Both the position numbers and the translations under genes were made by a program. A model generated the notes under the pieces. That model saw only the letters and a program-made list of their open reading frames with translations. It did no database searches and had not been told where the DNA came from. A stretch of DNA of 64,000 bases from an uncultured Candidatus Saccharibacteria bacterium (GTDB lineage Bacteria; Patescibacteriota; Minisyncoccia; Phycocordibacterales; UBA918): assembly GCA_964402035.1 (NCBI GenBank), contig CAYOAM010000001.1:24261-88260 (forward strand), in the 5' to 3' direction. Shown in pieces: positions 1-64,000 of the stretch (position 1 is the first letter of the stretch; each line of letters starts with the position of its first letter).

Positions 1-336
1 TTCTATATCAGATTGTGTGATTTCTGAATCGGCTCGTGACGTGATCACTTCGCCGTGTGAGTGAATCTCATCAAGACCAATACCACCGATCGAAAGAAAG
101 GCTCGATGGATGGGTGCGCCAGCGGCTTTTTCAGCCTGTGATACTGCCGATCGTATACTCTTGATGACATCGGTTTCGTTGATGATGTAGCCATGACGAA
201 GACCGCGGGATTCGGCAAAACCGGTACCCACGATCTGGGGGAGCATCTTTGCTTCATTTCGTTTTGGTACACGAACGACCACTACTTTTACTTGGTAGGT
301 ACCAACGTCAATACCTGTGATGAGTCGCTCAGTCAT
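1..336 (-). CDS. ftsA: cell division protein FtsA, N-terminal part (gene runs off the window start)
   Basis: My own reverse-strand translation from the ATG at 336 gives MTERLITGIDVGTYQVKVVVVRVPKRNEAKMLPQIVGTGFAESRGLRHGYIINETDVIKSIRSAVSQAEKAAGAPIHRAFLSIGGIGLDE. This has the actin-like ATPase GIDVGT start and the FtsA-like layout. It is missing from the ORF track because there is no stop inside the window. Confidence 0.7.
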   Translation of the reverse strand, partial: MTERLITGIDVGTYQVKVVVVRVPKRNEAKMLPQIVGTGFAESRGLRHGYIINETDVIKSIRSAVSQAEKAAGAPIHRAFLSIGGIGLDEIHSHGEVITSRADSEITQSDIE

Positions 337-366
337 AAGAACACGAGCGTCTAGTGAGTGGTGCGT

Positions 367-744
367 TTAACCTAAACCGTACCGCTTTACATAGCGTAAC
401 TCGAGCTTCTCCATTGTATCGCTATGTGCGTGTCCTACCAAATGAAGTAATCCGTGGATAAATAGGTACCCAATGAATCCTTCGGTAGTCATGTGAAATT
501 TTGGCGCTTCTTTTGCAGCCTGTCGTGGGTTTATATATATTTCTCCCGTATTCTTATCGAGCGGAAAACTTAGAACATTTGGAATATATGTTTTATTCCG
601 ATACGTCTTATTGAGCGCGCGACTACGACGGTCGCCAACAAACACGAGTGAAAGATCATACTCTTTTCCCATGATATCAATCAAAATCCGCGCGAATGGT
701 ACGCGCGGTTTTGTTCGTGAGGTGTATTGAATAGTGATGGACAT
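367..744 (-). CDS. ybeY: endoribonuclease YbeY (rRNA maturation factor)
   Basis: 125 aa with the HGLLHLVGHAH zinc-binding motif (H-x3-H-x5-H) typical of YbeY/UPF0054. Confidence 0.85.
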   Translation of the reverse strand: MSITIQYTSRTKPRVPFARILIDIMGKEYDLSLVFVGDRRSRALNKTYRNKTYIPNVLSFPLDKNTGEIYINPRQAAKEAPKFHMTTEGFIGYLFIHGLLHLVGHAHSDTMEKLELRYVKRYGLG

Positions 745-760
745 TGCGCAGGGCTACCTA

Positions 761-1003
761 CTACTTGCGCACCGGTCGCTCTGGAATCTTACCGAGCTTC
801 ACATTTTCATCGTAGATCTCTTTGCGTTTGAGTGAACGAAGTTTTGCTTTCCGGTCAGAATTTTTTGACTTTATTCGCTCGTAGTATCTGCCGTTGCGCA
901 CCTTAGGAATAATACCCGCGTTCTGAAGACGCTTGGTAAAACGACGCACTAAGTTAGAAGTGCTCTCGTTTTGATTTTTGATTACTTCAATATTGATGGC
1001 CAT
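761..1003 (-). CDS. rpsU: 30S ribosomal protein S21
   Basis: 80 aa, very basic. LVRRFTKRLQNAGIIPKVRNGRYYERIKSKNSDRKAKLRSLKRKE matches the S21 pattern (RRF.R.....G......R..YEKP...RKR). Confidence 0.75.
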   Translation of the reverse strand: MAINIEVIKNQNESTSNLVRRFTKRLQNAGIIPKVRNGRYYERIKSKNSDRKAKLRSLKRKEIYDENVKLGKIPERPVRK

Positions 1004-1092
1004 GTGGGGATGAATATACCATGGGTAATATCGCTTCGCAACTGAGCCTCTTTGTATGAATCGTGGGGCGCTAGATGCGCATTCGTAAAACT

Positions 1093-1151
1093 GGACAGAG
1101 TATTTGTAAAAGCAACCCCAGTCCGTGAGCCCTTTTACAAATACTCTATCC
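1093..1151. repeat. 20-bp perfect inverted repeat (ggacagagtatttgtaaaag / cttttacaaatactctatcc) with a 19-nt loop, between the hisS-like stop and the rpsU start
   Basis: Read directly from the sequence. It is a possible terminator or leader structure on the minus strand. Confidence 0.6.
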
Positions 1152-1170
1152 GGTTTACCCCCTATAAAAA

Positions 1171-2361
1171 TTAGGCGTGGGCTGTTTTTCGGAGGTATGA
1201 GACCAAATTTGAGAGCGGGACATTCTCTTGTGAAGAGGAGCGCATATCGCGGACAATGACTGAATTTTCAACAAATTCCTTTTGTCCTAGTATGACCGTG
1301 AGCGGTACGTTGTGCCTTCGCGCTTGTTCAAGTTGTGCTGTAAGAGAGTCTGAGGAGAGCGATTGATAGACAGGTATAGCGGCTCTCTTGAGCTCTTCGA
1401 TGAGCGCAAGAGATCGCAGTTTTGGCCCAAAGCCCAGTTGTACAATATATACGAGCGGTGTCTCTCCTTTGTGTCGTGGGACACGAGCGGGCATAGGATG
1501 ATCTTTGAAGGTAACGACCGCACCGACTGCAGGGAGGTTCTTTTTTGTTGCGTGGTAGATAAATTCATCATACCGTCCACCGCGGACTGAAACATTGCTC
1601 TCTTCGGTGCGATCCGCATCTATATATGAGTCAATCGCAAATAGTGTTTGAGAGTAGCACTGATGGTGACCCAAAAGACGTGAGTCAATTTCGTAGGGAG
1701 TATTACTAAAATCAAGGTACTCTATAATCTCACGAAAATGTTTTCGACTCGTTTCATTTAGATATTCAAGAGAGCTGGGGCTTTTGGTACCAAGTTCGTG
1801 TCCGCGCTCGATAAGGTGCGCAAGGGCATACAGCACATGTTCTTTCATGAGTTCACGCGCCTGACCAGGCATGATGTCGAGCCTTTTCTTGAGGTAGTTG
1901 CCTAGTTCACGGCTATAGCGTGTCAAGGATTCACGATCGCCGAGCGAATTGATCCGCATCGAATGCTCGGTGAGGTTGAGATCATGGAGCAGTGAATGCA
2001 GTGTATGTATGAGCAGCGATTCCGCGATACTTTTTTCTACCCCCAATATTTGGAGCGACAATGCGATGTCTCCGGTGCGCGGTGTTTCTTCGATCGAATA
2101 AAAAAGCGCTGGTTCTCCCAGTCCATGAAAATTATGCTCCAGGTAGGCACATGCGCCACTCGTGAGTAGGCCCTGCAAAGCATCAAGTCGTCTTTGTGCA
2201 ACGAGGATCCGTGGTCCATCCGTCGTGCTCGCATTTTTGCATCGAGTGTCGTCTTTTACGTCTTCAAGTGGGCGAAAGCCAAAGTGGTGAGCGGTGTGTG
2301 TGGCTGCTTTGATAAAGTCAGTCGTCGTCGTCTCTCCTTTTTGTGCTGTCGCGGTGCTCAT
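1171..2361 (-). CDS. histidyl-tRNA synthetase family protein (class II aaRS), with an apparently divergent motif 2
   Basis: GGRYD motif (VRGGRYDEFI). The C-terminal anticodon-binding-domain pattern is present (LVYIVQLG...LIEELKRAAIPV...ARRHNVPLTVILGQKEFVENSVIVRDM). The INSLGD/...RYSREL region aligns with the HisRS insertion domain. The usual RPEGT and F-R-x-E...R-Y-R-x-F motif 2 residues are not seen (ALFYSIEETPRTGDIALS is in their place). Confidence 0.6.
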   Translation of the reverse strand: MSTATAQKGETTTTDFIKAATHTAHHFGFRPLEDVKDDTRCKNASTTDGPRILVAQRRLDALQGLLTSGACAYLEHNFHGLGEPALFYSIEETPRTGDIALSLQILGVEKSIAESLLIHTLHSLLHDLNLTEHSMRINSLGDRESLTRYSRELGNYLKKRLDIMPGQARELMKEHVLYALAHLIERGHELGTKSPSSLEYLNETSRKHFREIIEYLDFSNTPYEIDSRLLGHHQCYSQTLFAIDSYIDADRTEESNVSVRGGRYDEFIYHATKKNLPAVGAVVTFKDHPMPARVPRHKGETPLVYIVQLGFGPKLRSLALIEELKRAAIPVYQSLSSDSLTAQLEQARRHNVPLTVILGQKEFVENSVIVRDMRSSSQENVPLSNLVSYLRKTAHA

Positions 2362-2373
2362 TGTGTTGTTGTG

Positions 2374-3012
2374 TTAATTGTTGGTGGTAACGGTGCCTGG
2401 GAAAAAACTTGCTGAGGCTACGGGCAGTAGCCGCACTAGTGTCCTTCCAATAATCATATTGTCGCGTAACACTCCCCAGACCCGTGAGTCGGAGCTTGCA
2501 TTACGGTTGTCGCCCATGACGAAATATTCGTGCTCACCTAGCGTCTCCGTAATGAGACCATCTGGACGCATGTCCGCGATATAGGGCTCATCGAGCACAA
2601 ATCCATCCGGATGTTGTTCGTTTTTGATTGACACGGTGTTTCCCTGGATAGAGAGTGTGTCACCAGGAACACCGATGATGCGTTTTATAAAGAATTTTGA
2701 TGGGTCTTTAGGATATTTGAATACGATGACTTCACCGCGCTTTGGGTCATTGAAGTGATAGGTGAGCTGGTCGACGATCAAATATTGCCCGGTCCTAAAT
2801 GTGGGATCCATAGACGCACCCTGCACAATAAACGGTTGTGCAACAAACATGCGAATGGGCACCACAATGAGTAGTGCAACAAAGGTAAAGCGCAGTATTT
2901 CAATCAAAAAATTCTCTTCTTTTTTTGCAGGCGGCGTAGTCGGCGTGACAGGAGGAGTGTATGGTGTTTGTGGAGTAGGCGCTGTTGAAATAGGCTCCAT
3001 AAAATAATTCAA
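2374..3012 (-). CDS. lepB: signal peptidase I
   Basis: N-terminal TM segment, GASMDPTF (the S26 Ser box, SM-E/D-PT) and GDNRNASSDSRVWG (box E). Confidence 0.85.
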   Translation of the reverse strand: MNYFMEPISTAPTPQTPYTPPVTPTTPPAKKEENFLIEILRFTFVALLIVVPIRMFVAQPFIVQGASMDPTFRTGQYLIVDQLTYHFNDPKRGEVIVFKYPKDPSKFFIKRIIGVPGDTLSIQGNTVSIKNEQHPDGFVLDEPYIADMRPDGLITETLGEHEYFVMGDNRNASSDSRVWGVLRDNMIIGRTLVRLLPVASASFFPGTVTTNN

Positions 3013-3076
3013 GCGTCATTATATCCGCGAAAAGTGTTTGACACAAGCGTCATGCATGCGACACAATGACGACACT

Positions 3077-3658
3077 ATGTATATCATCTCTGGATTAGGA
3101 AATATGGGTAAGGAATATGTTGGCACGCGTCACAATATTGGTCGCACTATGGTGATGTCGTGGGTCATTGCACAGCACGGCGAGCTCGTCGCCGCAAAAC
3201 GATATTCTGGTTTGCTGTGGGAAGGTAGTGTCGGTGGAGAAACGGTGCGTGCGTTCGTTCCTGAATGCTATATGAATCAATCAGGAGGTCCTATTGGGAA
3301 AATTGTGACGAGTAAAAAGCAAGCAGCTACGCTCATGGTGGTGCATGATGATCTTGATCTACCGTTGGGTACGGTACGTGTCGCATTTGCACGTGGGGCA
3401 GGCGGTCATAATGGCGTGGCTTCAATTATAAAGTCTCTCAAGACTGATGCGTTTGTACGTATTCGCGTCGGTATTAGTCCTTCGGTGCGGGGGGTAATCA
3501 AAAAGCCAGTAGATGCAGATCACGTGCATGATTGGGTATTGGGCATGTTCTCAAAAAAAGAGCAGGGGATCCTCAAAGATGTTGAAAAAAAAGTGCACGC
3601 GTCACTTTCGCACATCGTCGAGAAGGGGGTAGAGTCTGCGATGAATACATATAATTAA
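3077..3658 (+). CDS. pth: peptidyl-tRNA hydrolase
   Basis: MYIISGLGNMGKEYVGTRHNIGRTM matches the Pth N-terminal signature (GLGNPG.EY..TRHN.G). The ORF is open from 3038, but the ATG at 3077 fits the family start. Confidence 0.85.
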   Translation: MYIISGLGNMGKEYVGTRHNIGRTMVMSWVIAQHGELVAAKRYSGLLWEGSVGGETVRAFVPECYMNQSGGPIGKIVTSKKQAATLMVVHDDLDLPLGTVRVAFARGAGGHNGVASIIKSLKTDAFVRIRVGISPSVRGVIKKPVDADHVHDWVLGMFSKKEQGILKDVEKKVHASLSHIVEKGVESAMNTYN

Positions 3659-3679
3659 AAAAGCAGCATGACACTATGG

Positions 3680-4096
3680 TCACGCTGCAGCTCCGTAGAT
3701 CGCGTCCTGGTAGATATTGCGGAGGGTCCGCAAAAGCGTGCAGGCAACATCATATGGGGTCACCTCATGATTTCTAATGATCAAGATGATGCCACGCCAG
3801 TTTGGGTATCTACGCCTGTGATCTTCTGCTCCTTTCCATGACGATTTGACCTGGATTCTAATGTCTCCGCGGTCCGTATGTGCCCAACCGTCGGTACCTC
3901 GTCTGTCCTCTGAATGGTTCGATACGGCCAAAGCGTGGAGCCAGAATGGCCGGTTTTGATAACTGTTCAAGAGAAGCGCTGCATCTTGAAACAGTGCTTC
4001 GGAATACCTCCCACGTGCATCTCGCACCTCTCGTTCACGGAGGTACGCAGTAACCTCCGCAAACTTTTTGCTGGGCTGCTTCAATTTTCGTCGCAT
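3680..4096 (-). CDS. hypothetical protein (138 aa)
   Basis: ORF between pth and rpsA with good coding density. It has a possible D...D-I-R-I-Q-V-K (PD-(D/E)xK-like) stretch. No family was recognised with confidence. Confidence 0.35.
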   Translation of the reverse strand: MRRKLKQPSKKFAEVTAYLREREVRDARGRYSEALFQDAALLLNSYQNRPFWLHALAVSNHSEDRRGTDGWAHTDRGDIRIQVKSSWKGAEDHRRRYPNWRGIILIIRNHEVTPYDVACTLLRTLRNIYQDAIYGAAA

Positions 4097-4140
4097 TGCT
4101 GCACCTCCTTTCTGACATCGTTATAACACGTTTTTGAAAA

Positions 4141-4178
4141 AAAGAAATACCGCGGCCTATCGGCCGCGGTATTTCTTT
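4141..4178 (-). terminator. Rho-independent terminator downstream of rpsA
   Basis: Perfect hairpin aaagaaataccgcggcc-tatc-ggccgcggtatttcttt. On the minus strand it is followed by a T-run (plus-strand gaaaaaaa at 4128-4140). Confidence 0.7.
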
Positions 4179-4188
4179 GTGTTCTCTT

Positions 4189-5310
4189 CTATTTCACATC
4201 TTTCGTCGAGAGTGTCATGCGGTGCTCTTTTGGTTCAAAGAGGGTGATCTTGAATCGGTATTTCTTGCCGAGTTCAAGTGCGTTGCGGAGTTCGGTTTCG
4301 CTTGTAAATTCAGAAATGTGTACGAGACCTGCAACACCTTCTTCGATTGATACCAGTGCACCGTGCTTGTTGTACTTGATGACCACACCGTCCACGGTTT
4401 GATCTTTCTTGTACTTTGAAGCAGCGAGTACCCATGGGTTTTCACGAAGCTGTTTAATCGAGAGTGAGATCTTGTCGTCTTTAACTTCGATGACTTTGAC
4501 ACGGACTTTGTCGCCAACCTTAAAGAGTGAACGAGTGTTTTCAACAAGTCCCCAGTCGATTTCAGAAATGTGTACGAGCCCTTCGAGTCCTTCTTCAAGT
4601 TTTACAAAGATTCCAAAATCAACAGCGCCGGTTACTTCTCCCTGAAGGGTATCGCCGACATTGTACTTGCTTACCTTTACCTCCTTCTCTTCTTTTTCCT
4701 GTGGACCCTTTTCAGAGAAGATCAGTTTACCTTCCTTTTGGTCGGCAGTGATAATGATCACATGGAGATGAGTGCCCACGAGAAGCTGCAGCTCAGAAAG
4801 AATCTTGTCTTTGTCTCCATCCTCGACACGTGGATAGTGCTCAGCCGCAAGTTGAGATGCCGGAAGGAATCCTGATACACCTTGCCAGTCGATGATGAGT
4901 CCACCCTTGTTTGCTTCTTTGACGACGAGGTCAAAGCCTTTCTTTTGCTTGACCGCCTCGTCAGCTTCACTCCAGATCAATGCTTGTCGCGCTTCCTTGA
5001 GAGAAAGTTCAATGTACCCATCCTTGTTTTTTGTTGTGACTACCTTCGCTGCAATGATGTCGCCCACGTTGACCTTGCGGAGGACGTCACGTGCATTCAT
5101 GTACTCACGTCCATAGATAAGACCCGTACCAAATGGTGGTAGGTCGACATATACGCGAGCGCGACCAATGGCTGCTACGGTTCCTTCAATAAGCTCACCG
5201 TCATTTGGTGGCATCGGTGTACCTTCAACAAAAGCGTCCATCATGTGGACGGGTTTCGGAGCCTCTACTTCATCATCAATAACCTCGGGGACCGTTTTAG
5301 TATCGGACAT
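4189..5310 (-). CDS. rpsA: 30S ribosomal protein S1 (four S1 domains)
   Basis: Repeated S1-domain signatures: GxxVxGxVxxIxDFGxFVxL and HISExxW, several times. The ORF is open to 5340, but MSDTKTVPEV at 5310 is the likely start. Confidence 0.85.
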   Translation of the reverse strand: MSDTKTVPEVIDDEVEAPKPVHMMDAFVEGTPMPPNDGELIEGTVAAIGRARVYVDLPPFGTGLIYGREYMNARDVLRKVNVGDIIAAKVVTTKNKDGYIELSLKEARQALIWSEADEAVKQKKGFDLVVKEANKGGLIIDWQGVSGFLPASQLAAEHYPRVEDGDKDKILSELQLLVGTHLHVIIITADQKEGKLIFSEKGPQEKEEKEVKVSKYNVGDTLQGEVTGAVDFGIFVKLEEGLEGLVHISEIDWGLVENTRSLFKVGDKVRVKVIEVKDDKISLSIKQLRENPWVLAASKYKKDQTVDGVVIKYNKHGALVSIEEGVAGLVHISEFTSETELRNALELGKKYRFKITLFEPKEHRMTLSTKDVK

Positions 5311-5524
5311 TATATATATGAGCAAGATATCGTTCCGCACCCCCGTGTCTCATGGCCGTATTCTCGGGCTCGGGATTAGCGACATCTTCTCGGGAACTAA
5401 TAATTAATTAACGGCACGAGTGTACCACTAAAAAAAAGTCTTGTCGAATCGCCGTTGAGCCCTCCATTTGTTGCAAAATATCTCACAGGGTATTCATGAC
5501 AGAGATGTTTAAATCGGGTATAGT

Positions 5525-6169
5525 ATGCACACTATGGTTATTACATATCACGGCTTGGAGTGTTTCAAAGTTTCGTTTGGCGATTTGACGCTTGCATTTA
5601 ATCCATTTTCTCGAGAGTCGGCAAAAAAGAATGGCCTCAAGGAGGTAAAATTTGGCGCTGACATTGTTTTTGTTACCACTAAACATCCTGATTTCAATAG
5701 TGTTGAACAGGTGACGTATGGCGAAAAAGTACCGTTTGTTGTTTCCGGTCCGGGTGAGTATGAGGTTGGGGATCTCAAGATTCGCGGTTTTGGTGTTCCA
5801 GTTAGGTACGACGGTGAGGACAGATTTAATACGGTGTATCAAGTTACGCTTGAGGGAGCCAATTTGCTCTTTCTTGGTGCTCTCTCGGATGGAAAACTCG
5901 ATTCATCGATTTTAGGTGCACTTGGGGAAATCGATATTATGTTTGTGCCGGTCGGGGGTGGGGAGGTTTTAGATGGTGCGATGGCGTCAGCGCTCGGTGT
6001 GAAACTTGAGGCGCGACTTGTGATTCCTATGCATTATGAAAATGACACCCTGAAAGCTTTTCTTAAGGAAGAAGGAGCGGATGGAAAAGCTCAAGATAAA
6101 TTGACGGTCAAGAAAAAAGATCTGTCGCTCATGGAAGGTGAAATCGCTGTCTTGACGACCGAACGCTAA
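5525..6169 (+). CDS. metal-dependent hydrolase, beta-lactamase-fold (UPF0173-like)
   Basis: 214 aa. The ITYHGLECFKV start, the internal DIVFVTTKHPDF and the C-terminal IPMHYEND are typical of MBL-fold Zn hydrolases of this family. Confidence 0.55.
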   Translation: MHTMVITYHGLECFKVSFGDLTLAFNPFSRESAKKNGLKEVKFGADIVFVTTKHPDFNSVEQVTYGEKVPFVVSGPGEYEVGDLKIRGFGVPVRYDGEDRFNTVYQVTLEGANLLFLGALSDGKLDSSILGALGEIDIMFVPVGGGEVLDGAMASALGVKLEARLVIPMHYENDTLKAFLKEEGADGKAQDKLTVKKKDLSLMEGEIAVLTTER

Positions 6170-6240
6170 TAACATGCTACGTGACTTGGAGCTTTGCCTC
6201 CAAGAGAAGTGCGATCGTTTGCAATATGCTGATGGTATAA

Positions 6241-6717
6241 TTGCCGTTATCTATGATACTTGAATACATTGAGCACATGCGGACAAAACCGCGCGCCGCA
6301 CGCAGTCGATTTGCATTTATGGTTGCTGCCGGAGTTACGTCACTTATCGCGCTGTTATGGGTTTTTACATTACCGGCAAAGTTTTCTTCGATTAGCGCAG
6401 TGACGCAGCAGGTTGAAAGTGACAGAACAGATGACGTTGCTGCATTGGGCGAAGCAGTAGATACAGCCAAGAGTGGACTGCAAGAAATAATGAATATGGG
6501 TGAACTGATGCCGAGTGCAGATCCACAGGTTGGTAGTGTGGCGGGGGAGCCGATACAGGGTGAAGTGTCTCCAGTTGACCCTGCGGCATTGCAACCTTTT
6601 TCATTGAGTGAGTCAACAGATCCTGATACGACAGCGGAAGTCCTCGCAAGTGAGCCCGCAGCTGCACCATCGGAAACACCACGACCAAGTGCACATAGTG
6701 AAGAGATCGTCTTTTAA
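6241..6717 (+). CDS. hypothetical membrane-anchored protein with an acidic/Pro-rich tail
   Basis: One TM segment (FAFMVAAGVTSLIALLWVFTL) followed by a low-complexity region. Confidence 0.4.
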   Translation: MPLSMILEYIEHMRTKPRAARSRFAFMVAAGVTSLIALLWVFTLPAKFSSISAVTQQVESDRTDDVAALGEAVDTAKSGLQEIMNMGELMPSADPQVGSVAGEPIQGEVSPVDPAALQPFSLSESTDPDTTAEVLASEPAAAPSETPRPSAHSEEIVF

Positions 6718-6757
6718 AATCAAGGCGCATTATGCTATGATGCCGCGTATCTAGACT

Positions 6758-9241
6758 ATGGCAAAAAAGGATAAAAACTTTGAAGATAAGGGTGTGCCAG
6801 CTGCTTTTGTGGAAACAAAAATGGTGGCACAAAATATTACCGACGAAATGCGTACGTCGTACCTTGACTACGCGATGTCGGTTATTACCCAGCGTGCGCT
6901 TCCTGATGTGCGTGATGGCTTAAAGCCGGTGCATCGTCGCATTCTCTATTCTATGCGCCTCAATGGCCTCACCGCCACTGCACGTTTTAAAAAGTCTGCA
7001 ACGGTTGTTGGAGATGTGCTCGGTAGCTTTCACCCACATGGTGACGTTGCCGTGTATGATGCAATGGTCAAACTTGCGCAAGATTTTACGACGCGCTACC
7101 CACTCATTTTAGGACAAGGAAACTTTGGATCAATCGATGGAGACTCGCCTGCTGCGTACCGCTATACGGAAGCAAAAATGTCACGACTTGCCGAAGAACT
7201 GCTTCGTGATCTTGAAAAAGAGACGGTCAACTGGCGCCCAAACTTTGACGGTACGAAGCGCGAGCCAGAAGTATTGCCCGCTGGTATTCCAAACCTGCTC
7301 CTTACGGGAACGTTGGGTATTGCGGTGGGTATGGCGACCAATATTCCGCCACACAACTTACGCGAGGTGGCGGATGCTACTGCACATCTTATTGATAATC
7401 CAAAAGCAACGACTGAAGATTTGTTGCAATTTGTGAAAGGTCCCGACTTTCCGATGGGAGGTATTGCTTTCAATCAAAAAGATATTGCACATGCGTACGC
7501 AAACGGTCGTGGGGGAGTTGTCGTGCGCGGTGAAGCGGAGATTGTGGAGGATAAAAAGGGAGCGTTTTCGATCATCATCACCTCGATTCCGTATCGTGTG
7601 AACAAGGCCGATATGCTTATGAAGATTGCAGACCTCGTGCGTGAAAAACGTATTGAGGGTATTCGAGATCTGCGTGATGAATCCACACGTGACATACGTG
7701 TGGTTGTTGAACTCAAAAATGGAGCGCAACCGCAGACAGTGCTAAATAAGCTCTATAAACACACGCAGCTCGAAGAAGCCTTTCATTACAACATGGTGGC
7801 ACTTGTCGACGGTATTCCTCAGACATTGTCTCTCAAGTCAATTTTGCAGTGCTACATTGCGCACCGTCAGGAAGTCATCCGTCGTCGCACCGAATTTGAT
7901 CTTCGGAAAGCAAAAGAGCGTGAGCATATTTTGCTCGGGCTCAAAAAAGCCCTCGATCATATCGATGAGATCATCAAGCTTATCCGTGCAGCAAAAGACG
8001 TACCGGCGGCACACGCAGCATTGATGCAGCGCTTCAAGTTTTCTGAACTTCAAGCGACCGCTATTCTTGATATGCGTTTGCAGAAGCTTGCCGGTCTTGA
8101 GCGCAAGAAGATTGAGGAAGAACTCAAAGAAGTGCAGGCACTGATCGAAGAGTTGCTTTCTATATTGAAAAGTGAAAAAAAGATGCTCACTATTATCAAA
8201 AAAGACCTGCTCGATATCGCCGAAAAATTTGGCGATGATCGCCGCACCAAGATTGTGAAAGGTGGGGTAAAAATGCTTAATCCTGAGGATTTGGTACCCG
8301 ACGAAGAGAGCGTGTTGGTGCTCACACAGGGCGGGTATGTAAAGCGCACCAATCCGTCTGAGTATCGTGCACAGCGTCGCGGTGGCGTGGGGGTTGTTGA
8401 TCTCAACACCAAGGAAGAGGATTTTGTCACCATGCTCCTCACGACTTCAACGCACAGTAATCTCCTGTTCTTTACGAATCGTGGAAAAGTATTTCAGACG
8501 AAGATGTACGAAATCCCTGAAGCAAAGCGTGCGACAAAAGGGAAGTCGATTATGAATTTCCTCTCGCTGACCGAAGCGGATCAAGTGACTTCGGTGAAGG
8601 CGGTACCAAAAGCACAAAATCATGCTGGACTCTCACTCATGATGGTCACGAGACAAGGTATTGCAAAAAAAGTTGCCGCGGAAAGTTTTAAAGATGTGCG
8701 CCAGAGTGGTCTTATTGCCATCTCACTACATGCCGACGATGCACTTATTGCGACACAGTTTGTAGAAAAGGGTGATGAGATGATGCTTGTGACATCGGGA
8801 GGACAGTCTATTCGTTTTAAAGAATCTGATATTCGTGAAATGGGCCGCGGCGCTGCGGGTGTTCGTGCGGTAAAGCTTGGAAAAAATGACTATGTGGTGG
8901 AGGCGCATATTGTGAAGAAGGACGAGAAGGATGCCACGATGCTGGTCGTTTCAGAAAATGGATACGGCAAGCGAACGCCACTCAAGGAATACAAAGTGCA
9001 AAAGCGCAGTGGTTCTGGTATCAAGACTGCAAAAGTGACGTCAAAGACGGGCAAGATTGTGGGGGGTCAGGTCTTGCATGCCGAAGATGTAGCGGAAGGG
9101 GAACTTGTGGTCATGAGCAAGAAAGGGCAGGTCATTCGACTTGCGCTCAAAGAAATCCCATCACTCGGCAGACAAACTCAGGGGGTACGGATTATGAAAT
9201 TGCGACCAGGGGACTCTATTGCTTCTGTGGTGTACTTCTAA
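6758..9241 (+). CDS. gyrA: DNA gyrase subunit A
   Basis: 827 aa. [30 protein letters not shown], and the active-site AAYRYTE tyrosine region. Confidence 0.95.
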
Positions 9242-9464
9242 ATTGCGCATTCCGAAATCTCCAGCTGCTTCGTTGCTTTCCTCGCTCAAACACTCATCGA
9301 AAGGATTGCAGCATATGCTGCTGCCTCGTATCTTCGCTCGTCAGCGCCTTGCATCTGAAAATTTCTGAGATGCGCGTCGTTGTGGAATAGTTTGTGTCAA
9401 ACCGCCAGTGCAGTTGTGTACAGCGCTGGCGGTTTTTTAGTCTTCAAACGCGTATAATGTCCCT

Positions 9465-9995
9465 ATGGCTTTTCTTTTGCCCGAAGTTGTGGCAACACAC
9501 TTTCATGTGCGTCCGGGTGACGTCGTTGCCGACCTTGGTGCAGGGAGCGGGCATTTTGCACGCATTCTTTCTCGACTCACGGGTGATAAGGGAAAAGTAT
9601 TTGCGGTTGAAATACAAAAACAGCTTGCAGAAACACTTGCAGGTATTGCACGCTCAGAGCGCCTCCTCAATGTCGATGTCGTGTGGGGAGATCTTGAGGC
9701 GCTCAATGGCACAAAAATTACGGATCACTCGGTTGATATTGCACTCCTCATTAATACTCTCTCAATGCTCGATGATAAGGCGACAGCAATTCAAGAAATG
9801 TCGCGCATACTGAAGGTTGGTGGCAAGGCGATCATTGTCGACTGGACTGATTCATTTGGTGGTTTGGGACCCCAACCGCATATGGTTGTAGGTGAAGCTG
9901 CTGCGCGAGCACTTTTCGAAGCACAGGGCTGTGTGTACGAGCGGTCATTTCCTGCGGGGGATCATCATTACGGTATTTCATTGAGAAAAACATAA
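9465..9995 (+). CDS. class I SAM-dependent methyltransferase
   Basis: VADLGAGSGHFA (motif I, GxGxG) and VDWTD acidic motifs. 176 aa. Confidence 0.6.
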   Translation: MAFLLPEVVATHFHVRPGDVVADLGAGSGHFARILSRLTGDKGKVFAVEIQKQLAETLAGIARSERLLNVDVVWGDLEALNGTKITDHSVDIALLINTLSMLDDKATAIQEMSRILKVGGKAIIVDWTDSFGGLGPQPHMVVGEAAARALFEAQGCVYERSFPAGDHHYGISLRKT

Positions 9996-10000
9996 TTTCT

Positions 10001-11308
10001 ATGGCTACACTGCGACCATTTCAAGTTATCCTCATCGGTATCTTTCTTGCGCTCGGCATCGGAGGTATTGTCATGTTTGCCTTGTTTAAAGGACCTGGCG
10101 GTAAAGACAATCCATATGGGAATAAGGTGGTGATTTGGGGTACGCTCGACGACGCTCCTTTTATTGAAACTTTGATTGCGCTTCGCGAAGTAGACAAAAA
10201 TGCTAGTGTTATTTCGTATGTTGAGAAAGACCCGCGTACCTTTGAACAGGAACTTTTAAATGCATTGGCTGAAGGACGAGGGCCTGATCTCGTGGTGTAT
10301 CCGCAGAATACACTTTTGGCGAATCAAGGAAAGATTATGGCTGTTCCGTATGCCAACTTTGATCTTCGCACGTATAGTGACACCTATATCGATGGCGCAA
10401 GTATTTTCTTGCGCCCTGATGGCATTGCAGCTCTCCCGATCGCTGTCGATCCCATGGTAATGTATTGGAATAAAGACATCTTTGCCACCAAAGGTCTAGC
10501 GCGTCCGCCCTTCACCTGGGAGGAGATGCTCTCGGTTGCGGTGCCAGCGATCGCTGAAGTCACGACCGACCGCACGATTGTGCGTCCCGCACTTGCTTTT
10601 GGAGAGTATGCAAATGTGCGCAATGCAAAAGATATCCTTGCCATGCTCTTTATCCAAGCCGGGAGCAATATGGTCATCGCGCGAAATCAAGGGTATGAAG
10701 TGGAGCTCAACAATTCAGTCGAGCAGGGTATACCGCCTGCGCTCGCAGGTCTGCGCTTTTATACGGAGTTTTCCAATCCCGCCAAGAGTGTCTATACATG
10801 GAATCGCTCCATGCCACAGGATCGCGATGCATTTCTTGCCGGTGATCTTGCTATGTATTTTGGTTTTGCGAGTGAGTACGCGTCGCTGCGCTCGGGGAAT
10901 CCCAATTTCAATTTTGATGTTGCTGATATTCCACAGGGCAGTGAAGTACGGCTGAAAAAGGGGTATGGTACCTTTTATGGCATATCGCTTATGCGCAATT
11001 CTCAGAATGTCGCTGGTGCATACAAGGCACTTTTTGCGCTTACGGGACCTACACAAGTTGCCACCTATGCTAGGACGTTACGTGTTGGCGGTGTGTACCG
11101 CGCTTCGTTTAACGGTATCCCCCAAGATCCATTTTTGGCCGTCGTAGCACGTACTGCCTTGATTGCACGGGGGTGGCTTGATCCAAACCGCAATGCAAGC
11201 GACAATGTCTTTAGGCAAATGGTCGAGGATGTGACGTCGGGCCGCATCGAGCTTAGTTCTGCGATTAAAGACGCTGAGGGTCGATTGCAGCAGTTGGTGG
11301 GAGGGTAA
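10001..11308 (+). CDS. membrane-anchored extracellular solute-binding-protein-like protein (ABC-type SBP family 1-like)
   Basis: N-terminal TM segment, then KVVIWGTLDDAPFIETL...GPDLVV, which is typical of family 1 SBPs. No permease or ATPase genes are adjacent. Confidence 0.4.
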   Translation: MATLRPFQVILIGIFLALGIGGIVMFALFKGPGGKDNPYGNKVVIWGTLDDAPFIETLIALREVDKNASVISYVEKDPRTFEQELLNALAEGRGPDLVVYPQNTLLANQGKIMAVPYANFDLRTYSDTYIDGASIFLRPDGIAALPIAVDPMVMYWNKDIFATKGLARPPFTWEEMLSVAVPAIAEVTTDRTIVRPALAFGEYANVRNAKDILAMLFIQAGSNMVIARNQGYEVELNNSVEQGIPPALAGLRFYTEFSNPAKSVYTWNRSMPQDRDAFLAGDLAMYFGFASEYASLRSGNPNFNFDVADIPQGSEVRLKKGYGTFYGISLMRNSQNVAGAYKALFALTGPTQVATYARTLRVGGVYRASFNGIPQDPFLAVVARTALIARGWLDPNRNASDNVFRQMVEDVTSGRIELSSAIKDAEGRLQQLVGG

Positions 11309-11318
11309 ATATTATTTT

Positions 11319-11996
11319 ATGAAATGGATTATTATCTTTGCGGTCGTATTACACTTATTTTCAATTACTGTTGTAGTGCAGGCGCAGACATGGGGAGGGG
11401 CAAAACCAACGGTACAAGAATGGGGTGGGGCTCCGCTTGACCCGACATTAACCAATGAAAATAATGGTGGTGTATTGGGTGATATCAATCAGAACACACA
11501 GCCCGCTTCATATTCGGGTGGCGAAGGGTCACCTGGTGGTTATACTGGTGGTGAAGGTTCTCCATACGATTATGCAGGAGGAAAAACTAGTGCACCAACG
11601 ACCAAGACGGGTACGGTAGATGGGGGCGAAAAGCCCGGTACGGTCGACGGGGGAGATCTTCTGCGTCCCGGGGAAGATGGTGCTGGTTTTGGTCCTGCTG
11701 GTAGAGATGGTGGTGGCAACATAGGAGGCTCAATCTCACTCCAGAATCCTTTAAAGGCGACATCAATCCAGCAATTCTTTTTGATGATCATAGACATCAT
11801 GCTCGTCTTTGCGGTGCCGATCATCGTCTTCTTTCTCATCCTCGCCGGTTTCAAATACGTGACCGCGCGTGGCAATACGGAGCAAATAAAGCAGGCTACG
11901 ACTGCACTCACGTGGGCGCTCGTGGGAGGTGTGCTCATTTTGGGAGCAAAAATATTACTCGAAGTCATTCAAAATACTGTCGATGCGCTTCGCTAA
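11319..11996 (+). CDS. secreted Gly-rich protein with a C-terminal TrbC/VirB2-like two-helix pilin-type domain
   Basis: Signal peptide, a GG/GT low-complexity region, then hydrophobic helix, GNTEQ loop and second helix (TALTWALVGGVLILGA). Confidence 0.5.
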   Translation: MKWIIIFAVVLHLFSITVVVQAQTWGGAKPTVQEWGGAPLDPTLTNENNGGVLGDINQNTQPASYSGGEGSPGGYTGGEGSPYDYAGGKTSAPTTKTGTVDGGEKPGTVDGGDLLRPGEDGAGFGPAGRDGGGNIGGSISLQNPLKATSIQQFFLMIIDIMLVFAVPIIVFFLILAGFKYVTARGNTEQIKQATTALTWALVGGVLILGAKILLEVIQNTVDALR

Positions 11997-12321
11997 ACTC
12001 GCGCCGTATCTGTCATATGCTGGCGTTTGCAGCAGCTTTGTCATTTCTGTTTTTTTTCCACATGCTCTCTATGCGGCGACCTTTGCAAGTCTGGTAAACA
12101 GTTTTCTCGGAGTACTCGGTCTTATCATCCCCCTTATCTTTGCCCTCACATTTTTGGTCATCGTCTGGGGTGTAGTGCAGGCATGGATCCTGAATGCAGG
12201 TAATGCCGAAAAGGTGAGTGAAGGACAGATGATAGCACTCTGGGGCATTATTGGTCTTGTCGTCATGGCGGGCATGTGGGGTCTCATTGCGCTTGTACGC
12301 ACTTCGTTATTTAGTTTTTAG
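11983..12321 (+). CDS. TrbC/VirB2-like small two-TM protein (pilin-type)
   Basis: Signal peptide ending AxA. LIFALTFLVIVWGVVQAWILNAGNAEKVSEGQMIALWGIIGLVVMAGMWG. The ORF is open from 11929 but overlaps the upstream gene; the ATG at 11983 is the likely start. Confidence 0.5.
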   Translation: MRFAKLAPYLSYAGVCSSFVISVFFPHALYAATFASLVNSFLGVLGLIIPLIFALTFLVIVWGVVQAWILNAGNAEKVSEGQMIALWGIIGLVVMAGMWGLIALVRTSLFSF

Positions 12322-12419
12322 AACCCATGGGCCTGTACACAGCCAGTATGCTCAATATCTGCGCATTTGCTATACTGTACCTATCCATTTATTGGGGTAA
12401 TTATTGTTTAACTTCTTCT

Positions 12420-12785
12420 ATGTTAAAGAAAATTGGTTTTATCGGACTTTCATTTCTTCTTCCAGCATTCGCCTTCGCGCAGTCTCCGGCGGGTAATTTG
12501 GGCTACTTTGGTAACTTTGCAAATGAGGCAATCAAAGTAGTCAATAATATTTTAATTCCTCTTGTATTTGCACTAGCTTTTTTGGTGTTTGTGTGGGGGT
12601 TGCTAAAGTACTTTATTTTTGGGGGTGGTAATACAGAGAGTCAAGAGCAAGGAAAACAACTCATGATCTGGGGTGTTGTAGCGTTCGTGGTCATGGTGTC
12701 GCTTTGGGGTATCGTAAGTGTCATTAGTACCAGTCTCCAGATAGGAGGTGGTACGGTTAAGATTCCGGCACCTCTCACCAGATAA
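12420..12785 (+). CDS. TrbC/VirB2-like small two-TM protein (pilin-type)
   Basis: MLKKIGFIGLSFLLPAFAFA signal. LVFALAFLVFVWGLLKYFIFGGGNTESQEQGKQLMIWGVVAFVVMVSLWG. Confidence 0.5.
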   Translation: MLKKIGFIGLSFLLPAFAFAQSPAGNLGYFGNFANEAIKVVNNILIPLVFALAFLVFVWGLLKYFIFGGGNTESQEQGKQLMIWGVVAFVVMVSLWGIVSVISTSLQIGGGTVKIPAPLTR

Positions 12786-12844
12786 GGGTCTTTTCTACAT
12801 GATCGCTGTTTTTTGTTGGAGTCAACATTAATGGCTTTAGTGGT

Positions 12845-14350
12845 ATGCCTAGAAATAGTTCAGTCCTTATAAAAACTACTGCCGGTACAGTATTGGCGGT
12901 AGTTTTGCTATTCGACTTTTTGTTTGCAATACAGGTGCAAGCTGCGGTCAGTACTCGGGTTTCGCAAGTATCTTATTTGGACGGATATGCACAGGTTGGT
13001 GCGGTTGGTGCGTCTGATGAACAAAATAAAGTAGTAGGGAATACGCAAACGCAGAAAGGGGCTCAGGCTCTCGATCCTACACAGAAGACAAGCAATGCTA
13101 TCCCTGCAACAAACAACACTTCACCTGAAAGTGTTCCCGATATCTCAAACGGTTGGTCAGAGTTCTTTAGTAAGACTGCACCAGAAAACTTTGCTTCGGC
13201 TACGCCACAGGAGTCTTATCAGTATGATAATAATCAGAGACCAATAACTAATCCAAATAGTATCCCGCAACAAATAACTCCTCCTGCACAGAAGACCCCT
13301 GTATCAGACACGGTCGAAGATTCATATCAATATGGTGCAGCCAAAGAAGAGTATCAGTATGCGCCTGATGATCGGCAAGGTACCAAGCAGACAGGGGAAA
13401 ATTATGGGTACGCTAACGTGAATCCGTCGCCAAATACACAGGGTGTAACCAATAGCAGTAACAGTAATTTCGGCAGTAGGTATGCGGGTACATTCAATAG
13501 CGAGGATCTCAATTGGGGATTTGGAATCTTGGGAACAGTGATGCCTTTCGGTGGTCTTATTGGTTTAGGTGTGCGCGGTCTGATTGCTTCAGGAATTCCG
13601 GTTACCTATGATTGGGAATTAGCACCACCGCCTAAAGATCTTACGACAGACGATGAGGCCAATGGACTGTCGCGAAGTGGCTTTGATCCTGTGACGGGTA
13701 TGGCAACTGGTGAAAGAAGGGGTGATATATCAGTATCGAGCGCACCACTGGATCCTCCAAAAGATGATTTTGATGCACGTATGGATCGTGCAATGGCGGA
13801 GATTGCAGCAGATAAAGCAGCAGGCAAAGGAAATCCTCCTGGCGAACTTGACTCAACGCAGACGGGAGGGCTCATTGGAGGCATTGCTGGATTTTTTGAT
13901 GGTCTTAGTAAAAGCATCGGTGACCTATTTGGATTTGGAGAGGACGCACCAACATCGGGCGTATCTACGCCAGGTCAATCGACATCCGTAGAGGTCGGTG
14001 CGGTGAGTGGAGAGGCACCCCCATCGACTAACGGAGACCTTGAAACGAGTAGGCCAGGTCCAGGTACCAACAGCGCACCTTCGAGCAATGCCACTGCTCC
14101 AGATTATGGGCCCGCTTTGGGTCCATCACATGGTCCAGGTAGTCCAGCTGTTGAAGTACCATCAGCTCCAGGTGGAGCACCTCCGAGTGGTGGACTTGTT
14201 GATATTGATGAAAGCGGCATACCAGGTTCGTCGAATTTTTCTGGATTTAGCGGTTCGACTGAAATCGAGGGCGGTGATGTTGAGGTCGGTGGCGATGCAC
14301 CGGATGGCGGAGAAGGTGAGGGAGGGGATGGCAGCGATGGGGGAGAATAA
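12845..14350 (+). CDS. large secreted/surface low-complexity protein (501 aa)
   Basis: N-terminal signal/TM segment. Q/N/P/S-rich and Gly/Asp-rich regions, with an internal hydrophobic segment (GILGTVMPFGGLIGLGVRGLIASGIP). Embedded in the pilin-like cluster. Confidence 0.45.
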   Translation: MPRNSSVLIKTTAGTVLAVVLLFDFLFAIQVQAAVSTRVSQVSYLDGYAQVGAVGASDEQNKVVGNTQTQKGAQALDPTQKTSNAIPATNNTSPESVPDISNGWSEFFSKTAPENFASATPQESYQYDNNQRPITNPNSIPQQITPPAQKTPVSDTVEDSYQYGAAKEEYQYAPDDRQGTKQTGENYGYANVNPSPNTQGVTNSSNSNFGSRYAGTFNSEDLNWGFGILGTVMPFGGLIGLGVRGLIASGIPVTYDWELAPPPKDLTTDDEANGLSRSGFDPVTGMATGERRGDISVSSAPLDPPKDDFDARMDRAMAEIAADKAAGKGNPPGELDSTQTGGLIGGIAGFFDGLSKSIGDLFGFGEDAPTSGVSTPGQSTSVEVGAVSGEAPPSTNGDLETSRPGPGTNSAPSSNATAPDYGPALGPSHGPGSPAVEVPSAPGGAPPSGGLVDIDESGIPGSSNFSGFSGSTEIEGGDVEVGGDAPDGGEGEGGDGSDGGE

Positions 14351-14385
14351 GATGCGAGAGCTTTATATTGGTGTATTATAGAACT

Positions 14386-14862
14386 ATGGTTTTAAAACAT
14401 CTTGTGCTTCGAGTATCCGCTCTAGTAACGGTTATCGGAGTGCCGACTTTTGTATTTGCACAAGACCCCTCGTTTGGAGGAATAGGTCGTCTTATTAGTG
14501 ACGTACTTTCGCTAATAGAATGGTATCTCATTCCGCTAGTTTTCTCTCTCTCCTTTCTTCTTTTTTTGTGGGGTCTCTTTAATTTCTTTTTTGTAGGTGG
14601 AGGAAATGCGGAGTCACGAGAGGCGGGACGTCAGTTGATGATGTGGGGAATTGTAGCGTTTGTCGTTATGGTTTCTATATGGGGTATTGTTTCTGTAGTA
14701 GCCTATAGTTTTGGTTTTTCAGGGGGATATGTACCCCCATTGCCATCGATTCCAATGCCTGGTGGTGGGTCGGGAGGTGGTGGAGCCCCTATGCCACCAC
14801 CAGCTGCGCCACCTGTTTCAGGTGGCCCAACCGCAATGCCGTGGGAGCCGGGAATCTATTAA
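14386..14862 (+). CDS. TrbC/VirB2-like small two-TM protein with a Gly/Pro-rich tail
   Basis: Signal peptide. LVFSLSFLLFLWGLFNFFFVGGGNAESREAGRQLMMWGIVAFVVMVSIWG. The TTG at 14368 or the ATG at 14386 could be the start. Confidence 0.5.
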   Translation: MVLKHLVLRVSALVTVIGVPTFVFAQDPSFGGIGRLISDVLSLIEWYLIPLVFSLSFLLFLWGLFNFFFVGGGNAESREAGRQLMMWGIVAFVVMVSIWGIVSVVAYSFGFSGGYVPPLPSIPMPGGGSGGGGAPMPPPAAPPVSGGPTAMPWEPGIY

Positions 14863-14865
14863 TGT

Positions 14866-15153
14866 ATGATTGCATTCGCACAAGAACATATCGTGTACGC
14901 CCAGTCTTTTCTGGATAAGATAAAAGCTGTTATTCTCTATCCGCTCATCTCGCTTATGCTTGGTGTAGCTGTCGTCGTATTTCTCTGGGGGATTTTTGAA
15001 ATGGTGATGCACGCAGAAAATAGCGAAGCGCGAAGTACGGGTCGTACACATATGCTTGCAGGTATTATAGGGATCGTGGTCATGCTCTCTGCACTCACGC
15101 TACTGCGCATCGCTGCAAATACGTTTGGGGTTGAGGTGCCTTCAGGAAGTTAA
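14866..15153 (+). CDS. TrbC/VirB2-like small two-TM protein
   Basis: LMLGVAVVVFLWGIFEMVMHAENSEARSTGRTHMLAGIIGIVVMLSAL, the same helix / GN-E loop / helix pattern. Confidence 0.45.
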   Translation: MIAFAQEHIVYAQSFLDKIKAVILYPLISLMLGVAVVVFLWGIFEMVMHAENSEARSTGRTHMLAGIIGIVVMLSALTLLRIAANTFGVEVPSGS

Positions 15154-15178
15154 AAAACTACATAAAGAATAAGAAAAA

Positions 15179-15206
15179 ACCGGAAGCTGCATGCAGCTTC
15201 CGGTTT
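15179..15206. terminator. bidirectional Rho-independent terminator between convergent genes
   Basis: aaaaaccggaagctgc-atg-cagcttccggtttt: a GC-rich hairpin flanked by an A-run and a T-run. Confidence 0.7.
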
Positions 15207-15214
15207 TGAGTTCA

Positions 15215-15787
15215 CTACTTTTTTTTGCAGGTTCCTTCTACCCGCGGGTACAAGTTTACGTCCCCTGTGCCAACGCCGTGGAACTGGAAAAATCTTCCAG
15301 TCACCCCATCCTCGACCCAGGTCTTCATGTCATCCGAAACCAACACGATGGCTGATTTCGGCATGGCGTAATCCAGGCAGTTTGCCCGGGGTATTTCGTA
15401 GTACTTTTTGCTGAACATGTTATTTTTGTTCAGCGTTATTGTCGTCTTGCCAACCGGCAAAACGATTTTGGTTGTGGTGATGTCATCCCACCACCACCCC
15501 ACTGAACCAATTCCTCCTAGAAGAAGGAGGAGCAGGATCATCCACATGCCCAAGCCACCAGACTTGTGGCTGTCTCCATGCCCGGCGGTTTTCGCCGCCG
15601 GTGGGGGAGCTGCTGCCGCCGGCTGAGGCGTGGCGGGAACAGCTCCTGCGGCTGGTGGTTGTGGCGTTGGCGTGGAAGGTGTTGATCTTGCATTGCGTTT
15701 GGATAAACGCAATCCCCATACAATTAGACTCACAACAAAGATTGCTGTGATGAACCCAATCAGCTGCAAGTCTTCGAAGATTTCCAT
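15215..15787 (-). CDS. membrane protein with a Pro/Ala-rich linker (possible NfeD-like partner of the SPFH protein)
   Basis: N-terminal TM, a PTPQPPAAGAVPATPQPAAAAPPPA linker, a second TM, and a C-terminal beta-rich domain. It lies immediately downstream of the SPFH gene on the same strand. The NfeD assignment is inference. Confidence 0.35.
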   Translation of the reverse strand: MEIFEDLQLIGFITAIFVVSLIVWGLRLSKRNARSTPSTPTPQPPAAGAVPATPQPAAAAPPPAAKTAGHGDSHKSGGLGMWMILLLLLLGGIGSVGWWWDDITTTKIVLPVGKTTITLNKNNMFSKKYYEIPRANCLDYAMPKSAIVLVSDDMKTWVEDGVTGRFFQFHGVGTGDVNLYPRVEGTCKKK

Positions 15788-15798
15788 TGATCGCTCCC

Positions 15799-17160
15799 TT
15801 ACGTTTTGGAAGGCGGAATTGTCTTTGCAGCTTCCGCTATACCAAGAACAGTTCCTATGAGACCGTCAGGGCCTGGCGGTGTGATGATAACCTTGTTGTT
15901 GCCTCCCGCAACTTCTTGAGCGATCTGGGCAGCGAGAACGTCCTTACCAGTAACTTTTAAGACCGTCGCCATCTTCTGGAGGCCCTTAGCGCTTTCTTCA
16001 ATTAAGGCTCTTTTCGCGCCAGCTTTCGCGTTCCCAACTCGTGTTTCTTCGAATGCCTTAGCACGGGCAGCGTTTTTATCTGCTGCCATTTGTCCTTCAG
16101 ACTTCACGCGCGAAGCCATGCTTTCGATCTTTGCTTCAGCGGCCATTTGAAGTTTCTTATTGTAGTCATGTCCCGGGTTGAAGCGGGTGACCTGCGCGAA
16201 GTATATTTCAACACCAAGAGTCAGCGTTTGAAGTTGTACCTTGAGCGCGAGCCATTCTTCGATGAGCCCTTTGTGCTTCATGAGCTCATCGTACGTCAAC
16301 TTGCCGCCGATTTCGCCAAGGTAGCCCTCCATCTTGTCGTTGACTTGTCGGACTACTTCGAGTACCCGATCTGAGATCTTGGCACCCCCCTTGATCTTGT
16401 TGAGGAATTCATTTCGACGTTCACCAATAATTGGGTCTACGTGCCGATATAGATCCCAGAAGCGAGGTTTCGAGAGTCCAAGAGCAATCTGGGCCGAAGC
16501 CTCGATGTTGACTGCTTGAGCAGTGGCAGAGCCTTTCAGGTCTCCTGTGCACGTAAAGAAGTAAGGGTACTCTTGTTTGACGTCTATGACGATCAGCTTA
16601 CCATCTTTGTCTCTTGACTCCCATTGAATGTTGCCTGAGGCAGCAGGCAACTCTGCCTGAGCTCGTACGGTGGGTTCGCTTCTTTTTGTGAAAAGGAAAA
16701 CGGGAGCCCACTTTGGTCCATTGTCGAAAATGTACGCTGGCTTGCCGAAGAATTCAATTCCGGCAATTTCGTCATTCTCGACCTTGAAGAATCCTGCCAG
16801 TAAATAGGCGAATACAGGTATGGGGGCAAACCACCAGGGATTGATGACGATGCTCTTGCCCATGCTCGACGGGAGCATGAAGTACATCGCGACGAAGTAT
16901 GCGACGATCAAGATTCCCACAACTGCGAATGATGCTCTGGTGTAAATCCACTCACTGACACCTGGTGTTGTCTTTAGGAACTCCACTCGATCGGAATCAA
17001 GCTTTTTCCTCAGCGCTCCGATGTGTAGACGGAGCCAAGATGCAACCGCGGCGTCACCTTTATCCCTATCAGGGAAGTCGGGAACGGTAAGTTGGCCTTG
17101 CTGCGTCTGTGACGAGGTCGGCGCCGCAGAGGGAATTTGATTGGAACTCGATGTAATCAT
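15799..17160 (-). CDS. SPFH/band-7 (flotillin-like) domain membrane protein
   Basis: N-terminal TM hairpin, then a band-7-like core and an Ala/Lys/Glu-rich coiled-coil tail (AAEAKIESMASRVKSEGQMAADKNAARAKAFEETR) typical of flotillin/YqiK. Confidence 0.55.
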   Translation of the reverse strand: MITSSSNQIPSAAPTSSQTQQGQLTVPDFPDRDKGDAAVASWLRLHIGALRKKLDSDRVEFLKTTPGVSEWIYTRASFAVVGILIVAYFVAMYFMLPSSMGKSIVINPWWFAPIPVFAYLLAGFFKVENDEIAGIEFFGKPAYIFDNGPKWAPVFLFTKRSEPTVRAQAELPAASGNIQWESRDKDGKLIVIDVKQEYPYFFTCTGDLKGSATAQAVNIEASAQIALGLSKPRFWDLYRHVDPIIGERRNEFLNKIKGGAKISDRVLEVVRQVNDKMEGYLGEIGGKLTYDELMKHKGLIEEWLALKVQLQTLTLGVEIYFAQVTRFNPGHDYNKKLQMAAEAKIESMASRVKSEGQMAADKNAARAKAFEETRVGNAKAGAKRALIEESAKGLQKMATVLKVTGKDVLAAQIAQEVAGGNNKVIITPPGPDGLIGTVLGIAEAAKTIPPSKT

Positions 17161-17440
17161 GATATGAGGCCCTCCTAAGGCCTATTTGTCGAAAAACGTG
17201 TGATCGGGCGAATGCCGCAATCTTCGCTAACAATTATAGCATATTTAGTATAGAAAGTCAAGTAAAAAAGGGCTGTACAGTGGCTCTGTTGAGCCGTGTA
17301 TTTTAATTTTTGAGTCGATCTGATTTTTTACTATATTGTACGTTAGAAGGAGCACTTGCTTTTAGGTCATATATAGCACAAGATTCGGTGAGATGTAGAG
17401 GTGCGTTGTGTATTCCGCTGACTATTGAAAGGGAATTTCG

Positions 17441-18229
17441 ATGATATCTGCGCGTATACGTGAGGTCGCGATGCGTCGCCTCGCCAGTTTCACACTTCCA
17501 TTTTCTCGTTCGTCTCGCTTACTGCATCCGTCACTCGACCGTGCATACAGGGAGTATCTTGGAAAACTTCAAATACTGCCACGGGGTCCAGTGTGGCCGA
17601 TCGTCGTTTTCATGATTGGACTCCCTGGTTCAAAACGTGTCATTGTTGCTGATGAAATTGCGAAAGCTGCAGGTTACACATTTATCGTTGCAAATACGAT
17701 ACGTGACATTCTCTTGAGTGCTAAAGAAAGTGAGTCCCATCTCGATGAGCTGCTTTGGAGGGCAATAGAGCATGTGCTTGCTTCAGGAGGCAATGTCGTT
17801 GTTGATATGGACGCAATAGCAACATCGAGACGTGCACGTGCCTGGGCGGTGGCGAAAAAGAATGGTGCGCATGTCGAGTTTGTCCGGACGCATTGTAGCT
17901 TTTTTCAGATGATGCTTAATCTGCAGCAAGCCGCAACGGACAAGAATGTACATCCGGCATGGCGTGCAGAAGTGCTCGCGCATGGCATGGAGGATACAGA
18001 CGAAAGAAGGGCTGCAGCTGCACAAGCTCGAGTGGTACAAACGGCACATCTGCATTATCGTACAAGTAAACCAGATGGCGTTCTCGACGAAGTGCGTCCG
18101 TTGCCATTTGAACTACTGATGGATGTCCTACGGGTGACCCAACGAGCGCTGGAGATGCCGCGAAAAGAATCGCACAAGCATTGGCCGAGTTCAAAGAGAC
18201 ATAGCAATATGTCGCTTTTTTTATTTTAA
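17441..18229 (+). CDS. hypothetical protein with a degenerate P-loop (IGLPGSKR)
   Basis: 262 aa with a possible P-loop kinase-like fold. The start may be the M at 17471. The gene ends in a repeat-rich region. Confidence 0.35.
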   Translation: MISARIREVAMRRLASFTLPFSRSSRLLHPSLDRAYREYLGKLQILPRGPVWPIVVFMIGLPGSKRVIVADEIAKAAGYTFIVANTIRDILLSAKESESHLDELLWRAIEHVLASGGNVVVDMDAIATSRRARAWAVAKKNGAHVEFVRTHCSFFQMMLNLQQAATDKNVHPAWRAEVLAHGMEDTDERRAAAAQARVVQTAHLHYRTSKPDGVLDEVRPLPFELLMDVLRVTQRALEMPRKESHKHWPSSKRHSNMSLFLF

Positions 18230-18267
18230 AAACTCACAGGCGGTATGTTTCTGTCTGTCTTTGTGTA

Positions 18268-19404
18268 GTCACAAGTTACTAACTATTTTGTTCCAAGTAT
18301 TCACAAAATACTAAGTACTTCTGACCACGACGCGATGTTTTTCTTTTAGAAAAACATCGTTGTGCCGCCCACAAAAGCATAGACCGAGAAAAGCAACCAT
18401 AAGTTGCTTTTCTCAAGGGCAGGTGTTTATTTCTGGTGGTCACGAATAAATTCACTAACGTGAATTTTTCGCTACCCGAGAAAAGCAACTCAATGTTGCT
18501 TTTCTCTGTGGTTTTAGCCTTGAGCAAAGCTCAAACAAAAAAATAGCTCTGCTTCCCACAAAAGAATGAACATCTGCCCCGGGGCAGGTGTTCATTAATT
18601 GTGGTCACTAGTCACTAACCAAATTACTTATTGCATAGTAATTTGCTAAGTGCTCTTGACCACGTCTCGCCCGTTGCCAAGGCAACATGGCTCCGACTCC
18701 CACAAAAGCATAAAACCTGCCGAAGGGCAGGTCTTTATGTCTTTTGTGGGCGAGAGAGGACTTGAACCTCCACGGGTTGCCCCACTTGGTCCTAAGCCAA
18801 GCGTGTATACCATTTCACCACTCGCCCAGAGTGTGCGCTACACTATAACGTATTTTTAATTTCTGTGCATTTTTGTCTTTCCTTTGAACATATGGCTGTG
18901 CGGTGGACTTGTCATCAAGAATTACTAAGTAGAATGCTACGCCTTCATACTAAGTATTCGCGATCCCGCCTCGCAGTATTTTTGCTCTTTGGCAAAAATA
19001 CATAGCTGCGGCTCGGACTCATAAGAAAAACACGGCGCAGGCAAAAACCATGTCATCACAAGTAAATTTACTGACGTAAATTTCTTGCGATCCCGGCTCG
19101 CTGTATTTTGCTTTAGGCAAAATACATAGCTCCGCCTCGGACACGTCATCACGAATAAATTCACGGACGTGAATTTTTCGCGATCCCGACTCAGCATCGC
19201 TTCGCGATATGCTTCCGTCGCGGACACGTTTACAAAAACAGCACGCAGGTGCTGTTTTTTCTGTCATCACAAATATTTTTCCTGACGGAAAAATTTCGCG
19301 ATCCCCGCTCGCGGTTTCTGCCTCTGCTTCGCAGAACAGAAACATCGCTGCGCGTCGGACAAATGCACAAAATCTCCCGCAGGGGAGATTTTGTGCATTT
19401 GTCC
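18268..19404. repeat. array of modular hairpin repeats: at least 7 copies of the family-A nested palindrome, 'ttttgc...gcaaaa' small hairpins, 'cacaaaag...cttttgtg' long hairpins, and 4 direct ~100-130 bp units sharing CATAGCTCCGCCTCGGACACGTCATCAC and TTTCGCGATCCCGNCTCGC
   Basis: Read from the sequence. The variable palindromic cores aaatttac-tgac-gtaaattt (19064-19083), aaattcac-ggac-gtgaattt (19157-19176), tttttcc-tgac-ggaaaaa (19274-19293) and aaattcac-taac-gtgaattt (18448-18467) differ by compensatory changes. Confidence 0.8.
18747..18827 (-). tRNA. tRNA-Leu (anticodon UAG)
   Basis: Manual cloverleaf. Acceptor GGGCGAG/CTCGCCC, anticodon stem CTTGG/CCAAG with loop CTTAGGA, long variable arm, T-loop TTCAAGT, discriminator A. 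Confidence 0.75.
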
Positions 19405-19474
19405 GCCCACCAGGGCTCGAACCTGGGACCTTATCCTTAAGAGGGATCTGCTCTACCAACTGAGCTATGAGCGG
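19402..19474 (-). tRNA. tRNA-Lys (anticodon CUU)
   Basis: Manual cloverleaf. Acceptor CCGCTCA/TGGGCGG, D-arm GCTCAGTTGGTAGAGC, anticodon loop CTCTTAA, T-arm CCAGGTTCGAGCCCTGG. One G-A mismatch at 27:43. Confidence 0.7.
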
Positions 19475-19597
19475 ATATGTAATTGTGGCAACGGTGTTCG
19501 GGCATTATCGTACCTTATATTCCTGCATTTCTCAACACTATTTTTTGAATGCTATACTAATCTTGATGTTATTGATATCAGCATTTGCAATATACAT

Positions 19598-19966
19598 ATG
19601 TCAGACATAGATCATGCGTTGAGAGAAGTTGAAGAAAAGATTAGAAAGGACAACGACCTATTGCATAAAGCTCAGGCAGAAGCGGAGAAGACGACCAAAG
19701 ACATAACTGCAAAGGAGCTTCAGTTGAGTAAAGATCTATCTGAACTTGAGAGAGCTCACAAGAAAGCGGTCGATGTTATAAATGCCAAGTTTGAGACTGA
19801 ACTCAGGGCTCTCCGGGCAGAAAAGAAGAAAGATGAAGAAGCAATTTCTACCGCAAAAGGGGACTTCATACGCCATGGTAAAAAATTGGAGGAGCTAAAG
19901 CGTGCGATAGAAAAGGCGCAACATGATTCTCAAGGAAAAAGTGCTTCTAGCTCTAGGAGTTGGTAG
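19598..19966 (+). CDS. hypothetical coiled-coil protein (122 aa)
   Basis: MSDIDHALREVEEKIRKDNDLLHKAQAEAEK... charged heptad-like sequence. The ORF-track 5' extension from 19391 overlaps tRNA-Lys and is rejected. Confidence 0.4.
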   Translation: MSDIDHALREVEEKIRKDNDLLHKAQAEAEKTTKDITAKELQLSKDLSELERAHKKAVDVINAKFETELRALRAEKKKDEEAISTAKGDFIRHGKKLEELKRAIEKAQHDSQGKSASSSRSW

Positions 19967-20258
19967 ATATTTTTCCACCCCGTATAAGTACATGGATGTA
20001 GCTGTTGGTTGTAGAATAGAGGTATGATTAAACCAATAGAGTCCTATCCGTTGTTTGGTTTTGTTGCGTGGGGGATTGTGATTGTGTTTGCACTCTTTAC
20101 GCTTTCACTTGCAATGAAGCTGCAGAAAATAGCAACCGATCTGCAATTAGTCACCGAGACACTTTCAGAAACGACGAAGCGCTAGGTCTGAATTTCATGC
20201 GACAGCTAGATTTCGGGGCTGCTGTTTTTGCTGATAAAATCTGCTATGATCCTGTCAT

Positions 20259-20342
20259 GCCGGGGTGGTGAAATTGGTAGACACGCGACACTTAAAATGT
20301 CGTGAGCGCAAGCTCATATGGGTTCGATTCCCATCCCTGGCA
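20259..20342 (+). tRNA. tRNA-Leu (anticodon UAA)
   Basis: Manual cloverleaf. Acceptor GCCGGGG/CCCTGGC, anticodon stem CGACA/TGTCG with loop CTTAAAA, long variable arm, T-arm ATGGGTTCGATTCCCAT. Confidence 0.75.
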
Positions 20343-20463
20343 CATGAATGAAGTGAATGGCGGGTAGTAGTGTGCAGGGCACACTACTACGGGAATCGAA
20401 GAGGTTGTTGACGATTTCGACCATCGGGAGAAATTGTCCTACAACCTGTACTGAACATGTAAT

Positions 20464-20486
20464 GTTCGATTCCTATCCCTGGCACA
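20464..20486 (+). repeat. 23-nt direct repeat of the tRNA-Leu(UAA) 3' end (22/23 identical), 121 bp downstream of the intact gene
   Basis: gttcgattcctatccctggcaca versus the tRNA's gttcgattcccatccctggcaca. An att-like duplication. Confidence 0.7.
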
Positions 20487-20581
20487 AAATAAGCGTAGTG
20501 TTTTTTGGAGAGATATACCGATATGTAGGTGCCACCATCTATGAGTGTTTGTCTATAGAAAGCCATGCTAGACTTTAGGAT

Positions 20582-21337
20582 ATGGAACGATCGTTCTTGA
20601 ACGATGTATCGAAAGCTGTGATGACGACGCGGCGTCCAGTTGAGCGTCATAAAACTTTAAAAAATATTCTAGCGGCCCTGATAATGGGGGGCTTATTTGT
20701 GGCCGGTGGAGTATCTCTTGTTGAGAGTTTGTCGTTTGTCGCACGTGCCAAACTTACAGATGGAAAAATAGTATCGGTACAAGATGCAAAATCAAATGGG
20801 GATACGATGTATAAACTTGTTGTTGAATTTGTATCGGCCGATGGCACGGTAAGACAGTTCAGTTCGAAGGTGTCTTCGTCGGATCCACGTGGCGCTGTTG
20901 GGGGCAGGGTATCCGTGCTCTACGATCCGAATGTTCCCACCGATGCACGAATCAAAAGTATTGTCGATCTATATTTTCTTCCACTGGCTTTTGTTGGTAT
21001 GGGATCTCTCTGTGTACTAGTATTTTTTGTGCACGCAATAATTGCTTATCGGGTGCGTGCACGAGAAAAGAGACTGCGGCAAACAGGAAGGTTGGTGCAG
21101 GCTACGATAACGGGCATTCAGCGCGCCCTGGTAAAAACAGAAAGGTACTCCTACTATGTTATCCAAGGTCAGTGGCATGACTCTTCTACTAATTTAATAC
21201 ACTTTATTGAAAGTGAGTTCGTTCCTTATGATCCTTCAGAATTCATTAAAGATAGAAAGGACATTTCAGTGTATATTAATCCATTAAATGCTGACGATTA
21301 TTGGGTTGATATTTCATTTTTACCCGCAGTGAGATGA
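20582..21337 (+). CDS. membrane protein with two DUF3592-like units (TM, beta-rich region, TM)
   Basis: TM (ILAALIMGGLFVAGGVSLV), then a beta-rich segment, then TM (LPLAFVGMGSLCVLVFFVHAI), then a second beta-rich region. The family assignment is from memory of the architecture. Confidence 0.4.
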   Translation: MERSFLNDVSKAVMTTRRPVERHKTLKNILAALIMGGLFVAGGVSLVESLSFVARAKLTDGKIVSVQDAKSNGDTMYKLVVEFVSADGTVRQFSSKVSSSDPRGAVGGRVSVLYDPNVPTDARIKSIVDLYFLPLAFVGMGSLCVLVFFVHAIIAYRVRAREKRLRQTGRLVQATITGIQRALVKTERYSYYVIQGQWHDSSTNLIHFIESEFVPYDPSEFIKDRKDISVYINPLNADDYWVDISFLPAVR

Positions 21338-21444
21338 TTCAGAGCTATACATATTTGAGGCCTGGGCGAGATCGTCCTGACGGATCACAATATTTTTGCT
21401 ATATTTCATACCAAAATACATAACGACCTCCTTTTGTTTTTAGA

Positions 21445-21586
21445 GTCACGAATCACTAAGCAAAATACTTTGTATTTATGCTAAGTGTTCTTGACCACGC
21501 CTCGTTTTTTGCTCCGCCTGAGAGCGAAGCAAAATGACTGCGGCCCCTCCGTGTATGAAAAAACAGCATGTAAATGCTGTTTTTTC
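21445..21586. repeat. tRNA-flank hairpin module: family-A element, then a ttttgc hairpin, then gaaaaaacagcat-gtaa-atgctgttttttc
   Basis: Same three-part architecture as 18601-18750 and 37801-37954, immediately downstream (minus strand) of tRNA-Cys. Confidence 0.7.
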
Positions 21587-21592
21587 TCACGG

Positions 21593-21664
21593 AGGCCTGG
21601 GCGAGAATCGAACTCGCGTGTATCGGTTTTGCAAACCGCTGTGTTACCACTTCACCACCAGGCC
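21593..21664 (-). tRNA. tRNA-Cys (anticodon GCA)
   Basis: Manual cloverleaf. Acceptor GGCCTGG/CCAGGCC, anticodon loop TTGCAAA, T-arm GCGAGTTCGATTCTCGC, discriminator U as expected for Cys. Confidence 0.7.
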
Positions 21665-21695
21665 TTTTCAGGCGCTCAGCATTGTATCAGGTTTT

Positions 21696-22016
21696 CTAGG
21701 TCAACTCGATTGTATCGAGATGTTGGCGGTGCTTTTCGCCAACATCTATTTTGAAATCAAAGAAGGGAAGGTACTTGAGGCTCGCGTTCTTCTTTACGTA
21801 GCCACGAAACTCGGCACCTTTGCGCTTTAAAAAAACGAGCGCATGCTCTTCTTCGCTTTCAGGATACACTGTAACAAATATTGTGGCTTGGCCAAAGTCC
21901 GCACCGACCTTGGCGTCGGTCACGGTTATGAGGGGTGGTGTGTTTGCTTCTTCACGGATAAAACTGGCGGCAAGCTCGCGATATATCGATAGTGCTCTGT
22001 CGTTTCGGTCAAACAT
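21696..22016 (-). CDS. rbfA: ribosome-binding factor A
   Basis: 106 aa. LITVTDAKVGADFGQATIFVTVYP...LKYLPFFDFKID fits the RbfA pattern. It lies directly downstream of infB. Confidence 0.8.
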   Translation of the reverse strand: MFDRNDRALSIYRELAASFIREEANTPPLITVTDAKVGADFGQATIFVTVYPESEEEHALVFLKRKGAEFRGYVKKNASLKYLPFFDFKIDVGEKHRQHLDTIELT

Positions 22017-22150
22017 ACGTTATTTTAAAACATGTCTATAAAACTTCAGCTGCGCGGCACCAAGGAGCGAGGACCCGAGGCGTACTTGCTGTACGGTGAG
22101 TGGTCCGAGCGACGCAGGTAACAAAGCAGGTGGAGTTTTTAGGCATGTTT

Positions 22151-23653
22151 CTATGAGATCACAATCTTGAAGGAAGCAATAGTGTCCCCCGGCACAACAT
22201 CAGCCTTAGTATCAAGTTGCATACCAAATTCACCGTCAGACACGGTATCGACATTTGCTTTTTGCTGTTGCAAATTTTTGATCACCCCGCGGCCTAGTTC
22301 TAGGTCACGACGAAAAACGCGAACATGATGACCAACGGACAGTGTTCCTTGGAGGACACGTCCACCAAGTACGTGTGTTGATTTCTGTACACTAAACTCT
22401 TTGAGGATTTTTGCTTCGCCAGTCTTCTCCTCCGTCTCTTTCTTCGGTGTGCGGAGAATCAGTGCTTCCTGCAGCCATTCGGCAAGCTTGTAGATGATGT
22501 CAAAGGTCTTGATTTCAACACCGAGTCGTTCAGCAAGGTCGGTTGCAGAACGCTCGACGATGACGTTGAAGCCGACAATAATAGCTCCTTGTGTCGATCC
22601 AATATTTTTGATGTCATTTTCGGTAATAGCTCCCACCCCACGACTGATGATCTGTACGGTGACACGGTCGGATGCGAACTTTGCAATTTCATGTTCAATA
22701 GCATCGATCGTGCCGAGTACGTCAGCCTTGATACAGATAGGTATCAACGGAAGTGACGAACGGACCGTCGCTGCGGCTGCTGGTTTCTTGTACGCTGCAA
22801 CCGCCACCTCCGCTTCTTTTTTGCTGCTCACGGTCGAAAATACATCACCGACATTGGGTACTCCTGAAAAACCGATGATACGTACAGGGATTGAAAGTCC
22901 TGCTTCCTTGATCGTTTTTCCTGCGAAATTTTCCATGATACGTACCGGGGCAAATGTTGTGCCTGAGACGACGAAGTCACCACTTTTCAAAAGCCCATTT
23001 TTTACAATCAGTGTTGCTGATGTGCCGCGCTTTGGATCAAGATTCGCTTCGATAACGAGTCCAGTTGCCGACGCGGTCTGATCACCGGTGAGTTCTGCCA
23101 TTTCGGAAGCCAAGGTCAACACCTCAAGTAGGGTGTCGATACCTTCACCTGTCTTTGCAGATATAGGAACGTAAGGCACATCACCACCCATGCCCTCTAG
23201 GTAAATTTCATTTTCAATAAGGTTGGCTTTGGTACGCTCCACGTTTGCAGCAGGGCGATCGATTTTGTTGATTGCAACAATGTAGGGGATCTTGGCAGTT
23301 TTGATGCAGGTCAATGCTTCGAGTGTTTGCGGCTTTACACCTTCTTCTGCGGAGACGACGAGAATTGCAATATCGGCAACATCGGCACCACGCAGGCGCA
23401 TCTTTTGAAAGGCTTCATGTCCAGGAGTATCGAGGAAGGTAATGAGCCGCTTTTCGCTGGTGTCCTTCATGGTGTGCTCCACAACATAGGCGGAGAGGTG
23501 CTGGGTGATCCCACCCGCTTCTTTTTCTACGATATTGGTCTTGCGGATATAATCAAGGAGTGTCGATTTTCCATGGTCAATATGCCCCATGACAACCGCA
23601 ATAGGGTGTCGGGTGACGATTTCTGATGTGGTGGTGGGTGTCTTTTTGGCCAT
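22151..23653 (-). CDS. infB: translation initiation factor IF-2 (short form, G domain to C-terminus)
   Basis: GHIDHGKSTLLD G1 motif, DTPGHEAF G3 motif, NKID G4 motif, IF-2 C-terminal beta-barrels. 500 aa. Confidence 0.9.
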   Translation of the reverse strand: MAKKTPTTTSEIVTRHPIAVVMGHIDHGKSTLLDYIRKTNIVEKEAGGITQHLSAYVVEHTMKDTSEKRLITFLDTPGHEAFQKMRLRGADVADIAILVVSAEEGVKPQTLEALTCIKTAKIPYIVAINKIDRPAANVERTKANLIENEIYLEGMGGDVPYVPISAKTGEGIDTLLEVLTLASEMAELTGDQTASATGLVIEANLDPKRGTSATLIVKNGLLKSGDFVVSGTTFAPVRIMENFAGKTIKEAGLSIPVRIIGFSGVPNVGDVFSTVSSKKEAEVAVAAYKKPAAAATVRSSLPLIPICIKADVLGTIDAIEHEIAKFASDRVTVQIISRGVGAITENDIKNIGSTQGAIIVGFNVIVERSATDLAERLGVEIKTFDIIYKLAEWLQEALILRTPKKETEEKTGEAKILKEFSVQKSTHVLGGRVLQGTLSVGHHVRVFRRDLELGRGVIKNLQQQKANVDTVSDGEFGMQLDTKADVVPGDTIASFKIVIS

Positions 23654-23788
23654 GGTAGATACAGCATTATCTCAAGCATTGGGGACAGAAAACGGCCAGA
23701 GAGAGCTTTGAGAAAAAGTGTATTCGTGAGTATAGCAGGTTTTTTCACTTTTTTCATACTTTTGTCAAATCCGTGCTATCTTTTTTGT

Positions 23789-25021
23789 ATGAAGCCTATG
23801 TCAATGTTGAAACGATTTTTTGGCAAAACGCGCATTTATCTTGATTATGCTGCTGCGACCCCGGTGCGCAAGGAGGTCGCTGTTGCCATGGCGCCGTTTA
23901 TGCGTGGCGATTTTGGCAATGCGAGTGCTATACATGCGGAGGGTCGGTTTGCGCGGAAGGCAATTGAACAGTCGCGAAAGTTAGTTGCGGAGCTGCTCCG
24001 TGTACGAAAGGAAGAAGTTTTTTTTGTGTCAGGAGGCACGGAAGCGAACAACCTCGCTCTTGTTGGTGTCATCGAGGCTTTGGCGTCCAGTGGGCGTTCG
24101 TATAGCGATTGTGAAGTGATAACGACAGCGATTGAGCACCCGTCTATTCTAGGTGTACTAGCGCGTCTCAAAGAAAAAGGTGTCGTGGTACATACAATAC
24201 CAGTCAATACCACCGGACTCGTTGATCTGTCACAGTTTAAGCGCATGCTTTCTCCAAAGACCGTGTTGGTGTCGATTGCATACGCAAACAGTGAAATTGG
24301 TGTTGTGCAGGACATAAAGAAAATTTCCCATGGTGTCCGTCAATATCAACGCGATTCTCCTCAGGCAAACATATCTATACACGTGGATGCGAGTCAAGCG
24401 CCACTGTATCTACCATGCGCACTAAATAGTCTTGGCGTTGATCTTATGACGCTTGATGCCGGAAAAATGTATGGACCGAAGGGTGTTGGGGTCCTCATAA
24501 AAAAACATGCAGTTGCACTGCAGCCGCTTTTTATTGGTGGCGATCAAGAGGGTGGTGTGCGACCAGGCACCGAGAACACCGCGCTCATCGTAGGGTGTGC
24601 CGAGGCACTATGTATCGCACTTAAAGAGCAAGAAGCGCGCGTACAAAAAGTACGAGCACTGCGCGATTATGCTTTTGATGAAATAAACCAGTACATTTCT
24701 GGCGTATTAGTAAATGGGTCTCTTGATGAGCGGATCGCAAACAATATCAATATCTCAATTCCGGGTATCGATGGGGAGTTTGCTGCGGTCACGCTCGATA
24801 CGCACGGCATTGCGGTCTCAACAAAAAGTGCCTGTTCAGGACTCACGGGGAGTGGGTCCGCGGTCATCTATGCGATGGGTGGCGACGACGCACGTGCGCT
24901 ATCAACGATCCGCATGACACTAGGAGAAGAGACTACAAAAGGGGAGATTGACCACATGGTACGTGTCCTCAAAACCCATGTCGAAAAAACCCGGCAAGCC
25001 CTTGACCAACTACATAAATAG
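23789..25021 (+). CDS. cysteine desulfurase (class V aminotransferase, IscS/NifS-like)
   Basis: IYLDYAAATP, GNASAIHAEG, SGGTEANN, and the C-terminal active-site Cys region (SACSG). The ORF is open from 23708; MKPMSML at 23789 is the likely start. Confidence 0.8.
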   Translation: MKPMSMLKRFFGKTRIYLDYAAATPVRKEVAVAMAPFMRGDFGNASAIHAEGRFARKAIEQSRKLVAELLRVRKEEVFFVSGGTEANNLALVGVIEALASSGRSYSDCEVITTAIEHPSILGVLARLKEKGVVVHTIPVNTTGLVDLSQFKRMLSPKTVLVSIAYANSEIGVVQDIKKISHGVRQYQRDSPQANISIHVDASQAPLYLPCALNSLGVDLMTLDAGKMYGPKGVGVLIKKHAVALQPLFIGGDQEGGVRPGTENTALIVGCAEALCIALKEQEARVQKVRALRDYAFDEINQYISGVLVNGSLDERIANNINISIPGIDGEFAAVTLDTHGIAVSTKSACSGLTGSGSAVIYAMGGDDARALSTIRMTLGEETTKGEIDHMVRVLKTHVEKTRQALDQLHK

Positions 25022-25143
25022 TGATACTATTTGCCCGTTAAAAGTCACAAGCGACACGTAAGAGATGTTGACCGTATAAAGGTGTCTTGAGGTGCGCGAC
25101 GTGCTTGGTATTGAGGTATCACTACCCTATAATTAGTTTTAGT

Positions 25144-27834
25144 ATGCCACCATTTCATAATTTCACTTCGAAAGCAAAAGAAGCGGTACGAAAAGCACAT
25201 GAGCTCGCAATTGAGCGTGGTCAAAATCATGTGAGCCCGGCACATTTGCTCGTCGCCCTCATGACACAGGATGAGAGTTCAGTCGTTTCTATACTCGACC
25301 GCATCGATGTGGATGTTATTACGCTCACGGATCTCTTGCTTGAAGCTATTGAGGGTCCCGATAATACACAGACGGTCTCGCAATCATATCAGCTATACCT
25401 CACTCCTGATCTCGCTCAGACTCTTGAGGCTGCGGGAAAAATGGCACAGCAATTGGGTGATAGCTACATTGGTGTTGAACATCTTTTTTTGGCAGCCCTT
25501 GAACACCCGGGTCCCACGATCGAAGTCATCAATCGCGCTGGTGTTGATAAACGAAAGGTGATGGCAGCTCTCAAAGAAGTTCGTGAGAGTGGTGTCTCAG
25601 ATGCGCAGCAGCCAAAGAAGTTTCGTGCACTCAGTAAATACACTCGCAACCTCACCAAGCTAGCCCAAGAAAACAAACTCGACCCCGTTATAGGTCGCGA
25701 CACTGAGATTCAGCGCGTTGTCCAGATTCTTTCGCGACGCACGAAAAACAATCCTGTTTTGATTGGTGAAGCGGGCGTGGGAAAGACCGCCATTGCGGAA
25801 GGTCTTGCTATGTCTATCGTACAAGGCAATACTCCTGAATCACTCAAAAACAAAGAATTATTGTCACTTGATCTTGGACTTTTGATTGCCGGCACGAAGT
25901 TTCGTGGAGAGTTTGAAGAGCGTCTCAAGGCGATCATGAAAGAGGTGCAGCAAGCAGAAGGCTCCGTGATTCTTTTTATCGATGAACTCCATACGATCGT
26001 CGGAGCGGGTGCGGCAGAGGGCGCCATCGACGCGTCAAATATGATGAAGCCAGCGCTCGCGCGTGGAGAATTTCGTGTCATTGGTGCTACAACTCTCAAG
26101 GAGTATCAAAAATATATAGAACGCGATCCAGCACTCACACGTCGTTTCCAGCCCGTCTATGTCAATGAGCCATCGCAAGAAGATGCGATTGCTATCTTGC
26201 GTGGTATTTCAGAGAAGTATGAAATCTTCCATGGAGTACGTATCACTGACGATGCTATTGTCGCAGCGGTCGAGCTATCAGCTCGCTATATCACCGATCG
26301 CTTTTTACCTGACAAAGCAGTCGATCTTATTGATGAAGCAGCAGCATCACTCCGTATTTCTCTTGAAAACAAACCACAAGAATTGGCTGATGCTGATCGC
26401 AAAATTCGTCGTCTCGAAATCGAGCGTGAAGCTTTGAAAAAAGAGGAAGAAATAGCTGAGGACAAGCGCAAGTTGCGCACTCGTACCAAGGAGATTGATG
26501 GTGAAATTGCAGAACTCAAGCAAAAGACCAGCAACCTTGAGACAAAATGGAATAACGAGCGCGACACGCTCAATGATATTCGTGCGATGAAAAAAGAATT
26601 GGAAAGTTTGCGTCTTGAAGCGGAATCAGCAGAAGTCGCGGCAGAGCTCGGTCGTACTGCAGAGATCCGATATGGCAAAATTCCACTATTGGAAAAGAAA
26701 CTGGAAGAGAAAACAGCACGACTTAAAAAGGTACAGCGAAACCAGCGCCTCCTGCGTGAAGAAGTAACCGAAGAAGATATCGCGACGGTCGTATCACGAT
26801 GGACCGGTGTCCCCGTATCACGAATGCTAGAAGCGGAAGCTGCAAAGCTATCTCGCATGGAAGAAGTGCTCACAGCGCGTGTCGTGGGTCAAGAAGATGC
26901 CGTGAAGCGTATTGCAGATGCAGTCAAACGTTCACGAGCAGGCATTGCGGATCCCAACAGGCCGATCGGCTCCTTCCTTTTCTTGGGTCCTACAGGAGTT
27001 GGAAAGACCGAGCTTTCACGTGCTCTTGCGCAGTTTATGTTCGATGATGAGAATGCGCTTGTACGTGTCGATATGTCTGAGTTTATGGAAAAGCATTCGG
27101 TATCAAAAATTATCGGCTCTCCACCAGGATATGTAGGTCACGAGGAGGGAGGTACGATCACCGAGCTTGTCCGACATCGCCCGTATTCGGTGATATTGCT
27201 CGATGAAATTGAAAAAGCACATCCTGAAGTCTTTAACATCCTGCTCCAAGTGTTGGACTCTGGACATCTGACTGATGCAAAGGGTCGCAAGGTGAACTTC
27301 AAAAATGCGGTCATTATTATGACATCTAATATTGGTGCTGAGCACATCGACCGCATGTCAAAACTCGGTTTTGCACCAAAAGCAGATGACAAGGCACAGT
27401 ATGGGCAAGCAAAAGACAAGGTCCTTGAAAGTCTGCGTCACTATTTCCGACCGGAGTTTCTCAATCGTCTCGATGAGATCATAGTCTTTGATATTCTTGC
27501 GCCGCATGTCATCAAGGATATTGTACGCATGCAGATCGATCTTGTGCGCGCTCGCCTTACACAAAAGGATGTTGAAATGGTACTGACTGATGAGGTATAT
27601 GAGTACCTTGCGACGAAGGGATACAATCCACAATACGGAGCGCGACCATTAAAGCGTTTGATCCAGTCAAAGATCTTGACTCCGGTAGCATCTATGATGA
27701 TTGCCGAAGGTATGCTTAAGGGTGGAAAGGTTATGGTGTCGATGAAGGGTGAGGAGTTTAAGTTTGACGTAAAACGAAAGGCGGGGAAGGGTCGTGTACC
27801 GACCGCGGTCCCAGAAACAGTATCCGTGGCATAA
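25144..27834 (+). CDS. clpB: ATP-dependent chaperone ClpB
   Basis: Two AAA+ modules ([10 protein letters not shown] and GPTGVGKTE Walker A motifs). A long coiled-coil middle domain ([12 protein letters not shown]...[10 protein letters not shown]). N-terminal Clp_N repeats. Confidence 0.92.
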
Positions 27835-27856
27835 ATAAAACATATGGCACGAAAAA

Positions 27857-27886
27857 ACGAGACCGAGGTCTCGTTTTTTCGTATCT
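27857..27886 (+). terminator. Rho-independent terminator after clpB
   Basis: aaaaaacgagacc-gag-gtctcgtttttt. Confidence 0.75.
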
Positions 27887-27898
27887 GGGCATGGTAGT

Positions 27899-30082
27899 AT
27901 GACTTCGCTTATGGAAACATGGTCTCGCAATTTTATTGTGTACGCTACGTATGCAACAGCATTCCTGCCGTATTTTTTTTGGAATGCACTACTATTTCCA
28001 GGTGTAACGACAAAATCCTTTGTCTTTTTTGCTTTGACAGCATGTGTGGCAGTATTGTTTGCGTATCGACTGTATCTTGGGTACGAACGAGAAATTAAAA
28101 TTACGCCATTGCAGGTAAGTTTTGTTGTACTGGTGGGGCTGTTCATAGTCACGTCGTTCTTTGCAGAAAATCCCCAACTGGCTCTATGGAGCACAATCGG
28201 TCGCATGGAGGGTGCGTTTTTTTGGTTGCATATGGCAGTGTGGTTTGTCATTACCTCAACCGTATTGACTCGACACGAATGGATGAACTTTATTAGGACA
28301 GCAACTATTGCCGGCGCTGGTGTTGTTTGTTTGGGGTTGCTCCAGTTTGCTGGCTATTTTGCAATGGATGATCGTGTAGATATTTTGTTTTCAAATCCGA
28401 TTTACCTCGCCGTCTACGCCTTGTGGATTTTTGGGTTGAGCATTTTCTTGTGTTCTCAGACTAGTGATTTTAGGCAGACATATGGCTACATAGTAATCGC
28501 TCTATTCTCGCTCATTGTTATTGTCCTTACATCAACACGAAGCGTTATTATAGGGCTAGGAGGAGGTGCGTTCGTTGCCGCCATGTTCTATGTATTTCTA
28601 CGGACAACGTTGCCTTCGGTACGCCGCAGCATCTTGCTTACTCTTGCTGTTCTTATATTAGGATTCGGTGGAATCTTGGCGCTCGCTCACACACATACCT
28701 ATGACATGCCACTACTTGTTGATCGTCTGGATGAAGTGGTATCTAAACCAATAACAGATCAACCACGATATTTTATGTGGGTCGCATCGTTGCGTGGATT
28801 TAGTGAACGACCACAAGGGTGGGGGCTCGAGCAGTACGCAAGTGTATTTGATCGCTTTGTGCAACCACAATACTTTAATCCACAGATTGTGCCGCATGAC
28901 GAACTGTGGGTCGACCGCACACACAATATGTATCTTGAGGTACTTGTTGCGGGTGGCTTTGCAGCTTTTTTTTCATATATATTTTTCTGCATATATATAG
29001 GGTACATGGTATGGAGGAAGTCTTCTCTCAGTGTCATCGGCCGCTTGGTGTTGTTGGGTCTATTAGTGGCATACCTGATTCATAATCTGTTTGCGTTCGA
29101 TACGCTCATGAGTTTGTTAGTATTTTTAAGTGTATGTAGTTTTATCGGAGCCACATCGCAAGAGACACAATTTAGACTTAATAAACCTCTGATCGTGCAT
29201 GGTTGTGCCGTGTTGCTCTGTGTATTTGCGGCCGTATCCTTGATGTCTATATATCCACGCGCAGTATTTACGTATGAGATGCGGGCTGCGCTCAATACAT
29301 ACGCTCATGATATTGGTGCCGGAACTAAAGAACTCGCAGCACTCACTGCACGGGATGTTGTTCTACCTGATAGAGATCTTGCGGAACAAACCCTGTATGC
29401 AAAGTTGTTGGAAACGATGGACTCAGGAGAGTTTTCAAAATATAGCCAAAATTTTGAATCAGTATTATCTGGCGTCACAGCAGCAGGTACCAGAACGGAT
29501 TGGCGCTCACTACGTACCGTATATCTGCGGGGGCTTTTTCTCAAACGGTCTGGCTTACCACATGAGGCACTACCATACTTGCATGAAGTCCATGATCGTA
29601 TGTCTCAGAAATTTGCGCTAACGGCAGAATTAGTACGAGTCCATCGTGACCTGCATGATTTTGAACGCATGGCATATTATGCAAAGGAGATGTACGACTT
29701 TGATCTATCGAATAGAGATGCAGCCGCACTCTATGCGTCAGCACTCATATATGAGGGAAAGGCCGATGCATCACAACAACTACTAAAGAAAGCTTTTGGA
29801 TCGACCAACGTTGTCCATCTTGATCTTATTCGTGCTCGCATAGATACTGGTGAGCTCCAGTTAGCAAAGGAACAGGCTTCAGCGCTGACGGTGGCGTATT
29901 ATGACAGTCCAATATCCTGGTCACTACTTGCCGAAGCACAGTATCTGTCAGGAGACATAGAGCGAGCAAAACGAACCATTGATCGCGGTTTAGAAAAAGT
30001 AAGTCGACAAAAACAGCTGCTAACAATGCTCCGGGATGGCATCAAGAAAGGTGATCCAGATTTTACGATTCTGAATCCGTAA
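27899..30082 (+). CDS. O-antigen ligase/Wzy_C-like polytopic membrane protein with a C-terminal TPR-repeat domain
   Basis: About 12 TM segments with DRTHNMYLEVLVAGGFAAFF (the Wzy_C H-N-x-YL-x-x-L-x-E-x-G motif). The C-terminal ~280 aa are soluble and TPR-like (AALYASALIYEGKADASQQLLKKA...). Confidence 0.55.
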   Translation: MTSLMETWSRNFIVYATYATAFLPYFFWNALLFPGVTTKSFVFFALTACVAVLFAYRLYLGYEREIKITPLQVSFVVLVGLFIVTSFFAENPQLALWSTIGRMEGAFFWLHMAVWFVITSTVLTRHEWMNFIRTATIAGAGVVCLGLLQFAGYFAMDDRVDILFSNPIYLAVYALWIFGLSIFLCSQTSDFRQTYGYIVIALFSLIVIVLTSTRSVIIGLGGGAFVAAMFYVFLRTTLPSVRRSILLTLAVLILGFGGILALAHTHTYDMPLLVDRLDEVVSKPITDQPRYFMWVASLRGFSERPQGWGLEQYASVFDRFVQPQYFNPQIVPHDELWVDRTHNMYLEVLVAGGFAAFFSYIFFCIYIGYMVWRKSSLSVIGRLVLLGLLVAYLIHNLFAFDTLMSLLVFLSVCSFIGATSQETQFRLNKPLIVHGCAVLLCVFAAVSLMSIYPRAVFTYEMRAALNTYAHDIGAGTKELAALTARDVVLPDRDLAEQTLYAKLLETMDSGEFSKYSQNFESVLSGVTAAGTRTDWRSLRTVYLRGLFLKRSGLPHEALPYLHEVHDRMSQKFALTAELVRVHRDLHDFERMAYYAKEMYDFDLSNRDAAALYASALIYEGKADASQQLLKKAFGSTNVVHLDLIRARIDTGELQLAKEQASALTVAYYDSPISWSLLAEAQYLSGDIERAKRTIDRGLEKVSRQKQLLTMLRDGIKKGDPDFTILNP

Positions 30083-31334
30083 CCATTCGGTCTATCGCAA
30101 CAATAATGATGCCAGAGGATAATTCATTAATAATTTTTGCCCATATGACGCCGGTAAGGCCAAAAGGAACTGCTAAAGAAATCATAATTAAGATGTGCGC
30201 AATGGTGGCGATCTGTGAGTAGGTTTGTAACGCCCGCATGTTACGTATGGCAACCCAATAAATCGTACATACGAGCGTTGGGTAGGCAATGATTGATAGT
30301 AAAAGAATGCGCGCAAACGGGGCAACTTGCGTAAATGTCGCAAATAACTGAGGCATTATATACTCGACAAAAAAAAGTAATGTGATACCCCCGCATATTC
30401 CCAAGATGCTAGCGACAACAAGCCATGTCTCAAAAGGACGCTGCTGCTCATCCTGCTGTATGTGCGGCAATATATAGAACTGTAACAAATTTTTGTACGC
30501 GGTTTTGAAATGCTCAATAGGGAGTGTTGCAATCACGTAGGTAGCCAAGGCGAGCGGGCCTAGCACTATGAAGACGAGTATTTTTTCAATGGCAGGCAAC
30601 AGAGCCAATGGAAACTGTATAAGCGTTAATTGTCGACCAAACAATGAGTCAGCGTACGCTTTTCGGTGTTGGTGAATGTGCGTGGTATGTGTTTTTGGCA
30701 ACTTTTGTGCTACATACATAAGTGCGAGTAGGGTGGTCGCGGCTTGGCTGCCGAGGTACAGAATAATAATTCCACTTGCGGAATTAAATAATATGCCACC
30801 AAAGGTAGCACCTACGAGCGCGCTCAAAACAATGCCAACATCGACTACAATTTTTATTTTGAATGCTTTAATGCCAGCCAGCACTAGCCCGGGTACCAGA
30901 TAGAGATTCGAGAGGGGAGTTATCAGTCCACCAATGACGCAGGCGAGCCCTAATTCATACTGACCGATACTGTAGTGATAGCATGCGACAAGTACTGACC
31001 CTAAGATTGAACCTGCACCCCACGCATATTGGGAACGAATCATAGCCCAATACCCTTTTTGCGTAATGGTTGATGCACTATGACTCAAAACTTGACTTAT
31101 GCCTGGTAGCGACCAAAACGAAAGGATTGCGAAAAGGGCAATAAGATATCGTATTTCGCCGAAGCGTTCCGGTGAGTTGAAACGGGCAAGCAGCACCACA
31201 ATACCCGCAGAGCCAATACTTAAGAGGATTTGATTTACTACGACGTAGTAGAGCGACGTGTGTTCTTGCGCAAATGAAAACACGGTGCGTAATCGACGCT
31301 GAAGCCACATCATAGGAGTGCTAGGATCAACCAT
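30063..31334 (-). CDS. polytopic membrane protein, putative oligosaccharide flippase (MOP/Wzx-like)
   Basis: 423 aa, about 12 TM helices, between two Wzy_C-like genes. The family call is weak. Confidence 0.35.
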   Translation of the reverse strand: MVDPSTPMMWLQRRLRTVFSFAQEHTSLYYVVVNQILLSIGSAGIVVLLARFNSPERFGEIRYLIALFAILSFWSLPGISQVLSHSASTITQKGYWAMIRSQYAWGAGSILGSVLVACYHYSIGQYELGLACVIGGLITPLSNLYLVPGLVLAGIKAFKIKIVVDVGIVLSALVGATFGGILFNSASGIIILYLGSQAATTLLALMYVAQKLPKTHTTHIHQHRKAYADSLFGRQLTLIQFPLALLPAIEKILVFIVLGPLALATYVIATLPIEHFKTAYKNLLQFYILPHIQQDEQQRPFETWLVVASILGICGGITLLFFVEYIMPQLFATFTQVAPFARILLLSIIAYPTLVCTIYWVAIRNMRALQTYSQIATIAHILIMISLAVPFGLTGVIWAKIINELSSGIIIVAIDRMVTDSES

Positions 31335-32488
31335 AGATGCCTAAAATGAAGGGTGTCTATAAAAAAACTTTGAGCCAAAATACCGAGCACGGTAGAAAAT
31401 AACACAATCGCGTAGACGTCATGCGTCGTCGTAATAGAGCGATAGGAACGTCTCAAAAGTAAGAACAGAAATAGCAAAAGTATGACAAGGCCGACGGCGC
31501 CGTTCTCAATCAATACTCGCAGATATGTATTGTGTGCCGAAAAACCACGATAGGAATATATTTCATAACTTCCGTTCCCAGAACCCCGTAGTATTTCAAT
31601 GAAGCTTCGTTCAACAAGAACGTCGTATGCGCGTTCTAGATTCTCAATACGCGGAGTGTCTGATGCGGTTATGCGATTTTGTAACCGCATAATCGGTTCT
31701 GTCTGGCCCAGTGCTGCAAAGCTTCCTACCGCAATCGTTGCTAGAAAGAGTCCAATATACACGAGGCGTCGAAGCACAATAATACGTGGTAGGAGTGTGT
31801 ACTTGAGTAGTATATAGGTTACTGCAGCTATGGAAATTAATGCGTTGATCCAAGCCCCGCGAGATACAGTAAGTATGAGTGCGAACACGAGCAGTATGGT
31901 TGGTAGTGCATACAGTATCCTTTTTACTCTATAGGTGGTTGTGTACATAGCAACAAGTGCACTAATAAGCGCTGGAACTAGAAATGCGCCAAAGACATTC
32001 GGATCAGAGAAGAACACTTGCAATCGACCGGTATCAGAAAAGAGTGATGGAAGTGCGAAAGTTTGCCGCACTGCATACGCAAGACATCCGATAAGTGCCG
32101 TAAGTGTAGCGCCCAAGCAATACCCACTCCACAGTGCCTCGCGGTAGGTTCGCCAATAGTTGATAAGAAAAAATAAGCCAATGAGGTAGAGAGTAGCTTG
32201 TGTGAATGCTAGTTGGCTTTCAGGCAAGAATAGTGCGCTGCATATAACAAGTATCAGAAAGGCATAAAGCGCTTGTGTGTGGCGCTCCGCCAATGTTACT
32301 TTAAAATATGGTAGCCAGTGATGCCGGGTAATAGTCGTGATGCCAAGGAGAGCAAGCGCGATATCGATTGGGCTCAGCGACGAAAATGAAAAAGCAAATA
32401 GGATGCCAAGTGATACAAAGAGGGTGCGGTTGGCGAGGGTAAGCGGCATAGTGATGACGGCAATTGTCGGGCACACTATAGCATACAT
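31310..32488 (-). CDS. O-antigen ligase/Wzy_C-like membrane protein
   Basis: Multi-TM with FSAHNTYLRVLIENGAVGLVILLLF (the Wzy_C/WaaL HN-YL...E-G motif). Confidence 0.55.
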   Translation of the reverse strand: MYAIVCPTIAVITMPLTLANRTLFVSLGILFAFSFSSLSPIDIALALLGITTITRHHWLPYFKVTLAERHTQALYAFLILVICSALFLPESQLAFTQATLYLIGLFFLINYWRTYREALWSGYCLGATLTALIGCLAYAVRQTFALPSLFSDTGRLQVFFSDPNVFGAFLVPALISALVAMYTTTYRVKRILYALPTILLVFALILTVSRGAWINALISIAAVTYILLKYTLLPRIIVLRRLVYIGLFLATIAVGSFAALGQTEPIMRLQNRITASDTPRIENLERAYDVLVERSFIEILRGSGNGSYEIYSYRGFSAHNTYLRVLIENGAVGLVILLLFLFLLLRRSYRSITTTHDVYAIVLFSTVLGILAQSFFIDTLHFRHLWLILALL

Positions 32489-32943
32489 GACGCATGTATT
32501 CGCCTTTTACATATTGTGTCATCGATTGCGTATCTGCTGTAACAAATAGACTGATTTTGCGGCTAGTTCTCGTAGGGTCGAAGAGTATTATTTCTCGCTA
32601 AACACAAAATGTTTATGGACACTAATGCAAATAAGGCGAACGTAAGCCAAGCAGAAAAAATGCGTCTTAAAACTGACGCCGAAACGAAGAAGTATGAGTC
32701 AGGAATGTCGACTGATGCTGCCGCGGCAGCTCATAAAAATGCAGAAGAAAAGAAATGATATTTGCTCGCATAGTATTTTTTTAACATAATAAAAACATAT
32801 GAAAGATACACTCCTCAAGGCGCGTAAAAATTATGACGAAGATGAAGATTTTTCTGATCCTGAAATGAAGCTTGTATAGCGGTGCGCCTTGAGCGTTTCC
32901 CACAACAAAAAAATCCCTCACATGAGGGATTTTTTTGAAATAT

Positions 32944-33171
32944 TTATTGTGGATCTGGATCAGGTCCTGGATCACATGAGCCAATAGTATCTCCGTGATT
33001 TTGTACGTGTGCATCCACTGCTGGTGCACCAACGGTGATCTCGTGCCCTTTGTGGCAGATAGTGACTTTCTCTTGCCCTGCGTTAGCAAATGCAATCGTA
33101 CTCAAAAAAAGTCCGAGCACTATCGTAGCAATTGCCAAATAGGTTGTAGTGTTAGTGCGTGTGTTTGTCAT
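32944..33171 (-). CDS. small exported protein (75 aa) with a His/Cys-rich tail
   Basis: Signal/TM segment, then VTICHKGHEITVGAPAVDAHVQNHGDTIGSCDPGPDPDP. Confidence 0.3.
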   Translation of the reverse strand: MTNTRTNTTTYLAIATIVLGLFLSTIAFANAGQEKVTICHKGHEITVGAPAVDAHVQNHGDTIGSCDPGPDPDPQ

Positions 33172-33225
33172 GGTGTAATTATTATGAATAACTACTAAAT
33201 TATACCGCGCATGTTACAGCAGATT

Positions 33226-33471
33226 TCAATTCATACGTTCATAACCGAGAGGTTCTCGTAGCCATTCAGCAACACCGCTGTGTCTGTGGCACACAAAGCG
33301 TCTAATCTCTGCACTACTGTACGTACCGTCAACACATAGGGCCGTGGGATTTTCTGGTGTTGGAAATTCACTTTGTGCCAAGGTCACTATTTCTGTAGCA
33401 AGGAGGCTTCCCGAGACAAAAACGAGCATAAAAATCCACATGAGAAGTTTGTGAGATTGTATGATATGCAT
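33226..33471 (-). CDS. small exported Cys-containing protein (81 aa)
   Basis: Signal peptide, then ALCVDGTYSSAEIRRFVCHRHSGV. Confidence 0.3.
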   Translation of the reverse strand: MHIIQSHKLLMWIFMLVFVSGSLLATEIVTLAQSEFPTPENPTALCVDGTYSSAEIRRFVCHRHSGVAEWLREPLGYERMN

Positions 33472-33592
33472 ACTTCTTACAACATATGCGGTTTAATTTA
33501 GGTTTCCATTTGAGAATTGGCTAACAATCTAATATAGAAATAAAAAAATGCCTTATGATTTCAGTCATGAGGCAGTTTGGTGTTTATGCATT

Positions 33593-34174
33593 TCATCGGA
33601 ACGTCATATAGTGGGCAGCGAAACTAACTTCTCCCGCGCTAAGGTAGCCATATCTCTCCCGACGCCCAGCATTTGCTGTCAGATAAAAGTCGCGGAAGCC
33701 AAGCATCATCGCAGTCAGATCTACCGCTTCTTCGTGTTCTCGAAGTGGATGATTGACAGCATTTAGTACGACATGGCTGAATTCGTGAGCGATAGCGCAC
33801 ACAATTTCTTCAAAACCTCCAGTGTCCAAGAAGTTTTTTCGGAGAAACAACGTGACCGAGGTCCTGCGGAAATCTGATGTCCCAAAGGCGGGCATTGGAC
33901 TCGGGAGTAGGATCCAAGCTGGCGCATTTGGGCCACCACTACTCACAATTCCTAAGGTAACCTTCATATCGAGATTCATCATTTCTCGAATAGTACGAAC
34001 CATGTCCACATAGTTCCTTTGTTTGTACTGTGCTATTAGTACTTCCTCAGGAATACTCATACGCAGTGTGCCTAATGAAGTGCGTAGTTGTTGGATATGT
34101 GACGCAACAAGGTCGGTGCGCATTCGTATCTCCCAAAAAATGATGGCCTTGCCCGTATGTTGAAGAACACTCAA
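33593..34174 (-). CDS. putative zinc metallopeptidase (HEXXH)
   Basis: AIAHEFSHVVLNAVNHPLREHEE contains HEFSH plus a downstream His/Glu. Confidence 0.4.
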   Translation of the reverse strand: MSVLQHTGKAIIFWEIRMRTDLVASHIQQLRTSLGTLRMSIPEEVLIAQYKQRNYVDMVRTIREMMNLDMKVTLGIVSSGGPNAPAWILLPSPMPAFGTSDFRRTSVTLFLRKNFLDTGGFEEIVCAIAHEFSHVVLNAVNHPLREHEEAVDLTAMMLGFRDFYLTANAGRRERYGYLSAGEVSFAAHYMTFR

Positions 34175-34290
34175 TAGCGCTATTTACGCACATAGATTAC
34201 TGAGCGTTATATAGCGATGGCAAACGAATGTCAACTATCATGAAGTGCGATGGGGTTAGTCAGAGAATTTTTCTAGGTATCATTGATCGA

Positions 34291-36186
34291 CTACTTTAGA
34301 CCAAAATACCGTGGGAATAGGGGAATGCTTCCGCCTTTAGTTTTTCCTTCGACAATGGGGAGTTGCAATACCGTGGATGGCCATGGAATTGGAAGTGTGC
34401 CGGTAAATGGTTTTTTGCCAAATAAGACATCGGCGACACCAGCGCCTTCACTTCCTGGAAGCCATGCAACGACAACTGCGTTCCAGTCTTGAATCTGATC
34501 AGTAATCATGAGGGGTCGTCCAGTGACTAACACAACGACAACGGCGTCGCTTACTTCCTGCAGTCGATAAATATTAGCAAGATCTTCCTCACTGAGAGAT
34601 GGATTTTGATTATCACCCCAACCTTCTGCGTAGGGTGCTTCACCCACAATAGCAATTCCAATGTCTGCTTTTAGAGAGTTGAGAGGGAAGTTTGCTTGGG
34701 CATCAAACTCTATCGTCGTTCCTTGTGGGGCAGACTCGCGTACACCCTGCAGGATCGAAGTTGCGCCCGGTAGCCAATTTCCGTCGATTCCTTGCCACTC
34801 GACAGTCCAGGCACCTGCTTGTTTCCCAATATTGTCGGCAGCACTTCCTGCGACGCGGATCAGAGATGTGTTTCTCTTAATAGGCAGTAGAGTGCTCTTA
34901 TTTTTGAGAAGTACCAGAGACTTGGCTACCGCATCGCGCGCAAGTGTGCGGTGCGCAGGTGATCCAATCTGGTCAATATTTTTTTTATCTAACGTATCAA
35001 AAAGGCCCAGTTTAAACTTTGCGGTTAGGATTCGCTCCACCGCATCGTCTATTCGTGATTCTGCGATATCACCATTCTTCACGGCTCGCCGAATATTTCT
35101 GACAAACTCTTGATAATCAAACGGTAGCATGACCATATCAACACCTGCATTGATGGCAGTGACTGCCGCAGTGTAATTTCCTCCAGGGATTTCATATACG
35201 CCATACCAATCCGACACCACAAAACCTTTGAATCCAAGTTCGTCTTTCAGTACTGATTGTACGAGATAGGAAGATGCTGCAAGTTTTGTCTCACCCCAGC
35301 TATTGAGTCCGACCATGACACTGGCTGCGCCTGTTTCGATCGCTTTTTTAAATGGAGGAAGGTAGTACGTACGGAGTTTCTCCTCATCTATCAAGGTCAT
35401 CCCTTGGTCAATTTTAAAATTCTCGTTACTCGCACTGCCCCAGAGCATCCCCCCGGCGCCGATGTAATGCTTTGGTGTTGCAAGGACTGAAATCGTTGAT
35501 GATGCCTCAGAGGGATTTTCTTGTAACCCACGTATGTATGCACTCCCAAGTTTACTTACGAGCGTAGGGTCATCTGAGAATGTTTCATACACTCGTCCCC
35601 ACCTGATGTCCTCGGGCATGTCGTACGTGGGGGAGTAGCTCCACCGCACATTGGTGGCGAGTAGTTCATCCGCAGTTGCCCGAGCAACATTTTCGACGAG
35701 TGTTTCATTGCCGCTTGCTCCGAGTCCAATGAAATGTGGAAAGACCGTGGCGCCAGGGATATTGCTGTGGCCATGGATCGCGTCAACGCCATACAAGATA
35801 GGGATGCCTAGGCGTGATGCACGCGATTCTGAGACATAGGTGTCGACCATATTTTTCCAACCCAAGGCTGTATTGTCTTCTGGTTTTCCTCCAAATCCGC
35901 TGAGCATTCCACCAAGGCCATACGTTTGAATATCCTCAAGGTCTCGCAAACTATTTTTTTCTACCAATGCCATTTGTCCGATTTTTTCTTCGAGTGTCAT
36001 GTGTGACATGAGATCAGTGACTCTCGCTTCAACAGAAGCTTTGCCGTCTCGATAGAGAGGATTTTCAGAAAGTTCGGGTATATCGGTAAAGAAAAAGTCA
36101 ATCAGATAATAACTAGCGACTACGCATAGAAGTATACAAACAAGAATTGTAGCCCTCGGTTGCTTCTTAAGAAAACGAAGAGTCAT
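34291..36186 (-). CDS. glycoside hydrolase family 3 (beta-hexosaminidase/beta-glucosidase-like), membrane-anchored
   Basis: GIPILYGVDAIHGH, KGFVVSDW (catalytic Asp region), and the GH3 C-terminal domain. The ORF track extends to 36273, overlapping the upstream gene; the internal Met (MTLRFLKKQ...) followed by a TM segment is the likely start. Confidence 0.75.
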   Translation of the reverse strand: MTLRFLKKQPRATILVCILLCVVASYYLIDFFFTDIPELSENPLYRDGKASVEARVTDLMSHMTLEEKIGQMALVEKNSLRDLEDIQTYGLGGMLSGFGGKPEDNTALGWKNMVDTYVSESRASRLGIPILYGVDAIHGHSNIPGATVFPHFIGLGASGNETLVENVARATADELLATNVRWSYSPTYDMPEDIRWGRVYETFSDDPTLVSKLGSAYIRGLQENPSEASSTISVLATPKHYIGAGGMLWGSASNENFKIDQGMTLIDEEKLRTYYLPPFKKAIETGAASVMVGLNSWGETKLAASSYLVQSVLKDELGFKGFVVSDWYGVYEIPGGNYTAAVTAINAGVDMVMLPFDYQEFVRNIRRAVKNGDIAESRIDDAVERILTAKFKLGLFDTLDKKNIDQIGSPAHRTLARDAVAKSLVLLKNKSTLLPIKRNTSLIRVAGSAADNIGKQAGAWTVEWQGIDGNWLPGATSILQGVRESAPQGTTIEFDAQANFPLNSLKADIGIAIVGEAPYAEGWGDNQNPSLSEEDLANIYRLQEVSDAVVVVLVTGRPLMITDQIQDWNAVVVAWLPGSEGAGVADVLFGKKPFTGTLPIPWPSTVLQLPIVEGKTKGGSIPLFPRYFGLK

Positions 36187-36217
36187 TTGTTTTAGTATAC
36201 AGGATAGAGAACTTGCT

Positions 36218-36754
36218 CTAAGAGACAGAGGTAAGCAGCTTCGTATATGTTCCTTCGATATCGCCAAGTACACTTGCGATAGTTGTAATATTCAGCCGCT
36301 CACTCATTGCTTTTGTCATCCTCTCAAATAAGTTCTCGATTTCAGGCAGATCATCTTTAGAAAGTTTCGGAGAACCATCTTCACCCCAGACACCTCGCTT
36401 TAGTAGTCTATCAATTGCTTCATCTTTCTCAGTTTCAATATAGATTTCATAAAATGAAACATCAAGCCTTTTTGCAATTTCTTCAAATGCTTGAGCGTGG
36501 GTGGAGTCGGTGAGCAAGTAGGGGAGTACCACATCATACCCAGCTTCAAGTTGATTTTCTGTTATTGATTTGGTGTGTTCGAAAACCAATTTTCTTGCTT
36601 CATCCTCATGTTTGCGCCACTGACCCATCATGCCGATGATCTGGTCTCCTTCAATCGCTATTGCAAGTGGATGCTCGTCAACATATCGTTTTGCAAGCGT
36701 CGTCTTGCCGCTTGCAGCGAAACCATACAGTAGAATCAGTTTAGGTTGTCTCAT
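36218..36754 (-). CDS. P-loop kinase (AAA_33/zeta-toxin-like fold)
   Basis: LLYGFAASGKTTLAKRY Walker A at the N-terminus. 178 aa. Confidence 0.5.
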   Translation of the reverse strand: MRQPKLILLYGFAASGKTTLAKRYVDEHPLAIAIEGDQIIGMMGQWRKHEDEARKLVFEHTKSITENQLEAGYDVVLPYLLTDSTHAQAFEEIAKRLDVSFYEIYIETEKDEAIDRLLKRGVWGEDGSPKLSKDDLPEIENLFERMTKAMSERLNITTIASVLGDIEGTYTKLLTSVS

Positions 36755-36757
36755 AAT

Positions 36758-37282
36758 TTACATCTGATTCTTTGCTTCTGGTGTCGGTGGTGTAAAGGTG
36801 TAGTCAGTTTGTTTGATTGCTTCTTGGGGAATCGTTTTGAGCTCTTTTACGGTAACAAAATCTTGGTTGATGGAACCGTCCCCATTCTTTAACATTAGCT
36901 GTACGACACGGTGCATGCCATTGATAAGCCAATCTCCCTGCACGTGAATCGGCTGTCTATAATCTGCTTCTTGAATCCTTTTGATATGCTCTTGGTATTC
37001 AGGATGAATTTCGCTAACTTTTTCATAACCCAGTTCTTGGATAAGTGCAATAAGTGAACGTGGTGTAAATGGTTGCTTGTTTCTGTCAGTCCAGCAGTCG
37101 CGGTCGAGACGATATTCAAAATCAGCAAGCGGTCGCTTAGTCACCGGGTGGCCTTCGGTTAAGTGTATGAGTCTGTTTACGTCGACTAACACTCCGTTAT
37201 TTGACGACGTCTCGCTATTGTCTACCTCATTGCGCAAAGGACGAGCGGGGATGCTTTCCCAAGGAATTCTTCGGCCACTCAT
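36758..37282 (-). CDS. hypothetical protein (174 aa from the internal Met)
   Basis: The ORF is open to 37450, but the upstream part has low coding character. MSGRRIPWESI... at 37282 is the likely start. It is directly coupled to the kinase gene (4-nt gap). Confidence 0.35.
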   Translation of the reverse strand: MSGRRIPWESIPARPLRNEVDNSETSSNNGVLVDVNRLIHLTEGHPVTKRPLADFEYRLDRDCWTDRNKQPFTPRSLIALIQELGYEKVSEIHPEYQEHIKRIQEADYRQPIHVQGDWLINGMHRVVQLMLKNGDGSINQDFVTVKELKTIPQEAIKQTDYTFTPPTPEAKNQM

Positions 37283-37800
37283 GGTGACTGTAGTATAGCA
37301 TTGCCTATATGGGGCTTCAAAAATAGTTTTTAACCTCGCTTTGTGTGATGAATAAAAAAAGCTCCAGTGGGAAGACGTGAGTGTCTTTCGCCACTGGAGC
37401 TTGTATGGAGGGTGGGTGATTCTACAGAGCCGTGACCGAGGCGGCACCATGATTCATGAATTGCGATACACCTAGGCCATTACCACTAAAAACGATGAAC
37501 GGCACGAAGGGCGACAGGTTCGTCGACGTGTCGGGAGGCACAAGAGTGGCATTACCGATCATTGTAATGTTCACCGAACCTCTCAACGCTTCGAATGCCT
37601 TGTCCCTCTTGGCGTCATTGGTGAACAAAGCCAACATCGCTGTATCCGTCATGTGAATCTCCTTGCTTCAACATCAAGTGTTGACGACAGAGATTCTGCT
37701 CTTTTTTAATAGAAAGTCAAGCTGTCCGTTTAAATTTTCTGGCAGTTGCACTGTTCGAGGATAAAAAATGGTTTTCAAATTTTAACGAACCGTCGCACGT

Positions 37801-37954
37801 GTGGTCACGAATCACTTAGTAGAATTTTCGAACTCATGTTCAAAAATTCTACTAAGTGTTCTCGACCCCGGCTCGAAGGTTTTTGCTTTGAAGAGCAAAA
37901 ATATTTCTGTGCCTCGCACAAAAGCAAAAAACCTGCCGCAGGGCAGGTTCCGTG
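37801..37954. repeat. tRNA-flank hairpin module (family-A element, then ttttgc hairpin, then gcacaaaag...cttttgtgc hairpin)
   Basis: Same three-part architecture as downstream of tRNA-Leu(UAG) and tRNA-Cys. Here it is attached only to a tRNA-Tyr fragment. Confidence 0.7.
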
Positions 37955-37971
37955 TCTTTTGTGCGCCGGGT
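37952..37971 (-). repeat. displaced 20-nt copy of the tRNA-Tyr 3' end (putative att-site half)
   Basis: gcgccgggtaggatttgaa is identical to 43970-43989 (the 3' end of intact tRNA-Tyr), in direct orientation, 6.0 kb away. Confidence 0.75.
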
Positions 37972-38175
37972 AGGATTTGAAGTTTACTACTTCAGTACAC
38001 CTCTGAATAGCACCCCATGCTATTCAGCTACTTTTCTGCGCAAAGCTTGAAAAGGTAGCTCGCAAGGTTTTCAAATCCATGCTCCCAACACAAAAGACGT
38101 CCACAAGGGACGCCTTTTCTATTGGGTGCTCCGAACTGGAGGCGATTCGGATTCTATGCCTATAGTCTTCTAAAC

Positions 38176-38204
38176 TTGACACGAATTATAAAACATGATA
38201 TAAT
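38176..38204 (+). promoter_or_regulatory. sigma70-like promoter TTGACA-N17-TATAAT
   Basis: ttgaca at 38176-38181, a 17-nt spacer, tataat at 38199-38204. ggaga SD and ATG (38253) follow. Confidence 0.55.
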
Positions 38205-38252
38205 ATAAGAAGGTAAAGTTCTTCAATTCAAACCCCAAAACGGAGACGTCAA

Positions 38253-38477
38253 ATGGCAAATACAAACCTCAATGATCTCGGCGTATTTCTGAATACTGAT
38301 ATCGGCTTATGGCTAGTCGTCGCAGCAACTTCGTTAGTCATGGACCGATTTTTTTCCTCCATTTCCAAAAAAAATGACGAAGAGGAAATGGAAAGGGTTC
38401 GAGATATGCGCAAGTACGGACTAACAGTTGTCGGCGGATTCGGGGCAGCCGTGCTGATTAAGCAACTGTTCATGTAA
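38253..38477 (+). CDS. small two-TM membrane protein (74 aa)
   Basis: Consensus promoter and SD upstream. Two hydrophobic helices. Confidence 0.45.
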   Translation: MANTNLNDLGVFLNTDIGLWLVVAATSLVMDRFFSSISKKNDEEEMERVRDMRKYGLTVVGGFGAAVLIKQLFM

Positions 38478-38704
38478 TTGGTAGGGCTCTATACGTAGAG
38501 CTCTAGACTTCCATGGACGAAGGCGGTGCAGCAATGCATCGCCTTTTCTTTTGCAAAAAAATTAAAGCTATCTCACAACATAAAAGGCGTCTCATGTGAT
38601 GCTTTTTATGTTGGGCGCACCGAACTGGAGGCGGTTCGGACTTTTTGTGTTGCAAATACCTTGTCTTAGAGTTGAATAGTTAAAGTGGTATAATGGCCTG
38701 TTGT

Positions 38705-39541
38705 ATGGAAAGCATTCATTTTCTAAACGGTAAATTTGTTTCGGAGAAGGAGCTTCTCATTTCTCCGCGTGATCTTGGGTATTCTCGGGGATATGCAGTG
38801 TTTGACTTTCTAAGAACGTACCAGCAGAGACCTTTTCTGCTTCAGAAGCATATAGACCGACTATTCCGCTCAGCTGAGACTCTAGCACTCACAATCCCAT
38901 GGTCTAAAGAACAGGTTTGTGAATGGGTTTCTGAAACGCTCGAAGCGAACAAAAGCATCAATACTGAAAACGTAGCGCGAATAATTATCTCTGGCGGCTC
39001 GTCAACCACACTTGTTCCACCGCGCCTTCCGACTATAGTAATTACAGTTGATGCCGTAATTGGTTGCCCCCCGGAAGAATACAAACACGGAGTCGAGATA
39101 CGTTTAGTCGAATTTCAGCGATATCGTCCGGAAGCAAAGACAAATAACTATATCGAAGCAGTTATGACACTTAAAGCACTCGCCACACAAAACATTCATG
39201 AGGTCATATATTATTCAGATGGCATGGTACGGGAAGGTACCCGATCAAATATTTTTGCTCTCATAAATGGAAGACTTCTTACTCCTAAGACTCTGGTCTT
39301 GGGAGGGATAACTCGCGAAGCATTGCTTGATATTCTAAAGCTGTCAGTACCATTAGAGGTTGAAGATTTCTCAGTTGCCGCCCTGCGTTCAGCATCTGAA
39401 GTATTTATTACGGCGACTGGCAAAGAAGTGATGCCAGTTACTAAGATAGATGGCGTTATCGTTGGAGACGGCAAAGTCGGTTCTTTAACTAATGAGGTAA
39501 TGAGACAACATCAATCCTTTATCGACTCAGGTCTTTGGTGA
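38705..39541 (+). CDS. class IV PLP aminotransferase (branched-chain / D-amino-acid aminotransferase family)
   Basis: FLNGKFV...GYAVFDFLRTY...RLFRSAETLAL...IISGGSS fits the fold-type IV pattern. An extended -10 (tggtataat) lies at 38682-38690. The start is 38693 or 38705. Confidence 0.6.
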   Translation: MESIHFLNGKFVSEKELLISPRDLGYSRGYAVFDFLRTYQQRPFLLQKHIDRLFRSAETLALTIPWSKEQVCEWVSETLEANKSINTENVARIIISGGSSTTLVPPRLPTIVITVDAVIGCPPEEYKHGVEIRLVEFQRYRPEAKTNNYIEAVMTLKALATQNIHEVIYYSDGMVREGTRSNIFALINGRLLTPKTLVLGGITREALLDILKLSVPLEVEDFSVAALRSASEVFITATGKEVMPVTKIDGVIVGDGKVGSLTNEVMRQHQSFIDSGLW

Positions 39542-39544
39542 TAT

Positions 39545-40384
39545 TTAACTCCAAAGAGACAGGGTGTCATCCTTGAGAGTCATGAAAGAATTAAAAGTGA
39601 GTCGGATTTGGCTAGAACGAATCGAGTCTATTTGGTGAAAGTTTCGAGTTCGAAAGATAATCAAGTCACCAGAAGCGGGGAAGACTCTGGTTGGTTTCTC
39701 GTTTTCAAGGAAGGTCGGATCAAATCCATTAGGACCTTTTTCAAGGATGTCTTTATTATAGACTTCGTCTTCAGAAACCCATGGATGATTATAAATATTA
39801 AGTTCCCCCCCGGCATTTGGCATTTGGAGGTATAACACTAAACCGAATTGTTCCTCAGACTCTGCTACTTTCCATCCAGGGAGCTGGACGGGGGCATAAT
39901 CAAAGTGCAGGGTACTCTTGGCACCCATAGCACGAATAAGTCCAGTAAAGTACTGAGCTTGATTCATGCTCGGTTCCTGCGCTATTGTTATTTTGTAATC
40001 TGCGGAAAACGTACCAATTATTTTTTGGATTGGATCTGGCACTCCGTGAAATATCTTCTCTAGAGTAGCGGTAGCCTCGGCGACACGTGAGAAATATAGT
40101 GCTTTGCCGTTCTCTTTGGAGTGATATTCTGTTGCGCTTATTCCAATGCGGCCCTGTTTATTTTCTGAATTTACATACCAAGCGATGCTTTGTCTATCGA
40201 TGTTCTTATCGATGACAGCGAGTTCAACTGGATGATAAAAATTCGTCACCTTAACGGCAGCAATCTGGTTTGAGGACAATAGTGGTAGCATTTTACGTGG
40301 CTCAAAGTTCTCCCCGTATGCAGTCGTCTTAATCTCCCAGTCGTTATTGTATTGCATTGTTGTGTATCCTATCACGGAATGCAT
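39545..40384 (-). CDS. putative 2-oxoglutarate/Fe(II)-dependent oxygenase
   Basis: Candidate H-x-D...H facial triad (LHFDY ... NIYNHPW) and downstream R..S (FHQIDSIRSS). Weak; based on the motif only. Confidence 0.35.
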   Translation of the reverse strand: MHSVIGYTTMQYNNDWEIKTTAYGENFEPRKMLPLLSSNQIAAVKVTNFYHPVELAVIDKNIDRQSIAWYVNSENKQGRIGISATEYHSKENGKALYFSRVAEATATLEKIFHGVPDPIQKIIGTFSADYKITIAQEPSMNQAQYFTGLIRAMGAKSTLHFDYAPVQLPGWKVAESEEQFGLVLYLQMPNAGGELNIYNHPWVSEDEVYNKDILEKGPNGFDPTFLENEKPTRVFPASGDLIIFRTRNFHQIDSIRSSQIRLTFNSFMTLKDDTLSLWS

Positions 40385-40413
40385 TTAGCTTGCCGCATGG
40401 TACTATCTTCGTC

Positions 40414-41868
40414 ATGGATCGGGTGAATATCTTGGTTATAGGAGTGGGTCCTCATGCCCAGAGGATTTATGTCCCGAAACTTGCAGGACTTGCCAGTAAG
40501 GGTGTACCTGTGCACCTGGCAGGTGTTGTTGACCTAAAGAGGCAACAGGGAGAGATCGACCAATACTTAAAGGAGAAAGGATATTCCCCAAAAACACTGT
40601 ATCTGGATTCATTTGATGAGACGACAGGAATGCCTTCGAGTATTCTAGCCATACTCAATGCTTTTGTTAAAGATTTGAATATACAAGGTGTTGTTATTTC
40701 AACGGTACCAACCGTCCATAAAGTTTATGGGCAGTGGGCTTTGTCACACGGCTTACACATTCTCATGGATAAGCCAATTTCTATGAGGAAAGGCATCAGC
40801 ACTGATGTATCTCAGGCTGCTGCTTTGATAAAAGACTATGAAGATTTGTTAGTGTTATACCAAGAGAAACAGAGTACTCACAATACAGCCTTCTCAATTA
40901 ATGTACAGCGCAGATACGAATACGGGTTTGATCTTGTAAAACAACTAATTGCAGAAACAAAGGAACGGTTTAATATGCCCGTTACTTCTATTCAGGCAAT
41001 GCACGCGGATGGTACGTGGATGTTTCCCAAAGAAGTACTGACTCAAGAATCCCACTGCCTTTTCGATGGCTACGGGAAAGTTGCCCATAGCGGATATCAC
41101 ATATTTGATATGGTATGGCAACTATACAATGCAGGGCTTGTTGAAGAAAAGAAACCTGATTCGCTGGAAATCTTGTCTTCACCACTAACACCAGCTGGTC
41201 TCAACATTGATTTGTGTGAAGACGATTATCGACATTATTTTGGGTCGGAGTATGACGCAACCACCTTTTCTGAGGCAGAATTCCAAGAAAAGGTTAAGAA
41301 CTATGGTGAATCGGATTCGTTTAATATTATCAGGCACTTAAAAAACGGCGAGAATATTTGTAATGTTTCCATTAATTTACTCCACAGAAGCTTCTCTGGA
41401 CGCTCATGGGCAGTGCCAAACACAGACAGGTATAAGGGAAATGGCCGGATCAAACATCAACATTTTATAATCCAGCAGGGGCCATTTCAGTGCATTCAGA
41501 TTCACAACTATCAATCCAAAGATTCTCACGATATCGATAACTCCCAAGAGTTTGATATCGGAGGAAACAACCATTTTGATATATATGTTTTCCGCAACAA
41601 AGGAATGTTTGGATCAGGTGAGTCTTTTTTTAAGATCTCTGCCAAGGATCTTGAAGACAAAAAACGAGAGAGCGGTCTAATCGTTGAGAATGCAAAAGAA
41701 CGAGTCATTATTGAGTTTATAGATTTTATGCTAGGTAGGATTAATAAAAGTGAGTTAAAATCAAATATTGATACACACAGCATACCCGTTAAGATGATGA
41801 GTGGAGTGTGTCAATCGGGCGCGCGTCTTCGGAAGGGAGATAATCCTCTAATACACATTTCCATATGA
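40414..41868 (+). CDS. NAD(P)-binding oxidoreductase (Gfo/Idh/MocA-like N-terminus) with a long C-terminal extension
   Basis: ILVIGVGPHAQRIYVPKLAG Rossmann GxGxxA motif at the N-terminus. 484 aa. The ORF is open from 40357 and overlaps the convergent gene; the ATG at 40414 is the likely start. Confidence 0.4.
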   Translation: MDRVNILVIGVGPHAQRIYVPKLAGLASKGVPVHLAGVVDLKRQQGEIDQYLKEKGYSPKTLYLDSFDETTGMPSSILAILNAFVKDLNIQGVVISTVPTVHKVYGQWALSHGLHILMDKPISMRKGISTDVSQAAALIKDYEDLLVLYQEKQSTHNTAFSINVQRRYEYGFDLVKQLIAETKERFNMPVTSIQAMHADGTWMFPKEVLTQESHCLFDGYGKVAHSGYHIFDMVWQLYNAGLVEEKKPDSLEILSSPLTPAGLNIDLCEDDYRHYFGSEYDATTFSEAEFQEKVKNYGESDSFNIIRHLKNGENICNVSINLLHRSFSGRSWAVPNTDRYKGNGRIKHQHFIIQQGPFQCIQIHNYQSKDSHDIDNSQEFDIGGNNHFDIYVFRNKGMFGSGESFFKISAKDLEDKKRESGLIVENAKERVIIEFIDFMLGRINKSELKSNIDTHSIPVKMMSGVCQSGARLRKGDNPLIHISI

Positions 41869-42491
41869 TAGGCTCAATTTATTTAATCGGAGGTGGTGAA
41901 ATCAGAAAGGGTGAAACTGTAGAAATTGACAATGAGTTAAAAGAAATTTGTCCCGCAAATTCAACCTTTGTTTTTTTTGGTACAGCGGCAGGGGATAGTC
42001 CAGAGTATATTCATACAATTGAGTCAATCTTTAAAAGCAATTTTAAAATCATCGCACCAACAGAAAAGGATGGTCCTGAATTTGCACTGTCTGCTATAAA
42101 ATCCGCATCAATCATTTATCTTGGTGGTGGCACGACCAAATTACTGTTAGATCTTTTTGAAAAGTGGGAGCTTGTCCAACCACTTCGTGAAGCATTAAAT
42201 CGAGATGTTCATCTTGTAGGAATGAGTGCGGGTGCACTAGCTCTTTCTACTTGGTATCTTCACGAAGAAGGAGATTCTATGGAATTACGACGCGGATGGG
42301 GTTTTGCTTCAGTCTGTACACTTGTACACGCGCAAAAAGACTCTTCTGCTCGGGCACAAATAATCTGGAAAGGTAATAAAGATGCGCATGCAACCCCTCT
42401 TATTGCAATTGGTGAAGGTGCCGCATGGCGTATAAGCTCTCACGATACTCAGAAAGTTGGAAGTGGTGAAATAAAGTATATCCAGCACTAG
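41865..42491 (+). CDS. peptidase S51 family (dipeptidase E / cyanophycinase-like)
   Basis: IYLIGGGE, IYLGGGTTKLLLDLFEKWEL and HLVGMSAGALA (the nucleophile Ser in GxSAG) match the S51 pattern. Confidence 0.55.
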   Translation: MIGSIYLIGGGEIRKGETVEIDNELKEICPANSTFVFFGTAAGDSPEYIHTIESIFKSNFKIIAPTEKDGPEFALSAIKSASIIYLGGGTTKLLLDLFEKWELVQPLREALNRDVHLVGMSAGALALSTWYLHEEGDSMELRRGWGFASVCTLVHAQKDSSARAQIIWKGNKDAHATPLIAIGEGAAWRISSHDTQKVGSGEIKYIQH

Positions 42492-42636
42492 TTTATTGAA
42501 AGCAAAGGCAACTTCAGTGAAGTATGTACTGTGGTAGTCATCCTGGCCTGACAATATCGACAGGAGACAGTATTTGTGGTATTAAAATCAAGTGTTTTGT
42601 TTTTTGTCATCGTAATTAAACTTATGGAGGTATCGC

Positions 42637-43758
42637 GTGATCACTACTCTGAAAGAGAAGTTCCTCGTTTATCATCGAGTTCGGGGATTTGGTATCTATG
42701 AATCCTTTCCATTGGTGATCAGTGATCCTACGATTCTGTTTACCAATGCCACCATAACCCCTTTCAAACCCATGTTCATGGGAGTGGAGAAGAGGGTAAA
42801 CTATGCCCTCGTGCAGAAATGTTTGCGTTTGGGTGGTGCGAGTGGGAATCTTGATACTCCACGAACAAACCCAAACTTCACTTCCTTGTTCGAAATGCTT
42901 GGAAGTGGATTGTTTGATGTCAGTCAAGATGTTGCCGTTGCTTATTTCGTTGAAGTGTTAGCTTCACTGGGTCTTCGGAGAGAAAATCTTTTGTTTACCA
43001 CCCTTGCCAACCTTGGCTTTGAACTAGCCTTGGAGCGAGCAGGGATTCGTTTGCAGCAAATCAGGGTCTTCGCTGATGCAAAGGATATCGTGCATGAATG
43101 GAGTTTTGGAGAAGGTGACCTGCATGGGTGTGGAGTAGTAGCTTGGCATGTCCCAGAAGGCTACCAGAAATCCACGTCCGACAGTGTCTTACAGGAACTT
43201 TCCCACTTCGTTCAAATCGGAAGGATAGTTCACATCGTTGGTGTTGCACGCGGGGCATCGGTGGAGACGTTCCCGTACGCTGCATACGACTTGGGGCTCG
43301 GATTGAGTCGGGTCGAACTGGCTCTCAGTGGGAATTGTGAGGTCTTCCTGCGTCCGTGGAGGGTGTTCGCAGCCCATTTTCAGGCAGTCATTGCCGGGTT
43401 GGGTAAGACGGATGCACACTACCTCGCCAATCTCTACCGGATAGTCGTTGAGCTTGTTGGTGAAGGGCTCTTGCCCGGAACAAAGAAGCAAGCCTATGCT
43501 CTCAGAAAGGTGATTCGATTGCTTATCGAGGAGATTTGGATGAAGTCAGGTACGCTCGTGGATATACCCACCGTGCTGACTGCTTCTGTCAGTACATCTC
43601 CTTCCCCAGATCTTCTCATAAGCATTTTTTCTCAAGAGGAGAAGGCTTTACGAGCAGTACTTTCTGTTGCTGCAAAAAAGCAGAGAGAGCATCCTGACAT
43701 GAGTCTAGAGGAGCTGCGTTCGACGTTCGGAATTCGTCCAAGCCTGCTCAGGCTCTAA
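42637..43758 (+). CDS. alanyl-tRNA synthetase catalytic-core homolog (373 aa; class II AlaRS aminoacylation domain only)
   Basis: DPTILFTNATITPFKPMF, QKCLRLGGASGNLD and SLFEMLGSGLFD align with the E. coli AlaRS segments DPTLLFTNAGMNQFKDVF, QRCVRAGGKHNDLE and TFFEMLGNFSFGDY. GLGLSRVELAL aligns with motif 3 (GMGLERIAAVL). The editing and C-terminal domains are absent. Confidence 0.65.
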   Translation: MITTLKEKFLVYHRVRGFGIYESFPLVISDPTILFTNATITPFKPMFMGVEKRVNYALVQKCLRLGGASGNLDTPRTNPNFTSLFEMLGSGLFDVSQDVAVAYFVEVLASLGLRRENLLFTTLANLGFELALERAGIRLQQIRVFADAKDIVHEWSFGEGDLHGCGVVAWHVPEGYQKSTSDSVLQELSHFVQIGRIVHIVGVARGASVETFPYAAYDLGLGLSRVELALSGNCEVFLRPWRVFAAHFQAVIAGLGKTDAHYLANLYRIVVELVGEGLLPGTKKQAYALRKVIRLLIEEIWMKSGTLVDIPTVLTASVSTSPSPDLLISIFSQEEKALRAVLSVAAKKQREHPDMSLEELRSTFGIRPSLLRL

Positions 43759-43924
43759 AGGATTGGTGTAAACCTAGACTCACTTTGAGTAAATGGCCCG
43801 GGATCACGAAAGTGTTTTTTGGGCCATATTTTTTTATATAGTGGATTTCAGGTGCCAAATTTAGATGATCTAATAAACAATAAATAAAAAATTAGACCTG
43901 AACCAAGATGTCTAACTCAATTGC

Positions 43925-43969
43925 GCCTCTACGAAAATAACCCCATCAACTGGGGTTATTTTCAAAAAG
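43925..43969 (-). terminator. hairpin following tRNA-Tyr (gaaaataacccc-atcaact-ggggttattttc)
   Basis: It differs from the cacaaaag-type hairpin that follows other tRNAs. It lies inside the putative island end. Confidence 0.5.
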
Positions 43970-44053
43970 TGCGCCGGGTAGGATTTGAACCTACGAAGCC
44001 CTGAGGGCGACAGATTTACAGTCTGTTGCGATTGACCACTCCGCCACCGACGC
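43970..44053 (-). tRNA. tRNA-Tyr (anticodon GUA), type II with a long variable arm
   Basis: Manual cloverleaf. Acceptor GCGTCGG/CCGGCGC (one G-U pair), anticodon stem ACAGA/TCTGT with loop CTGTAAA, variable arm hairpin GCCC-TCA-GGGC, T-arm GTAGGTTCAAATCCTAC. Confidence 0.75.
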
Positions 44054-44261
44054 ATGTTGTTCAGGATAACTCTTCCGATCTCGTATGTCATCTATTCGCT
44101 TTCGCTCATAACGATGGCATAGTCTTTGAAATTAAGACAAGCAGTTGTCTTAATTTCTGCCACCGACGCGCGATCTATACCGTATCACAGGTTTTTGAGT
44201 GTGGGAAGTGTGGTAAACGTCCATGCGGTCTTCGTGAGGGTGGTATCATTGAAGGAATGCC

Positions 44262-45089
44262 ATGATGTTCCGGATTTTATACAGCAGCACAATTTTATTT
44301 TTTGTTCCTGTTGCATATGCTGCTGCAAAGATTGTTCCTAATTGCCCAGTAAATGGCTGTCGAGCTTGCGATCTTGTGATATTGGGCAACAACCTTATAA
44401 CATTTCTTATTGGCATTGGGATTTTTGTTGCTGTGATCTCTATCGCCATCACAGCATTTCAAACAATAATAAGTGGTGAAAGTGGGGCACACGCATTGGG
44501 GAGCACAGCTACGAATATCGTCATCGGGATTATTATCATGCTTGCAGGGTGGCTGATTGTGGATACACTTTTGAAATTGTTGGTTGCTCCGGGCAAACTT
44601 GGACCGTGGAATGAAATTGAGTGTATTGAGAATCCTGGTATTGAGGAAGATCCAACTGTGGCGACAAAGCCGGGACGTATCGCATATGTTGCCGGTGGCG
44701 GTAAGGGATCGGGCGCACAATGTGGCGCAGGAAACACGGCTTGTAGTCCTGAGGCCTTGCAGGCACTTGGTATGACTCCTGCACAAGCCAATACGATGTC
44801 CTGTATTGCTATGACAGAGAGTGGTGGTTCCCCAAACGCCGTCAATAAAAATGGGGGAGCGTGCGGCACGTTCCAAATTCTTCCAAGTAATTGGAGAAAT
44901 GCTTCGCTTCATAAGGGGAGCTGTAATTCTGATGTCTCCTGTAATGACGCAACATGCAATGCGCAGGCGGCACAGTCGCTCATGGCTGGTCGCATCAAGG
45001 CAGGTAAGTCTGCGTATGGAGACTGGACGTGCCCGGGATGCAATAATAAAGCGCAGGCATGTGTCGATAAATACAATCCGGGAGGATAA
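44262..45089 (+). CDS. fusion protein: pilin-like N-terminus (CxxC + two TM helices) and C-terminal lytic-transglycosylase (SLT)-like domain
   Basis: Signal peptide, NCPVNGCRACDLVILGNNLITFL, two hydrophobic helices, then MTESGGSPNAVNKNGGACGTFQILPSNW (the SLT catalytic E-S ... GAxGxxQ pattern). Cys-rich tail. Confidence 0.5.
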   Translation: MMFRILYSSTILFFVPVAYAAAKIVPNCPVNGCRACDLVILGNNLITFLIGIGIFVAVISIAITAFQTIISGESGAHALGSTATNIVIGIIIMLAGWLIVDTLLKLLVAPGKLGPWNEIECIENPGIEEDPTVATKPGRIAYVAGGGKGSGAQCGAGNTACSPEALQALGMTPAQANTMSCIAMTESGGSPNAVNKNGGACGTFQILPSNWRNASLHKGSCNSDVSCNDATCNAQAAQSLMAGRIKAGKSAYGDWTCPGCNNKAQACVDKYNPGG

Positions 45090-45092
45090 TAT

Positions 45093-45644
45093 ATGATCAA
45101 AAATATTCTAATCATTGTTGCGTTGTGTATTGCACTGGGTCTGGGTACACTCCTTGTCGTGAGGATGTTTTCTGAGGACACGGAGCCAGTCACGGATCCT
45201 GTCGTCAATCCTTTTCCAGTATCTTCCGGAACACCGATCCACACCCCAGAAACTCTCACTATCAGCACTCTTGGTGGTCCGTCAGTGACCGTTCAAAATT
45301 TTATCGACAAAACTACGACCGCTGAAGATCCAGTAAATACCGGATACTATTATCTGGGAAATCATTTTCCCTTTGACGGATCGGTACCAGACGCCTCTGA
45401 GGAAATACCGTTTGTTATTTCATACATTGCATCAACACAATTTTTTAATATTGTGTTGTATGAAGAGCCGCTTGCAACCTCGCGCATGCAGGCAGAACAG
45501 TACCTGAAGCAAACGCTCGGTATCACCGAGCAAGAGATGTGCTCATTGCCGTATTCAGTGAGCGTGCCAAATTTTGTAAGTCCGACGCATGCCGGAGAGA
45601 GTCTCGGTTTTAGTTTTTGTCCGGACAGTGTGCCGCTGCCGTAG
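45093..45644 (+). CDS. hypothetical membrane-anchored protein (183 aa)
   Basis: N-terminal TM, between the two pilin-fusion genes. Confidence 0.4.
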   Translation: MIKNILIIVALCIALGLGTLLVVRMFSEDTEPVTDPVVNPFPVSSGTPIHTPETLTISTLGGPSVTVQNFIDKTTTAEDPVNTGYYYLGNHFPFDGSVPDASEEIPFVISYIASTQFFNIVLYEEPLATSRMQAEQYLKQTLGITEQEMCSLPYSVSVPNFVSPTHAGESLGFSFCPDSVPLP

Positions 45645-45650
45645 TTTATT

Positions 45651-46499
45651 ATGAAGAAATTTTTATTACACAGTTTGGTGCTGCTAGTCCTGCTTTTCCC
45701 AGCGATCAGCGTCGGACAGGAGGACAGTCTTTTTGTCTGCGAGGGTTGGGATTGTCAGGCATGTGATCTTGTTGAACTGGGAAATACGATCATCAATTTT
45801 GTCATCATGATGAGCGTTATTATTGCGACAATTCTTTTAGCGTATGCTGGCTTCCTCATTGTTACAGCACAAGGGGATATGGGCAAAATAAAGCATGCGC
45901 GTGAGATGTTCACGAATATAGTGATCGGTATCATAATCGTGCTTTCCGGGTGGCTCATAGTGAACACTGTCATGAAGCTGCTTGTGGGTGATGATCTACT
46001 GGGCGATGGCCCATGGTATGAAATCGAGTGTGTCGAACAGCCGGCTATCGTCCCTCCATCAACCGTCGCTGATGGTACGACGGTCGTGCCGGGAGGGCCG
46101 TCAGTTCCAGCGCCGTCCGCAGGATGCCCGAACTGCGCAACCATCGTCGCAGATGGTGTAACCTGCAAGGCAGGAGTTAATTGTACCGTTGATGCAGAGT
46201 ATGCAAAAAACTTAGGCCTCCTTGGCAAGGATTTTCCGCTGATCGTGACCGAAGGGTTTCCTCCAAAGGCAAATCATAAGGCCGCATGCCATCGAAATGG
46301 AACATGTCTCGATGTGGTCTTTTCTGATCGCAATTTTAGCGATCAAAACAAGATTAACAATTTTATTTCTGCTGCGGATAGGGCAGGCTATAGGGCGGTG
46401 TATGAACCCAACAAGGGACAGGCATGTCCCCCTGGTATGGGGAAGTCATGTCAGGCAAATGTTGCCAACGGGACTCATTTCTCACTGTATAAGAAATAA
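45651..46499 (+). CDS. fusion protein: pilin-like N-terminus (CxxC + two TM helices) and C-terminal putative peptidase M15-like (cell-wall hydrolase) domain
   Basis: VCEGWDCQACDLVELGNTIINFV, two helices, then IVTEGFPPKANHKAACHRNGTCLDVVF (H...H..G...D, reminiscent of the M15/VanY zinc site). The C-terminal assignment is weak. Confidence 0.4.
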   Translation: MKKFLLHSLVLLVLLFPAISVGQEDSLFVCEGWDCQACDLVELGNTIINFVIMMSVIIATILLAYAGFLIVTAQGDMGKIKHAREMFTNIVIGIIIVLSGWLIVNTVMKLLVGDDLLGDGPWYEIECVEQPAIVPPSTVADGTTVVPGGPSVPAPSAGCPNCATIVADGVTCKAGVNCTVDAEYAKNLGLLGKDFPLIVTEGFPPKANHKAACHRNGTCLDVVFSDRNFSDQNKINNFISAADRAGYRAVYEPNKGQACPPGMGKSCQANVANGTHFSLYKK

Positions 46500-46550
46500 G
46501 GAGCAGCTTCGATTGACTGTTTGATGTCTTTCACATACCATCATCATGTT

Positions 46551-46622
46551 GGGCGATTAGTTTAGTGGTAGAACATAGGTCTCCAAAACCTACGGTGGGG
46601 GTTCGATTCCCTCATCGCCCGC
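46551..46622 (+). tRNA. tRNA-Trp (anticodon CCA)
   Basis: Manual cloverleaf. Acceptor GGGCGAT/ATCGCCC, anticodon stem TAGGT/ACCTA with loop CTCCAAA, T-loop TTCGATT, discriminator G. Confidence 0.75.
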
Positions 46623-46753
46623 AGCGAACGAAGTGAGCGAGGACGATGAGGGAATCGAACCGACAGTGCGGGGCACTGTCGTGCCGAGGGACGAGGTCGA
46701 TTCAAAAATATCATCACCCGTGTCAGGTGTCAGCATGTTAAAATGTATTCATT

Positions 46754-47293
46754 ATGACGATGATTAAACAAATCAGGAATCTCGCATTTATAGATGGACA
46801 GAATTTGTATATTGGCACTGCCAAACGAAGTATTGATCCGTGGAAGATTGATCTTGTTCGGTTTCGTGTATATCTAGAACAAAAATATCACGTGAGTCAT
46901 GCATACTATTTTTTAGGATATGTACAGGAGACAAATCAAGAGTTGTATGAAGAAATACAGCAGGCGGGTTTTATTCTCATATTTCGCGAACACAATCCGG
47001 CAATGATTGGAAAGAAAAAGGGGAATGTTGATTCGGATATCATTTTTCATATTATGAAGAGGATGTACAAAAAGGAAAATTTTGAAAAAATTGTGCTTGT
47101 GTCGGGAGATGGGGACTATAAACTCCTTGTTGATTTTTTGATCGAGGAAAATAGGTTTGCAAAGGTTTTGTTTCCTGATCGCGGCAGAGCATCTTCTCTA
47201 TATAAGAAAATTGGAGCTACGTATTTTGATGCTTTGGACGCTGGAGGGGTTCGGAGTAAAATCGAGAGAGGAGAAATGAAAAAGGCTCCTTAG
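46754..47293 (+). CDS. NYN/LabA-like (PIN-fold) domain protein
   Basis: AFIDGQNLY ... IVLVSGDGDYKLLVDFL matches the NYN/LabA signature. Confidence 0.6.
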   Translation: MTMIKQIRNLAFIDGQNLYIGTAKRSIDPWKIDLVRFRVYLEQKYHVSHAYYFLGYVQETNQELYEEIQQAGFILIFREHNPAMIGKKKGNVDSDIIFHIMKRMYKKENFEKIVLVSGDGDYKLLVDFLIEENRFAKVLFPDRGRASSLYKKIGATYFDALDAGGVRSKIERGEMKKAP

Positions 47294-47368
47294 GTAATGA
47301 GCCGTTCGGAACCTTTTTCGTCGTAATGACCATTATGATACCAAGTTAGCTTGAGGATGTCAATAGAT

Positions 47369-48283
47369 TTAGTGCACAAGGAAAGTTTCGACATCATTAA
47401 GGATTTTTTCGCGTTCTTCCGCCGTGTACCAGTGCACATTCTCCATCTTCTTTAGCCACATACGTTGACGTTTTGCGTATTGCCAGACTTTTTCAATGAG
47501 TGTTTGTTCTAGCTTTGATTCCGGAATTTCACCATTGAGATATTGAATAACCACGCGGTATTCTAGACCAATTTCCATCAGTCGCTTTTGGGGTAGCCCT
47601 CCCGCCAGTACTCTTTTTGTTTCTTCGATGAGTCCTTTTGCTAGCGTCTGCTTGAGTCTTTTTGCAATGCGCTCGCGAAGTATGTCTGCGGGTACGTCGA
47701 TTCCGATCGTGTAGGTATCGTAGCTCGGTTCCGTTTTTGTCGGTATTGGCACAGCACCGAGAGCACTTACGATTTCGAGTGCTCGTACGAGTCTGCGACG
47801 ATTTTTTGTATCGATGTTTGCGGCTCTGGCAGGGTCAAGAACCTTGAGTCTCTCAATGAGTATGTCAGTGGATAGGCTTTCAAGCTCGGCACGGAGTGGT
47901 GCATTGGGTGCTACATGAGGGAGTGTTTTTGCACCAAGGAGTGCCTCGACATAGAAAAAAGTACCACCGACAACGATGGGTACGTGCGCGCGCGAACTAA
48001 TCTCTTCAATGATCTTTGCTGCATCATGTACAAATGTTGCAGCGGTGTATATTTCTGCGGGTTCTCGGCAGTCTATGAGGTGGTGGGGGATATTCCGCAT
48101 TTCAGCAGCCGTGATTTTTTCGGTACCAATATCAAGGCCTTTATACACTTGGCGCGAGTCAACTGATATTATTTCTCCTTGCAATGTTTCAGCCAAAAAG
48201 AGGGAAAGGGAAGTCTTTCCCGATGCCGTTGGTCCGACAACGATCACAACTTTTGGCAATTTTTTAGAGACAATTTCCGACAT
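47369..48283 (-). CDS. miaA: tRNA dimethylallyltransferase
   Basis: VIVVGPTASGKTSLSLFLAETLQGEIISVDSRQVYKGLDIGTEKI is the canonical MiaA N-terminus. Confidence 0.9.
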   Translation of the reverse strand: MSEIVSKKLPKVVIVVGPTASGKTSLSLFLAETLQGEIISVDSRQVYKGLDIGTEKITAAEMRNIPHHLIDCREPAEIYTAATFVHDAAKIIEEISSRAHVPIVVGGTFFYVEALLGAKTLPHVAPNAPLRAELESLSTDILIERLKVLDPARAANIDTKNRRRLVRALEIVSALGAVPIPTKTEPSYDTYTIGIDVPADILRERIAKRLKQTLAKGLIEETKRVLAGGLPQKRLMEIGLEYRVVIQYLNGEIPESKLEQTLIEKVWQYAKRQRMWLKKMENVHWYTAEEREKILNDVETFLVH

Positions 48284-48332
48284 ATTGTCGCTATGGTATC
48301 ATAATGGTTCATTATCGATATAATCTTTAAAT

Positions 48333-48935
48333 ATGGAATCATCACACTGTTGCGATATGGATTGGGGTAGTCTATCGGTTGGAGATACCGTGCCCGAAGA
48401 ACTTTCGTTTGAGGTGTTTCAAGATGAAGCAATCAAAAAGATGAGTTTTAAGGATCTGCGTGGGAGTTGGGCGGTCATTTTCTTTTATCCTGCAGACTTT
48501 ACCTTTGTGTGCCCGACAGAATTGGGTGAGATGGCTGACCACTATGCGGCCTTCAAAAAAGAAGGGGCTGAAATTGTCTCGTTCTCAACTGATAGCGTGC
48601 ATGTGCACAAGGCGTGGCATGATCAGTCACCAACGATAAAGAAGATTACATTCCCGATGGGAGCTGATACATCACATGCGGTATCATCTGCCTTTGGTGT
48701 TCTCATTGAGGAAGAGGGTCAGACACACCGAGGTACGTTTATTGTGAGCCCTGATGGGGTTATTAAGGCAGTTGAAATCAATCACGATTCTATCGGTCGC
48801 GCTGCAAAAGAGACGCTGCGTAAAGTGAAGGCAGCGAAGTATGTTTCTGAACATCCTGGCAATGTGTGTCCTGCAAGTTGGGAAGAGGGGGATAGTACGC
48901 TAAAGCCTGGACTTGATTTGGTGGGGAAGATATAG
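48333..48935 (+). CDS. peroxiredoxin (AhpC/TSA, typical 2-Cys)
   Basis: FFYPADFTFVCPTE peroxidatic Cys motif. The resolving Cys lies in the C-terminal VCPA region. The start could be 48333 or 48357. Confidence 0.88.
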   Translation: MESSHCCDMDWGSLSVGDTVPEELSFEVFQDEAIKKMSFKDLRGSWAVIFFYPADFTFVCPTELGEMADHYAAFKKEGAEIVSFSTDSVHVHKAWHDQSPTIKKITFPMGADTSHAVSSAFGVLIEEEGQTHRGTFIVSPDGVIKAVEINHDSIGRAAKETLRKVKAAKYVSEHPGNVCPASWEEGDSTLKPGLDLVGKI

Positions 48936-49001
48936 AACTTCTTATTAATTAGTGAGAAAGAAAAAATCGGCACCGCGTGGTGCCGATTTTGAAGAACATG
49001 A

Positions 49002-49745
49002 TCATCTACGAGATGCTGCGATGTCTCGTATCATCTCAAATCGCTCTGCAATTTCCTTTGGTTTTCCTGTTCTTGTGATAGGTCGACCAACGATGAGTAC
49101 GTCAGCACCAGCGTCGCATGCCTCTTTCGGTGTTGCTCTATTCACTTGGTTATCTGTTGGGTCATCGGGCATACGAATTCCTGGGACAAAAAACTGGGGA
49201 CGGCAGAGCTTTCCGACTGTACGGGAAATGATTCTGATGTCCCGTGCGCCACACACGAACTGAGTGATACCGTGTTCTGCGGCGTGCAAAGAGAGCTCCC
49301 GAAGGGCCTCCTCTCTCGAGCGATTAAAAATACGCCGTACGTCTTCGTCCGTAAACCATGTTGGTACGGTCACTGCTATTACTCGATCGATGAGCTTGGC
49401 TTTTTGTAGACTTACGAACATCGATGAGCTACTCATAGCATGTATTGTCACAAGATGTGCGCCTTGCCAGAGGTCATTGGTGACTGCTCCGACAACCGTG
49501 GGACCAGTATCGCCCCATTTGTTGTCTAGAAGGACTCGCGACCGCAATCCTGGTAGTACAGAGTGACGTGCGCGATTCAAGGTCGCCTTCAAATCGAGTC
49601 CCACCCCACTCGCGGGGAGATGTACTTTGTAGTCGGTACATCCTTTTTCTTTCAGCGCATACATGATGTCGCTGAAGTTTCGCATGAAGGAGATGTGTTC
49701 TTGCTCAGTATCTGGCGGATCGAGTGCGGCCATAACGTCAGCCAT
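49002..49745 (-). CDS. orotidine-5'-phosphate decarboxylase family (ribulose-phosphate-binding barrel) protein
   Basis: LLDNKWGDTGPT (D-x-K-x-x-D...T as in the PyrF DxKxxDIxxT motif) and the C-terminal VLIVGRPI. PyrF versus a related family member cannot be settled by eye. Confidence 0.5.
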   Translation of the reverse strand: MADVMAALDPPDTEQEHISFMRNFSDIMYALKEKGCTDYKVHLPASGVGLDLKATLNRARHSVLPGLRSRVLLDNKWGDTGPTVVGAVTNDLWQGAHLVTIHAMSSSSMFVSLQKAKLIDRVIAVTVPTWFTDEDVRRIFNRSREEALRELSLHAAEHGITQFVCGARDIRIISRTVGKLCRPQFFVPGIRMPDDPTDNQVNRATPKEACDAGADVLIVGRPITRTGKPKEIAERFEMIRDIAASRR

Positions 49746-49881
49746 TGCGTTTCTCCCTGTCGAGGATCAAAATCCTTTCGAGTTATATAGGAAAAGAGGA
49801 CTTTGGGCAAACTTCTGTGATGGAGTGGCGGGGTCACAAAAGCAATAGTCATTGTTGCTACGCAACATCTCCTTTGTTTTG

Positions 49882-49962
49882 TGCTGGAGATGGGACTTGA
49901 ACCCATAAGCCTTGCGGCATGCGATTTTGAGTCGCACGTGTATACCATTCCACCACTCCAGC
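49882..49962 (-). tRNA. tRNA-Leu (anticodon CAA)
   Basis: Manual cloverleaf. Acceptor GCTGGAG/CTCCAGC, anticodon stem TGCGA/TCGCA with loop CTCAAAA, variable arm hairpin GCC-GCAA-GGC, T-arm ATGGGTTCAAGTCCCAT. Confidence 0.75.
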
Positions 49963-49976
49963 AATATATTCGATTT

Positions 49977-50017
49977 TACCACCTGCCTGCCGGCAGGCAG
50001 GTTCCACCACTCCAGCA
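49977..50017. repeat. 22-bp perfect palindrome acctgcctgccggcaggcaggt joined to a copy of the tRNA-Leu(CAA) 5' end (ttccaccactccagca); copy 1
   Basis: Read from the sequence. The second copy is at 50280-50320. Confidence 0.8.
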
Positions 50018-50021
50018 ATAT

Positions 50022-50261
50022 TTATTTTCCAATACTTTTCAAGAATTCTCTACCTGCACCTGACTTGAGATATTTTTCTCTTGTCCGAGCAGCTGTCCTC
50101 GTATCATATACTTCGCTGTAAATCAGAGCAACAGGCAGGTACCGCTTTGTGGTTTTACTGTATCCACTCGTATGCTCGTACAGTCTTCGCGACAAATCAC
50201 TGGTCATTCCGGTATAGTGGAATTTTTTCAGTTTATTTTCTAGAACATAGACCGTGTACAT
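50022..50261 (-). CDS. GIY-YIG nuclease family protein (79 aa from the internal Met)
   Basis: YTVYVLENKLKKFHYTGMTSDLSRRLYEHTSG matches the GIY-YIG core (Y-x-Y ... Y-x-G ... R-x-x-x-H). The ORF-track N-terminus (MLEWWNLPAGRQVV) is encoded by the flanking palindrome repeat and is rejected. Confidence 0.7.
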   Translation of the reverse strand: MYTVYVLENKLKKFHYTGMTSDLSRRLYEHTSGYSKTTKRYLPVALIYSEVYDTRTAARTREKYLKSGAGREFLKSIGK

Positions 50262-50279
50262 AGGTGCACATGTGTATAC

Positions 50280-50320
50280 CACCTGCCTGCCGGCAGGCAG
50301 GTTCCACCACTCCAGCATTT
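50280..50320. repeat. second copy of the 22-bp palindrome plus tRNA-Leu(CAA) 5' fragment (preceded by gtgtatacca, which also matches the tRNA D-region)
   Basis: ataccacctgcctgccggcaggcaggttccaccactccagca. A direct repeat of 49977-50017 flanking the GIY-YIG gene. Confidence 0.8.
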
Positions 50321-50469
50321 AATATTTTCTTCAATCAAATTTGCTCCAACTATCAGCGTTGTAGATGGTAAACCTACAATTGACTTATTTCAGCACAAAA
50401 GCTCTGTCCGTAGAGTGTATCAACAATTCACTCTATTCTCAATATTCTCTGTGATACAATGACCCCGAT

Positions 50470-51504
50470 ATGTCATTTCAAAACGACGCAATTTTCTGGG
50501 TAGAGGTTCATAAAATACAGCCAAATCCGTATCAACCACGACGTGAATTTGACGAATCAAAACTCAAAGAGCTTGCAGAATCTATACGTCAGTACGGCGT
50601 TTTGCAACCACTCGTAGTAACGCGAAAAGAAGTGCCAAAAGACGACGGCGGCATTTCGGTAGAGTATGAGTTGATTGCAGGAGAGCGACGTCTGCGCGCG
50701 TCGCGCCTAGCTGGCATAGGGCAGGTACCAGTCATTATCCGCGATGGAGCGGAAAGTGATCACATGAAGCTCGAGCTTGCGATCATTGAAAATTTGCAAC
50801 GCGAGGACCTCAATGCGGTTGATCGCGCACGCGCCTTTAAACAACTTGCAGATGAGTTTAGTCTTTCACATACACAGGTAGCACAGAAAGTTGGCCGTAG
50901 TCGTGAGTATGTTTCAAATACTATCCGATTGCTCTTGCTCCCTGATGATATTTTGACAGCACTTGGGCAGGGACATATCGCCGAGGGTCATGCGCGCACG
51001 ATTTTGATGCTCAATGACCGGCCACAAGAACAAAACGTCATATTTAAAGAAATTTTGCTCAAGAAACTTTCGGTGCGTGAAGTAGAACGGATCACACGAA
51101 AGCTGGCGACTGATAAGGTGAGAAAAAAAAGTTGGGGCGGTATTGATCTTGAAATTATTGAGATGGAAAAGCAATTGACAGAGGCACTCGGCACACGTGT
51201 ACAAATTGCAAAGACGGACTTCGGCGGCAAAGTAGTGATCGATTATTTTTCCCCTGATGATTTGCAAAAACTACTCCACATGATGGTGGAAGCAGATCTC
51301 AAGGTATCGCAGGTGCCCGTTCCTGAGATGGAAAAGTCTGCACCCTTAAGTGTTGCTGCGGCTATTGAAGAAGTATTGGCACCTACTGAAGTCTCCGCAA
51401 CTATCGAGGAAGTGGCTACTCCTCCTGTCGATGACCGTCCTCTTGAGGAACAAAAGCAAGAGGACGACACCGACCTATACGCCATTAAGAATTTTTCGCT
51501 TTGA
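50470..51504 (+). CDS. parB: ParB/Spo0J-family partition protein
   Basis: GVLQPLVV, YELIAGERRLRASRLAG (the ParB box) and an HTH region, with an acidic C-terminal tail. No adjacent parA. Confidence 0.75.
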   Translation: MSFQNDAIFWVEVHKIQPNPYQPRREFDESKLKELAESIRQYGVLQPLVVTRKEVPKDDGGISVEYELIAGERRLRASRLAGIGQVPVIIRDGAESDHMKLELAIIENLQREDLNAVDRARAFKQLADEFSLSHTQVAQKVGRSREYVSNTIRLLLLPDDILTALGQGHIAEGHARTILMLNDRPQEQNVIFKEILLKKLSVREVERITRKLATDKVRKKSWGGIDLEIIEMEKQLTEALGTRVQIAKTDFGGKVVIDYFSPDDLQKLLHMMVEADLKVSQVPVPEMEKSAPLSVAAAIEEVLAPTEVSATIEEVATPPVDDRPLEEQKQEDDTDLYAIKNFSL

Positions 51505-53026
51505 GTTCTGCAACCTGTTGTCTGATGTGACGTTGAGCGAGCGTGGTTTTTGCAAAATCTACCCACTTGAGTGTAGGCCTGCTATTTTGCTTGGTGAGTA
51601 TTTCGACGATGTCGCCATTATGGAGTGACGTATGAAGTTGCACGAGTTTGTTGTTTACCTTTGCGCCGAACATATGATTGCCGATGTCGGTGTGAATAGC
51701 GTAGGCAAAATCAATAGCGGAGGCTCCGATCGGCAGATCAATAACGTCACCTTTTGGCGTAAACGCAAAGATGCGGTGTCCAAAAAAATCTTCACGCAGT
51801 CCGGCAACAAACTCGCCTGTGTTCTCTGTCTCTTTATGTGCATTAGCAATCTCCTTTATCCAGTTGGGCACTTGATCGAGATTGTATTCTTTGCTCGTAG
51901 TGATTGCTGATGGTTGACGTGCTGATCGTGCCCACCTAAATGGTCGAAAGAGCATGGGAATCAAGTCTGTCATTCGGCTCGTGAGTGCTTGCCCAGTTTG
52001 TTGTTGCTTGTATGCAAGGTGCGACGCAACACCAAACTCAGATCCTTGATGCATCTCCTCAGTTCGTATCTGAACTTCTAAAATAATGCCGTCCTGTGTT
52101 ATGACCGTGGTGTGTAGTGATTGGTATCCGTTGGGTTTCGGAAATGCAATATAGTCTTTTACGCGTTGGGGGAGTGGCCTCCAGAGTTGGTGCACAATAC
52201 CAAGGGCTTGGTAGCAGGTATCGACGGTAGGGGTCACTATGCGTAGTGCAAAGAGATCGTAGATTTTGTCCATGTCCCAGTCTCGCCGTTCTAGTTTACG
52301 AAAGAGGCTGTACATACCCTTGATGCGATGATGCGTCTTAAAGTCTTTTACTTCAACCGCAAGCTTTTTTTGTAATGTCTTGCGTAGTCTTTCGAGCTTT
52401 TCAAGGCTATCTTTCATGTGTGGGCGCACGAGTTCTAGCACGCGTTCGTACTCTTTTGGATATACGTAGGGAAAGGCAAGATCTTCGAGTTCCTTGCGTA
52501 TGCGACCCATACCCAGGCGGTGTGCTACGGGAACATAAATTTCAAGTGTCTCGCGCGCAATACGGAGTTGTTTCTCTTTCGGAACATGCTCAAACGTCTG
52601 CATATTGTGGAGACGGTCCACCAGCTTGATAATGAGCACACGAATATCTTCACTCGTAGCAACAAATAGCTTGCGCAGACTCTCATTGTGTCGATCGACA
52701 CCATGATAGCGCACGGAACCCAACTTGGTGACTCCTTCGATAAGAAAAAGAATTTCAGGTCCAAACTCAGCTTTGATAGTTTCTGTTGTTACGCCCGTAT
52801 CTTCAATAGTGTCATGGAGCAGTCCCGCGGAAACAGTTTTTGGCCCCATCCCCATTTCAGCCAACATGTCGGCAACGGTCGCCAAATGGCTGAAATATGG
52901 ATCGCCTGAATAGCGCGTATGTCCCGCATGCGCTTTTTCTGCGAAATAGTACGCTTTTTCTACCGTTGCTCGGTCTTCTTTCTGAGTCGATGAAAGGTGT
53001 GAGAGTATTGATTTGAGATCAGCCAT
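51485..53026 (-). CDS. rel: bifunctional (p)ppGpp synthetase/hydrolase, RelA/SpoT homolog
   Basis: HD hydrolase domain (HLATVADMLAEMGMGPKTVSAGLLHDTIEDT), synthetase domain (RIKGMYSLFRKLERR...DLFALRIVT), and a C-terminal TGS-like region. 513 aa. Confidence 0.88.
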   Translation of the reverse strand: MADLKSILSHLSSTQKEDRATVEKAYYFAEKAHAGHTRYSGDPYFSHLATVADMLAEMGMGPKTVSAGLLHDTIEDTGVTTETIKAEFGPEILFLIEGVTKLGSVRYHGVDRHNESLRKLFVATSEDIRVLIIKLVDRLHNMQTFEHVPKEKQLRIARETLEIYVPVAHRLGMGRIRKELEDLAFPYVYPKEYERVLELVRPHMKDSLEKLERLRKTLQKKLAVEVKDFKTHHRIKGMYSLFRKLERRDWDMDKIYDLFALRIVTPTVDTCYQALGIVHQLWRPLPQRVKDYIAFPKPNGYQSLHTTVITQDGIILEVQIRTEEMHQGSEFGVASHLAYKQQQTGQALTSRMTDLIPMLFRPFRWARSARQPSAITTSKEYNLDQVPNWIKEIANAHKETENTGEFVAGLREDFFGHRIFAFTPKGDVIDLPIGASAIDFAYAIHTDIGNHMFGAKVNNKLVQLHTSLHNGDIVEILTKQNSRPTLKWVDFAKTTLAQRHIRQQVAELKAKNS

Positions 53027-53168
53027 ACATACTATTGTATGCTCATGTACGGTCTATGTAAAACAAGTCAGTCCTCATATGCGCATTTGAGCGCAAATGA
53101 GGACTGACATCATAGGTGTTTTCTAGGACAGCTATGGCCCCGGACTTGTCGCTCGTCTCGAAAACATG

Positions 53169-55505
53169 CTACCCCTGTTTAATGATCTCAAGTGCCTCAG
53201 CTACGGTAATTTTTTCTGGATCTATATTGTCGGGAAGTACAACGCGTTTAAATCCGCGTTTAAAGAATTTCTTATCCTTGGTTGCGTAGAGGCGAATCGG
53301 TTTTTTGGTGCGCGGATGAAGTCCAATTTCCCGAAAGAGCGTCTCGCCGGCGCGTGTCTTTTTTGGTTCTTTAAAAATAGCGAGCGCTCGCTCAAGATCG
53401 ATCGAGTAGGGATCGTCGGTCTTGAGGGATCGGAAGTCGGCTTCGTGTACTACGTACGGGCCAAACTTTCCAATGTTAGCCGATATGTTTTTACCCGTAT
53501 CAGGATGTGTTCCAAGTATGCGCGGCAAAGACAAATAGTGTAATGCTTGTGCAAGATCAACGGTACTGGGGTCAACACCTTTTGGAATACTAGAGCGACG
53601 AGGATGCTTTTCTTTTTTTGTTTTTTCACCGAGTTGCACATACGGACCAAATCGTCCGGTGAGAACAAAGACCGGCATGGTGGTAGTAGGATCAATCCCG
53701 ATAGGCTCTTCGGGTTTAATTTCTGTTCCATCAATCATGCGTGCACCCATACATGCGGGGAATTTTTCGCACGATAAAAACTTGCCTCCGCGGCCAAGCT
53801 TGATAACCATGCCACTCTTGCACAGTGGACAAATATATTTTGGATCGGCATCTCCCAAGTTTGTGAGTTTTTCGATGTCCTCTTTTGCGTTGACCGCTTT
53901 GTGAAATGGCGTATAGAACTGCTTAAGTGTCGTCGTATAGGCATGAGACCCATCAGCAATACCATCAAGTTTGTCTTCCATTTCACTCGTGAATGTATCA
54001 CTGATGTAGTCTGCAAAATGCTTTTCCAGAAAACTAGATACCACATCTCCTGTGTCTGTTGGCATGAGTGTACGACCAACTTTCTCAACATATCCACGAT
54101 CAATAATATTTTTCATGGTCGAGGCGTAGGTCGACGGTCTGCCGATACCACGTTTTTCAAGCTCCTTAATAAGCCCAGCCTCGGTATAGCGTGATGGTGG
54201 TTGCGTCTCTTTTGTCTCTGTTTCAACAGATACAAATTTCAAAGGATCAGCGGACCTAACGAGCGGTACCTCCACATCTTCACCGCGTGCGGCAGGGTCA
54301 GCCTTGAGCCACCCGTCAAACATGACGCGCGATCCGTGCGTGGCAAAAGCAGGAATCTTTTCGGACGTGGCTATTGTTGCAGTTATTTTTGTTCGATTCA
54401 CGATGGCGTCTGACATTTGCGATGCTACTGCACGCGCAAAAATAAGTCGGTACAAGGTGCGCTGTTCTTCATTGTTTCCTGCGCTTTCGGCGCTAAAGTT
54501 TGTTGGCCGTATGGCTTCATGCGCTTCTTGCGCGGATTTGCTTTTGGTGGTGTGTACGCGTGGGCTCAAGTACTGCGCTCCAAATGTTTGTGTAATGTAG
54601 CTATGGATTTCTCGCTTTGCGATATCACTTATGGAAACACTGTCGGTACGCATGTACGTGATATGACCTTCTTCGTAGAGTTTCTGCGCAACACCCATGG
54701 TGCGTGATGGGGCATAGCCGAGACGTGTAGAAGCGACTTGCTGCAGCGTTGATGTCGTAAATGGTGGGCGTGTGGTGCGCTTTTGTTCTGTCTCTTTTAC
54801 ATCTACGACTGACCATGCATGTTTTTTTGCTTCTTTTTCAATAAGATCTGCGATAGCTTTATCACTCGGCTCATCTTCGCACGTGAGGAGTAATGTCTCA
54901 CCTTTTGGTGTTGTAGTGGTTGCACGGATTACATAAAAAGTTTCAGCAATAAATGCGCGAATCTCTCGCTCGCGCTCCATGATGATGCGCAAGGCGGGAG
55001 ACTGTACACGACCGGCTGAGAGACCGTAGCGAACTTTTTTCCAAATGAGTCCTGATAGATCGTACCCCACGAGTCGGTCGAGGACACGACGTGCTTCTTG
55101 TGCTTCACGAAGATGCGTGTCGATCGCTCGTGGGTGTTCAATAGCAGCAAGTACAGCCGGCTTGGTGATTTCATGAAAGACCACACGTTTTGGGTGTTTG
55201 TGTAGATCTTTAAGCATTTCGGCGACATGCCAGGCGATTGCTTCTCCTTCACGATCGGGGTCTGTTGCAAGGAGCACAAACTCGGCTTTTTTTGCTGCCT
55301 CACGCAAATCTTGGATAACTTTTTCTTTACCTTTTGAGACCTCGTAGTGGGGAATAAATCCTCCCTTGATGTCGATGGCTTTGTCATTGTTTTTTGGCAA
55401 ATCACGAACATGACCCACAGACGCTTTGACGTGGTAATGTTTTCCCAAATATTTTTCTATTGTCTTTGCTTTCGCTGGTGACTCTACAATAACTAGCGTG
55501 CTCAT
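53169..55505 (-). CDS. topA: DNA topoisomerase I
   Basis: MSTLVIVESPAKAKTIEKYLG Toprim start, an active-site Tyr region, and C-terminal Zn-ribbon Cys motifs (CPLCKSG...). Confidence 0.93.
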   Translation of the reverse strand: MSTLVIVESPAKAKTIEKYLGKHYHVKASVGHVRDLPKNNDKAIDIKGGFIPHYEVSKGKEKVIQDLREAAKKAEFVLLATDPDREGEAIAWHVAEMLKDLHKHPKRVVFHEITKPAVLAAIEHPRAIDTHLREAQEARRVLDRLVGYDLSGLIWKKVRYGLSAGRVQSPALRIIMEREREIRAFIAETFYVIRATTTTPKGETLLLTCEDEPSDKAIADLIEKEAKKHAWSVVDVKETEQKRTTRPPFTTSTLQQVASTRLGYAPSRTMGVAQKLYEEGHITYMRTDSVSISDIAKREIHSYITQTFGAQYLSPRVHTTKSKSAQEAHEAIRPTNFSAESAGNNEEQRTLYRLIFARAVASQMSDAIVNRTKITATIATSEKIPAFATHGSRVMFDGWLKADPAARGEDVEVPLVRSADPLKFVSVETETKETQPPSRYTEAGLIKELEKRGIGRPSTYASTMKNIIDRGYVEKVGRTLMPTDTGDVVSSFLEKHFADYISDTFTSEMEDKLDGIADGSHAYTTTLKQFYTPFHKAVNAKEDIEKLTNLGDADPKYICPLCKSGMVIKLGRGGKFLSCEKFPACMGARMIDGTEIKPEEPIGIDPTTTMPVFVLTGRFGPYVQLGEKTKKEKHPRRSSIPKGVDPSTVDLAQALHYLSLPRILGTHPDTGKNISANIGKFGPYVVHEADFRSLKTDDPYSIDLERALAIFKEPKKTRAGETLFREIGLHPRTKKPIRLYATKDKKFFKRGFKRVVLPDNIDPEKITVAEALEIIKQG

Positions 55506-55543
55506 GTGTTCAACAAATACTAGGTTCTATTGATACTGTCAAA

Positions 55544-56446
55544 TCATAAGCGGTCAGTGATGCGCATAATCACGCCATGTTCTTCGCGAATATAACCACC
55601 AAGTTCAAGAAGGGTGATAGTCTGTTGTGTGTCTACTATTGGAAGAGCAAGTATGCGAATTAATGCATCTTTTTGTAGCGGTGTTTCGAGTGCCGCAAGG
55701 ATTTTGTGCTCGACGGTATCGCGTGCGAAAGTATGATGTGTCGTCTCGGTAGCGTGTGGCTTAATATGTAGTACTTCTAATATATCCGTAGCGTTTGTAA
55801 TAGGTGTTGCACCATCGCGCAGCAACATATGGGGACCATAACTCCCACGAGAAAAAATTGAACCAGGGATAACGAGCACATCTCGATTGTAGTCGAGTGC
55901 GAGACGTGCGGTGATGAGTGTTCCTGATTTTTCACCCGCTTCCACAATCAGTGTTGCGTGTGACATACCTGCCATGATCCTATTTCTGCGAGGAAATGCC
56001 CACGTGGTCGCTGTAAAGAGCGGTTCGTACTCTGAAAGGATACCTCCACCAGATTCCAGTATTTTTTTTGCGAGTCTACGATGTGTCGGTGGATAGAGCA
56101 CGTCATCATGTACGCCAGAACCGGGAACTGCGAGTGAATGTAGATTGGCGTCGAGCGCTGCTTCGTGTGCGATCCCGTCAATGCCGAGTGCAAGTCCCGA
56201 TACAATAGTAATGGGGTAACTTGCGAGCCCCTTGATGAGCATCTTTGTGGCTTCCTTACCGTAGGCGGAACAGTGGCGTGAACCCACCACCGCAAGTAAG
56301 CTGTTTTCTGTCGGTGGTAGTGTGCCGCGCAGGTACAAGGTTTTTGGACCGTCAGGAATCTCAGCAAGAAGGTGCGGGAAATCAGCGGGTTCGAGCGTGA
56401 TTATTGGAAAGCGAATATCCTCCATACTATATAAAAAGTGTAGCAT
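55544..56446 (-). CDS. dprA: DNA processing protein DprA (Smf)
   Basis: Rossmann-like DprA core: IVSGLALGIDGIAHEAAL ... AGEKSGTLITARLALDYNRDVLVIPG. Confidence 0.85.
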   Translation of the reverse strand: MLHFLYSMEDIRFPIITLEPADFPHLLAEIPDGPKTLYLRGTLPPTENSLLAVVGSRHCSAYGKEATKMLIKGLASYPITIVSGLALGIDGIAHEAALDANLHSLAVPGSGVHDDVLYPPTHRRLAKKILESGGGILSEYEPLFTATTWAFPRRNRIMAGMSHATLIVEAGEKSGTLITARLALDYNRDVLVIPGSIFSRGSYGPHMLLRDGATPITNATDILEVLHIKPHATETTHHTFARDTVEHKILAALETPLQKDALIRILALPIVDTQQTITLLELGGYIREEHGVIMRITDRL

Positions 56447-56524
56447 GGGGTGTCATGGCTCGGTGGTATTGGCGTATATCTCGCTATGCGGTAGCATGTT
56501 GTATACTATGATGCATTCATATAT

Positions 56525-57796
56525 ATGCTAGATATCAAATTCATTCGCGAAAACGTTGAACTTTTTAAAGAGGGTGCAAAAAAGAAGCACCTCACGGTTG
56601 ATTTTGATGCACTCATTACTCTCGATGATAAACGTCGCGCTATTCTCCTTTCGGTTGAGGCAAAGAAGGCAGAACAGAATCGAGTCTCTGGTGATATAGC
56701 GCGACTAAAGGAGCCTAGTGCTCGTGAGCAGCTGGTTGCTGAGATGAAAGTGCTTAAAGAAGAAATACAGGCAGAAGAAGAGGAGTTGAAAGTTGTGATG
56801 AAAGATTGGCAGTTACTTATGGTGCAGGTGCCAAATATTCCTGATATGTCAGTACCGGAAGGTGCTGACGATAGCGGAAATGTCGAAGTACGTACCTGGG
56901 GTGACATCCCTCAGTTTGCATTTGAACCAAAGAGTCATGTGGAGCTCATGCTCGCGCACAACATGGCCGATTTTGAACGAGGTACCAAGGTTGCTGGTTT
57001 CCGTGGATATTTCCTATCAGGAGCCGGTGCCTTACTCAACTTTGCCCTATGGAATTTTGCTTTTGATTTTATTTCTAAGCGCGATCCACGGTTTATACCA
57101 TTGTTGGTACCATCACTCATTCGTCGAGAACCATTTCTTGGTACCGGGTACTTGCCACAAAGTGAAGAAGATCTGTATAAGACCCAGGATGGGGAATATC
57201 TGGCAGGTACATCCGAAGTAGGTGCAATGGCATACTATATGGACGAAGTGGTGCCGCTTGATGCGCTGCCGATAAAATTTTTCTGTTTTTCACCATGTTT
57301 TAGGCGCGAAGCAGGTAGTCATGGAAAAGATACCAAAGGACTGATGCGTGTTCACGAATTTTTTAAGTTTGAACAAGTAATCCTCTGCGAAGCCCGACAT
57401 GAAGAGTCAGTACGATTTCATGAAGAGCTGACCGCAAATGCTGAGGCGTTGATGCAGGCGCTCAAGATCCCTCACCATGTCGTAGTAAATTGTGGTGGAG
57501 ATTTAGGCCTCGGGCAAGTAAAAAAATATGATATTGAGGCATGGGTACCGAGTGAAAAACGGTATCGCGAGACGCATTCTGCATCTTACTTCCACGATTT
57601 TCAAACACGACGCCTCAATATTCGCTATCGCGATGCTGAGGGGCACATGCGCTTTGCTCACTCACTCAACAATACTGCAGCCGCAACTCCGCGACTCTTG
57701 ATACCGCTTATTGAAAACAATCAGCGCGCTGATGGTAGTATCGCAATCCCCGAAGTCTTGCAACCGTATATGGGAGGTAGGACCGAAATCGCGTAA
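56525..57796 (+). CDS. serS: seryl-tRNA synthetase
   Basis: MLDIKFIRENVE N-terminal coiled-coil arm and class II motifs (FRRE, GTSEV, ...). 423 aa. Confidence 0.92.
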   Translation: MLDIKFIRENVELFKEGAKKKHLTVDFDALITLDDKRRAILLSVEAKKAEQNRVSGDIARLKEPSAREQLVAEMKVLKEEIQAEEEELKVVMKDWQLLMVQVPNIPDMSVPEGADDSGNVEVRTWGDIPQFAFEPKSHVELMLAHNMADFERGTKVAGFRGYFLSGAGALLNFALWNFAFDFISKRDPRFIPLLVPSLIRREPFLGTGYLPQSEEDLYKTQDGEYLAGTSEVGAMAYYMDEVVPLDALPIKFFCFSPCFRREAGSHGKDTKGLMRVHEFFKFEQVILCEARHEESVRFHEELTANAEALMQALKIPHHVVVNCGGDLGLGQVKKYDIEAWVPSEKRYRETHSASYFHDFQTRRLNIRYRDAEGHMRFAHSLNNTAAATPRLLIPLIENNQRADGSIAIPEVLQPYMGGRTEIA

Positions 57797-57807
57797 TATG
57801 TGGGTGT

Positions 57808-58743
57808 ATGGCTTGGTTTACAAAAAGCACGATTCGATCGCGCCGCAGGGAAGTGCGTCAAAATAGAAAAAGGCTTATCGCTTCAAGTCTGGGCGCTTTG
57901 GCAGTGCTCCTGTTAGCAGGTGGTGTTTTTTATGGAGCTCGCCGAGAAGCCGTCACTATTTCGCACATTACGGTCGCTGGAGGTGCAACAGTCCCTCATG
58001 ATCTCATTGAAGAGCGTGTTGAGACCGTTCTTTCTGGTACGTATGCATTATTTATACCGCGACGTTTTTCTTTTTTATTCCCGAGAGAAGAGATCATCGA
58101 GGCGCTCAATAGTATTCCTCGCGTCCATAATGCTAACGTTGTACGTTCCTCTCGTGACACACTCAACGTCTCATTTGAAGAGTACGTTCCGAACGCGCTC
58201 TGGTGCGCAGATGCATCGAGTACCCAGTGCTACTTTATAGACGTGCAGGGTTTGGCGTATGCTGAGGCTCCGGCATTGCAGGGGGAAACCTTGGTGCGAT
58301 TTATTCGCGAAGAAAAAGCACCAGTGCGCGGCGAGTATGTGTACGATACAGAAAAGCTCCTTTCGCTCCGCCAGCTCTCGCAGGTCGTGCGTGACACATA
58401 CGCGCTACGGGTGCGGTCTATCACGGAAACCAAAGACCATGATCTGGTGATGCGTCTCACTGATGGTGTGAGTCTATTGATGCCGTATGATACACAGAGT
58501 GACGATGTAGTTGAAAAAATTGCCTCCATTTTAAGCGCAAAAGAATTTGAAGGTTTAGCATTGCGTGATTTTGAATATATTGACGTCCGCTTTGGAAATA
58601 AGGTATATGTACGGAAGCTTGGAGCACTTGAAGAGATTGCCGCGAAGGAAGCCGCAGAGCTAGAAAAGCAAAACATGCAGGATAGCCTATTGCCAGGAGA
58701 TGATGAAGAAGTGAGGACTTCGACAAGCACAAGTACCCGTTAA
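57808..58743 (+). CDS. cell division protein FtsQ/DivIB-like (POTRA domain)
   Basis: Basic cytoplasmic N-terminus, one TM (LGALAVLLLAGGVFYGA), POTRA-like ISHITVAGGATVPHDLIEERVE, and an acidic tail. Confidence 0.5.
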   Translation: MAWFTKSTIRSRRREVRQNRKRLIASSLGALAVLLLAGGVFYGARREAVTISHITVAGGATVPHDLIEERVETVLSGTYALFIPRRFSFLFPREEIIEALNSIPRVHNANVVRSSRDTLNVSFEEYVPNALWCADASSTQCYFIDVQGLAYAEAPALQGETLVRFIREEKAPVRGEYVYDTEKLLSLRQLSQVVRDTYALRVRSITETKDHDLVMRLTDGVSLLMPYDTQSDDVVEKIASILSAKEFEGLALRDFEYIDVRFGNKVYVRKLGALEEIAAKEAAELEKQNMQDSLLPGDDEEVRTSTSTSTR

Positions 58744-58751
58744 CCCGTTCT

Positions 58752-59750
58752 ATGTTTTGGGAAAAACTCACTAAACCATTTTTTGTATTAGCACCGATGG
58801 CAGACGTTACGGATGCTGCTTTTCGCTTGCTTATTGCAAAGTACAGTGCGCACACTCGGAGTGACGGCACGGTGGGAGGGCCCGATGTGATGTGGACTGA
58901 ATTTGTCTCGGCTGACGGTTTAGTGCTTGCCCCAGAAGAGGGAAAACAGAAACTGCTCAAGGATTTACTTTATACGGAAGCAGAGCGCCCTATCGTTGCG
59001 CAACTTTTTTCGTCATCGCCAGCACATATGGAAGCGGCTGCCGCCATGGCCCTCGCACTTGGTTTTGATGGCGTGGATATCAATATGGGGTGCCCGGATA
59101 AATCCATTGAGAAACAAGGATGCGGTGCCGCCATGATCAAAAATCCCCCAAATGCTATCGCTGTTATTGAGGCAGCAATCCGTGGCGCGACATCAGATAA
59201 AAAAACTATTCCAGTATCGGTAAAAACGCGTCTGGGGTACAACATGGATGAACTTGAGACGTGGTTGCCTGCGATACTCTCTACTAACGTAGCGGCTGTC
59301 ACTATCCATGCGCGAACGCGAAAAGATATGTCAGATGTTCCAGCGCGGTGGGAGCGTATTGCGCGTGCTGTCGAGATACGCAACGCTTTGGGTTCGCCCG
59401 CGCGCATCATTGGAAATGGCGATGCGCTTTCAATTGCTGATGCAAAAGATAAAGCGTTGCAGTCAGGGGCAGACGGAGTGATGTTGGGGAGGGCTATTTT
59501 TGGCAACCCATGGCTCTTCCATCCGGAGCATGATCTTTCTAATGTTTCGATCGAAGAGCGTCTGCGAGTCATGGTCGAGCATACGCACCTTTTTGAAAAG
59601 CTTTTGCCACACAAAAACTTTGCAACGATGAAAAAGCACTACAAGGCGTATGTGAATGGTTTTGATGGGGCCAAAGAATTGCGTGTGCGTTTGATGGAAG
59701 CAGCAGATGCAAATGAGATAGAGCGTATTATTCAAGACTTCTTGCAATGA
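58752..59750 (+). CDS. tRNA-dihydrouridine synthase
   Basis: LAPMADVTDAAFR, FDGVDINMGCPDKSIEKQGCGAAMIKNP (catalytic Cys region), and a TIM-barrel Dus pattern. Confidence 0.85.
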   Translation: MFWEKLTKPFFVLAPMADVTDAAFRLLIAKYSAHTRSDGTVGGPDVMWTEFVSADGLVLAPEEGKQKLLKDLLYTEAERPIVAQLFSSSPAHMEAAAAMALALGFDGVDINMGCPDKSIEKQGCGAAMIKNPPNAIAVIEAAIRGATSDKKTIPVSVKTRLGYNMDELETWLPAILSTNVAAVTIHARTRKDMSDVPARWERIARAVEIRNALGSPARIIGNGDALSIADAKDKALQSGADGVMLGRAIFGNPWLFHPEHDLSNVSIEERLRVMVEHTHLFEKLLPHKNFATMKKHYKAYVNGFDGAKELRVRLMEAADANEIERIIQDFLQ

Positions 59751-59777
59751 CTGCATATTGCGTGCTTTTGCGAGGCG

Positions 59778-60461
59778 GTGTACGTTGTAGAGAGATCCAT
59801 AGCTCAGGAAAGGGTTCCAATGTTCGAAAGTGGTTTGATGATTGCCCGAGAATGTTTGCGAAAGGGTTTCTTCCACATTGATTGTTTGGAGCCCTTTACA
59901 CTCACTTCCGGTCTTCTATCGCCTGTATTGTGGGATGGGCAAGGTGTTCTCAGTGATCCTCTCTTGCGGCAGCTCGTGGTGCGGGCATGTGTCGCAAGGT
60001 TACCAACGGACAACAGTGTACATACGATCGCAAGTGTTCCAACGGGTGGCATTGCTTTGAGTGCAATGGTTGCAAGTACCGCAGGTCTAGGGTTACTGCA
60101 ACCAAGAAAGATAGCGAAAGTGCATGGTCTTCGCAAATCGATTGAAGGCGGTTTGATAAAAGGTAAAGGCATCTATGTCTATGAGGATGTCTTTACTCGT
60201 GGGGTATCGGCACTTGAAGTCGTGAGGCAGTTACAAGCGGCAGGTGGAAACGTTTTGGCTTGTACCGCTATGTACGCACACAATTCTACAATGGTGGAGC
60301 GAACATTTTGGGGATCAAAAGTAGCCGTAGCCTCGCTCGTTTCATTTGAAGATATCATTCGCGCTCTTCGCGAAGTACAATTCCCCAAAGATACAATCGA
60401 TGAAATCAAAACCTGGCAACGTGATCCTGAAAAATGGTCGGAGCTACGTCGGCAAAAGTGA
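59778..60461 (+). CDS. type I phosphoribosyltransferase, orotate-PRTase-like
   Basis: FTLTSGLLSPVLWDGQ (OPRT-like F-x-L-x-SG-x-x-SP-x-Y-x-D) and the PRPP-binding IYVYEDVFTRGVS. Confidence 0.55.
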   Translation: MYVVERSIAQERVPMFESGLMIARECLRKGFFHIDCLEPFTLTSGLLSPVLWDGQGVLSDPLLRQLVVRACVARLPTDNSVHTIASVPTGGIALSAMVASTAGLGLLQPRKIAKVHGLRKSIEGGLIKGKGIYVYEDVFTRGVSALEVVRQLQAAGGNVLACTAMYAHNSTMVERTFWGSKVAVASLVSFEDIIRALREVQFPKDTIDEIKTWQRDPEKWSELRRQK

Positions 60462-60524
60462 TAATGTTTAATTGGATAGGGACTATAGCAGCGCAATTAC
60501 GAGCGCTGTTTTTTTGTACACGGT

Positions 60525-60860
60525 ATGCTCGAGAATGTATCTAAAATCTGCTACACTATACCTATGAGCGAGGTATTGCAGGCCAATGTATTTTTTGTGA
60601 TCACATCGATCGCGGTTGTGGCACTTACCATCTTTGTATGTGTGGCGCTCTATTACCTCATACGCATACTAAGAAATGTTCGTGATGTAACCGATCGCCT
60701 CAAGCGTGGTACTGAGCAGATCGCGGAAGACGTCATGTCGATGCGGTCGTTCGTGCATGAGGGTGTCATTGGCCTTGTTAAGTCTTCATTCAGTCGGTTT
60801 ACAGGTAAAAAAAGTTCGCGGAAAGGTACGAAGGACACCATCGATGTGGAGGAAGCTTAA
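60525..60860 (+). CDS. small membrane protein (111 aa)
   Basis: One TM (VFFVITSIAVVALTIFVCVALYYLI), then a charged tail. Confidence 0.4.
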   Translation: MLENVSKICYTIPMSEVLQANVFFVITSIAVVALTIFVCVALYYLIRILRNVRDVTDRLKRGTEQIAEDVMSMRSFVHEGVIGLVKSSFSRFTGKKSSRKGTKDTIDVEEA

Positions 60861-60885
60861 TGGTATACAAGTAATATAAAACTAT

Positions 60886-61302
60886 ATGGCCAAGAAAATT
60901 GAGTCAAAGAATCACAATGCAGGGATTGGCATCGGGGTAGGAGTCACGGCAGCACTCGTCGGTGCCGCAGGTGCATATTTCCTATACGGTAGCAAAGACG
61001 CAGCAAAAAATCGCAAAGCAGTTAAAAGTTGGACGCTCAAAGCAAAAGCCGAAGTACTTGAAGGTATTGAAAAAGCTAAAGACATGACCAAGGAAGACTA
61101 TGAAGAATTGATCAATAAGTCCGTCAAGACCTATAGCAAGCTCAAGGGCGCAAGCGCTGAGGAACTCGTATCATTTGGCAAAGAAATGAAAGCGCATTGG
61201 AAGAACCTTGAAAAGAAAGGTGTTGCAGCAACGGCGGCTCCCAAAAAAGCAGCAAAGAAAATGGTAAAGAAAGTTGCGGCAAAGATTGAAAAAGCGGTAT
61301 AA
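60886..61302 (+). CDS. hypothetical Lys-rich protein with an N-terminal hydrophobic segment (YtxH-like?)
   Basis: GIGIGVGVTAALVGAAGAYFLY, then K/E-rich helical sequence. Confidence 0.35.
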   Translation: MAKKIESKNHNAGIGIGVGVTAALVGAAGAYFLYGSKDAAKNRKAVKSWTLKAKAEVLEGIEKAKDMTKEDYEELINKSVKTYSKLKGASAEELVSFGKEMKAHWKNLEKKGVAATAAPKKAAKKMVKKVAAKIEKAV

Positions 61303-61316
61303 GTTTGTGGTAGGTA

Positions 61317-62213
61317 GTGGGTGGTAACGTTCTTAAGTATTGGGTTACTATGTCACGATTAAAACAGCTCCTCTTTTTAGTTGGATCTGTTTTTCTTGTA
61401 TGGGGTGGAATATGGTACTTGCGATCACTTGGTGGAGAAGGCATTTCTGTGCCCCAATTTATTGTTGCAGAACACGATCCCGAGATATCTGCTGACGCCT
61501 GGCTTCTCTTTGATATGGAGACGGGAGAGATTATCAAAGACCACAATGCATCAAAAAAAGTACCCATTGCATCGGTGACAAAACTTATGACGGCTGAGGT
61601 TGCGGTCACGTCGCTTGATCTTGATGCAACGACAACGGTATCGTGGTCCGCGATTCAAACCGATGGCCGCGCTGGACGATTGAGGGCGGGTGAGAGAATC
61701 CAGACCCGCGAGCTATTGTTTCCGCTACTGCTTGAATCATCAAACGATGCCGCAGAAGAAATTGCGGAACAATACAAAAAAAATGGCAGCTTGTCCGGAG
61801 CAATGACCCGTGAAGCAAGAAATCTTGGCATGCACGAATCTTCGTTTGCTGATGCGAGTGGTTTAGCTGACGGAAATACATCAACGGCTGTGGATCTGTC
61901 TATATTGCTTCGACACCTTTTTAATAAACAACGATATCTGTTAGATATTACGACCTTGCCACAATACGTGGGGAAGGAGCATGATTGGCTCAACAATAAT
62001 CCCGTGCATGACGAATGGGGGTATCTTGGAGGAAAACATGGCTACACCGAGGAGGCGGGACGCACATTTGCCGGTGTTTTTTTAGAACATTTAAAAGGTG
62101 GTGATAAGCGCGAGATTGGTATGGTGTTGCTGCATAGTGATGATATACGTAGTGATGTGCGTACACTCCGTACCTATCTGCGCGAGGAGGTTGCGTACGC
62201 TGTTGCCCTGTAG
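61317..62213 (+). CDS. D-alanyl-D-alanine carboxypeptidase (peptidase S11, PBP5-like)
   Basis: SVTKLMT (SxxK), ESSNDAA (SxN) and GGKHGYT (a KTG-like triad position) after a signal/TM segment. Confidence 0.6.
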   Translation: MGGNVLKYWVTMSRLKQLLFLVGSVFLVWGGIWYLRSLGGEGISVPQFIVAEHDPEISADAWLLFDMETGEIIKDHNASKKVPIASVTKLMTAEVAVTSLDLDATTTVSWSAIQTDGRAGRLRAGERIQTRELLFPLLLESSNDAAEEIAEQYKKNGSLSGAMTREARNLGMHESSFADASGLADGNTSTAVDLSILLRHLFNKQRYLLDITTLPQYVGKEHDWLNNNPVHDEWGYLGGKHGYTEEAGRTFAGVFLEHLKGGDKREIGMVLLHSDDIRSDVRTLRTYLREEVAYAVAL

Positions 62214-62231
62214 CAAGCTCCATCTGCTATA

Positions 62232-63305
62232 ATGCGCGAGTTATTAAACTATATGGGAGAACCTAAAAAGAAAGACATCAATCAAACAGTACTGTACCGA
62301 AAATATCGCCCGTCGTCTTTTGATGCTGTGCGTGGGCAGGATCATGTGACTGCTGCACTCATGGGCGCTATTTCAAAGAATCAGGTACCACATGCGCTCC
62401 TTTTTGCGGGTCCTCGCGGTACGGGGAAGACCAGTGTGGCGCGCATTTTTGCGCGCGAAATAGGCACAAAAGACATTGATATTTACGAAATAGATGCTGC
62501 ATCAAATCGCGGTATCGATGATGTGCGCGCATTGCGTGAAGCAGCACTCACACTGCCGTATGAATCTGAAAGAAAAGTGTACATCATTGATGAGGTACAT
62601 ATGCTTACGAAGGAAGCTTTCAATGCACTCCTTAAAACGCTTGAAGAGCCGCCGCGTCACGTGGTGTTTATACTCGCAACCACCGAGGTTGATGCGCTCC
62701 TCGATACTATTACTTCGCGTTGCCAGGTATATCGTTTCAATGCACCGACGCGAGCCATGCTCCGCGACGTCATTCTCGATGTCGCAAAAAAGGAATCGTT
62801 TACCTTAACACCCGATGGCGCAGATCTTATTGCTATCGCTGCTGACGGATCGTTTCGAGATGCGCTTGGTATAACCCAAAAAGTTATTACTGCATCGACG
62901 GACCCTAAAGCCAATGCTGATGAAGTTGCACGGATTGTCGGAGCACCGCGTGGAGCGCTACTCATGGATATCGTTTTGGGTATTCATGAACGCACCGCAG
63001 AAAAAGCATTGCATGCACTCAAGGAAGCAGGGGAGGCGTCGCTTGATATCAAACTGTTTACACGACTCCTTCTTGAACGTATGCGTGCAGTGATGCTCTT
63101 TCGAAATGCTCCCAAAGATGCAGAGTCATATCTTGTAAACTATACCGCTGAAGATCGTGCATTGATTGAGTCTATAGCTAAAGATCCAAAAACGCCGATC
63201 AATTCTAAAACACTCCTCCGCTTTCTTGAAGCCTCGGAGATGGTGGGGCGTACACATATAGCAGTGTTGCCACTTGAACTTGCAGTTATTGATGTATGCG
63301 TATAG
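62232..63305 (+). CDS. dnaX: DNA polymerase III clamp-loader subunit (gamma/tau-like, short)
   Basis: ALLFAGPRGTGKTSVARIFA Walker A, DEVHMLT Walker B, SRCQ sensor 1. 357 aa. Could alternatively be delta-prime (holB). Confidence 0.6.
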   Translation: MRELLNYMGEPKKKDINQTVLYRKYRPSSFDAVRGQDHVTAALMGAISKNQVPHALLFAGPRGTGKTSVARIFAREIGTKDIDIYEIDAASNRGIDDVRALREAALTLPYESERKVYIIDEVHMLTKEAFNALLKTLEEPPRHVVFILATTEVDALLDTITSRCQVYRFNAPTRAMLRDVILDVAKKESFTLTPDGADLIAIAADGSFRDALGITQKVITASTDPKANADEVARIVGAPRGALLMDIVLGIHERTAEKALHALKEAGEASLDIKLFTRLLLERMRAVMLFRNAPKDAESYLVNYTAEDRALIESIAKDPKTPINSKTLLRFLEASEMVGRTHIAVLPLELAVIDVCV

Positions 63306-63957
63306 CTATATGAAACGCGTCTATTTTGTCCGTCATGGTGAAAGTGAATCCAATATCACCGAGGTGGTGCAGGGACTAAGTGACCCACTTTCACTTGAAG
63401 GGGAACGGCAAGCGCTCCTTATTGCAGAGCGCGCAAAGAATCTTGATTTTGAAATACTACTTTCGAGCGATGCAGTACGTGCACGAAATACCGCAGACGC
63501 CATCTCAAAAGCCACTCAAAAATCAGTGGTAGAGTCTGCACACTTTCGTGAAATACGTCGCCCAACATCTCTCATTGGTATCAGTAATGCTACGGCCGTG
63601 TACAAAGATTTTTTGAAAGCAGAGTATGAGCATCGACAAGATGCTTCGTGGCGATTTGAGGATGAAGAAAATTATCATGATTCGGTGCAGCGCGCACAAG
63701 AAGCGCTTGCGCTCTTGTGCGCGCAAACTGCTGACGATGTCCTAGTGGTGACTCACGGGCATTTCTTGCGCTTCATGCTTGCGGTGATGGTCATGGGGGA
63801 GGCACTGACGCCAGATCTTTGGTATACGTTTGGTAATCGATTTAAAGTCTCCAACACTGGCATCACGACCTGCATCCGTGAACCTATTCCTCGGCAAACA
63901 ACGGATGATGCGTGGCGTATCTTGACATGGAACGATCATGCTCACTTTGCTGAGTAA
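63274..63957 (+). CDS. histidine phosphatase family protein (phosphoglycerate-mutase-like)
   Basis: VYFVRHGESESN (the RHG catalytic motif) and the C-terminal TCIREP...WND. Confidence 0.7.
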   Translation: MNLQLLMYAYSYMKRVYFVRHGESESNITEVVQGLSDPLSLEGERQALLIAERAKNLDFEILLSSDAVRARNTADAISKATQKSVVESAHFREIRRPTSLIGISNATAVYKDFLKAEYEHRQDASWRFEDEENYHDSVQRAQEALALLCAQTADDVLVVTHGHFLRFMLAVMVMGEALTPDLWYTFGNRFKVSNTGITTCIREPIPRQTTDDAWRILTWNDHAHFAE

Positions 63958-64000
63958 TGTACAGCGTACAATAACTGTTTTCTTAGGAATGGTAGGATAT

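Follow-up and report, generated by a model that had tools for sequence, protein, structure and literature searches.

Positions 11319 to 15153 of the window, the whole 64,000-nucleotide stretch of DNA analyzed here, contain five homologous genes whose products are two-helix membrane proteins belonging to the T4SS-pilin family. They are probably paralogues of the VirB2 pilin family (PF18895), arrayed on the chromosome of a Patescibacterium from the Parcubacteria/Kaiserbacteria group. The original prediction had raised a paralogous set of pilin subunits as one option, and this option was supported by our analyses, in agreement with the VirB2 arrays published for Patescibacteria (PMC12102498; PMC10633639).

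Layout and family assignment of the array

ORFs and gene calls confirmed the five small same-strand genes, namely, pilin A (11319-11996; 225-aa ORF), pilin B (11983-12321; 112 aa as called, with a longer ORF from 11929), pilin C (12420-12785; 121 aa, ORF from 12327), pilin E (14386-14862; 158 aa, ORF from 14368), and pilin F (14866-15153; 95 aa), all on the plus strand. The 501-aa low-complexity protein that had been noticed amid them is protein D (12845-14350, plus strand), encoded between the third and fourth pilin genes, C and E. The last 14 nt of A overlap the start of B, and genes within the array are either 3 to 99 nt apart or overlapping. Upstream, a solute-binding-protein-like gene (10001-11308, plus strand; 435 aa; PF13416, 1.9e-15; PF01547, 3.4e-14), whose product has a hydrophobic anchor or signal segment at its N terminus, stops 10 nt 5' of pilin A. 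Downstream, the terminator scan and the sequence itself revealed a hairpin without strand assignment (15176-15207; 14-bp stem, flanking A/T runs) between F and the convergent next gene, which is likely a bidirectional terminator ending the operon; the scan found no comparable hairpin within 10001-15153. We infer that the array genes are cotranscribed.

The HMM check suggested earlier favored the pilin assignment, with PF18895 (T4SS_pilin) matching the C-terminal ~65 to 70 residues of all five small proteins in the Pfam search, at 28.8 (A), 21.9 (B), 39.1 (C), 26.3 (E), and 31.8 (F) bits. Given the curated gathering threshold of 26.6 bits, A, C, and F passed while E and B were just under it, and the latter two were tied to the family via their orthologues and a local HMM built from the five array pilin domains (E values of 1e-33 to 1e-38; 1.6e-33 for B). 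Among the 862 ORFs of the window, this HMM recovered only A, B, C, E, and F at E < 1e-30, the sixth match being weak, indicating that the resemblance is not due to chance. Moreover, PF18895 was present in all 20 homologues of pilin C, at 35 to 55% identity. Alignment gave pairwise identities of 20 to 53% among the five pilins, with the paralogues C and E at 53%. NF045849 (pilin-like conjugal transfer protein) was a subthreshold second match for four of the five (A, 25.6; C, 28.8; E, 21.1; F, 24.6 bits), all under the cutoff of 40. The family proposed at the outset, PF04956 (TrbC/VirB2), was not matched by any of the five window pilins at E ≤ 1, but orthologues of A and of its sister type did match it: nine of 13 A-type or first-position orthologues in related genomes reached E ≤ 0.1 (best E value, 4.2e-8), and so did two further orthologues, those of loci L011 (1.8e-4) and L087 (3.3e-4), both of which are below the cutoff of 27.9. 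Judged from these sequences, pilin A is the most TrbC-like type. Searching PDB sequences with a profile retrieved no solved pilin.

Hydropathy, alignment, and AlphaFold (AF2) modeling agreed on two hydrophobic helices with a short polar loop, spanning about 70 residues, which fits PF18895. The model of pilin C is a helix hairpin (residues 28 to 65 and 72 to 105) with a pLDDT of about 80 to 90 (mean, 79.9), while a fold search (Foldseek) against the PDB, including solved pilus subunits, returned no significant match, helix hairpins being nonspecific. The expected layout of a signal peptide plus two TM segments held for four of the five proteins according to hydropathy; A, B, C, and E have a signal-like N-terminal segment followed by two TM segments, and their leaders, judged by eye, are of the n-h-c type terminating in A-x-A, whereas F has two TM segments only, without a hydrophobic signal peptide. 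The leader of F is short (MIAFAQ), and several F orthologues likewise have short leaders terminating in A-x-A-Q/A. In the alignment, the anticipated GN(A/T)E loop was present in A, B, C, and E but reads ENSE in F, and the second motif was recovered as KQLMIWG in C and RQLMMWG in E, with GQMIALWG in B and only a loose fit in A and F.

The pilins differ in what surrounds the hairpin. Pilin A, with a predicted signal peptide cut at VVVQA|QT, continues with a 117-aa Gly-rich extension, an NPL motif, and the two-helix pilin domain (ILAGFKYVTARGNTE loop). Pilin B consists of a signal peptide and the hairpin, as does pilin C (predicted cut, AFAFA|QS), and in pilin E (predicted cut, FVFA|QD) the hairpin is followed by a Gly/Pro-rich C-terminal tail. 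Both the Gly-rich N-domain of A (residues ~24 to 140) and the tail of E (residues ~120 to 158) were thus found as originally described. Orthologues of A carry, in place of the Gly-rich extension, G/S/Q repeats, an fn3 domain (5.7e-5), or TSP_3 repeats (9.9e-25), and such extracellular-type TSP_3/fn3 modules support an N-out, surface-exposed orientation.

Conservation of the array among relatives

About 90 related loci were fetched for comparison, and these showed the array to lie within a block of the core genome that is conserved throughout the clade. The core of this block, composed of gyrA, a methyltransferase gene, the solute-binding-like gene, and four to seven pilin genes, was present in every long-enough relative (L003, L005, L006 to L011, L014, and L015) and in every metagenome locus of at least 6 kb that reaches far enough upstream; the wider conserved order is S1, gyrA, methyltransferase, solute-binding-like gene, pilins, and IF2. 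The solute-binding-like gene was directly 5' of the pilins in all 10 relatives inspected by protein look-up or genome scan and 5' of the array in 73 of 80 metagenome loci, the remaining seven being truncated contigs. Four pilins were encoded in 22 of the 31 complete arrays, five in seven, six in one, and seven in one. The nearest homologues belong to MAGs named Kaiserbacteria, Pacebacteria, Parcubacteria, or Saccharibacteria.

In an NJ tree, the pilins grouped by position, with the A type at the start of the array, the F type at its end, and B, C, and E between them. The tree recovered a clade of A-type orthologues and one of the F type (last position), a type kept in all relatives, while the B-type clade comprised only the window, L003, and L005, and the C/E duplication was confined to the window and L003. 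Such positional orthology of paralogues implies that the types are old and specialized. Moreover, relatives sharing it are only 65% identical in GyrA, suggesting that most copies are ancient and individually retained rather than products of recent tandem duplication, a recent origin being apparent for the C/E pair alone.

Protein D differs from its neighbors in this respect. Its N-terminal hydrophobic segment ends in QVQA|AVS, the remainder is of low complexity and rich in G/S/P/A/T/D, and the protein is predicted to be secreted or anchored. No match was found in Pfam, NCBIfam, or PHROG, searches of 5.8e9 proteins and of 1.84e9 representatives returned only protein D itself, tblastn detected no similarity in any fetched locus, and D is missing from all related arrays. 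As far as these sequence searches reach, D is a strict orphan. Its GC3 (0.34) is similar to that of E. D may be a recently gained orphan, a disordered secreted protein riding in the operon, and its role is probably accessory.

Possible functions of the array

The original prediction held that the window contains no VirB4, VirB6, or coupling-protein gene, and the Pfam search bore this out: VirB4, VirB6, and coupling protein were not detected in the window or in the 10 kb on each side, nor were they or PrgI in the 82 kb read of the 453-kb contig, VirB3, VirB4, and VirB6 were not detected at contig positions of about 37 to 119 kb, and the ORFs scanned next to related arrays yielded no T4SS gene. 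This statement needs one amendment, namely, a VirB1-like hydrolase-pilin fusion 29 kb downstream. The fusion protein (44262-45089, plus strand; 275 aa) has a signal peptide, a Cys motif, a two-helix pilin-like domain (residues ~35 to 110), and a C-terminal lytic transglycosylase (PF18896 SLT_3, 1.5e-7; PF01464 SLT, 4.5e-7), and its PHROG matches are a transglycosylase and a lytic tail protein. Its pilin domain matched an HMM of related pilins (E value, 3e-9) and is 50% identical to that of a second pilin-domain protein (45651-46499, plus strand; 282 aa), which has a signal peptide, a Cys motif, a pilin domain at residues 37 to 113, and a Cys-rich C-terminal domain without a family match. For this second protein, PF18895 was subthreshold (2.6e-4; 21.4 bits) and NF045849 reached 1.4e-4, the local HMM gave an E value of 5.3e-22, and BLASTP linked it to first-position pilins of relatives down to 1.7e-13; only the hairpin was confident in its AF2 model, the pLDDT of the C-terminal domain being <50. 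Between the two lies a gene without an assigned family (45093-45644, plus strand; 183 aa, N-terminal TM segment).

On the favored reading, in which the array encodes VirB2-family pilins, each protein would be inserted by Sec/YidC with its N terminus outside, and A, B, C, and E would be cleaved at their A-x-A sites by signal peptidase I; a Peptidase_S26 gene is located at 2374-3012. After processing, the pilins may reside in the membrane as hairpins of two helices, the GN(A/T)E loop facing the cytoplasm, until they are pulled out and polymerized by a monoderm-type T4SS (VirB4/VirB6/PrgI) whose genes would lie elsewhere in the genome; the product would be a short pilus or a conduit contacting the host cell. 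Pilus formation would be the expected outcome, judging from sequence homology. Type A would display a variable N-terminal module outside, which is Gly-rich here and consists of fn3 or thrombospondin-type repeats in relatives. Considering that the pilin types are old and have all been retained, they most likely have different roles, as major, minor, or surface-decorating subunits, and it is improbable that they are antigenic variants able to replace one another.

A fuller form of that last alternative, in which the proteins are interchangeable major pilins serving as antigenic or host-range variants (as suggested for Bartonella Trw and Anaplasma) and D is another variable surface protein, is consistent with the strong divergence of the paralogues, with the variable extensions of A and E, and with the orphan within the array, and it was suggested for Patescibacterial arrays in the published discussion (PMC12102498). 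We nevertheless consider it highly improbable, as positional orthology at 65% GyrA identity marks most copies as ancient and a recent look is limited to the C/E pair. A different possibility, unlikely in our view, is that these VirB2 homologues no longer make an external pilus and instead serve T4SS function from within the envelope, as a required part of the membrane or of a channel. Patescibacteria have a monoderm envelope, and the VirB4 of these bacteria is reported to belong to the MPF-FATA type, which in its classical representatives lacks a pilus (PMC12102498); VirB2 is described as needed for substrate transfer with or without a pilus (PMC12857230) and is required even in Gram-negative systems without a visible pilus, and the array proteins combine high hydrophobicity with short loops. 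However, the adhesion-type TSP_3/fn3 modules and long linkers on A orthologues fit an exposed surface structure best, the Gly/Pro tail of E is likewise predicted to lie outside, and five to seven conserved types are many for lining a channel.

The original prediction had also considered recruitment of the fold for another membrane function, which could here mean a T4SS-independent job with the solute-binding-like protein, e.g., as uptake or sensing partners. The solute-binding-like gene lies a few nucleotides 5' of the array wherever the upstream DNA of relatives is present, no ABC permease or ATPase gene adjoins it in the window, and the scanned ORFs near the arrays of this clade include no T4SS gene. 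Yet this linkage is not distinguishable from general synteny because the whole S1-to-IF2 block is conserved; moreover, the homology is to T4SS pilins (PF18895 and PF04956), the family occurs inside a T4SS locus in Saccharimonadia, and the fusion of a pilin domain to a VirB1-like hydrolase in the window points to T4SS-type envelope work. Recruitment therefore seems quite improbable. Extending the pilin reading, the array may belong to a fixed core-genome host-contact organelle, a heteromeric fiber of four to seven specialized subunit types, one of which would display swappable adhesion modules (Gly-rich, fn3, or thrombospondin); at the base of this fiber a coexpressed membrane-anchored solute-binding protein would capture host-derived nutrients, and the pilin-fusion wall hydrolases (44262-46499) could be loaded onto it to breach the host wall. 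Taken jointly, these parts form a rather unlikely, speculative picture.

The only Patescibacterium amenable to genetics cannot grow epibiotically without its T4SS and pilin array, and the present locus adds nothing categorically new, although it offers three testable handles, all read from sequence. The array is fixed in the core genome of a large Parcubacterial clade with positionally orthologous subunit types, which favors a division of labor between the pilins over simple antigenic variation. In addition, exchangeable extracellular modules on one subunit type are what a host-recognition fiber would need, and the fusion of pilin domains to peptidoglycan hydrolases suggests a way in which envelope-breaching enzymes could be coupled to the structure.

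Comparison with known systems

Like Mbov_0395/MMCAP2_0565 of Mycoplasma ICEs (NF045849, the best NCBIfam match for A, C, E, and F), the array proteins are small, two-helix, and pilin-like, resembling a T4SS protein of a wall-less/monoderm lineage, but with 21 to 29 bits against a cutoff of 40, they are not members of that equivalog. With TrbC/VirB2/TraA of Gram-negative T4SSs they share a small size, a leader peptide, and two hydrophobic helices with a short polar loop, and orthologues of gene A reach PF04956 with E values down to 4.2e-8. In contrast, the window proteins do not reach PF04956, no virB3-virB4 is adjacent, the host is monoderm, some members have long N- or C-terminal extensions, and one has no signal peptide. 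The tandem trwL genes of Bartonella Trw are also several variable VirB2 copies in a row, with a proposed role in host contact instead of DNA transfer. The trwL copies are recent duplicates within the T4SS operon of a diderm, whereas the copies described here are ancient, positionally orthologous, and apart from the machinery.

The closest counterparts are the VirB2-like pilin arrays reported between 2023 and 2025 in Patescibacteria, which are ultrasmall bacteria (Wang 2023; Quinonero-Coronel 2025), with one survey listing 441 arrays in 383 assemblies (Quinonero-Coronel et al. 2025). Reported examples include the "Sec-secreted array" of N. lyticus TM7x and SEML1_0014-0019 of S. epibionticum ML1, the latter (PF18895) sitting in an essential T4SS locus (PMC10633639). 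VirB4 was reported in 2,417 of 3,035 assemblies of the published data set, and virB4 near pilin genes in 1,135 of 1,948 (PMC12102498). The role of the T4SS in Patescibacteria has been called "completely unknown" (PMC11665869), and pilus formation by PF18895 proteins, not yet demonstrated there, is called a possibility in a review (PMC12857230). In contrast to these arrays, the present one lies away from a T4SS locus, behind gyrA and a solute-binding-like gene, and its genome is of the Parcubacteria/Kaiserbacteria type rather than of the Saccharimonadia or Microgenomatia, the classes for which the greatest abundance of arrays was reported; in the portions consulted, those reports mention neither positional orthology nor N-terminal passenger modules nor an orphan insert. 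On the other hand, PF18895, a signal peptide plus two helices, a chromosomal location, and the lack of a nearby relaxase are common to both. A VirB2 array has been defined as at least two PF18895/PF04956 genes in a Patescibacterial genome, in tandem or one nonpilin gene apart (PMC12102498), and here five pilin genes are interrupted by the single nonpilin gene D. The identities among the five pilins match those published (mean, about 25%; maximum, 54%; PMC12102498); thus, the locus is a further example of an already described array type.

Composition and family assignment of the pilin array

According to the ORF and gene calls, the cluster at 11319-15153 comprises six tandemly arranged genes, all on the + strand: A (11319-11996, +, 225 aa), B (11983-12321, +, 112 aa), C (12420-12785, +, 121 aa), D (12845-14350, +, 501 aa), E (14386-14862, +, 158 aa), and F (14866-15153, +, 95 aa). 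Genes A and B overlap, and the intergenic gaps within the cluster are 3-99 nt. A terminator scan placed a hairpin with a 14-bp stem at 15176-15207, 3' of F and facing a convergent gene, and no comparable site within the cluster. Because E and F are in the same frame with only TAA TGT ATG between them, they might be a single gene interrupted by a stop codon, but this reading was rejected: the genes are separate in relatives, their spacing differs, and the F-type protein is always short. The third-codon-position GC of D and E is 0.34, and that of the other pilins, the upstream solute-binding-protein-like (SBP-like) gene, and gyrA is 0.41-0.50, which hints at a separate recent history for that section of the array.

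HMM searches assigned the five small proteins to the T4SS_pilin family (PF18895), which matched the last ∼70 residues of each (A, 28.8 bits; B, 21.9; C, 39.1; E, 26.3; F, 31.8), with A, C, and F above the gathering score of 26.6 bits. The runner-up named family was NCBIfam NF045849 (Mycoplasma-ICE pilin-like conjugal transfer protein), every score being under its cut-off. When 862 ORFs of the window were searched with a five-domain HMM, only A, B, C, E, and F matched at E<1e-30. The expected layout of a signal peptide plus two TM segments was borne out by hydropathy in A, B, C, and E, whose N-terminal signal-like segment terminates in A-x-A, and not in F, which has the two TM segments only; similarly, the GN(A/T)E loop followed by (K/R)Q.M.WG was evident by alignment in B, C, and E and is looser in A and F. 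The AlphaFold2 model of C (25 sequences) comprised a signal helix and a hairpin (H28-65/H72-105), with a block-mean pLDDT of 81-91 over residues 31-100. Foldseek comparison of this model with the PDB returned generic helix hairpins only and nothing at E<=0.001, which is uninformative for a hairpin fold, and the sole result of searching PDB sequences with a profile of the pilin alignment was FliL, a chance match (E 0.048). Moreover, among 13 domains of the A type and first-position type (pilin classes defined by place in the array), all 13 matched PF18895 and 9 matched PF04956 (TrbC/VirB2; best E 4.2e-8), tying this lineage-specific pilin set to classical conjugative pilins. The family and topology results thus support the pilin interpretation, and the family, topology, motif, HMM, and AlphaFold2 checks together confirmed the earlier observation.

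Conserved genomic site and pilin types

The gene content of the window is of the housekeeping kind (S1, GyrA, IF2, ClpB, TopA, RelA, and SerRS, with FtsA and FtsZ upstream and seven tRNAs), and the closest homologues were from MAGs labelled, by record name only, Candidatus Kaiserbacteria, Pacebacteria, Parcubacteria, or (TPA) Saccharibacteria, labels that would put the source in the Parcubacteria group of Patescibacteria. Protein C had ∼20 homologues with 35-55% identity, all carrying PF18895, on contigs ordered S1, metallo-beta-lactamase-like gene, small ORF, gyrA, methyltransferase, SBP-like gene, and pilins, beyond which came two convergent membrane proteins and, further on, RbfA and IF2. 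The SBP-like gene of the window (10001-11308) is an orphan with an N-terminal hydrophobic anchor and PF13416/PF01547, and no ABC permease or ATPase lies beside it in the window. Scanning GTDB genomes with its product yielded six loci (34-45% identity; GyrA, 65-68%), each with four or five pilin genes directly 3' of the SBP-like gene, and two further look-ups agreed. A metagenome scan queried with the A-type pilin alignment revealed 80 loci; the SBP-like gene was immediately upstream in 73 of them, the remaining 7 being contigs that break off, and the gyrA-methyltransferase-SBP-like-pilin block was present in all metagenome loci of at least 6 kb with enough upstream reach. The 31 complete arrays mostly held four pilin genes (22 arrays) or five (7 arrays), with six and seven found in one array each.

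Other genes occur around this block. An additional small pilin-HMM-positive gene was seen between gyrA and the methyltransferase gene in several related loci (L005, 5618-6049; L032, L037, L067, L073, and L089/L090); Pfam did not recognise the two copies scanned, and the corresponding interval of the window held no such gene. Downstream, the convergent pair at 15215-17160 encodes a 190-aa Pro/Ala-rich membrane protein (15215-15787, -) and a 453-aa protein weakly matching SPFH/Band 7 (15799-17160, -). Their counterparts in relatives are of similar kind with almost no sequence similarity (26%, and only between loci L003 and L005), and both genes were left out of the system, being conserved in position and not in sequence. 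In line with the original observation, no VirB4, VirB6, or coupling-protein gene was found in the window, and none of these, nor PrgI, was found in 82 kb of the contig (window plus flanks). In relatives, the scanned ORFs adjoining the arrays included no T4SS gene; these ORFs encoded MurJ, MiaA, ParB, RelA, ClpB, SPFH proteins, a spermine-synthase-like protein, or products of no family.

Neighbour-joining analysis of 44 pilin domains from nine loci revealed that clustering follows array position, not genome. The A-type clade is marked by an NPL motif, a ..YAGF.YV.ARGN.. loop region, and an ..ILLGA.. second helix, while members of the F-type clade are always the final gene and always 80-103 aa. 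The first-position type occurred in more distant loci only, the B type was limited to close relatives of the window, and the duplication of the C/E type was found in the window and L003 only. In A-type proteins, the stretch that follows the signal peptide and precedes the NPL motif varies among loci: it is absent from L007 and L009, consists of G/S/Q repeats in L003, L005, L006, and L010 and of 117 Gly-rich residues in the window, and carries an fn3 domain (E 5.7e-5, just under the cut-off) with a Pro/Thr linker in L011 (11838-12695) and four thrombospondin type-3 repeats (E 9.9e-25) in L087 (6134-7066). F-type proteins are without a hydrophobic signal core, and several open with a short leader (for example, MIAFAQ or MPDFIIQKAYAQ) whose last residues are A-x-A-Q/A; these last-gene observations come from the window (14860-14886), L003, L005, L007, L009, and L011.

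Protein D had been described as a secreted low-complexity protein in the middle of the array, in keeping with its hydrophobic N-terminal segment and G/S/P/A-rich composition (Gly 14%, Ser 11%, Pro 9%, Ala 9%). No internal repeats were found when it was compared with itself, no match was obtained in Pfam, NCBIfam, or PHROGs, and a D-like insert was present in none of the related arrays (80 metagenome loci, 31 complete arrays). Judged by sequence, D is a strict, recent orphan within an old array, because it matched only itself among 5.8e9 clustered proteins and in an exhaustive scan of 1.84e9 representatives, and tblastn revealed no similarity in any of the fetched loci. Its origin as a degenerate pilin or as a derivative of the Gly-rich region of A was rejected, neither giving an HMM or BLAST signal. 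In locus L010, a 357-aa ORF with weak coiled-coil-type matches (TolA_bind_tri) is inserted on the - strand (12266-13339) between the A-type gene, second in the array counting a weak first-position ORF, and the next gene; the arrays therefore take in foreign genes at various points.

Proposed function of the array

The homology of the pilins, their topology, the operon-like packing, and the conservation of the array are direct observations. On balance, we favour, with some reserve, a model in which the proteins are T4SS pilins that would act as specialised, surface-exposed subunits polymerised by a machine encoded elsewhere. By analogy with VirB2/TraA pilins, they would be inserted into the membrane with the N-terminus out, cleaved by signal peptidase (an S26 peptidase gene lies in the window at 2374-3012), and held in the membrane as a pool of hairpins, from which a VirB4/VirB6-type machine, encoded elsewhere, would extract and polymerise them.

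Specialised subunits are favoured over interchangeable variants because of the positional orthology, which also speaks against pure antigenic or host-range variation, a reading of the diverse paralogues that we consider highly improbable. The extracellular modules on A-type pilins argue for surface exposure, and a T4SS role inside the envelope, with no pilus, seems unlikely. A T4SS-independent role linked to the SBP-like protein could draw on the fact that, in all the relatives examined, only a few nucleotides separate the end of the SBP-like gene from the start of the array, a proximity in which a functional link is inseparable from conserved synteny; we regard such a role as distinctly doubtful.

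Pilin-hydrolase fusions and comparison with known systems

A second pilin-related cluster (44262-46499), located between tRNA-Tyr and tRNA-Trp, encodes proteins of 275 and 282 aa with a 183-aa membrane protein between them. The two outer proteins are 50% identical across an alignment of 107 residues (BLASTP 3e-26) within an N-terminal module; the aligned stretch takes in the end of a Cys motif, a two-helix domain, and a GPW.EIEC motif. These modules were matched at 3e-9 (275 aa) and 5.3e-22 (282 aa) by an HMM built from related pilins of the A and first-position types, BLASTP of the module against the relatives' first-position pilins reached values down to 1.7e-13, and the 282-aa module matched PF18895 at a subthreshold 2.6e-4. 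The C-terminus of the 275-aa protein is a lytic transglycosylase (PF18896, SLT_3, 1.5e-7; PF01464, SLT, 4.5e-7), a predicted activity of the VirB1 type. That of the 282-aa protein is a Cys-rich domain, which Pfam, PDB, and PHROG searches placed in no family; its motif HRNGTCLD invites the guess of an M15/LAS-type peptidase, for which the same searches gave no supporting match. The single-sequence AlphaFold2 model was unusable there (C-terminal pLDDT <50), and no relatives of this fusion protein were found in JGI metagenomes. Elsewhere in the window, two Wzy_C (O-antigen-ligase-like) membrane proteins, one TPR-tailed, and a 423-aa protein without a family are encoded at 27899-32488, near a GH3 glycosidase (34291-36273); this surface-glycan neighbourhood has no relation to the pilin array.

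With PF18895 and PF04956, VirB2-like pilins were detected in 1948 assemblies that contain VirB4, and in 1135 of these the pilins lay close to virB4; the Patescibacterial arrays had a mean identity of 25% and a maximum of 54% (Quinonero-Coronel et al. 2025, PMC12102498). The window array agrees with these published arrays in each respect tested; the feature has already been described for the phylum. The available parts of PMC10633639, PMC12102498, and PMC12857230 contained no mention that we found of a fixed core-genome site behind gyrA and the SBP-like gene, positional orthology of the paralogues, A-type passenger modules, an F type without a signal peptide, or the orphan D insert, and we found no literature, these parts included, on pilin-hydrolase fusions. 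The value of the locus lies mainly in its comparative details and in the nearby fusions. Pilus formation by the Patescibacterial T4SS has been called an 'intriguing possibility' (2025 review, PMC12857230), and the predicted pilins of the Saccharibacterial T4SS cluster were reported to be essential (Wang et al. 2023, PMC10633639). In the essential T4SS locus of S. epibionticum, lysozyme-like and M15B-like proteins adjoin VirB4, PrgI, and VirB6, and the locus continues with six PF18895 pilins (Wang et al. 2023, Table S2, PMC10633639), an arrangement to which the cluster at 44262-46499 appears to bear a suggestive likeness.

Follow-up and report, generated by a model that had tools for sequence, protein, structure and literature searches.

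Theta ribozymes, minimal HDV-like ribozymes located next to phage tRNA genes, have been proposed to trim tRNA 3' trailers (PMC10879173). They are small structured RNAs found directly downstream of CCA-less tRNA genes and in the same orientation, lie within ±5 nt of the tRNA and fold into the HDV double pseudoknot; they are known from gut Caudoviricetes, and their cleavage has been demonstrated (PMC10879173). In plant mitochondrial t-elements, mascRNA and dicistronic tRNA-snoRNA or tRNA-sRNA genes, non-tRNA RNAs are co-transcribed with tRNAs or mimic them, and the ends of these RNAs are defined by tRNA-end enzymes. The tyrT-linked repeats of E. coli lie 3' of a tRNA gene and include part of that tRNA's 3' end, and the RtT RNA is released from the tRNA transcript; this RNA is enterobacterial and limited to one operon, not phylum-wide. 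T-box leaders and the P15 loop of RNase P present a short strand that matches the tRNA 3' terminus by complementarity and changes with tRNA identity, pairing in trans with N73-CCA of the mature tRNA. In integron attC sites and CTX-phage attP(+), structure is conserved more than sequence, the sites are strand-specific, an inverse core and a core close a variable branched structure, and tandem arrays share a flanking core.

In the window analysed here (the whole 64-kb stretch of DNA), a structured RNA-like element was found that is apparently previously undescribed; literature searches on Patescibacteria/CPR structured RNAs, tRNA-downstream motifs, theta ribozymes and TM7x RNA-seq turned up no account of it. 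On the tRNA strand it consists of X (tRNA N70-N72, A73 and C74), a perfect ~40-nt hairpin plus U tract, anti-X (unit nt 1-5, GUSNN), a three-way-junction core, a second copy of X (SAC) and A-rich sequence. With theta ribozymes the units share the co-oriented position downstream of CCA-less tRNA genes, but they differ in the 40-nt hairpin in between, the three-way junction and the location on Patescibacteria chromosomes, any cleavage by them is hypothetical, and the Rfam search of the array region gave no HDV-family match. As in tRNA-like signals, the tRNA acceptor end is reproduced in the closing helix, extending in the long variants (subclass 2) to the whole acceptor/T stem, yet there is no cloverleaf and no T-loop, and tRNA models do not match; since the mimic helix varies from 3 to ~20 bp, a measuring enzyme is unlikely. 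RtT RNA is unrelated in sequence and fold, with no RF00391 match. Unlike T-box leaders and RNase P, the units pair with N70-C74, in cis downstream of the tRNA gene, and have no Rfam match. In contrast to attC, X is the 3' end of whichever tRNA lies upstream rather than a fixed GTTRRRY core, no intI, attI or cassette ORF accompanies the units in the window, and conserved junctions and RNA-type features (a G.U wobble and tandem G.A) are present.

Patescibacteria account for a large share of bacterial diversity and have tiny genomes, and their RNA level is poorly understood. The element is coupled, physically and by sequence, to the 3' ends of individual tRNAs and tmRNA. Judged from sequence, we read the units, with a probability of about one half, as a conserved structured RNA module in the 3' trailers and spacers of tRNA (and tmRNA) transcription units of Patescibacteria; a family of small structured RNAs, one of the candidates of an initial annotation, is the best reading. 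If true, the module would add a new component to tRNA gene expression, acting in processing, quality control or insulation.

tRNA-linked units in the window

The related hairpin repeats reported in the initial annotation are real. With a covariance model trained on homologues from other genomes, seven units (A-G) were detected at 18265-19360 (E = 4e-17 to 5e-4), and together with two extra copies outside the array span (H and I) they correspond to the nine family-A copies counted before (Table 1). The array is not uninterrupted, since tRNA-Leu(TAG) divides it into 4 + 3 units. All nine units are on the minus strand. This strand, the internal tRNA-Leu and the ~40-nt position behind tRNAs had been overlooked, as had the spread over many Patescibacteria lineages and the complementarity of the unit 5' end to the tRNA 3' end.

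Table 1. Coordinates of the tRNA genes, spacer hairpins and units in the window
Feature	Position	Strand	Details
tRNA-Lys(CTT)	19402-19474	-	ARAGORN and Rfam; A73 = 19402, encoded C74 = 19401; heads first array
Spacer hairpin 1	19361-19400	-	40-nt perfect palindrome, CUGC loop, U tract; terminator-like; fold -27.8 kcal/mol
Unit A	19263-19360	-	cmsearch 83.8 bits, E = 9e-17; fold z = -4.7
Spacer hairpin 2, units A/B	19226-19262	-	A tract, ACAGCAC-CUGC-GUGCUGU, U tract
Unit B	19145-19225	-	cmsearch 78.9 bits, E = 1e-15; fold z = -3.7
Unit C	19052-19142	-	cmsearch 85.6 bits, E = 4e-17; fold z = -6.6
Unit D	18911-19018	-	cmsearch 55.7 bits, E = 2e-10; P3 of long ACUUAGU type
tRNA-Leu(TAG)	18747-18827	-	ARAGORN and Rfam; heads second array; promoter-like site at 18869-18842
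tRNA-Leu C74 and spacer hairpin	18746; 18704-18745	-	42-nt hairpin; CACAAAAG...CUUUUGUG, loop CUUC, U tract
Unit E	18601-18703	-	cmsearch 43.3 bits, E = 1e-7; fold z = -5.6
Unit F	18436-18559	-	cmsearch 31.5 bits, E = 5e-5; fold z = -7.3; diverged, with extra hairpin; terminator-like hairpin immediately upstream (18560-18600)
Unit G	18265-18372	-	cmsearch 27 bits, E = 5e-4; fold z = -6.7; diverged; hairpins immediately upstream (18373-18435)
tRNA-Cys module	21442-21664	-	tRNA-Cys 21593-21664, 40-nt spacer hairpin, unit H 21442-21550
tRNA-Tyr-end module	37801-37981	-	21-nt tRNA-Tyr 3'-end copy 37961-37981, CUGC-loop spacer hairpin, unit I 37801-37919

The window units are 81-124 nt long, diverged and internally structured, and abut one another or hairpins, with only 2 nt between the end of unit B and the start of unit C. 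No near-identical pair was found among the window copies, and Tandem Repeats Finder reported no repeats in the array region because the copies are too diverged. CRISPR arrays consist of identical short repeats alternating with unique spacers of similar length, usually accompanied by cas genes. The earlier statement that the array is not a CRISPR holds given these unit properties and the lack of cas domains in the scanned ORFs of the window.

Each array matches the tRNA at its head. The tRNA-Lys 3' end CGGAC is the complement of GUCCG, with which units A-D start, and the tRNA-Leu 3' end CCCAC is the complement of GUGGG, with which units E-G start. In a fold of the full construct, the stem of spacer hairpin 1 can gain 5 bp in which unit A, through its 5' end, pairs with the tRNA 3' end. 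The same relation was observed outside the array, where unit H starts with GGAGG, the complement of the tRNA-Cys 3' end CCUCC, and its P1 3' strand CUC copies C72-U73-C74 of tRNA-Cys. The tRNA-Tyr 3'-end copy ahead of unit I is an orphan, located 6 kb from its own tRNA. The tRNA genes considered here carry no encoded CCA.

Fold, strand and covariation

The element is a three-way junction of 70-125 nt, in which a P1 of 3 bp is joined by P2 and P3, each bearing a variable hairpin and separated by a GGG junction; the junction strands are NNA / GGG / 0 nt, a tandem G.A loop is present, and the stems vary freely, with many of the unpaired or junction nucleotides between them near-invariant. In unit A, P1 is GUC/GAC, and P2 and P3 each carry a hairpin. 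The hairpins described before thus exist, but as parts of a junction and not as single-hairpin units: the outer arms are P3, the inner palindromes with mirrored changes are distal P3, the ttttgc...gcaaaa hairpins are distal P2, and the cacaaaag...cttttgtg hairpins are the terminator-like spacer hairpins.

Every window unit is far more stably folded than its shuffled versions (z = -2.9 to -9.1), and in 9/9 the minus strand is more stable than the plus strand, by 1.5-11.5 kcal/mol. A G.U wobble is conserved in 131/140 sequences and a second position is G.U in 63; outside these two positions, the excess of G.U (50) over A.C (28) is modest. The conserved wobble and the more stable minus-strand folds identify the minus (tRNA) strand as the reading strand, and the wobble, like the tandem G.A loop and the conserved junction nucleotides, is a feature typical of RNA.

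Paired cells made up 96.4% in 35 hand-curated sequences and 94.3% in 140 distinct sequences, double-sided changes were found at 28/29 pairs, and the observed covariation values were matched by 0/500 shuffles. When the 3' partners were slid by 1-3 columns, pairing fell to only 33-51%. The top mutual-information pairs were all predicted pairs, and a search of the alignment for further covarying (tertiary) pairs found none. This very strong covariation across 140 distinct homologues indicates selection on structure, not sequence, as the initial annotation had proposed.

The strength of the covariation, together with the conservation across Patescibacteria lineages, excludes neutral decay and bears on the idea that the units are decayed tRNA pseudogenes or a functionless tandem duplication of terminators. 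The units do adjoin tRNAs, from whose 3' ends they repeat 3 to 22 nt, but the conserved core has no tRNA counterpart, and the tRNA model (RF00005) and ARAGORN miss the units, with 0 calls overlapping units in the 100 listed loci and none in the window; this origin is rejected as scarcely credible.

Known RNA classes were also compared. Rfam 15 at the gathering score returned tRNAs only, and at E up to 10 on 18100-19600 it gave chance-level miRNA and sRNA matches, all far under the gathering scores. No match near the gathering score was obtained for hammerhead, HDV-like, twister, pistol, hatchet, RtT, Y RNA or group II D5/D6 families, and manual fold fits to hammerhead, HDV-like, twister, pistol, C/D-box/k-turn and group II domain V all failed. 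For the hammerhead (CUGANGA ... GAAA ... UH), UGAUGA is confined to units A-D of the window, the consensus of the family there being GUGACCAC, and the junctions are those given above. UGAUGA and GUGCG...AC, which had pointed to these folds, are not conserved in the family or are explained by tRNA pairing. A kissing contact of the spacer loop (CUGC) with the internal loop (GCAG) was rejected; CUGC is somewhat commoner where the internal loop is NCAG than where it is GGAG, but compensatory CUCC loops were not seen. A relation of the P2 sequence to the tRNA 5' end, noted in one construct, was judged a coincidence.

Occurrence in Patescibacteria and pairing with tRNA 3' ends

A pattern scan of 185,579 species genomes yielded at least 119 loci, and the matches listed are essentially all from Patescibacteria; the element is a strong and easily recognised marker of these genomes. 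The covariance model identified 143 units in 100 of the listed loci. The common core sequence was present in the lineages sampled, which are Saccharibacteria and Paceibacterota/Parcubacteria groups; units are solitary or in short arrays, with several copies per genome. Viral contigs, phage records and plasmids contained no real matches: the pattern scan of viral contigs gave 12 matches, which are regarded as chance because none had the hairpins, and BLAST against phage and plasmid collections gave tRNA matches only, or nothing. Rfam searches with the conserved sequence upstream of the units in two loci (L102 and L069) gave no identification.

Among the matches listed, a co-oriented tRNA lies within 600 nt upstream of 117/143 units, with a tRNA-unit gap whose mode is 40 nt (39-44 nt in 57 units), and one unit follows a tmRNA instead. 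The orientation relative to the tRNA is the same for all nine window units and for essentially all 143 of the listed ones. In one locus (L075) an intact unit is found behind the antisense strand of a tRNA.

The single orientation argues against REP/BIME-type palindromic repeats acted on by a RAYT or IS200-like transposase, another of the earlier candidates. Such repeats, short simple palindromes with a 5' GTAG-type tetranucleotide that as BIMEs are found in both orientations, would account for intergenic, hairpin-rich copies that often adjoin terminators and start with a GT-type tetranucleotide. However, the fold is a three-way junction instead of a simple palindrome, the core is common to Saccharibacteria and Paceibacterota lineages although REPs are species-specific, and no Y1 or other transposase was found among the 40 ORFs of the window, so that this interpretation is very improbable and disfavoured.

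The 5' end of the unit is linked to the tRNA by base complementarity. Unit nt 1-5 pair with N74-N70 of the upstream tRNA over exactly 5 bp in 56/73 cases, with a mean of 2.68/3 Watson-Crick matches at unit positions 3-5 versus 1.43 ± 0.09 in shuffles. Downstream units of arrays keep the match (1.68/2 versus 0.94), and the last 3 nt of the unit equal tRNA N72-N74 in 61/73, versus 38 expected. An A-rich context is common to the sequence after units and after tRNAs. In subclass 2 the match extends over 12-20 nt of the 3' part of the tRNA. The module is flanked by a direct repeat of the t(m)RNA 3' end, 3 nt long in the common form and 15-22 nt long, starting from the T-loop, in subclass 2. This complementarity points to tRNA transcript handling or to a tRNA-targeting mobile module.

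The order tRNA-Lys(CTT)-unit-tRNA-Leu(TAG) was also observed in nine other loci, several of them likewise near clpB. From locus to locus, the tRNA end changes in step with anti-X (CGCAC/GUGCG, CGGAC/GUCCG, UGCAC/GUGCA), and the block of tRNA-Lys, spacer and unit is 77-83% identical, whereas the clpB DNA of those genomes is only 65-70% identical. Comparison of locus L027 with L026 and L042 showed the module as a clean insertion flanked by the direct repeat, and a clean presence/absence polymorphism of the module was found in the tRNA-Arg(GCG)-tRNA-Arg(CCG) pair.

These insertion patterns bear on the main rival of the RNA module, a miniature non-autonomous site-specific mobile element that integrates directly 3' of tRNA and tmRNA genes or in the T-loop region, which we consider rather unlikely; with it the earlier candidate of integration-site modules survives. 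A host or helper recombinase or an HUH enzyme would recognise the core as folded single-stranded DNA, the anti-X:X duplex would mimic the chromosomal target in the manner of integron attC or the CTX-phage attP(+) hairpin, and arrays would grow by accretion; if so, the element would be a new tRNA-targeting mobile module that chooses its site by base-pairing. The direct repeats of the t(m)RNA 3' end agree with this, and a start in the T-loop, as in subclass 2, is a classical integrase sublocation. The polymorphism in the tRNA-Arg pair, the use of both tRNA and tmRNA genes as targets, the mixing of different hairpin subtypes within one tandem array, the perfect spacer palindromes, the unit behind an antisense tRNA and the orphan X-bearing module 6 kb from tRNA-Tyr also argue for mobility. 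On the other hand, the 40 ORFs of the window include no integrase, transposase or reverse transcriptase, near-identical copies are missing there, and the G.U wobble, the tandem G.A loop and the junction nucleotides are RNA-typical. The synteny of the tRNA-Lys/tRNA-Leu unit in nine other loci and the co-variation of anti-X with the tRNA fit long vertical descent under constraint. The core does not contain the integron consensus (R'' RYYYAAC, R' GTTRRRY), the unit ends GUS...SAC varying with the tRNA, and attC itself was rejected as a class. Group II introns are removed as a helper class by their reported absence from Patescibacteria (PMC13011429).

Spacer hairpins and possible roles of the units

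A terminator-like hairpin ends 3-12 nt upstream of 117/147 units (80%) among the matches listed, its loop often being CUGC. Judged by a G+C-rich stem-loop followed by a U tract, the spacer hairpins are predicted intrinsic terminators. They are perfect Watson-Crick palindromes (0 G.U in 274 pairs), which agrees equally well with a palindrome at the DNA level and with a bidirectional terminator. Units within tRNA-tRNA spacers leave 13-33 nt to the next tRNA, and because only 14 nt (L042) or 13 nt (L064) remain before it, transcription must cross some units.

For the preferred reading as a tRNA-trailer RNA module, we infer that read-through of the hairpin would co-transcribe the module with the tRNA. 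Anti-X could then pair with the tRNA's own 3' end, lengthening the hairpin to ~23 bp, or with the unit's own 3' copy, closing P1 stacked on P3. Each 'SAC|AA' boundary would be shown in a defined RNA context to a conserved partner, putatively a protein, an RNase or the RNA itself, and the likeliest role would be to act as a signal in cis by which tRNA precursors are processed at their 3' ends, separated or insulated. The seven array copies may have arisen when the modules behind tRNA-Lys and tRNA-Leu expanded locally in tandem.

Several observations weigh against this trailer-RNA reading. Efficient termination at the preceding hairpin, seen in 80% of units, would leave little unit RNA, anti-X pairing with N70-N72 competes with the tRNA acceptor stem, and the 12-20-nt matches of subclass 2 look harmful rather than helpful for tRNA maturation. 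The absence of G.U from the spacers (0/274), the clean L027 insertion, the modest G.U excess, the antisense-side unit in L075 and the orphan tRNA-Tyr 3' end are further points against it.

A new guide-bearing RNA, either a self-cleaving ribozyme or one that directs processing as an RNP, would assign the same pairing to cleavage. As predicted from sequence features, the core, alone or with a Patescibacteria-specific protein, would cut the anti-X-paired strand at N73/C74, at its own 3' end when P1 is closed and at the tRNA 3' end when anti-X is on the tRNA, thus maturing or releasing the 3' ends of tRNA and tmRNA precursors and splitting tandem units. In the reduced Patescibacteria genomes, such an RNA would replace tRNA 3'-trailer nucleases by an RNA-programmed activity. 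The near-invariant unpaired and junction nucleotides between variable stems, a guide that matches the tRNA together with an identical 'substrate' trinucleotide at the unit 3' end, the 2-3-nt unit-unit junctions in arrays, tRNA genes without encoded CCA and the precedent of tRNA-adjacent HDV-like theta ribozymes (PMC10879173) are consistent with it. Nevertheless, we regard it as doubtful, given that no known ribozyme class in Rfam resembles the core, that pairing with N70-N72 needs an opened acceptor stem, and that the long guides of subclass 2 would unfold the tRNA.

Units behind tRNA genes and their fold

The window is a piece of bacterial chromosome on a 453-kb metagenome contig, carrying gyrA, a short infB, clpB, topA, pth, dprA, serS, miaA, parB and several genes for PF18895 pilins. 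Of the loci fetched, those most closely related to it belong to Saccharibacteria/Patescibacteria MAGs (clpB DNA identity 65-70%). In all seven window tRNA genes and in CPR loci from other genomes (L014-L113), the discriminator and a single C are encoded, followed by A-rich sequence and not by CCA, with A at +1 in 82-84%.

The span 18268-19404, in which the initial annotation had seen a tandem array of hairpin elements, is read on the minus strand and starts just downstream of tRNA-Lys(CTT). The repeated structured elements are real, since a covariance model found seven units (A-G) in it and two more (H and I) elsewhere in the window, all nine on the minus strand (E from 4e-17 to 5e-4), but the array is interrupted by tRNA-Leu(TAG), which had gone unseen. 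Units A-D lie behind tRNA-Lys, units E-G behind tRNA-Leu, unit H behind tRNA-Cys and unit I behind a copy of the tRNA-Tyr 3' end. Between the units of the span there are terminator-like hairpins or just 2 nt. Units A-D carry rare derived states (GGGAUC...GAUGAC), which the orthologous array of locus L087 also shows in its second unit, and this fits local tandem expansion.

The consensus of the unit (RNA sense strand) is GUGCGAGGCGCAGYGAUG-(variable hairpin)-CCRCGAGCCGGGGUCGCGAR-(variable hairpin)-AYUYGUGACCAC, and its fold is a three-way junction. P1 has 3 bp (GUS/SAC) and is followed by J1/2 (NNA), P2 (GNC/GNC, a conserved G-S-A/G-A internal loop and a variable hairpin), J2/3 (GGG) and P3, which consists of a lower stem of conserved sequence (GUCGNGAR/YUYGUGAC) with an invariant G.U, a bulged A and a variable hairpin of few recurrent types. 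There is 0 nt between P3 and the P1 3' strand. Units of a second subclass start with UCGAA/UUGAA and end with GACCGA; on the 5' side they are flanked by sequence antisense to 12-20 nt of the 3' part of the t(m)RNA, and on the 3' side by a repeat of 15-22 nt of that part from the T-loop onward, so that the closing helix mimics the whole acceptor/T stem. In a third subclass an extra hairpin lies within J1/2 (GUGAG-hairpin-UCGCAAG...), and in locus L106 a tRNA 5' half (GCGCGGTTAGCTCAGTTGGTAGAG) is fused immediately upstream of such a unit.

Positions of the features discussed (window coordinates unless a locus is named)
Feature	Position	Strand	Remark
tRNA-Leu(TAG)	18747-18827	-	within the span; divides the array into 4 + 3
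Sigma-70-like site	18869-18842		could be the own promoter of tRNA-Leu(TAG)
tRNA-Lys(CTT)	19402-19474	-	heads the first array
tRNA-Leu(TAA) region	20259-20490	+	antisense T-loop copy 20391-20400; direct copy 20464-20485
Unit H	21442-21550	-	
Unit I	37801-37919	-	
tRNA-Tyr 3'-end copy region	37961-38075	-	
tRNA-Tyr gene	43969-44053		
tRNA-Trp region	46551-46700	+	antisense copy 46644-46661; TCGATTC at 46697
NYN-domain protein gene	46754-47293		putative RNase
Third-subclass unit(s), L085	2018-2895		
Third-subclass unit, L077	458-529		
Third-subclass unit, L079	3940-4011		
Third-subclass unit, L106	4155-4225		
Unit behind antisense tRNA-Lys, L075	6359-6453	-	
~90-nt conserved sequence, L045	~3296-3420		
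~90-nt conserved sequence, L102	~2589-2720		
~90-nt conserved sequence, L074	~7134-7260		

Covariation and distribution

A degenerate pattern based on the copies in the window was run against a set with one genome for each species and matched at least 119 loci, which among the matches listed were essentially all from Patescibacteria (Saccharibacteria, Paceibacterota, Nomura-, Adler-, Kaiser-, Yonath- and Lloydbacteria). In viral contigs, a looser pattern gave only chance matches without hairpins. The covariance model, built on a seed of 35 sequences checked by hand, of which three came from the window, recovered 143 units from 100 loci among the matches listed. No Rfam family matched the unit and no description of the element was found in the literature; it seems to be a tRNA-coupled structured module, hitherto undescribed, in many Patescibacteria lineages.

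The mirrored changes in the palindromes had earlier been ascribed to selection on structure, and this was borne out: both-side changes were observed at 28 of 29 pairs, and none of 500 shuffles reached the observed values. Paired cells amounted to 96.4% in the seed alignment and 94.3% in 140 distinct matches; the latter alignment was fitted to the model and hence favours pairing, and the MAFFT seed alignment gave the same pattern. Sliding the partners by 1-3 columns lowered pairing to 33-51%. The column pairs with the highest mutual information were all predicted pairs, with no further tertiary pairs in this analysis. One P3 pair is G.U in 131/140 sequences and a second in 63, corresponding to A.C on the opposite strand; outside both positions the excess of G.U over A.C is modest (50 vs 28). 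All nine window units are more stable when folded as minus-strand RNA. The earlier interpretation is partly right: it holds for a structured element under constraint, while REP/BIME, also proposed there, fails at least one tested defining feature, as do CRISPR, integron attC, hammerhead and tRNA pseudogene. In function, the theta ribozymes beside phage tRNAs come closest, and they differ from the units in fold, spacing, host and evidence (PMC10879173).

Complementarity to the tRNA 3' end

A co-oriented tRNA lies within 600 nt upstream of 117 of the 143 units, one unit follows a tmRNA gene, and several apparently orphan units follow apparent tRNA-Glu 3' ends missed by ARAGORN. Distances between a tRNA and its first unit cluster tightly (40 nt in 24 cases, 39-44 nt in 57), and this gap holds a hairpin with a U tract; such a hairpin ends 3-12 nt upstream of 80% of units, and another lies downstream of 54%. 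Among the terminator-like hairpins of these loci, those in the gap have a CUGC loop far more often than the rest. Across CPR loci L014-L132 and the window spacers, CUGC-tetraloop hairpins made up 59 of ~190, a strong over-representation, with 37 directly upstream of a unit; the loop also occurs in the small hairpin of subclass-2 elements. Arrays in the 100 loci comprised 104 single, 16 double, one triple and one quadruple, making the 4 + 3 of the window extreme.

Nucleotides 1-5 of the unit (anti-X) are the Watson-Crick complement of N70-N72, the discriminator and the encoded C74 of the upstream tRNA (X), as in Ala UCCAC/GUGGA, Glu GUCAC/GUGAC, Arg GGCAC/GUGCC, Lys CGCAC/GUGCG or CGGAC/GUCCG, Ile CGUAC/GUACG, Leu CCCAC/GUGGG and Cys CCUCC/GGAGG. 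Exactly five pairs were formed in 56/73 tRNA-adjacent cases, and matches at positions 3-5 averaged 2.68/3, compared with 1.43 +/- 0.09 when units were shuffled among tRNAs. The tRNA 3' strand is complemented rather than the 5' strand copied, since Ala G3.U70 and Glu G2.U71 give A in the unit. Later array units, including window B-D and F-G, still match the tRNA of their array (1.68/2 at positions 4-5 vs 0.94). The last three nucleotides equal tRNA N72-N74 in 61/73 cases (38 expected), and an A-rich context follows, as after real tRNAs. In general, the parts follow one another as X, hairpin, anti-X, core, X. The P1 5' strand therefore has two alternative partners by sequence, and can pair with the tRNA 3' end, which could extend the spacer hairpin to ~23 bp, or with the 3' end of its own unit.

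A proposed trailer module or a possible insertion

In nine further loci, several also near clpB, tRNA-Lys(CTT) is likewise followed by a unit and then by tRNA-Leu(TAG), so that the window copy at this position is probably orthologous to theirs. The tRNA-Lys, spacer and unit block is 77-83% identical between genomes with 65-70% identical clpB DNA, and tRNA end, anti-X and X co-vary at this syntenic position, which together argue for a maintained cis function on the tRNA transcript. In loci L042 and L064 the next tRNA begins only 13-14 nt after the unit, and transcription must run through hairpin and unit there. With this read-through, a co-transcribed tRNA trailer is favoured. It would toggle between an open form, with anti-X on the tRNA 3' end, and a closed form, the three-way junction, and would flag every SAC|AA boundary to be processed or insulated. 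The sequences show the anatomy, the constraint and the read-through; we infer the switch, the processing role and any partner.

Precise insertion at tRNA ends, with the unit as a recombination site folded as single-stranded DNA, is the main rival and less likely. The whole module looks like an exact insertion with a tRNA-end direct repeat on both sides, and in the tRNA-Arg(GCG)-tRNA-Arg(CCG) operon it is absent from locus L027 and present in L026 and L042, the spacer being 32 nt without it and 14-33 nt remaining after the unit with it. Such modules occupy classical integrase targets, namely tRNA and tmRNA 3' ends and, in subclass 2, T-loops; spacer hairpins are perfect Watson-Crick palindromes, and covariation and strand specificity would likewise be expected of a folded site of the integron attC or CTX-phage attP(+) kind. 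Of the 143 units among the matches listed, one, intact and with its CUGC hairpin, sits behind a tRNA-Lys in antisense orientation (L075); no other of them has a tRNA on the opposite strand within 100 nt upstream. At a distance of 6 kb from the tRNA-Tyr gene, 21 nt of its 3' end are copied exactly; unit I follows this copy and matches it, while the antisense of the copy (GGATTTGAA) and ~95 nt of further hairpins precede it. Against insertion stand the lack of a recombinase gene within the 64-kb window and of near-identical copies among the window units, the RNA-type features of the unit and its long-lived synteny. Since this phylum is reported to lack group II introns (PMC13011429), the route through terminator-targeting IIC introns is removed.

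Further copies of tRNA ends were observed in the window. Behind tRNA-Trp come 18 nt that are perfectly antisense to its T-loop, T-stem and acceptor 3' strand, then a hairpin and part of the T-loop once more, the NYN-domain gene being next. Behind tRNA-Leu(TAA), an antisense T-loop copy (GGGAATCGAA) and a near-exact direct copy of the last ~22 nt repeat the X/anti-X/X logic without a recognisable core. In three other genomes, a conserved sequence of ~90 nt (..GGGTCGATTAGA..CTTACAGGGCAATGAAT..CTCGATTAGGCTCAC) with no Rfam match precedes hairpin and unit, and possibly represents a further stable RNA of the group.

Follow-up and report, generated by a model that had tools for sequence, protein, structure and literature searches.

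We analysed a 64,000-nt stretch of DNA (hereafter the window) in which a block of about 5.8 kb (~38.1–43.9 kb) separates tRNA-Tyr from a displaced copy of its own 3′ end. On balance, we read this block as a lineage-variable insertion in the tRNA-Tyr trailer, formed by a recombination-shuffled gene cluster in a tRNA-trailer hotspot, and not as an island of the integrase type.

A direct repeat of the tRNA-Tyr 3′ end

The intact tRNA-Tyr(GTA) gene lies on the minus strand at 43969–44053. Its last 21 nt (43969–43989; GTGCGCCGGGTAGGATTTGAA, repeat family D17) recur exactly and in direct orientation at 37961–37981 (minus strand; copy X), so that the 3′ part of the tRNA is repeated at both ends of the block, as in tRNA-integrated islands. 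The repeat spans the T-loop, the 3′ strands of the T-stem and acceptor stem, the discriminator base and one C. A search for further copies with up to three mismatches returned none, the number expected from 100 shuffles being 0. The sequence-only reading had reported this repeat at both sites; it is real, and the right-hand coordinates were correct, but the left copy lies ~9–10 nt further right than that reading had placed it.

Two other elements of the earlier description were borne out. The displaced copy is attached to a ‘three-part’ (type 2) hairpin module with a terminator (37798–37960, minus strand; terminator-like hairpin at 37928–37951), whose sequence families D2, D3 and D5 also occur in the modules behind tRNA-Leu(UAG), tRNA-Lys and tRNA-Cys. 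The intact tRNA-Tyr is directly followed by a different hairpin, T2 (43934–43962, minus strand). The type 2 module is the ancestral trailer of tRNA-Tyr: in the relative L027 its counterpart is the trailer of an intact tRNA-Tyr (106/121 identical), and it can also be aligned with L028 (98/123).

It is very improbable that the arrangement is an assembly artefact, such as a chimeric join where the tRNA end is repeated. Such repeats do break short-read assemblies, and contigs L102, L103 and L034 end at or near them, but two independent assemblies, one of an ENA sample (a 453-kb contig at 20x coverage) and one of a Logan run, agree on this arrangement and on the gene order to either side of it.

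Occupied and empty sites at tRNA-Tyr

The host genome belongs to the Patescibacteria. Its ClpB and tRNA-Tyr genes, ancestral neighbours, are parted by 16 kb of variable genes: the distance from ClpB (25087–27834) to tRNA-Tyr is 0.9 kb in L028, 4.6 kb in L027 and 16.1 kb here. The outer part of this variable zone (27899–37450) carries, by Pfam, two Wzy_C O-antigen-ligase-like genes, a flippase-like gene, GH3, an AAA_33 kinase and hypotheticals; elsewhere in the window, DprA is encoded at 55544–56446. L027 and L028 are the closest relatives found, with ClpB 88.5% and 86.9% identical, respectively, and IF-2 78% identical; at 19 GTDB-representative loci bearing ClpB the identity is 42–69% (59–69% at 18 of them).

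In L027, the intact tRNA-Tyr directly abuts the module that here carries the displaced copy (106/121 identical across the junction), with no cassette, no displaced copy and no mini-module. Because the same hairpin module is joined to tRNA-Tyr without the block, the tRNA-Tyr trailer is a true site of insertion or deletion, and the empty site that the sequence-only reading had proposed to seek in relatives exists. Occupied sites exist as well: in L034, another species, the cluster occupies this tRNA-Tyr locus too, and the synteny to its right is shared. The objection that relatives would carry the block without any empty-site variant is thus only half right. No empty sites were found among conspecific strains; as the relatives compared are different species, gain and loss of the block cannot be told apart.

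L028 and L029 show a third arrangement, in which displaced copy, mini-module, terminator and intact tRNA-Tyr follow one another with no genes between. The displaced copy there belongs to a ~110–160-nt module and lies 155 nt from tRNA-Tyr. We rejected the 21-nt repeat as an integration scar because these two loci carry it without the genes. One comparison speaks against our preferred reading: when set against L027, the full 6,008 nt, comprising module body and cassette, resembles a single insertion bracketed by the tRNA 3′ end, which is just what an integrase would yield.

Structured modules downstream of tRNA genes

Copy X is the outer arm of a type-1 tRNA-end module. The module body (37982–38085, minus strand) comprises a conserved core (GGTGTACTG, then a small hairpin) and an inverted arm X′ (TTCAAATCC, 38070–38078), and is closed by the terminator-like hairpin T1 (38092–38119, plus strand), which corresponds in position to the hairpin that parts module from tRNA in L028 and L029. 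Read in the sense of the tRNA, the general layout is tRNA end X, terminator, inverted copy X′, conserved core and direct copy X, the structured module being ~125 nt. The module here can be aligned with those of L029, L034, L018 and the window's own tRNA-Leu(UAA), and the alignment folds into 22 pairs, 14 of them with compensatory changes. The single-sequence fold of the body has z = −3.0 (plus strand), and most module copies range from −3 to −9. To the right lie a D8 motif (copy a, 38124–38154, plus strand; GGGTGCTCCGAACTGGAGGCGATTCGGATTC) and a hairpin with a second copy (copy b, 38593–38647, plus strand; 78% identity between the two copies). In L034, a motif resembling D8 comes after module A (25/34 and 26/31 identical).

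Of 58 tRNA genes surveyed, 27 are followed by copies of their own 3′ end. The distance from the tRNA to a direct copy is +124 to +412 nt, the sole exception being tRNA-Tyr here (+5990), and the modules normally enclose no genes. Their ends match whichever tRNA is local; the core, with a short invariant stretch (TAC-G plus a GTA loop), is common to different tRNAs and genomes. Like REP/BIME- and MITE-like repeats, the modules are short, structured, multi-copy, intergenic and often tandem, with inverted terminal arms. Unlike them, they copy these arms from the adjoining tRNA while sharing the core, and they have no Rfam match: covariance models detected only tRNAs at the gathering score and nothing credible up to E = 5.

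These results divide the claim that the repeat is the att footprint of integration into a tRNA 3′ end. The block is indeed absent from the closest relatives, with a clean junction in L027. However, the repeat is not specific to the insertion, being present in the cassette-less L028 and L029 and, as own-end copies, after other tRNAs, and the cargo is a widespread conserved cluster. The counter-proposal that the repeat is a dispersed one unrelated to tRNA-Tyr is likewise true in part: it belongs to a widespread class, yet its ends are copied from tRNA-Tyr.

Genes of the block

Protein families were assigned by Pfam, with equivalog cut-offs from NCBIfam, and the structure of the third gene product was predicted by AF2 and compared using Foldseek. 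The five enzymes and the 74-aa ORF named by the sequence-only reading keep their annotations by these methods. The 74-aa predicted membrane protein (38253–38477, plus strand) has its own promoter (38176–38204, 12/12 match) and terminator (38519–38546). It matches no family, is absent beside the cluster at the other loci examined and lies outside the conserved five-gene cluster.

The first cluster gene (38693–39541, plus strand) encodes a fold-type IV (class IV) PLP aminotransferase of the Aminotran_4 family (PF01063, E = 9e-43), which scores under all NCBIfam equivalog cut-offs and whose closest PDB relatives are BCAT and D-amino-acid aminotransferases. The second (39545–40384, minus strand) encodes a WelO5-family 2OG/Fe(II) oxygenase (PF22814, E = 8e-21). 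A WelO5-type halogenase was rejected, as in such an enzyme HxG or HxA would replace the HxD/E facial triad. Here the motif is HxD (LHFDYAP), and in the alignment with PDB 8acv the query H-F-D faces H-V-G, with D where the PDB chain has G. Because of this motif, the protein is predicted to be a hydroxylase of the PF22814 fold family.

The third gene (40414–41868, plus strand; 484 aa) matches PF01408 weakly, and its stop overlaps the start of the next gene. No sequence relative was detectable in the PDB; the protein has 689 homologs. Its AF2 model (pLDDT 88.8, pTM 0.91) is predicted to have the Gfo/Idh/MocA family fold, with an N-terminal Rossmann and a C-terminal alpha/beta domain. The top Foldseek matches are glucuronide-3-dehydrogenase, scyllo-inositol dehydrogenase, GFOR and DgpA (E = 1e-14 to 3e-16; target-normalised TM 0.63–0.79), that is, sugar/cyclitol dehydrogenases at 10–14% identity. 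The fourth product (41865–42491, plus strand) is an S51 serine peptidase, cyanophycinase/PepE-like (PF03575, E = 5e-20; 72.6 bits against a cut-off of 23.9). As expected of Peptidase S51, it keeps the serine motif GMSAG, aligned with GCSAG of 6nqc (a GxSxG-like turn); it falls under the PepE and cyanophycinase equivalog cut-offs.

The last gene (42637–43758, plus strand; GTG start) encodes a 373-aa truncated AlaRS paralog (tRNA-synt_2c; PF01411, 79.7 bits), which is made up of the aminoacylation core together with a portion of the tRNA-recognition domain. It aligns to residues 7–317 of the E. coli AlaRS fragment and to ~380–402 of human AlaRS fragments (chain numbering), and covers positions 2–305 of the 847 in TIGR00344 with 69.3 bits against a cut-off of 457. 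We rejected a canonical alanyl-tRNA synthetase, as the protein is too short for the full architecture (catalytic, tRNA-recognition, editing, C-Ala) and falls under the alaS equivalog cut-off. More than 100 homologs at full coverage keep the length at 367–375 aa. When catalytic residues were checked against E. coli AlaRS, the active-site Asn proved to be replaced by Arg (consensus IGRIVH); in the family, R64, W155, D218, G220, G222 and R225 are invariant.

Distribution and mosaicism of the cluster

The five enzyme genes are a conserved Patescibacteria cluster and not exotic cargo. At least 12 further contigs carry the cluster, at differing positions that often lie just behind a tRNA gene (Tyr, Asn or Gln); the same five genes are present in L030, L032, L034, L035, L036, L038, L039, L045, L049, L102 and L104. 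It frequently lies directly 3′ of a tRNA gene or between two modules, and a recombinase is never alongside. It adjoins tRNA-Asn in L036, L045 and L049, and tRNA-Gln with a module in L038. Its repeated position just after tRNA genes (after tRNA-Tyr in three lineages) suggests targeting over chance, a point against our preferred reading. The order is tRNA-cluster-module here and tRNA-module-cluster in L038 and L049, so module and cluster behave as independent entities.

The likeness of the cluster to its nearest copy is mosaic. Against L102, the aminotransferase, oxygenase and Gfo/Idh/MocA-like proteins are 80–85% identical, the S51 peptidase 67% and the AlaRS-like protein 57%. The 80% DNA match stops at 42433, which fits the jump of GC to 49.9% in the AlaRS-like gene.

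An account without mobility, in which the cluster has stood beside tRNA-Tyr since the common ancestor with L034 and the lineage of L027, L028 and L029 lost it by deletion between tRNA-end copies, seems unlikely to us. Much of the local sequence agrees with it: at the L034 locus the cluster is followed by a hairpin that by eye closely resembles T2, the 3′ flank of the AlaRS-like gene just upstream of T2 is 69/81 identical, and the same D8 motif lies on the left. Cluster proteins are 60–68% identical between the window and L034, similar to the housekeeping proteins RelA, TopA and ParB (61–71%), cluster GC tracks each host, and loss of the DNA between the X copies would yield precisely what L028 and L029 show. 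However, the L034 copy is no closer than those at unrelated loci (L030, L032), which equal or exceed it in similarity, the contrast between 85% and 57% identity to L102 demands recombination between lineages, the gene order within the cluster is permuted in L035, L038 and L099, and L027 lacks even the mini-module.

Composition, recombinases and placement of the cluster

The sequence-only reading had judged the block AT-richer than its flanks, and its GC is somewhat lower: 43.0% at 38121–43924 against 46.7% elsewhere in the window. Of the five cluster genes, four lie 1.4–2.5 SD under the window's mean gene GC, the AlaRS-like gene lying above it. The tetranucleotide deviation of the block is the largest in the window, yet z is only 2.7. 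Compared with its flanks, the cluster is also richer in AT in L030, L034 and L036, though not in L032 or L035.

The block was also said to lack an integrase and an excisionase, and we found none in it. Recombinase domains were absent from the window genes examined (64 kb of the 453-kb contig), from the surroundings of about 12 other cluster copies and from the region downstream of tRNA-Tyr in ten other loci whose nearest ORF was scanned; the 21-mer had no match in viral contigs.

Tyrosine integrases make tRNA-integrated islands and prophages at att sites in the T-loop and 3′ end of tRNA genes. The block shares with these a repeat of the tRNA 3′ end starting in the T-loop, cargo enclosed between an intact tRNA on one side and the displaced end on the opposite side, slightly lower GC and an empty site in a relative. 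It differs from them in having no integrase or excisionase, here or beside other copies of the cargo, in the presence of the repeat at cargo-less sites, in a displaced copy set in a structured module with an inverted tRNA-end copy, and in a cargo that is a chromosomal cluster conserved in the phylum.

CIMEs, the cis-mobilizable elements of streptococci, are flanked by att sites and carry no recombination genes. It is possible, but improbable, that the block is such an integrase-less element of a family that integrates into the tRNA T-loop/3′ end, with the type-1 module (X′, core, X) as its attP-proximal arm, a recombinase acting in trans, the cassette as cargo and the cargo-less modules as miniature derivatives. 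The T-loop start of the exact repeat is a classic sublocation for tRNA-targeting integrases, the insertion relative to L027 is bounded exactly by the repeat, the cluster recurs beside tRNA 3′ ends, and in L034, L032 and L035 modules form direct repeats on either side of it (63 nt at 92%, 34 nt exact and 102 nt at 72%, respectively). The invariant stretch of the core could be a putative protein-binding site, and tandem accretion at one site, as with CIMEs, is conceivable. Against this stand the failure to find a recombinase or a viral match in the searches above, the varying sequence in which module and cluster follow the tRNA (here versus L038 and L049), the inverted arm of the module, which has no counterpart in known attP sites, and the size of the ~150-nt units, implausibly small for integrating circles. 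Unlike with CIMEs, no cognate integrase-bearing element using the tRNA-Tyr site was found in the collections searched, and no evidence of excision.

In our preferred reading, that of a recombination-shuffled cluster, host recombination after DNA uptake would have placed the cluster at tRNA-Tyr, or removed it from the relatives. The conserved tRNA and module sequences may have served as homology anchors, and an element-encoded integrase would not be needed.

Proposed function

We infer that the cluster serves to build or edit a small aminoacylated amine. The Gfo/Idh/MocA enzyme would oxidise a secondary alcohol, the fold-IV transaminase would aminate the resulting ketone and the HxD oxygenase would hydroxylate. 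The truncated AlaRS paralog would then attach a small amino acid, either through an adenylate or, like AcmF, from Ala-tRNA, and the S51 peptidase would remove it.

Pairs of a Gfo/Idh/MocA dehydrogenase and an aminotransferase make amino sugars, for example NtdC/NtdA (kanosamine) and WbpB/WbpE. The cluster likewise sets a Gfo-fold dehydrogenase, with structural neighbours that are sugar/cyclitol C-OH dehydrogenases, beside a PLP aminotransferase. It differs in the dehydrogenase, which at 484 aa has no detectable sequence relative in the PDB, and in an aminotransferase of fold-type IV where those pairs use a DegT/fold-I sugar aminotransferase.

AcmF is a truncated AlaRS-like, Ala-tRNA-dependent aminoacyl transferase of ascamycin biosynthesis that works with the deacylating hydrolase AcmE and is reported to have lost most residues for activation of ATP and alanine (N219Q, D232E) (PMC12945691). 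AcmF comes from Streptomyces and its partner is an alpha/beta-hydrolase, whereas the Patescibacterium has an S51 peptidase. While AcmF is reported to lack most adenylation residues, the protein in the window keeps equivalents of R69, W170, V214, D235, G237 and the motif-3 Arg. Both are truncated to the aminoacylation and tRNA-recognition parts, both have a hydrolase encoded alongside, and in both the active-site Asn is replaced, by Arg here and by Gln in AcmF.

The tRNA-Tyr site

The 21-nt direct repeat GTGCGCCGGGTAGGATTTGAA is present in exactly two copies in the window, at 37961-37981 and 43969-43989, and no further copy was found there at up to 3 mismatches (0 expected by chance). The right copy forms the 3′ end of tRNA-Tyr(GTA) (43969-44053, minus strand), spanning the T-loop, the 3′ strands of the T-stem and acceptor, the discriminator base and one C. 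The sequence-only reading had reported two direct copies with the right-hand one at the tRNA-Tyr end, and this holds, although its left coordinates were about 10 nt too low. It had also described the displaced copy as joined to a hairpin module that follows other tRNA genes, which we indeed found after tRNA-Leu(UAG), tRNA-Lys and tRNA-Cys, and the intact tRNA-Tyr as followed by a different hairpin, which lies at 43934-43962 (minus strand). To look for an attP on a phage or other element, viral contigs were searched with the 21-mer, which gave 0 matches, and a 61-nt stretch of tRNA-Tyr gave 0 matches in JGI metagenomes, where conspecific empty or occupied sites were sought.

The nearest relatives that could be retrieved, loci L027, L028 and L029, encode a flanking pilin-like protein 54-58% identical to that of the window, and their tRNA-Tyr anticodon and D arms are the same as in the window, unlike those of L034, a locus from another genome. 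ClpB is 88.5% (L027) and 86.9% (L028) identical and IF-2 78% for both, against 42-69% for ClpB in 19 GTDB-representative loci carrying it (18 of these at 59-69%). A genome-contig scan gave 23 further Patescibacteria tRNA-Tyr loci; none is close (MiaA ≤47% identical), and they were used only for the module survey and ClpB synteny. In 21 of the 26 Patescibacteria loci (L004-L029) no more than 8 kb separates ClpB from tRNA-Tyr, so the linkage is ancestral; deeply conserved as it is, it offers a handy reference point for phylum-wide comparisons of this hotspot.

ClpB and tRNA-Tyr are separated by 0.9 kb in L028 and by 4.6 kb in L027, against 16.1 kb in the window. The five enzyme genes of the block between the repeat copies are absent from this interval in L027, L028 and L029. 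In L027 the intact tRNA-Tyr directly abuts the flank of the window's displaced copy (106 of 121 positions identical across the junction), the empty site for which the sequence-only reading had asked. Judged from this alignment, the tRNA-Tyr locus is a real insertion/deletion site, and relative to L027 6,008 nt look like a single repeat-bounded insertion. In reads, an empty-site junction would appear as ...CCGTGTCTTTTGTGCGCCGGGTAGGATTTGAACCTACGAAGCC... and that of a circle formed by the block as ...GGGGTTATTTTCAAAAAGTGCGCCGGGTAGGATTTGAAGTTTACTACTTCAGTACACC....

The interval between ClpB and tRNA-Tyr also contains about 10 kb of surface-glycan-type genes (27899-37450; two Wzy_C genes, a flippase-like gene, GH3 and an AAA_33 kinase). 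As L027 and L028 lack them, the variable zone measures 16 kb rather than 6 kb. Upstream of tRNA-Tyr, at 44130-44171, a hairpin is followed by a copy of the first ~12 nt of the tRNA (CTGCCACCGACGC, plus strand), a feature shared by L028 and L029, indicating that tRNA 5′ ends are duplicated as well.

tRNA-end modules

The repeat had been taken for the insertion scar of the cassette. L028 and L029, however, lack the genes yet carry their own displaced tRNA-Tyr end ~155 nt downstream, inside a 110-160-nt module that also has an inverted T-arm copy and is homologous to window positions 37961-38085. Surveying 62 tRNA genes from the window and fetched loci, 58 of them with enough downstream sequence, we found copies of the gene's own 3′ end (direct and/or inverted) downstream of 27 of the 58. 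Distances to the direct copies range from +124 to +412 nt, with two or three units often in tandem; the window's tRNA-Tyr, at +5990, is the sole outlier. Taken together, the repeat at cargo-less sites and the own-end copies in the survey show that the 21-nt repeat belongs to a generic tRNA-linked element, of which it forms one arm. The genes of the block sit between the hairpin of tRNA-Tyr itself and such a module. The island interpretation is partly borne out: the insertion/deletion site is real, but the repeat is not the scar of the cassette and the cargo is no exotic island.

A full unit, often in tandem, runs from a terminator through an inverted tRNA-3′-end copy and a structured, conserved core to a direct copy. 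Within the window tRNA-end copies occur at 18353-19400, 20344-20486, 21445-21590 and 46623-46700, and others were seen in L028, L032, L018, L011 and further loci. The arms always match the local tRNA (three tRNA-Tyr T-stem variants; also Leu, Trp, Cys, Thr, Met and Gln), and the body is of two conserved types common to different tRNAs and genomes, type 2 being the three-part hairpin described earlier. Type 1 folds into a closing stem with two hairpins, with compensatory change in 14 of 22 pairs and single-sequence fold z of −3 to −9 for most copies. No Rfam family matched the modules at gathering or permissive thresholds, and a literature search on tRNA-linked repeats in CPR returned nothing specific. 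The modules merit study for themselves, and they would mislead tRNA-repeat-based island finders in Patescibacteria genomes.

To the left of the cluster, in the window as in L034 (445-476), a terminator is followed by a conserved motif of ~30 nt, D8, which bears a loose resemblance to the tRNA-Tyr end carrying an 8-nt insert. We considered it as a degenerate third tRNA-end copy; the similarity is weak (about 16 of 21 positions, gapped), and the motif is conserved in L034.

Composition and distribution of the cluster

Pfam confirmed the five predicted enzymes, an Aminotran_4 aminotransferase (AT4), a WelO5-like 2OG/Fe oxygenase, a Gfo/Idh/MocA-like oxidoreductase (GFO), an S51 peptidase and an AlaRS-like protein, all of which score below the NCBIfam equivalog cut-offs. 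The 74-aa ORF is also real, with a perfect promoter match and a terminator, and is bracketed by D8 copies at 38124-38154 and 38614-38647. The supposed AT-richness applies to the block as a whole (43.0% GC against 46.7% in the rest of the window) and to four genes, 1.4-2.5 SD low, but not to the AlaRS-like gene, which is high at 49.9%. Tetranucleotide deviation peaks in the block, yet only at z = 2.7. Neither PADLOC nor PHROGs detected a defence or phage signal in the block. A 453-kb ENA contig and a Logan contig both encode the exact flanking protein, in an identical arrangement.

What the block carries is a conserved Patescibacteria cluster that recombines. More than 100 proteins of 367-375 aa are homologous to the AlaRS-like protein, the few source-named ones being from Patescibacteria MAGs, and the Gfo-like protein has 689 homologs. 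The five genes occur together in L030, L032, L034, L035, L036, L038, L039, L045, L049, L102/L103 and L104, and in incomplete or degraded versions in L048 and L099; labelled assemblies include a Nomurabacteria MAG and a Saccharimonadales MAG, and all related sequences are from Patescibacteria (CPR) MAGs. GFO always adjoins S51, and AT4 and WelO5 always form a convergent pair; L035, L038 and L099 show a permuted block order. A literature search on the cluster returned nothing specific except a review covering AcmF. Only a ~57-codon remnant of the AlaRS-like gene is left in two metagenome contigs (L099 3334-3504; L100 78-248), which retain the other four genes; the paralog may be dispensable in some lineages.

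The nearest copy, L102, whose sequence opens, on the side of AT4, with a tRNA-Tyr-like 3′ end, is 80-85% identical to the window in AT4, WelO5 and GFO proteins, 67% in S51 and 57% in the AlaRS-like protein. The 80% DNA match ends at 42433, which fits the jump in GC between the AlaRS-like gene (mosaic part 42433-43758) and its neighbours (41-44%) and shows recombination between lineages.

L034 carries the cluster at the same locus as the window, in the order cluster, hairpin closely resembling that after the window's tRNA-Tyr, mini-module, tRNA-Tyr, pilins, tRNA-Trp, MiaA, tRNA-Leu, ParB, RelA and TopA, with a second module left of the cluster. Elsewhere it follows tRNA-Asn (L036, L045, L049) or tRNA-Gln and a module (L038), or adjoins no tRNA (L030, L032, L035, L039, L104); in L032 and L035 it is flanked by two module-like direct repeats. 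tRNA trailers in these genomes appear to be repeat-rich variable zones, and somewhat more likely than not the cluster was gained at tRNA-Tyr, or lost from relatives, via recombination at tRNA and module sequences that are conserved. Simple presence in the ancestor, with the block then deleted between the repeat copies, is in our estimation unlikely.

As had been noted, there is no integrase: recombinase domains are absent from the block and the window genes examined, and we found no integrase beside any cluster copy or in the tRNA-Tyr trailers scanned. DprA is encoded in the window. A recombinase acting in trans (CIME-like) is an explanation to which we give a low probability. Quite improbably, the modules would represent an undescribed tRNA-3′-end-specific platform in Patescibacteria that propagates at tRNA genes and captures or moves cassettes without an integrase of its own (for example by a trans-acting or RNA-guided recombinase), with the AlaRS-paralog cluster as one cargo. 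If recombination in trailers is the route, gene traffic in CPR/Patescibacteria can gather there without integrases, which bears on gain and loss of functions in reduced genomes.

Predicted function

In alignment, the AlaRS paralog covers the adenylate-forming core together with a portion of the tRNA-recognition domain, and it retains equivalents of E. coli R69, W170, V214, D235, G237 and the motif-3 Arg, with N212 replaced by Arg. We rejected a housekeeping or split AlaRS, since the alaS score is low and the gene clusters with those of enzymes. In ascamycin biosynthesis the truncated AlaRS-like AcmF moves Ala from Ala-tRNA onto an amine, and the hydrolase AcmE takes this Ala off (PMC12945691). 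The window protein, like AcmF, is a truncated AlaRS paralog, and it keeps most of the adenylation residues. The Gfo-like protein is modelled confidently (pLDDT 88.8), its top structural matches being sugar and cyclitol dehydrogenases, and the S51 protein retains the serine. The WelO5-like protein is a predicted hydroxylase from its HxD motif, on the ground of which we rejected a halogenase. In a candidate pathway of these enzymes, a small alcohol or amine substrate would plausibly be oxidised, transaminated, hydroxylated, aminoacylated and deacylated.

To our knowledge, AcmF, which aminoacylates an antibiotic precursor, is the only studied analogue of the truncated paralog, and Patescibacteria have almost no assigned secondary metabolism. 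Because of this analogue, the five-gene cluster, which is widespread and uncharacterised and centres on a truncated AlaRS paralog with adenylation residues, would, if the assignments hold, be a concrete biochemistry target. The main value of the locus lies in this cluster and the tRNA-end modules.

GCA_021733405.1 carries the cluster twice, on different contigs (L032 and L034), in versions that have diverged and are about 57-71% identical to the window; this reflects either two copies in one genome or a mixed bin. In L032 a GIY-YIG gene lies 1.3 kb from the cluster. The window also encodes a 98-aa GIY-YIG nuclease (about 50030-50270, minus strand), bracketed by 53-nt direct repeats (92% identical) within 49977-50329, each containing the tRNA-Leu(CAA) 5′ end and a CCTGCCTGCCGGCAGGCAGG palindrome.
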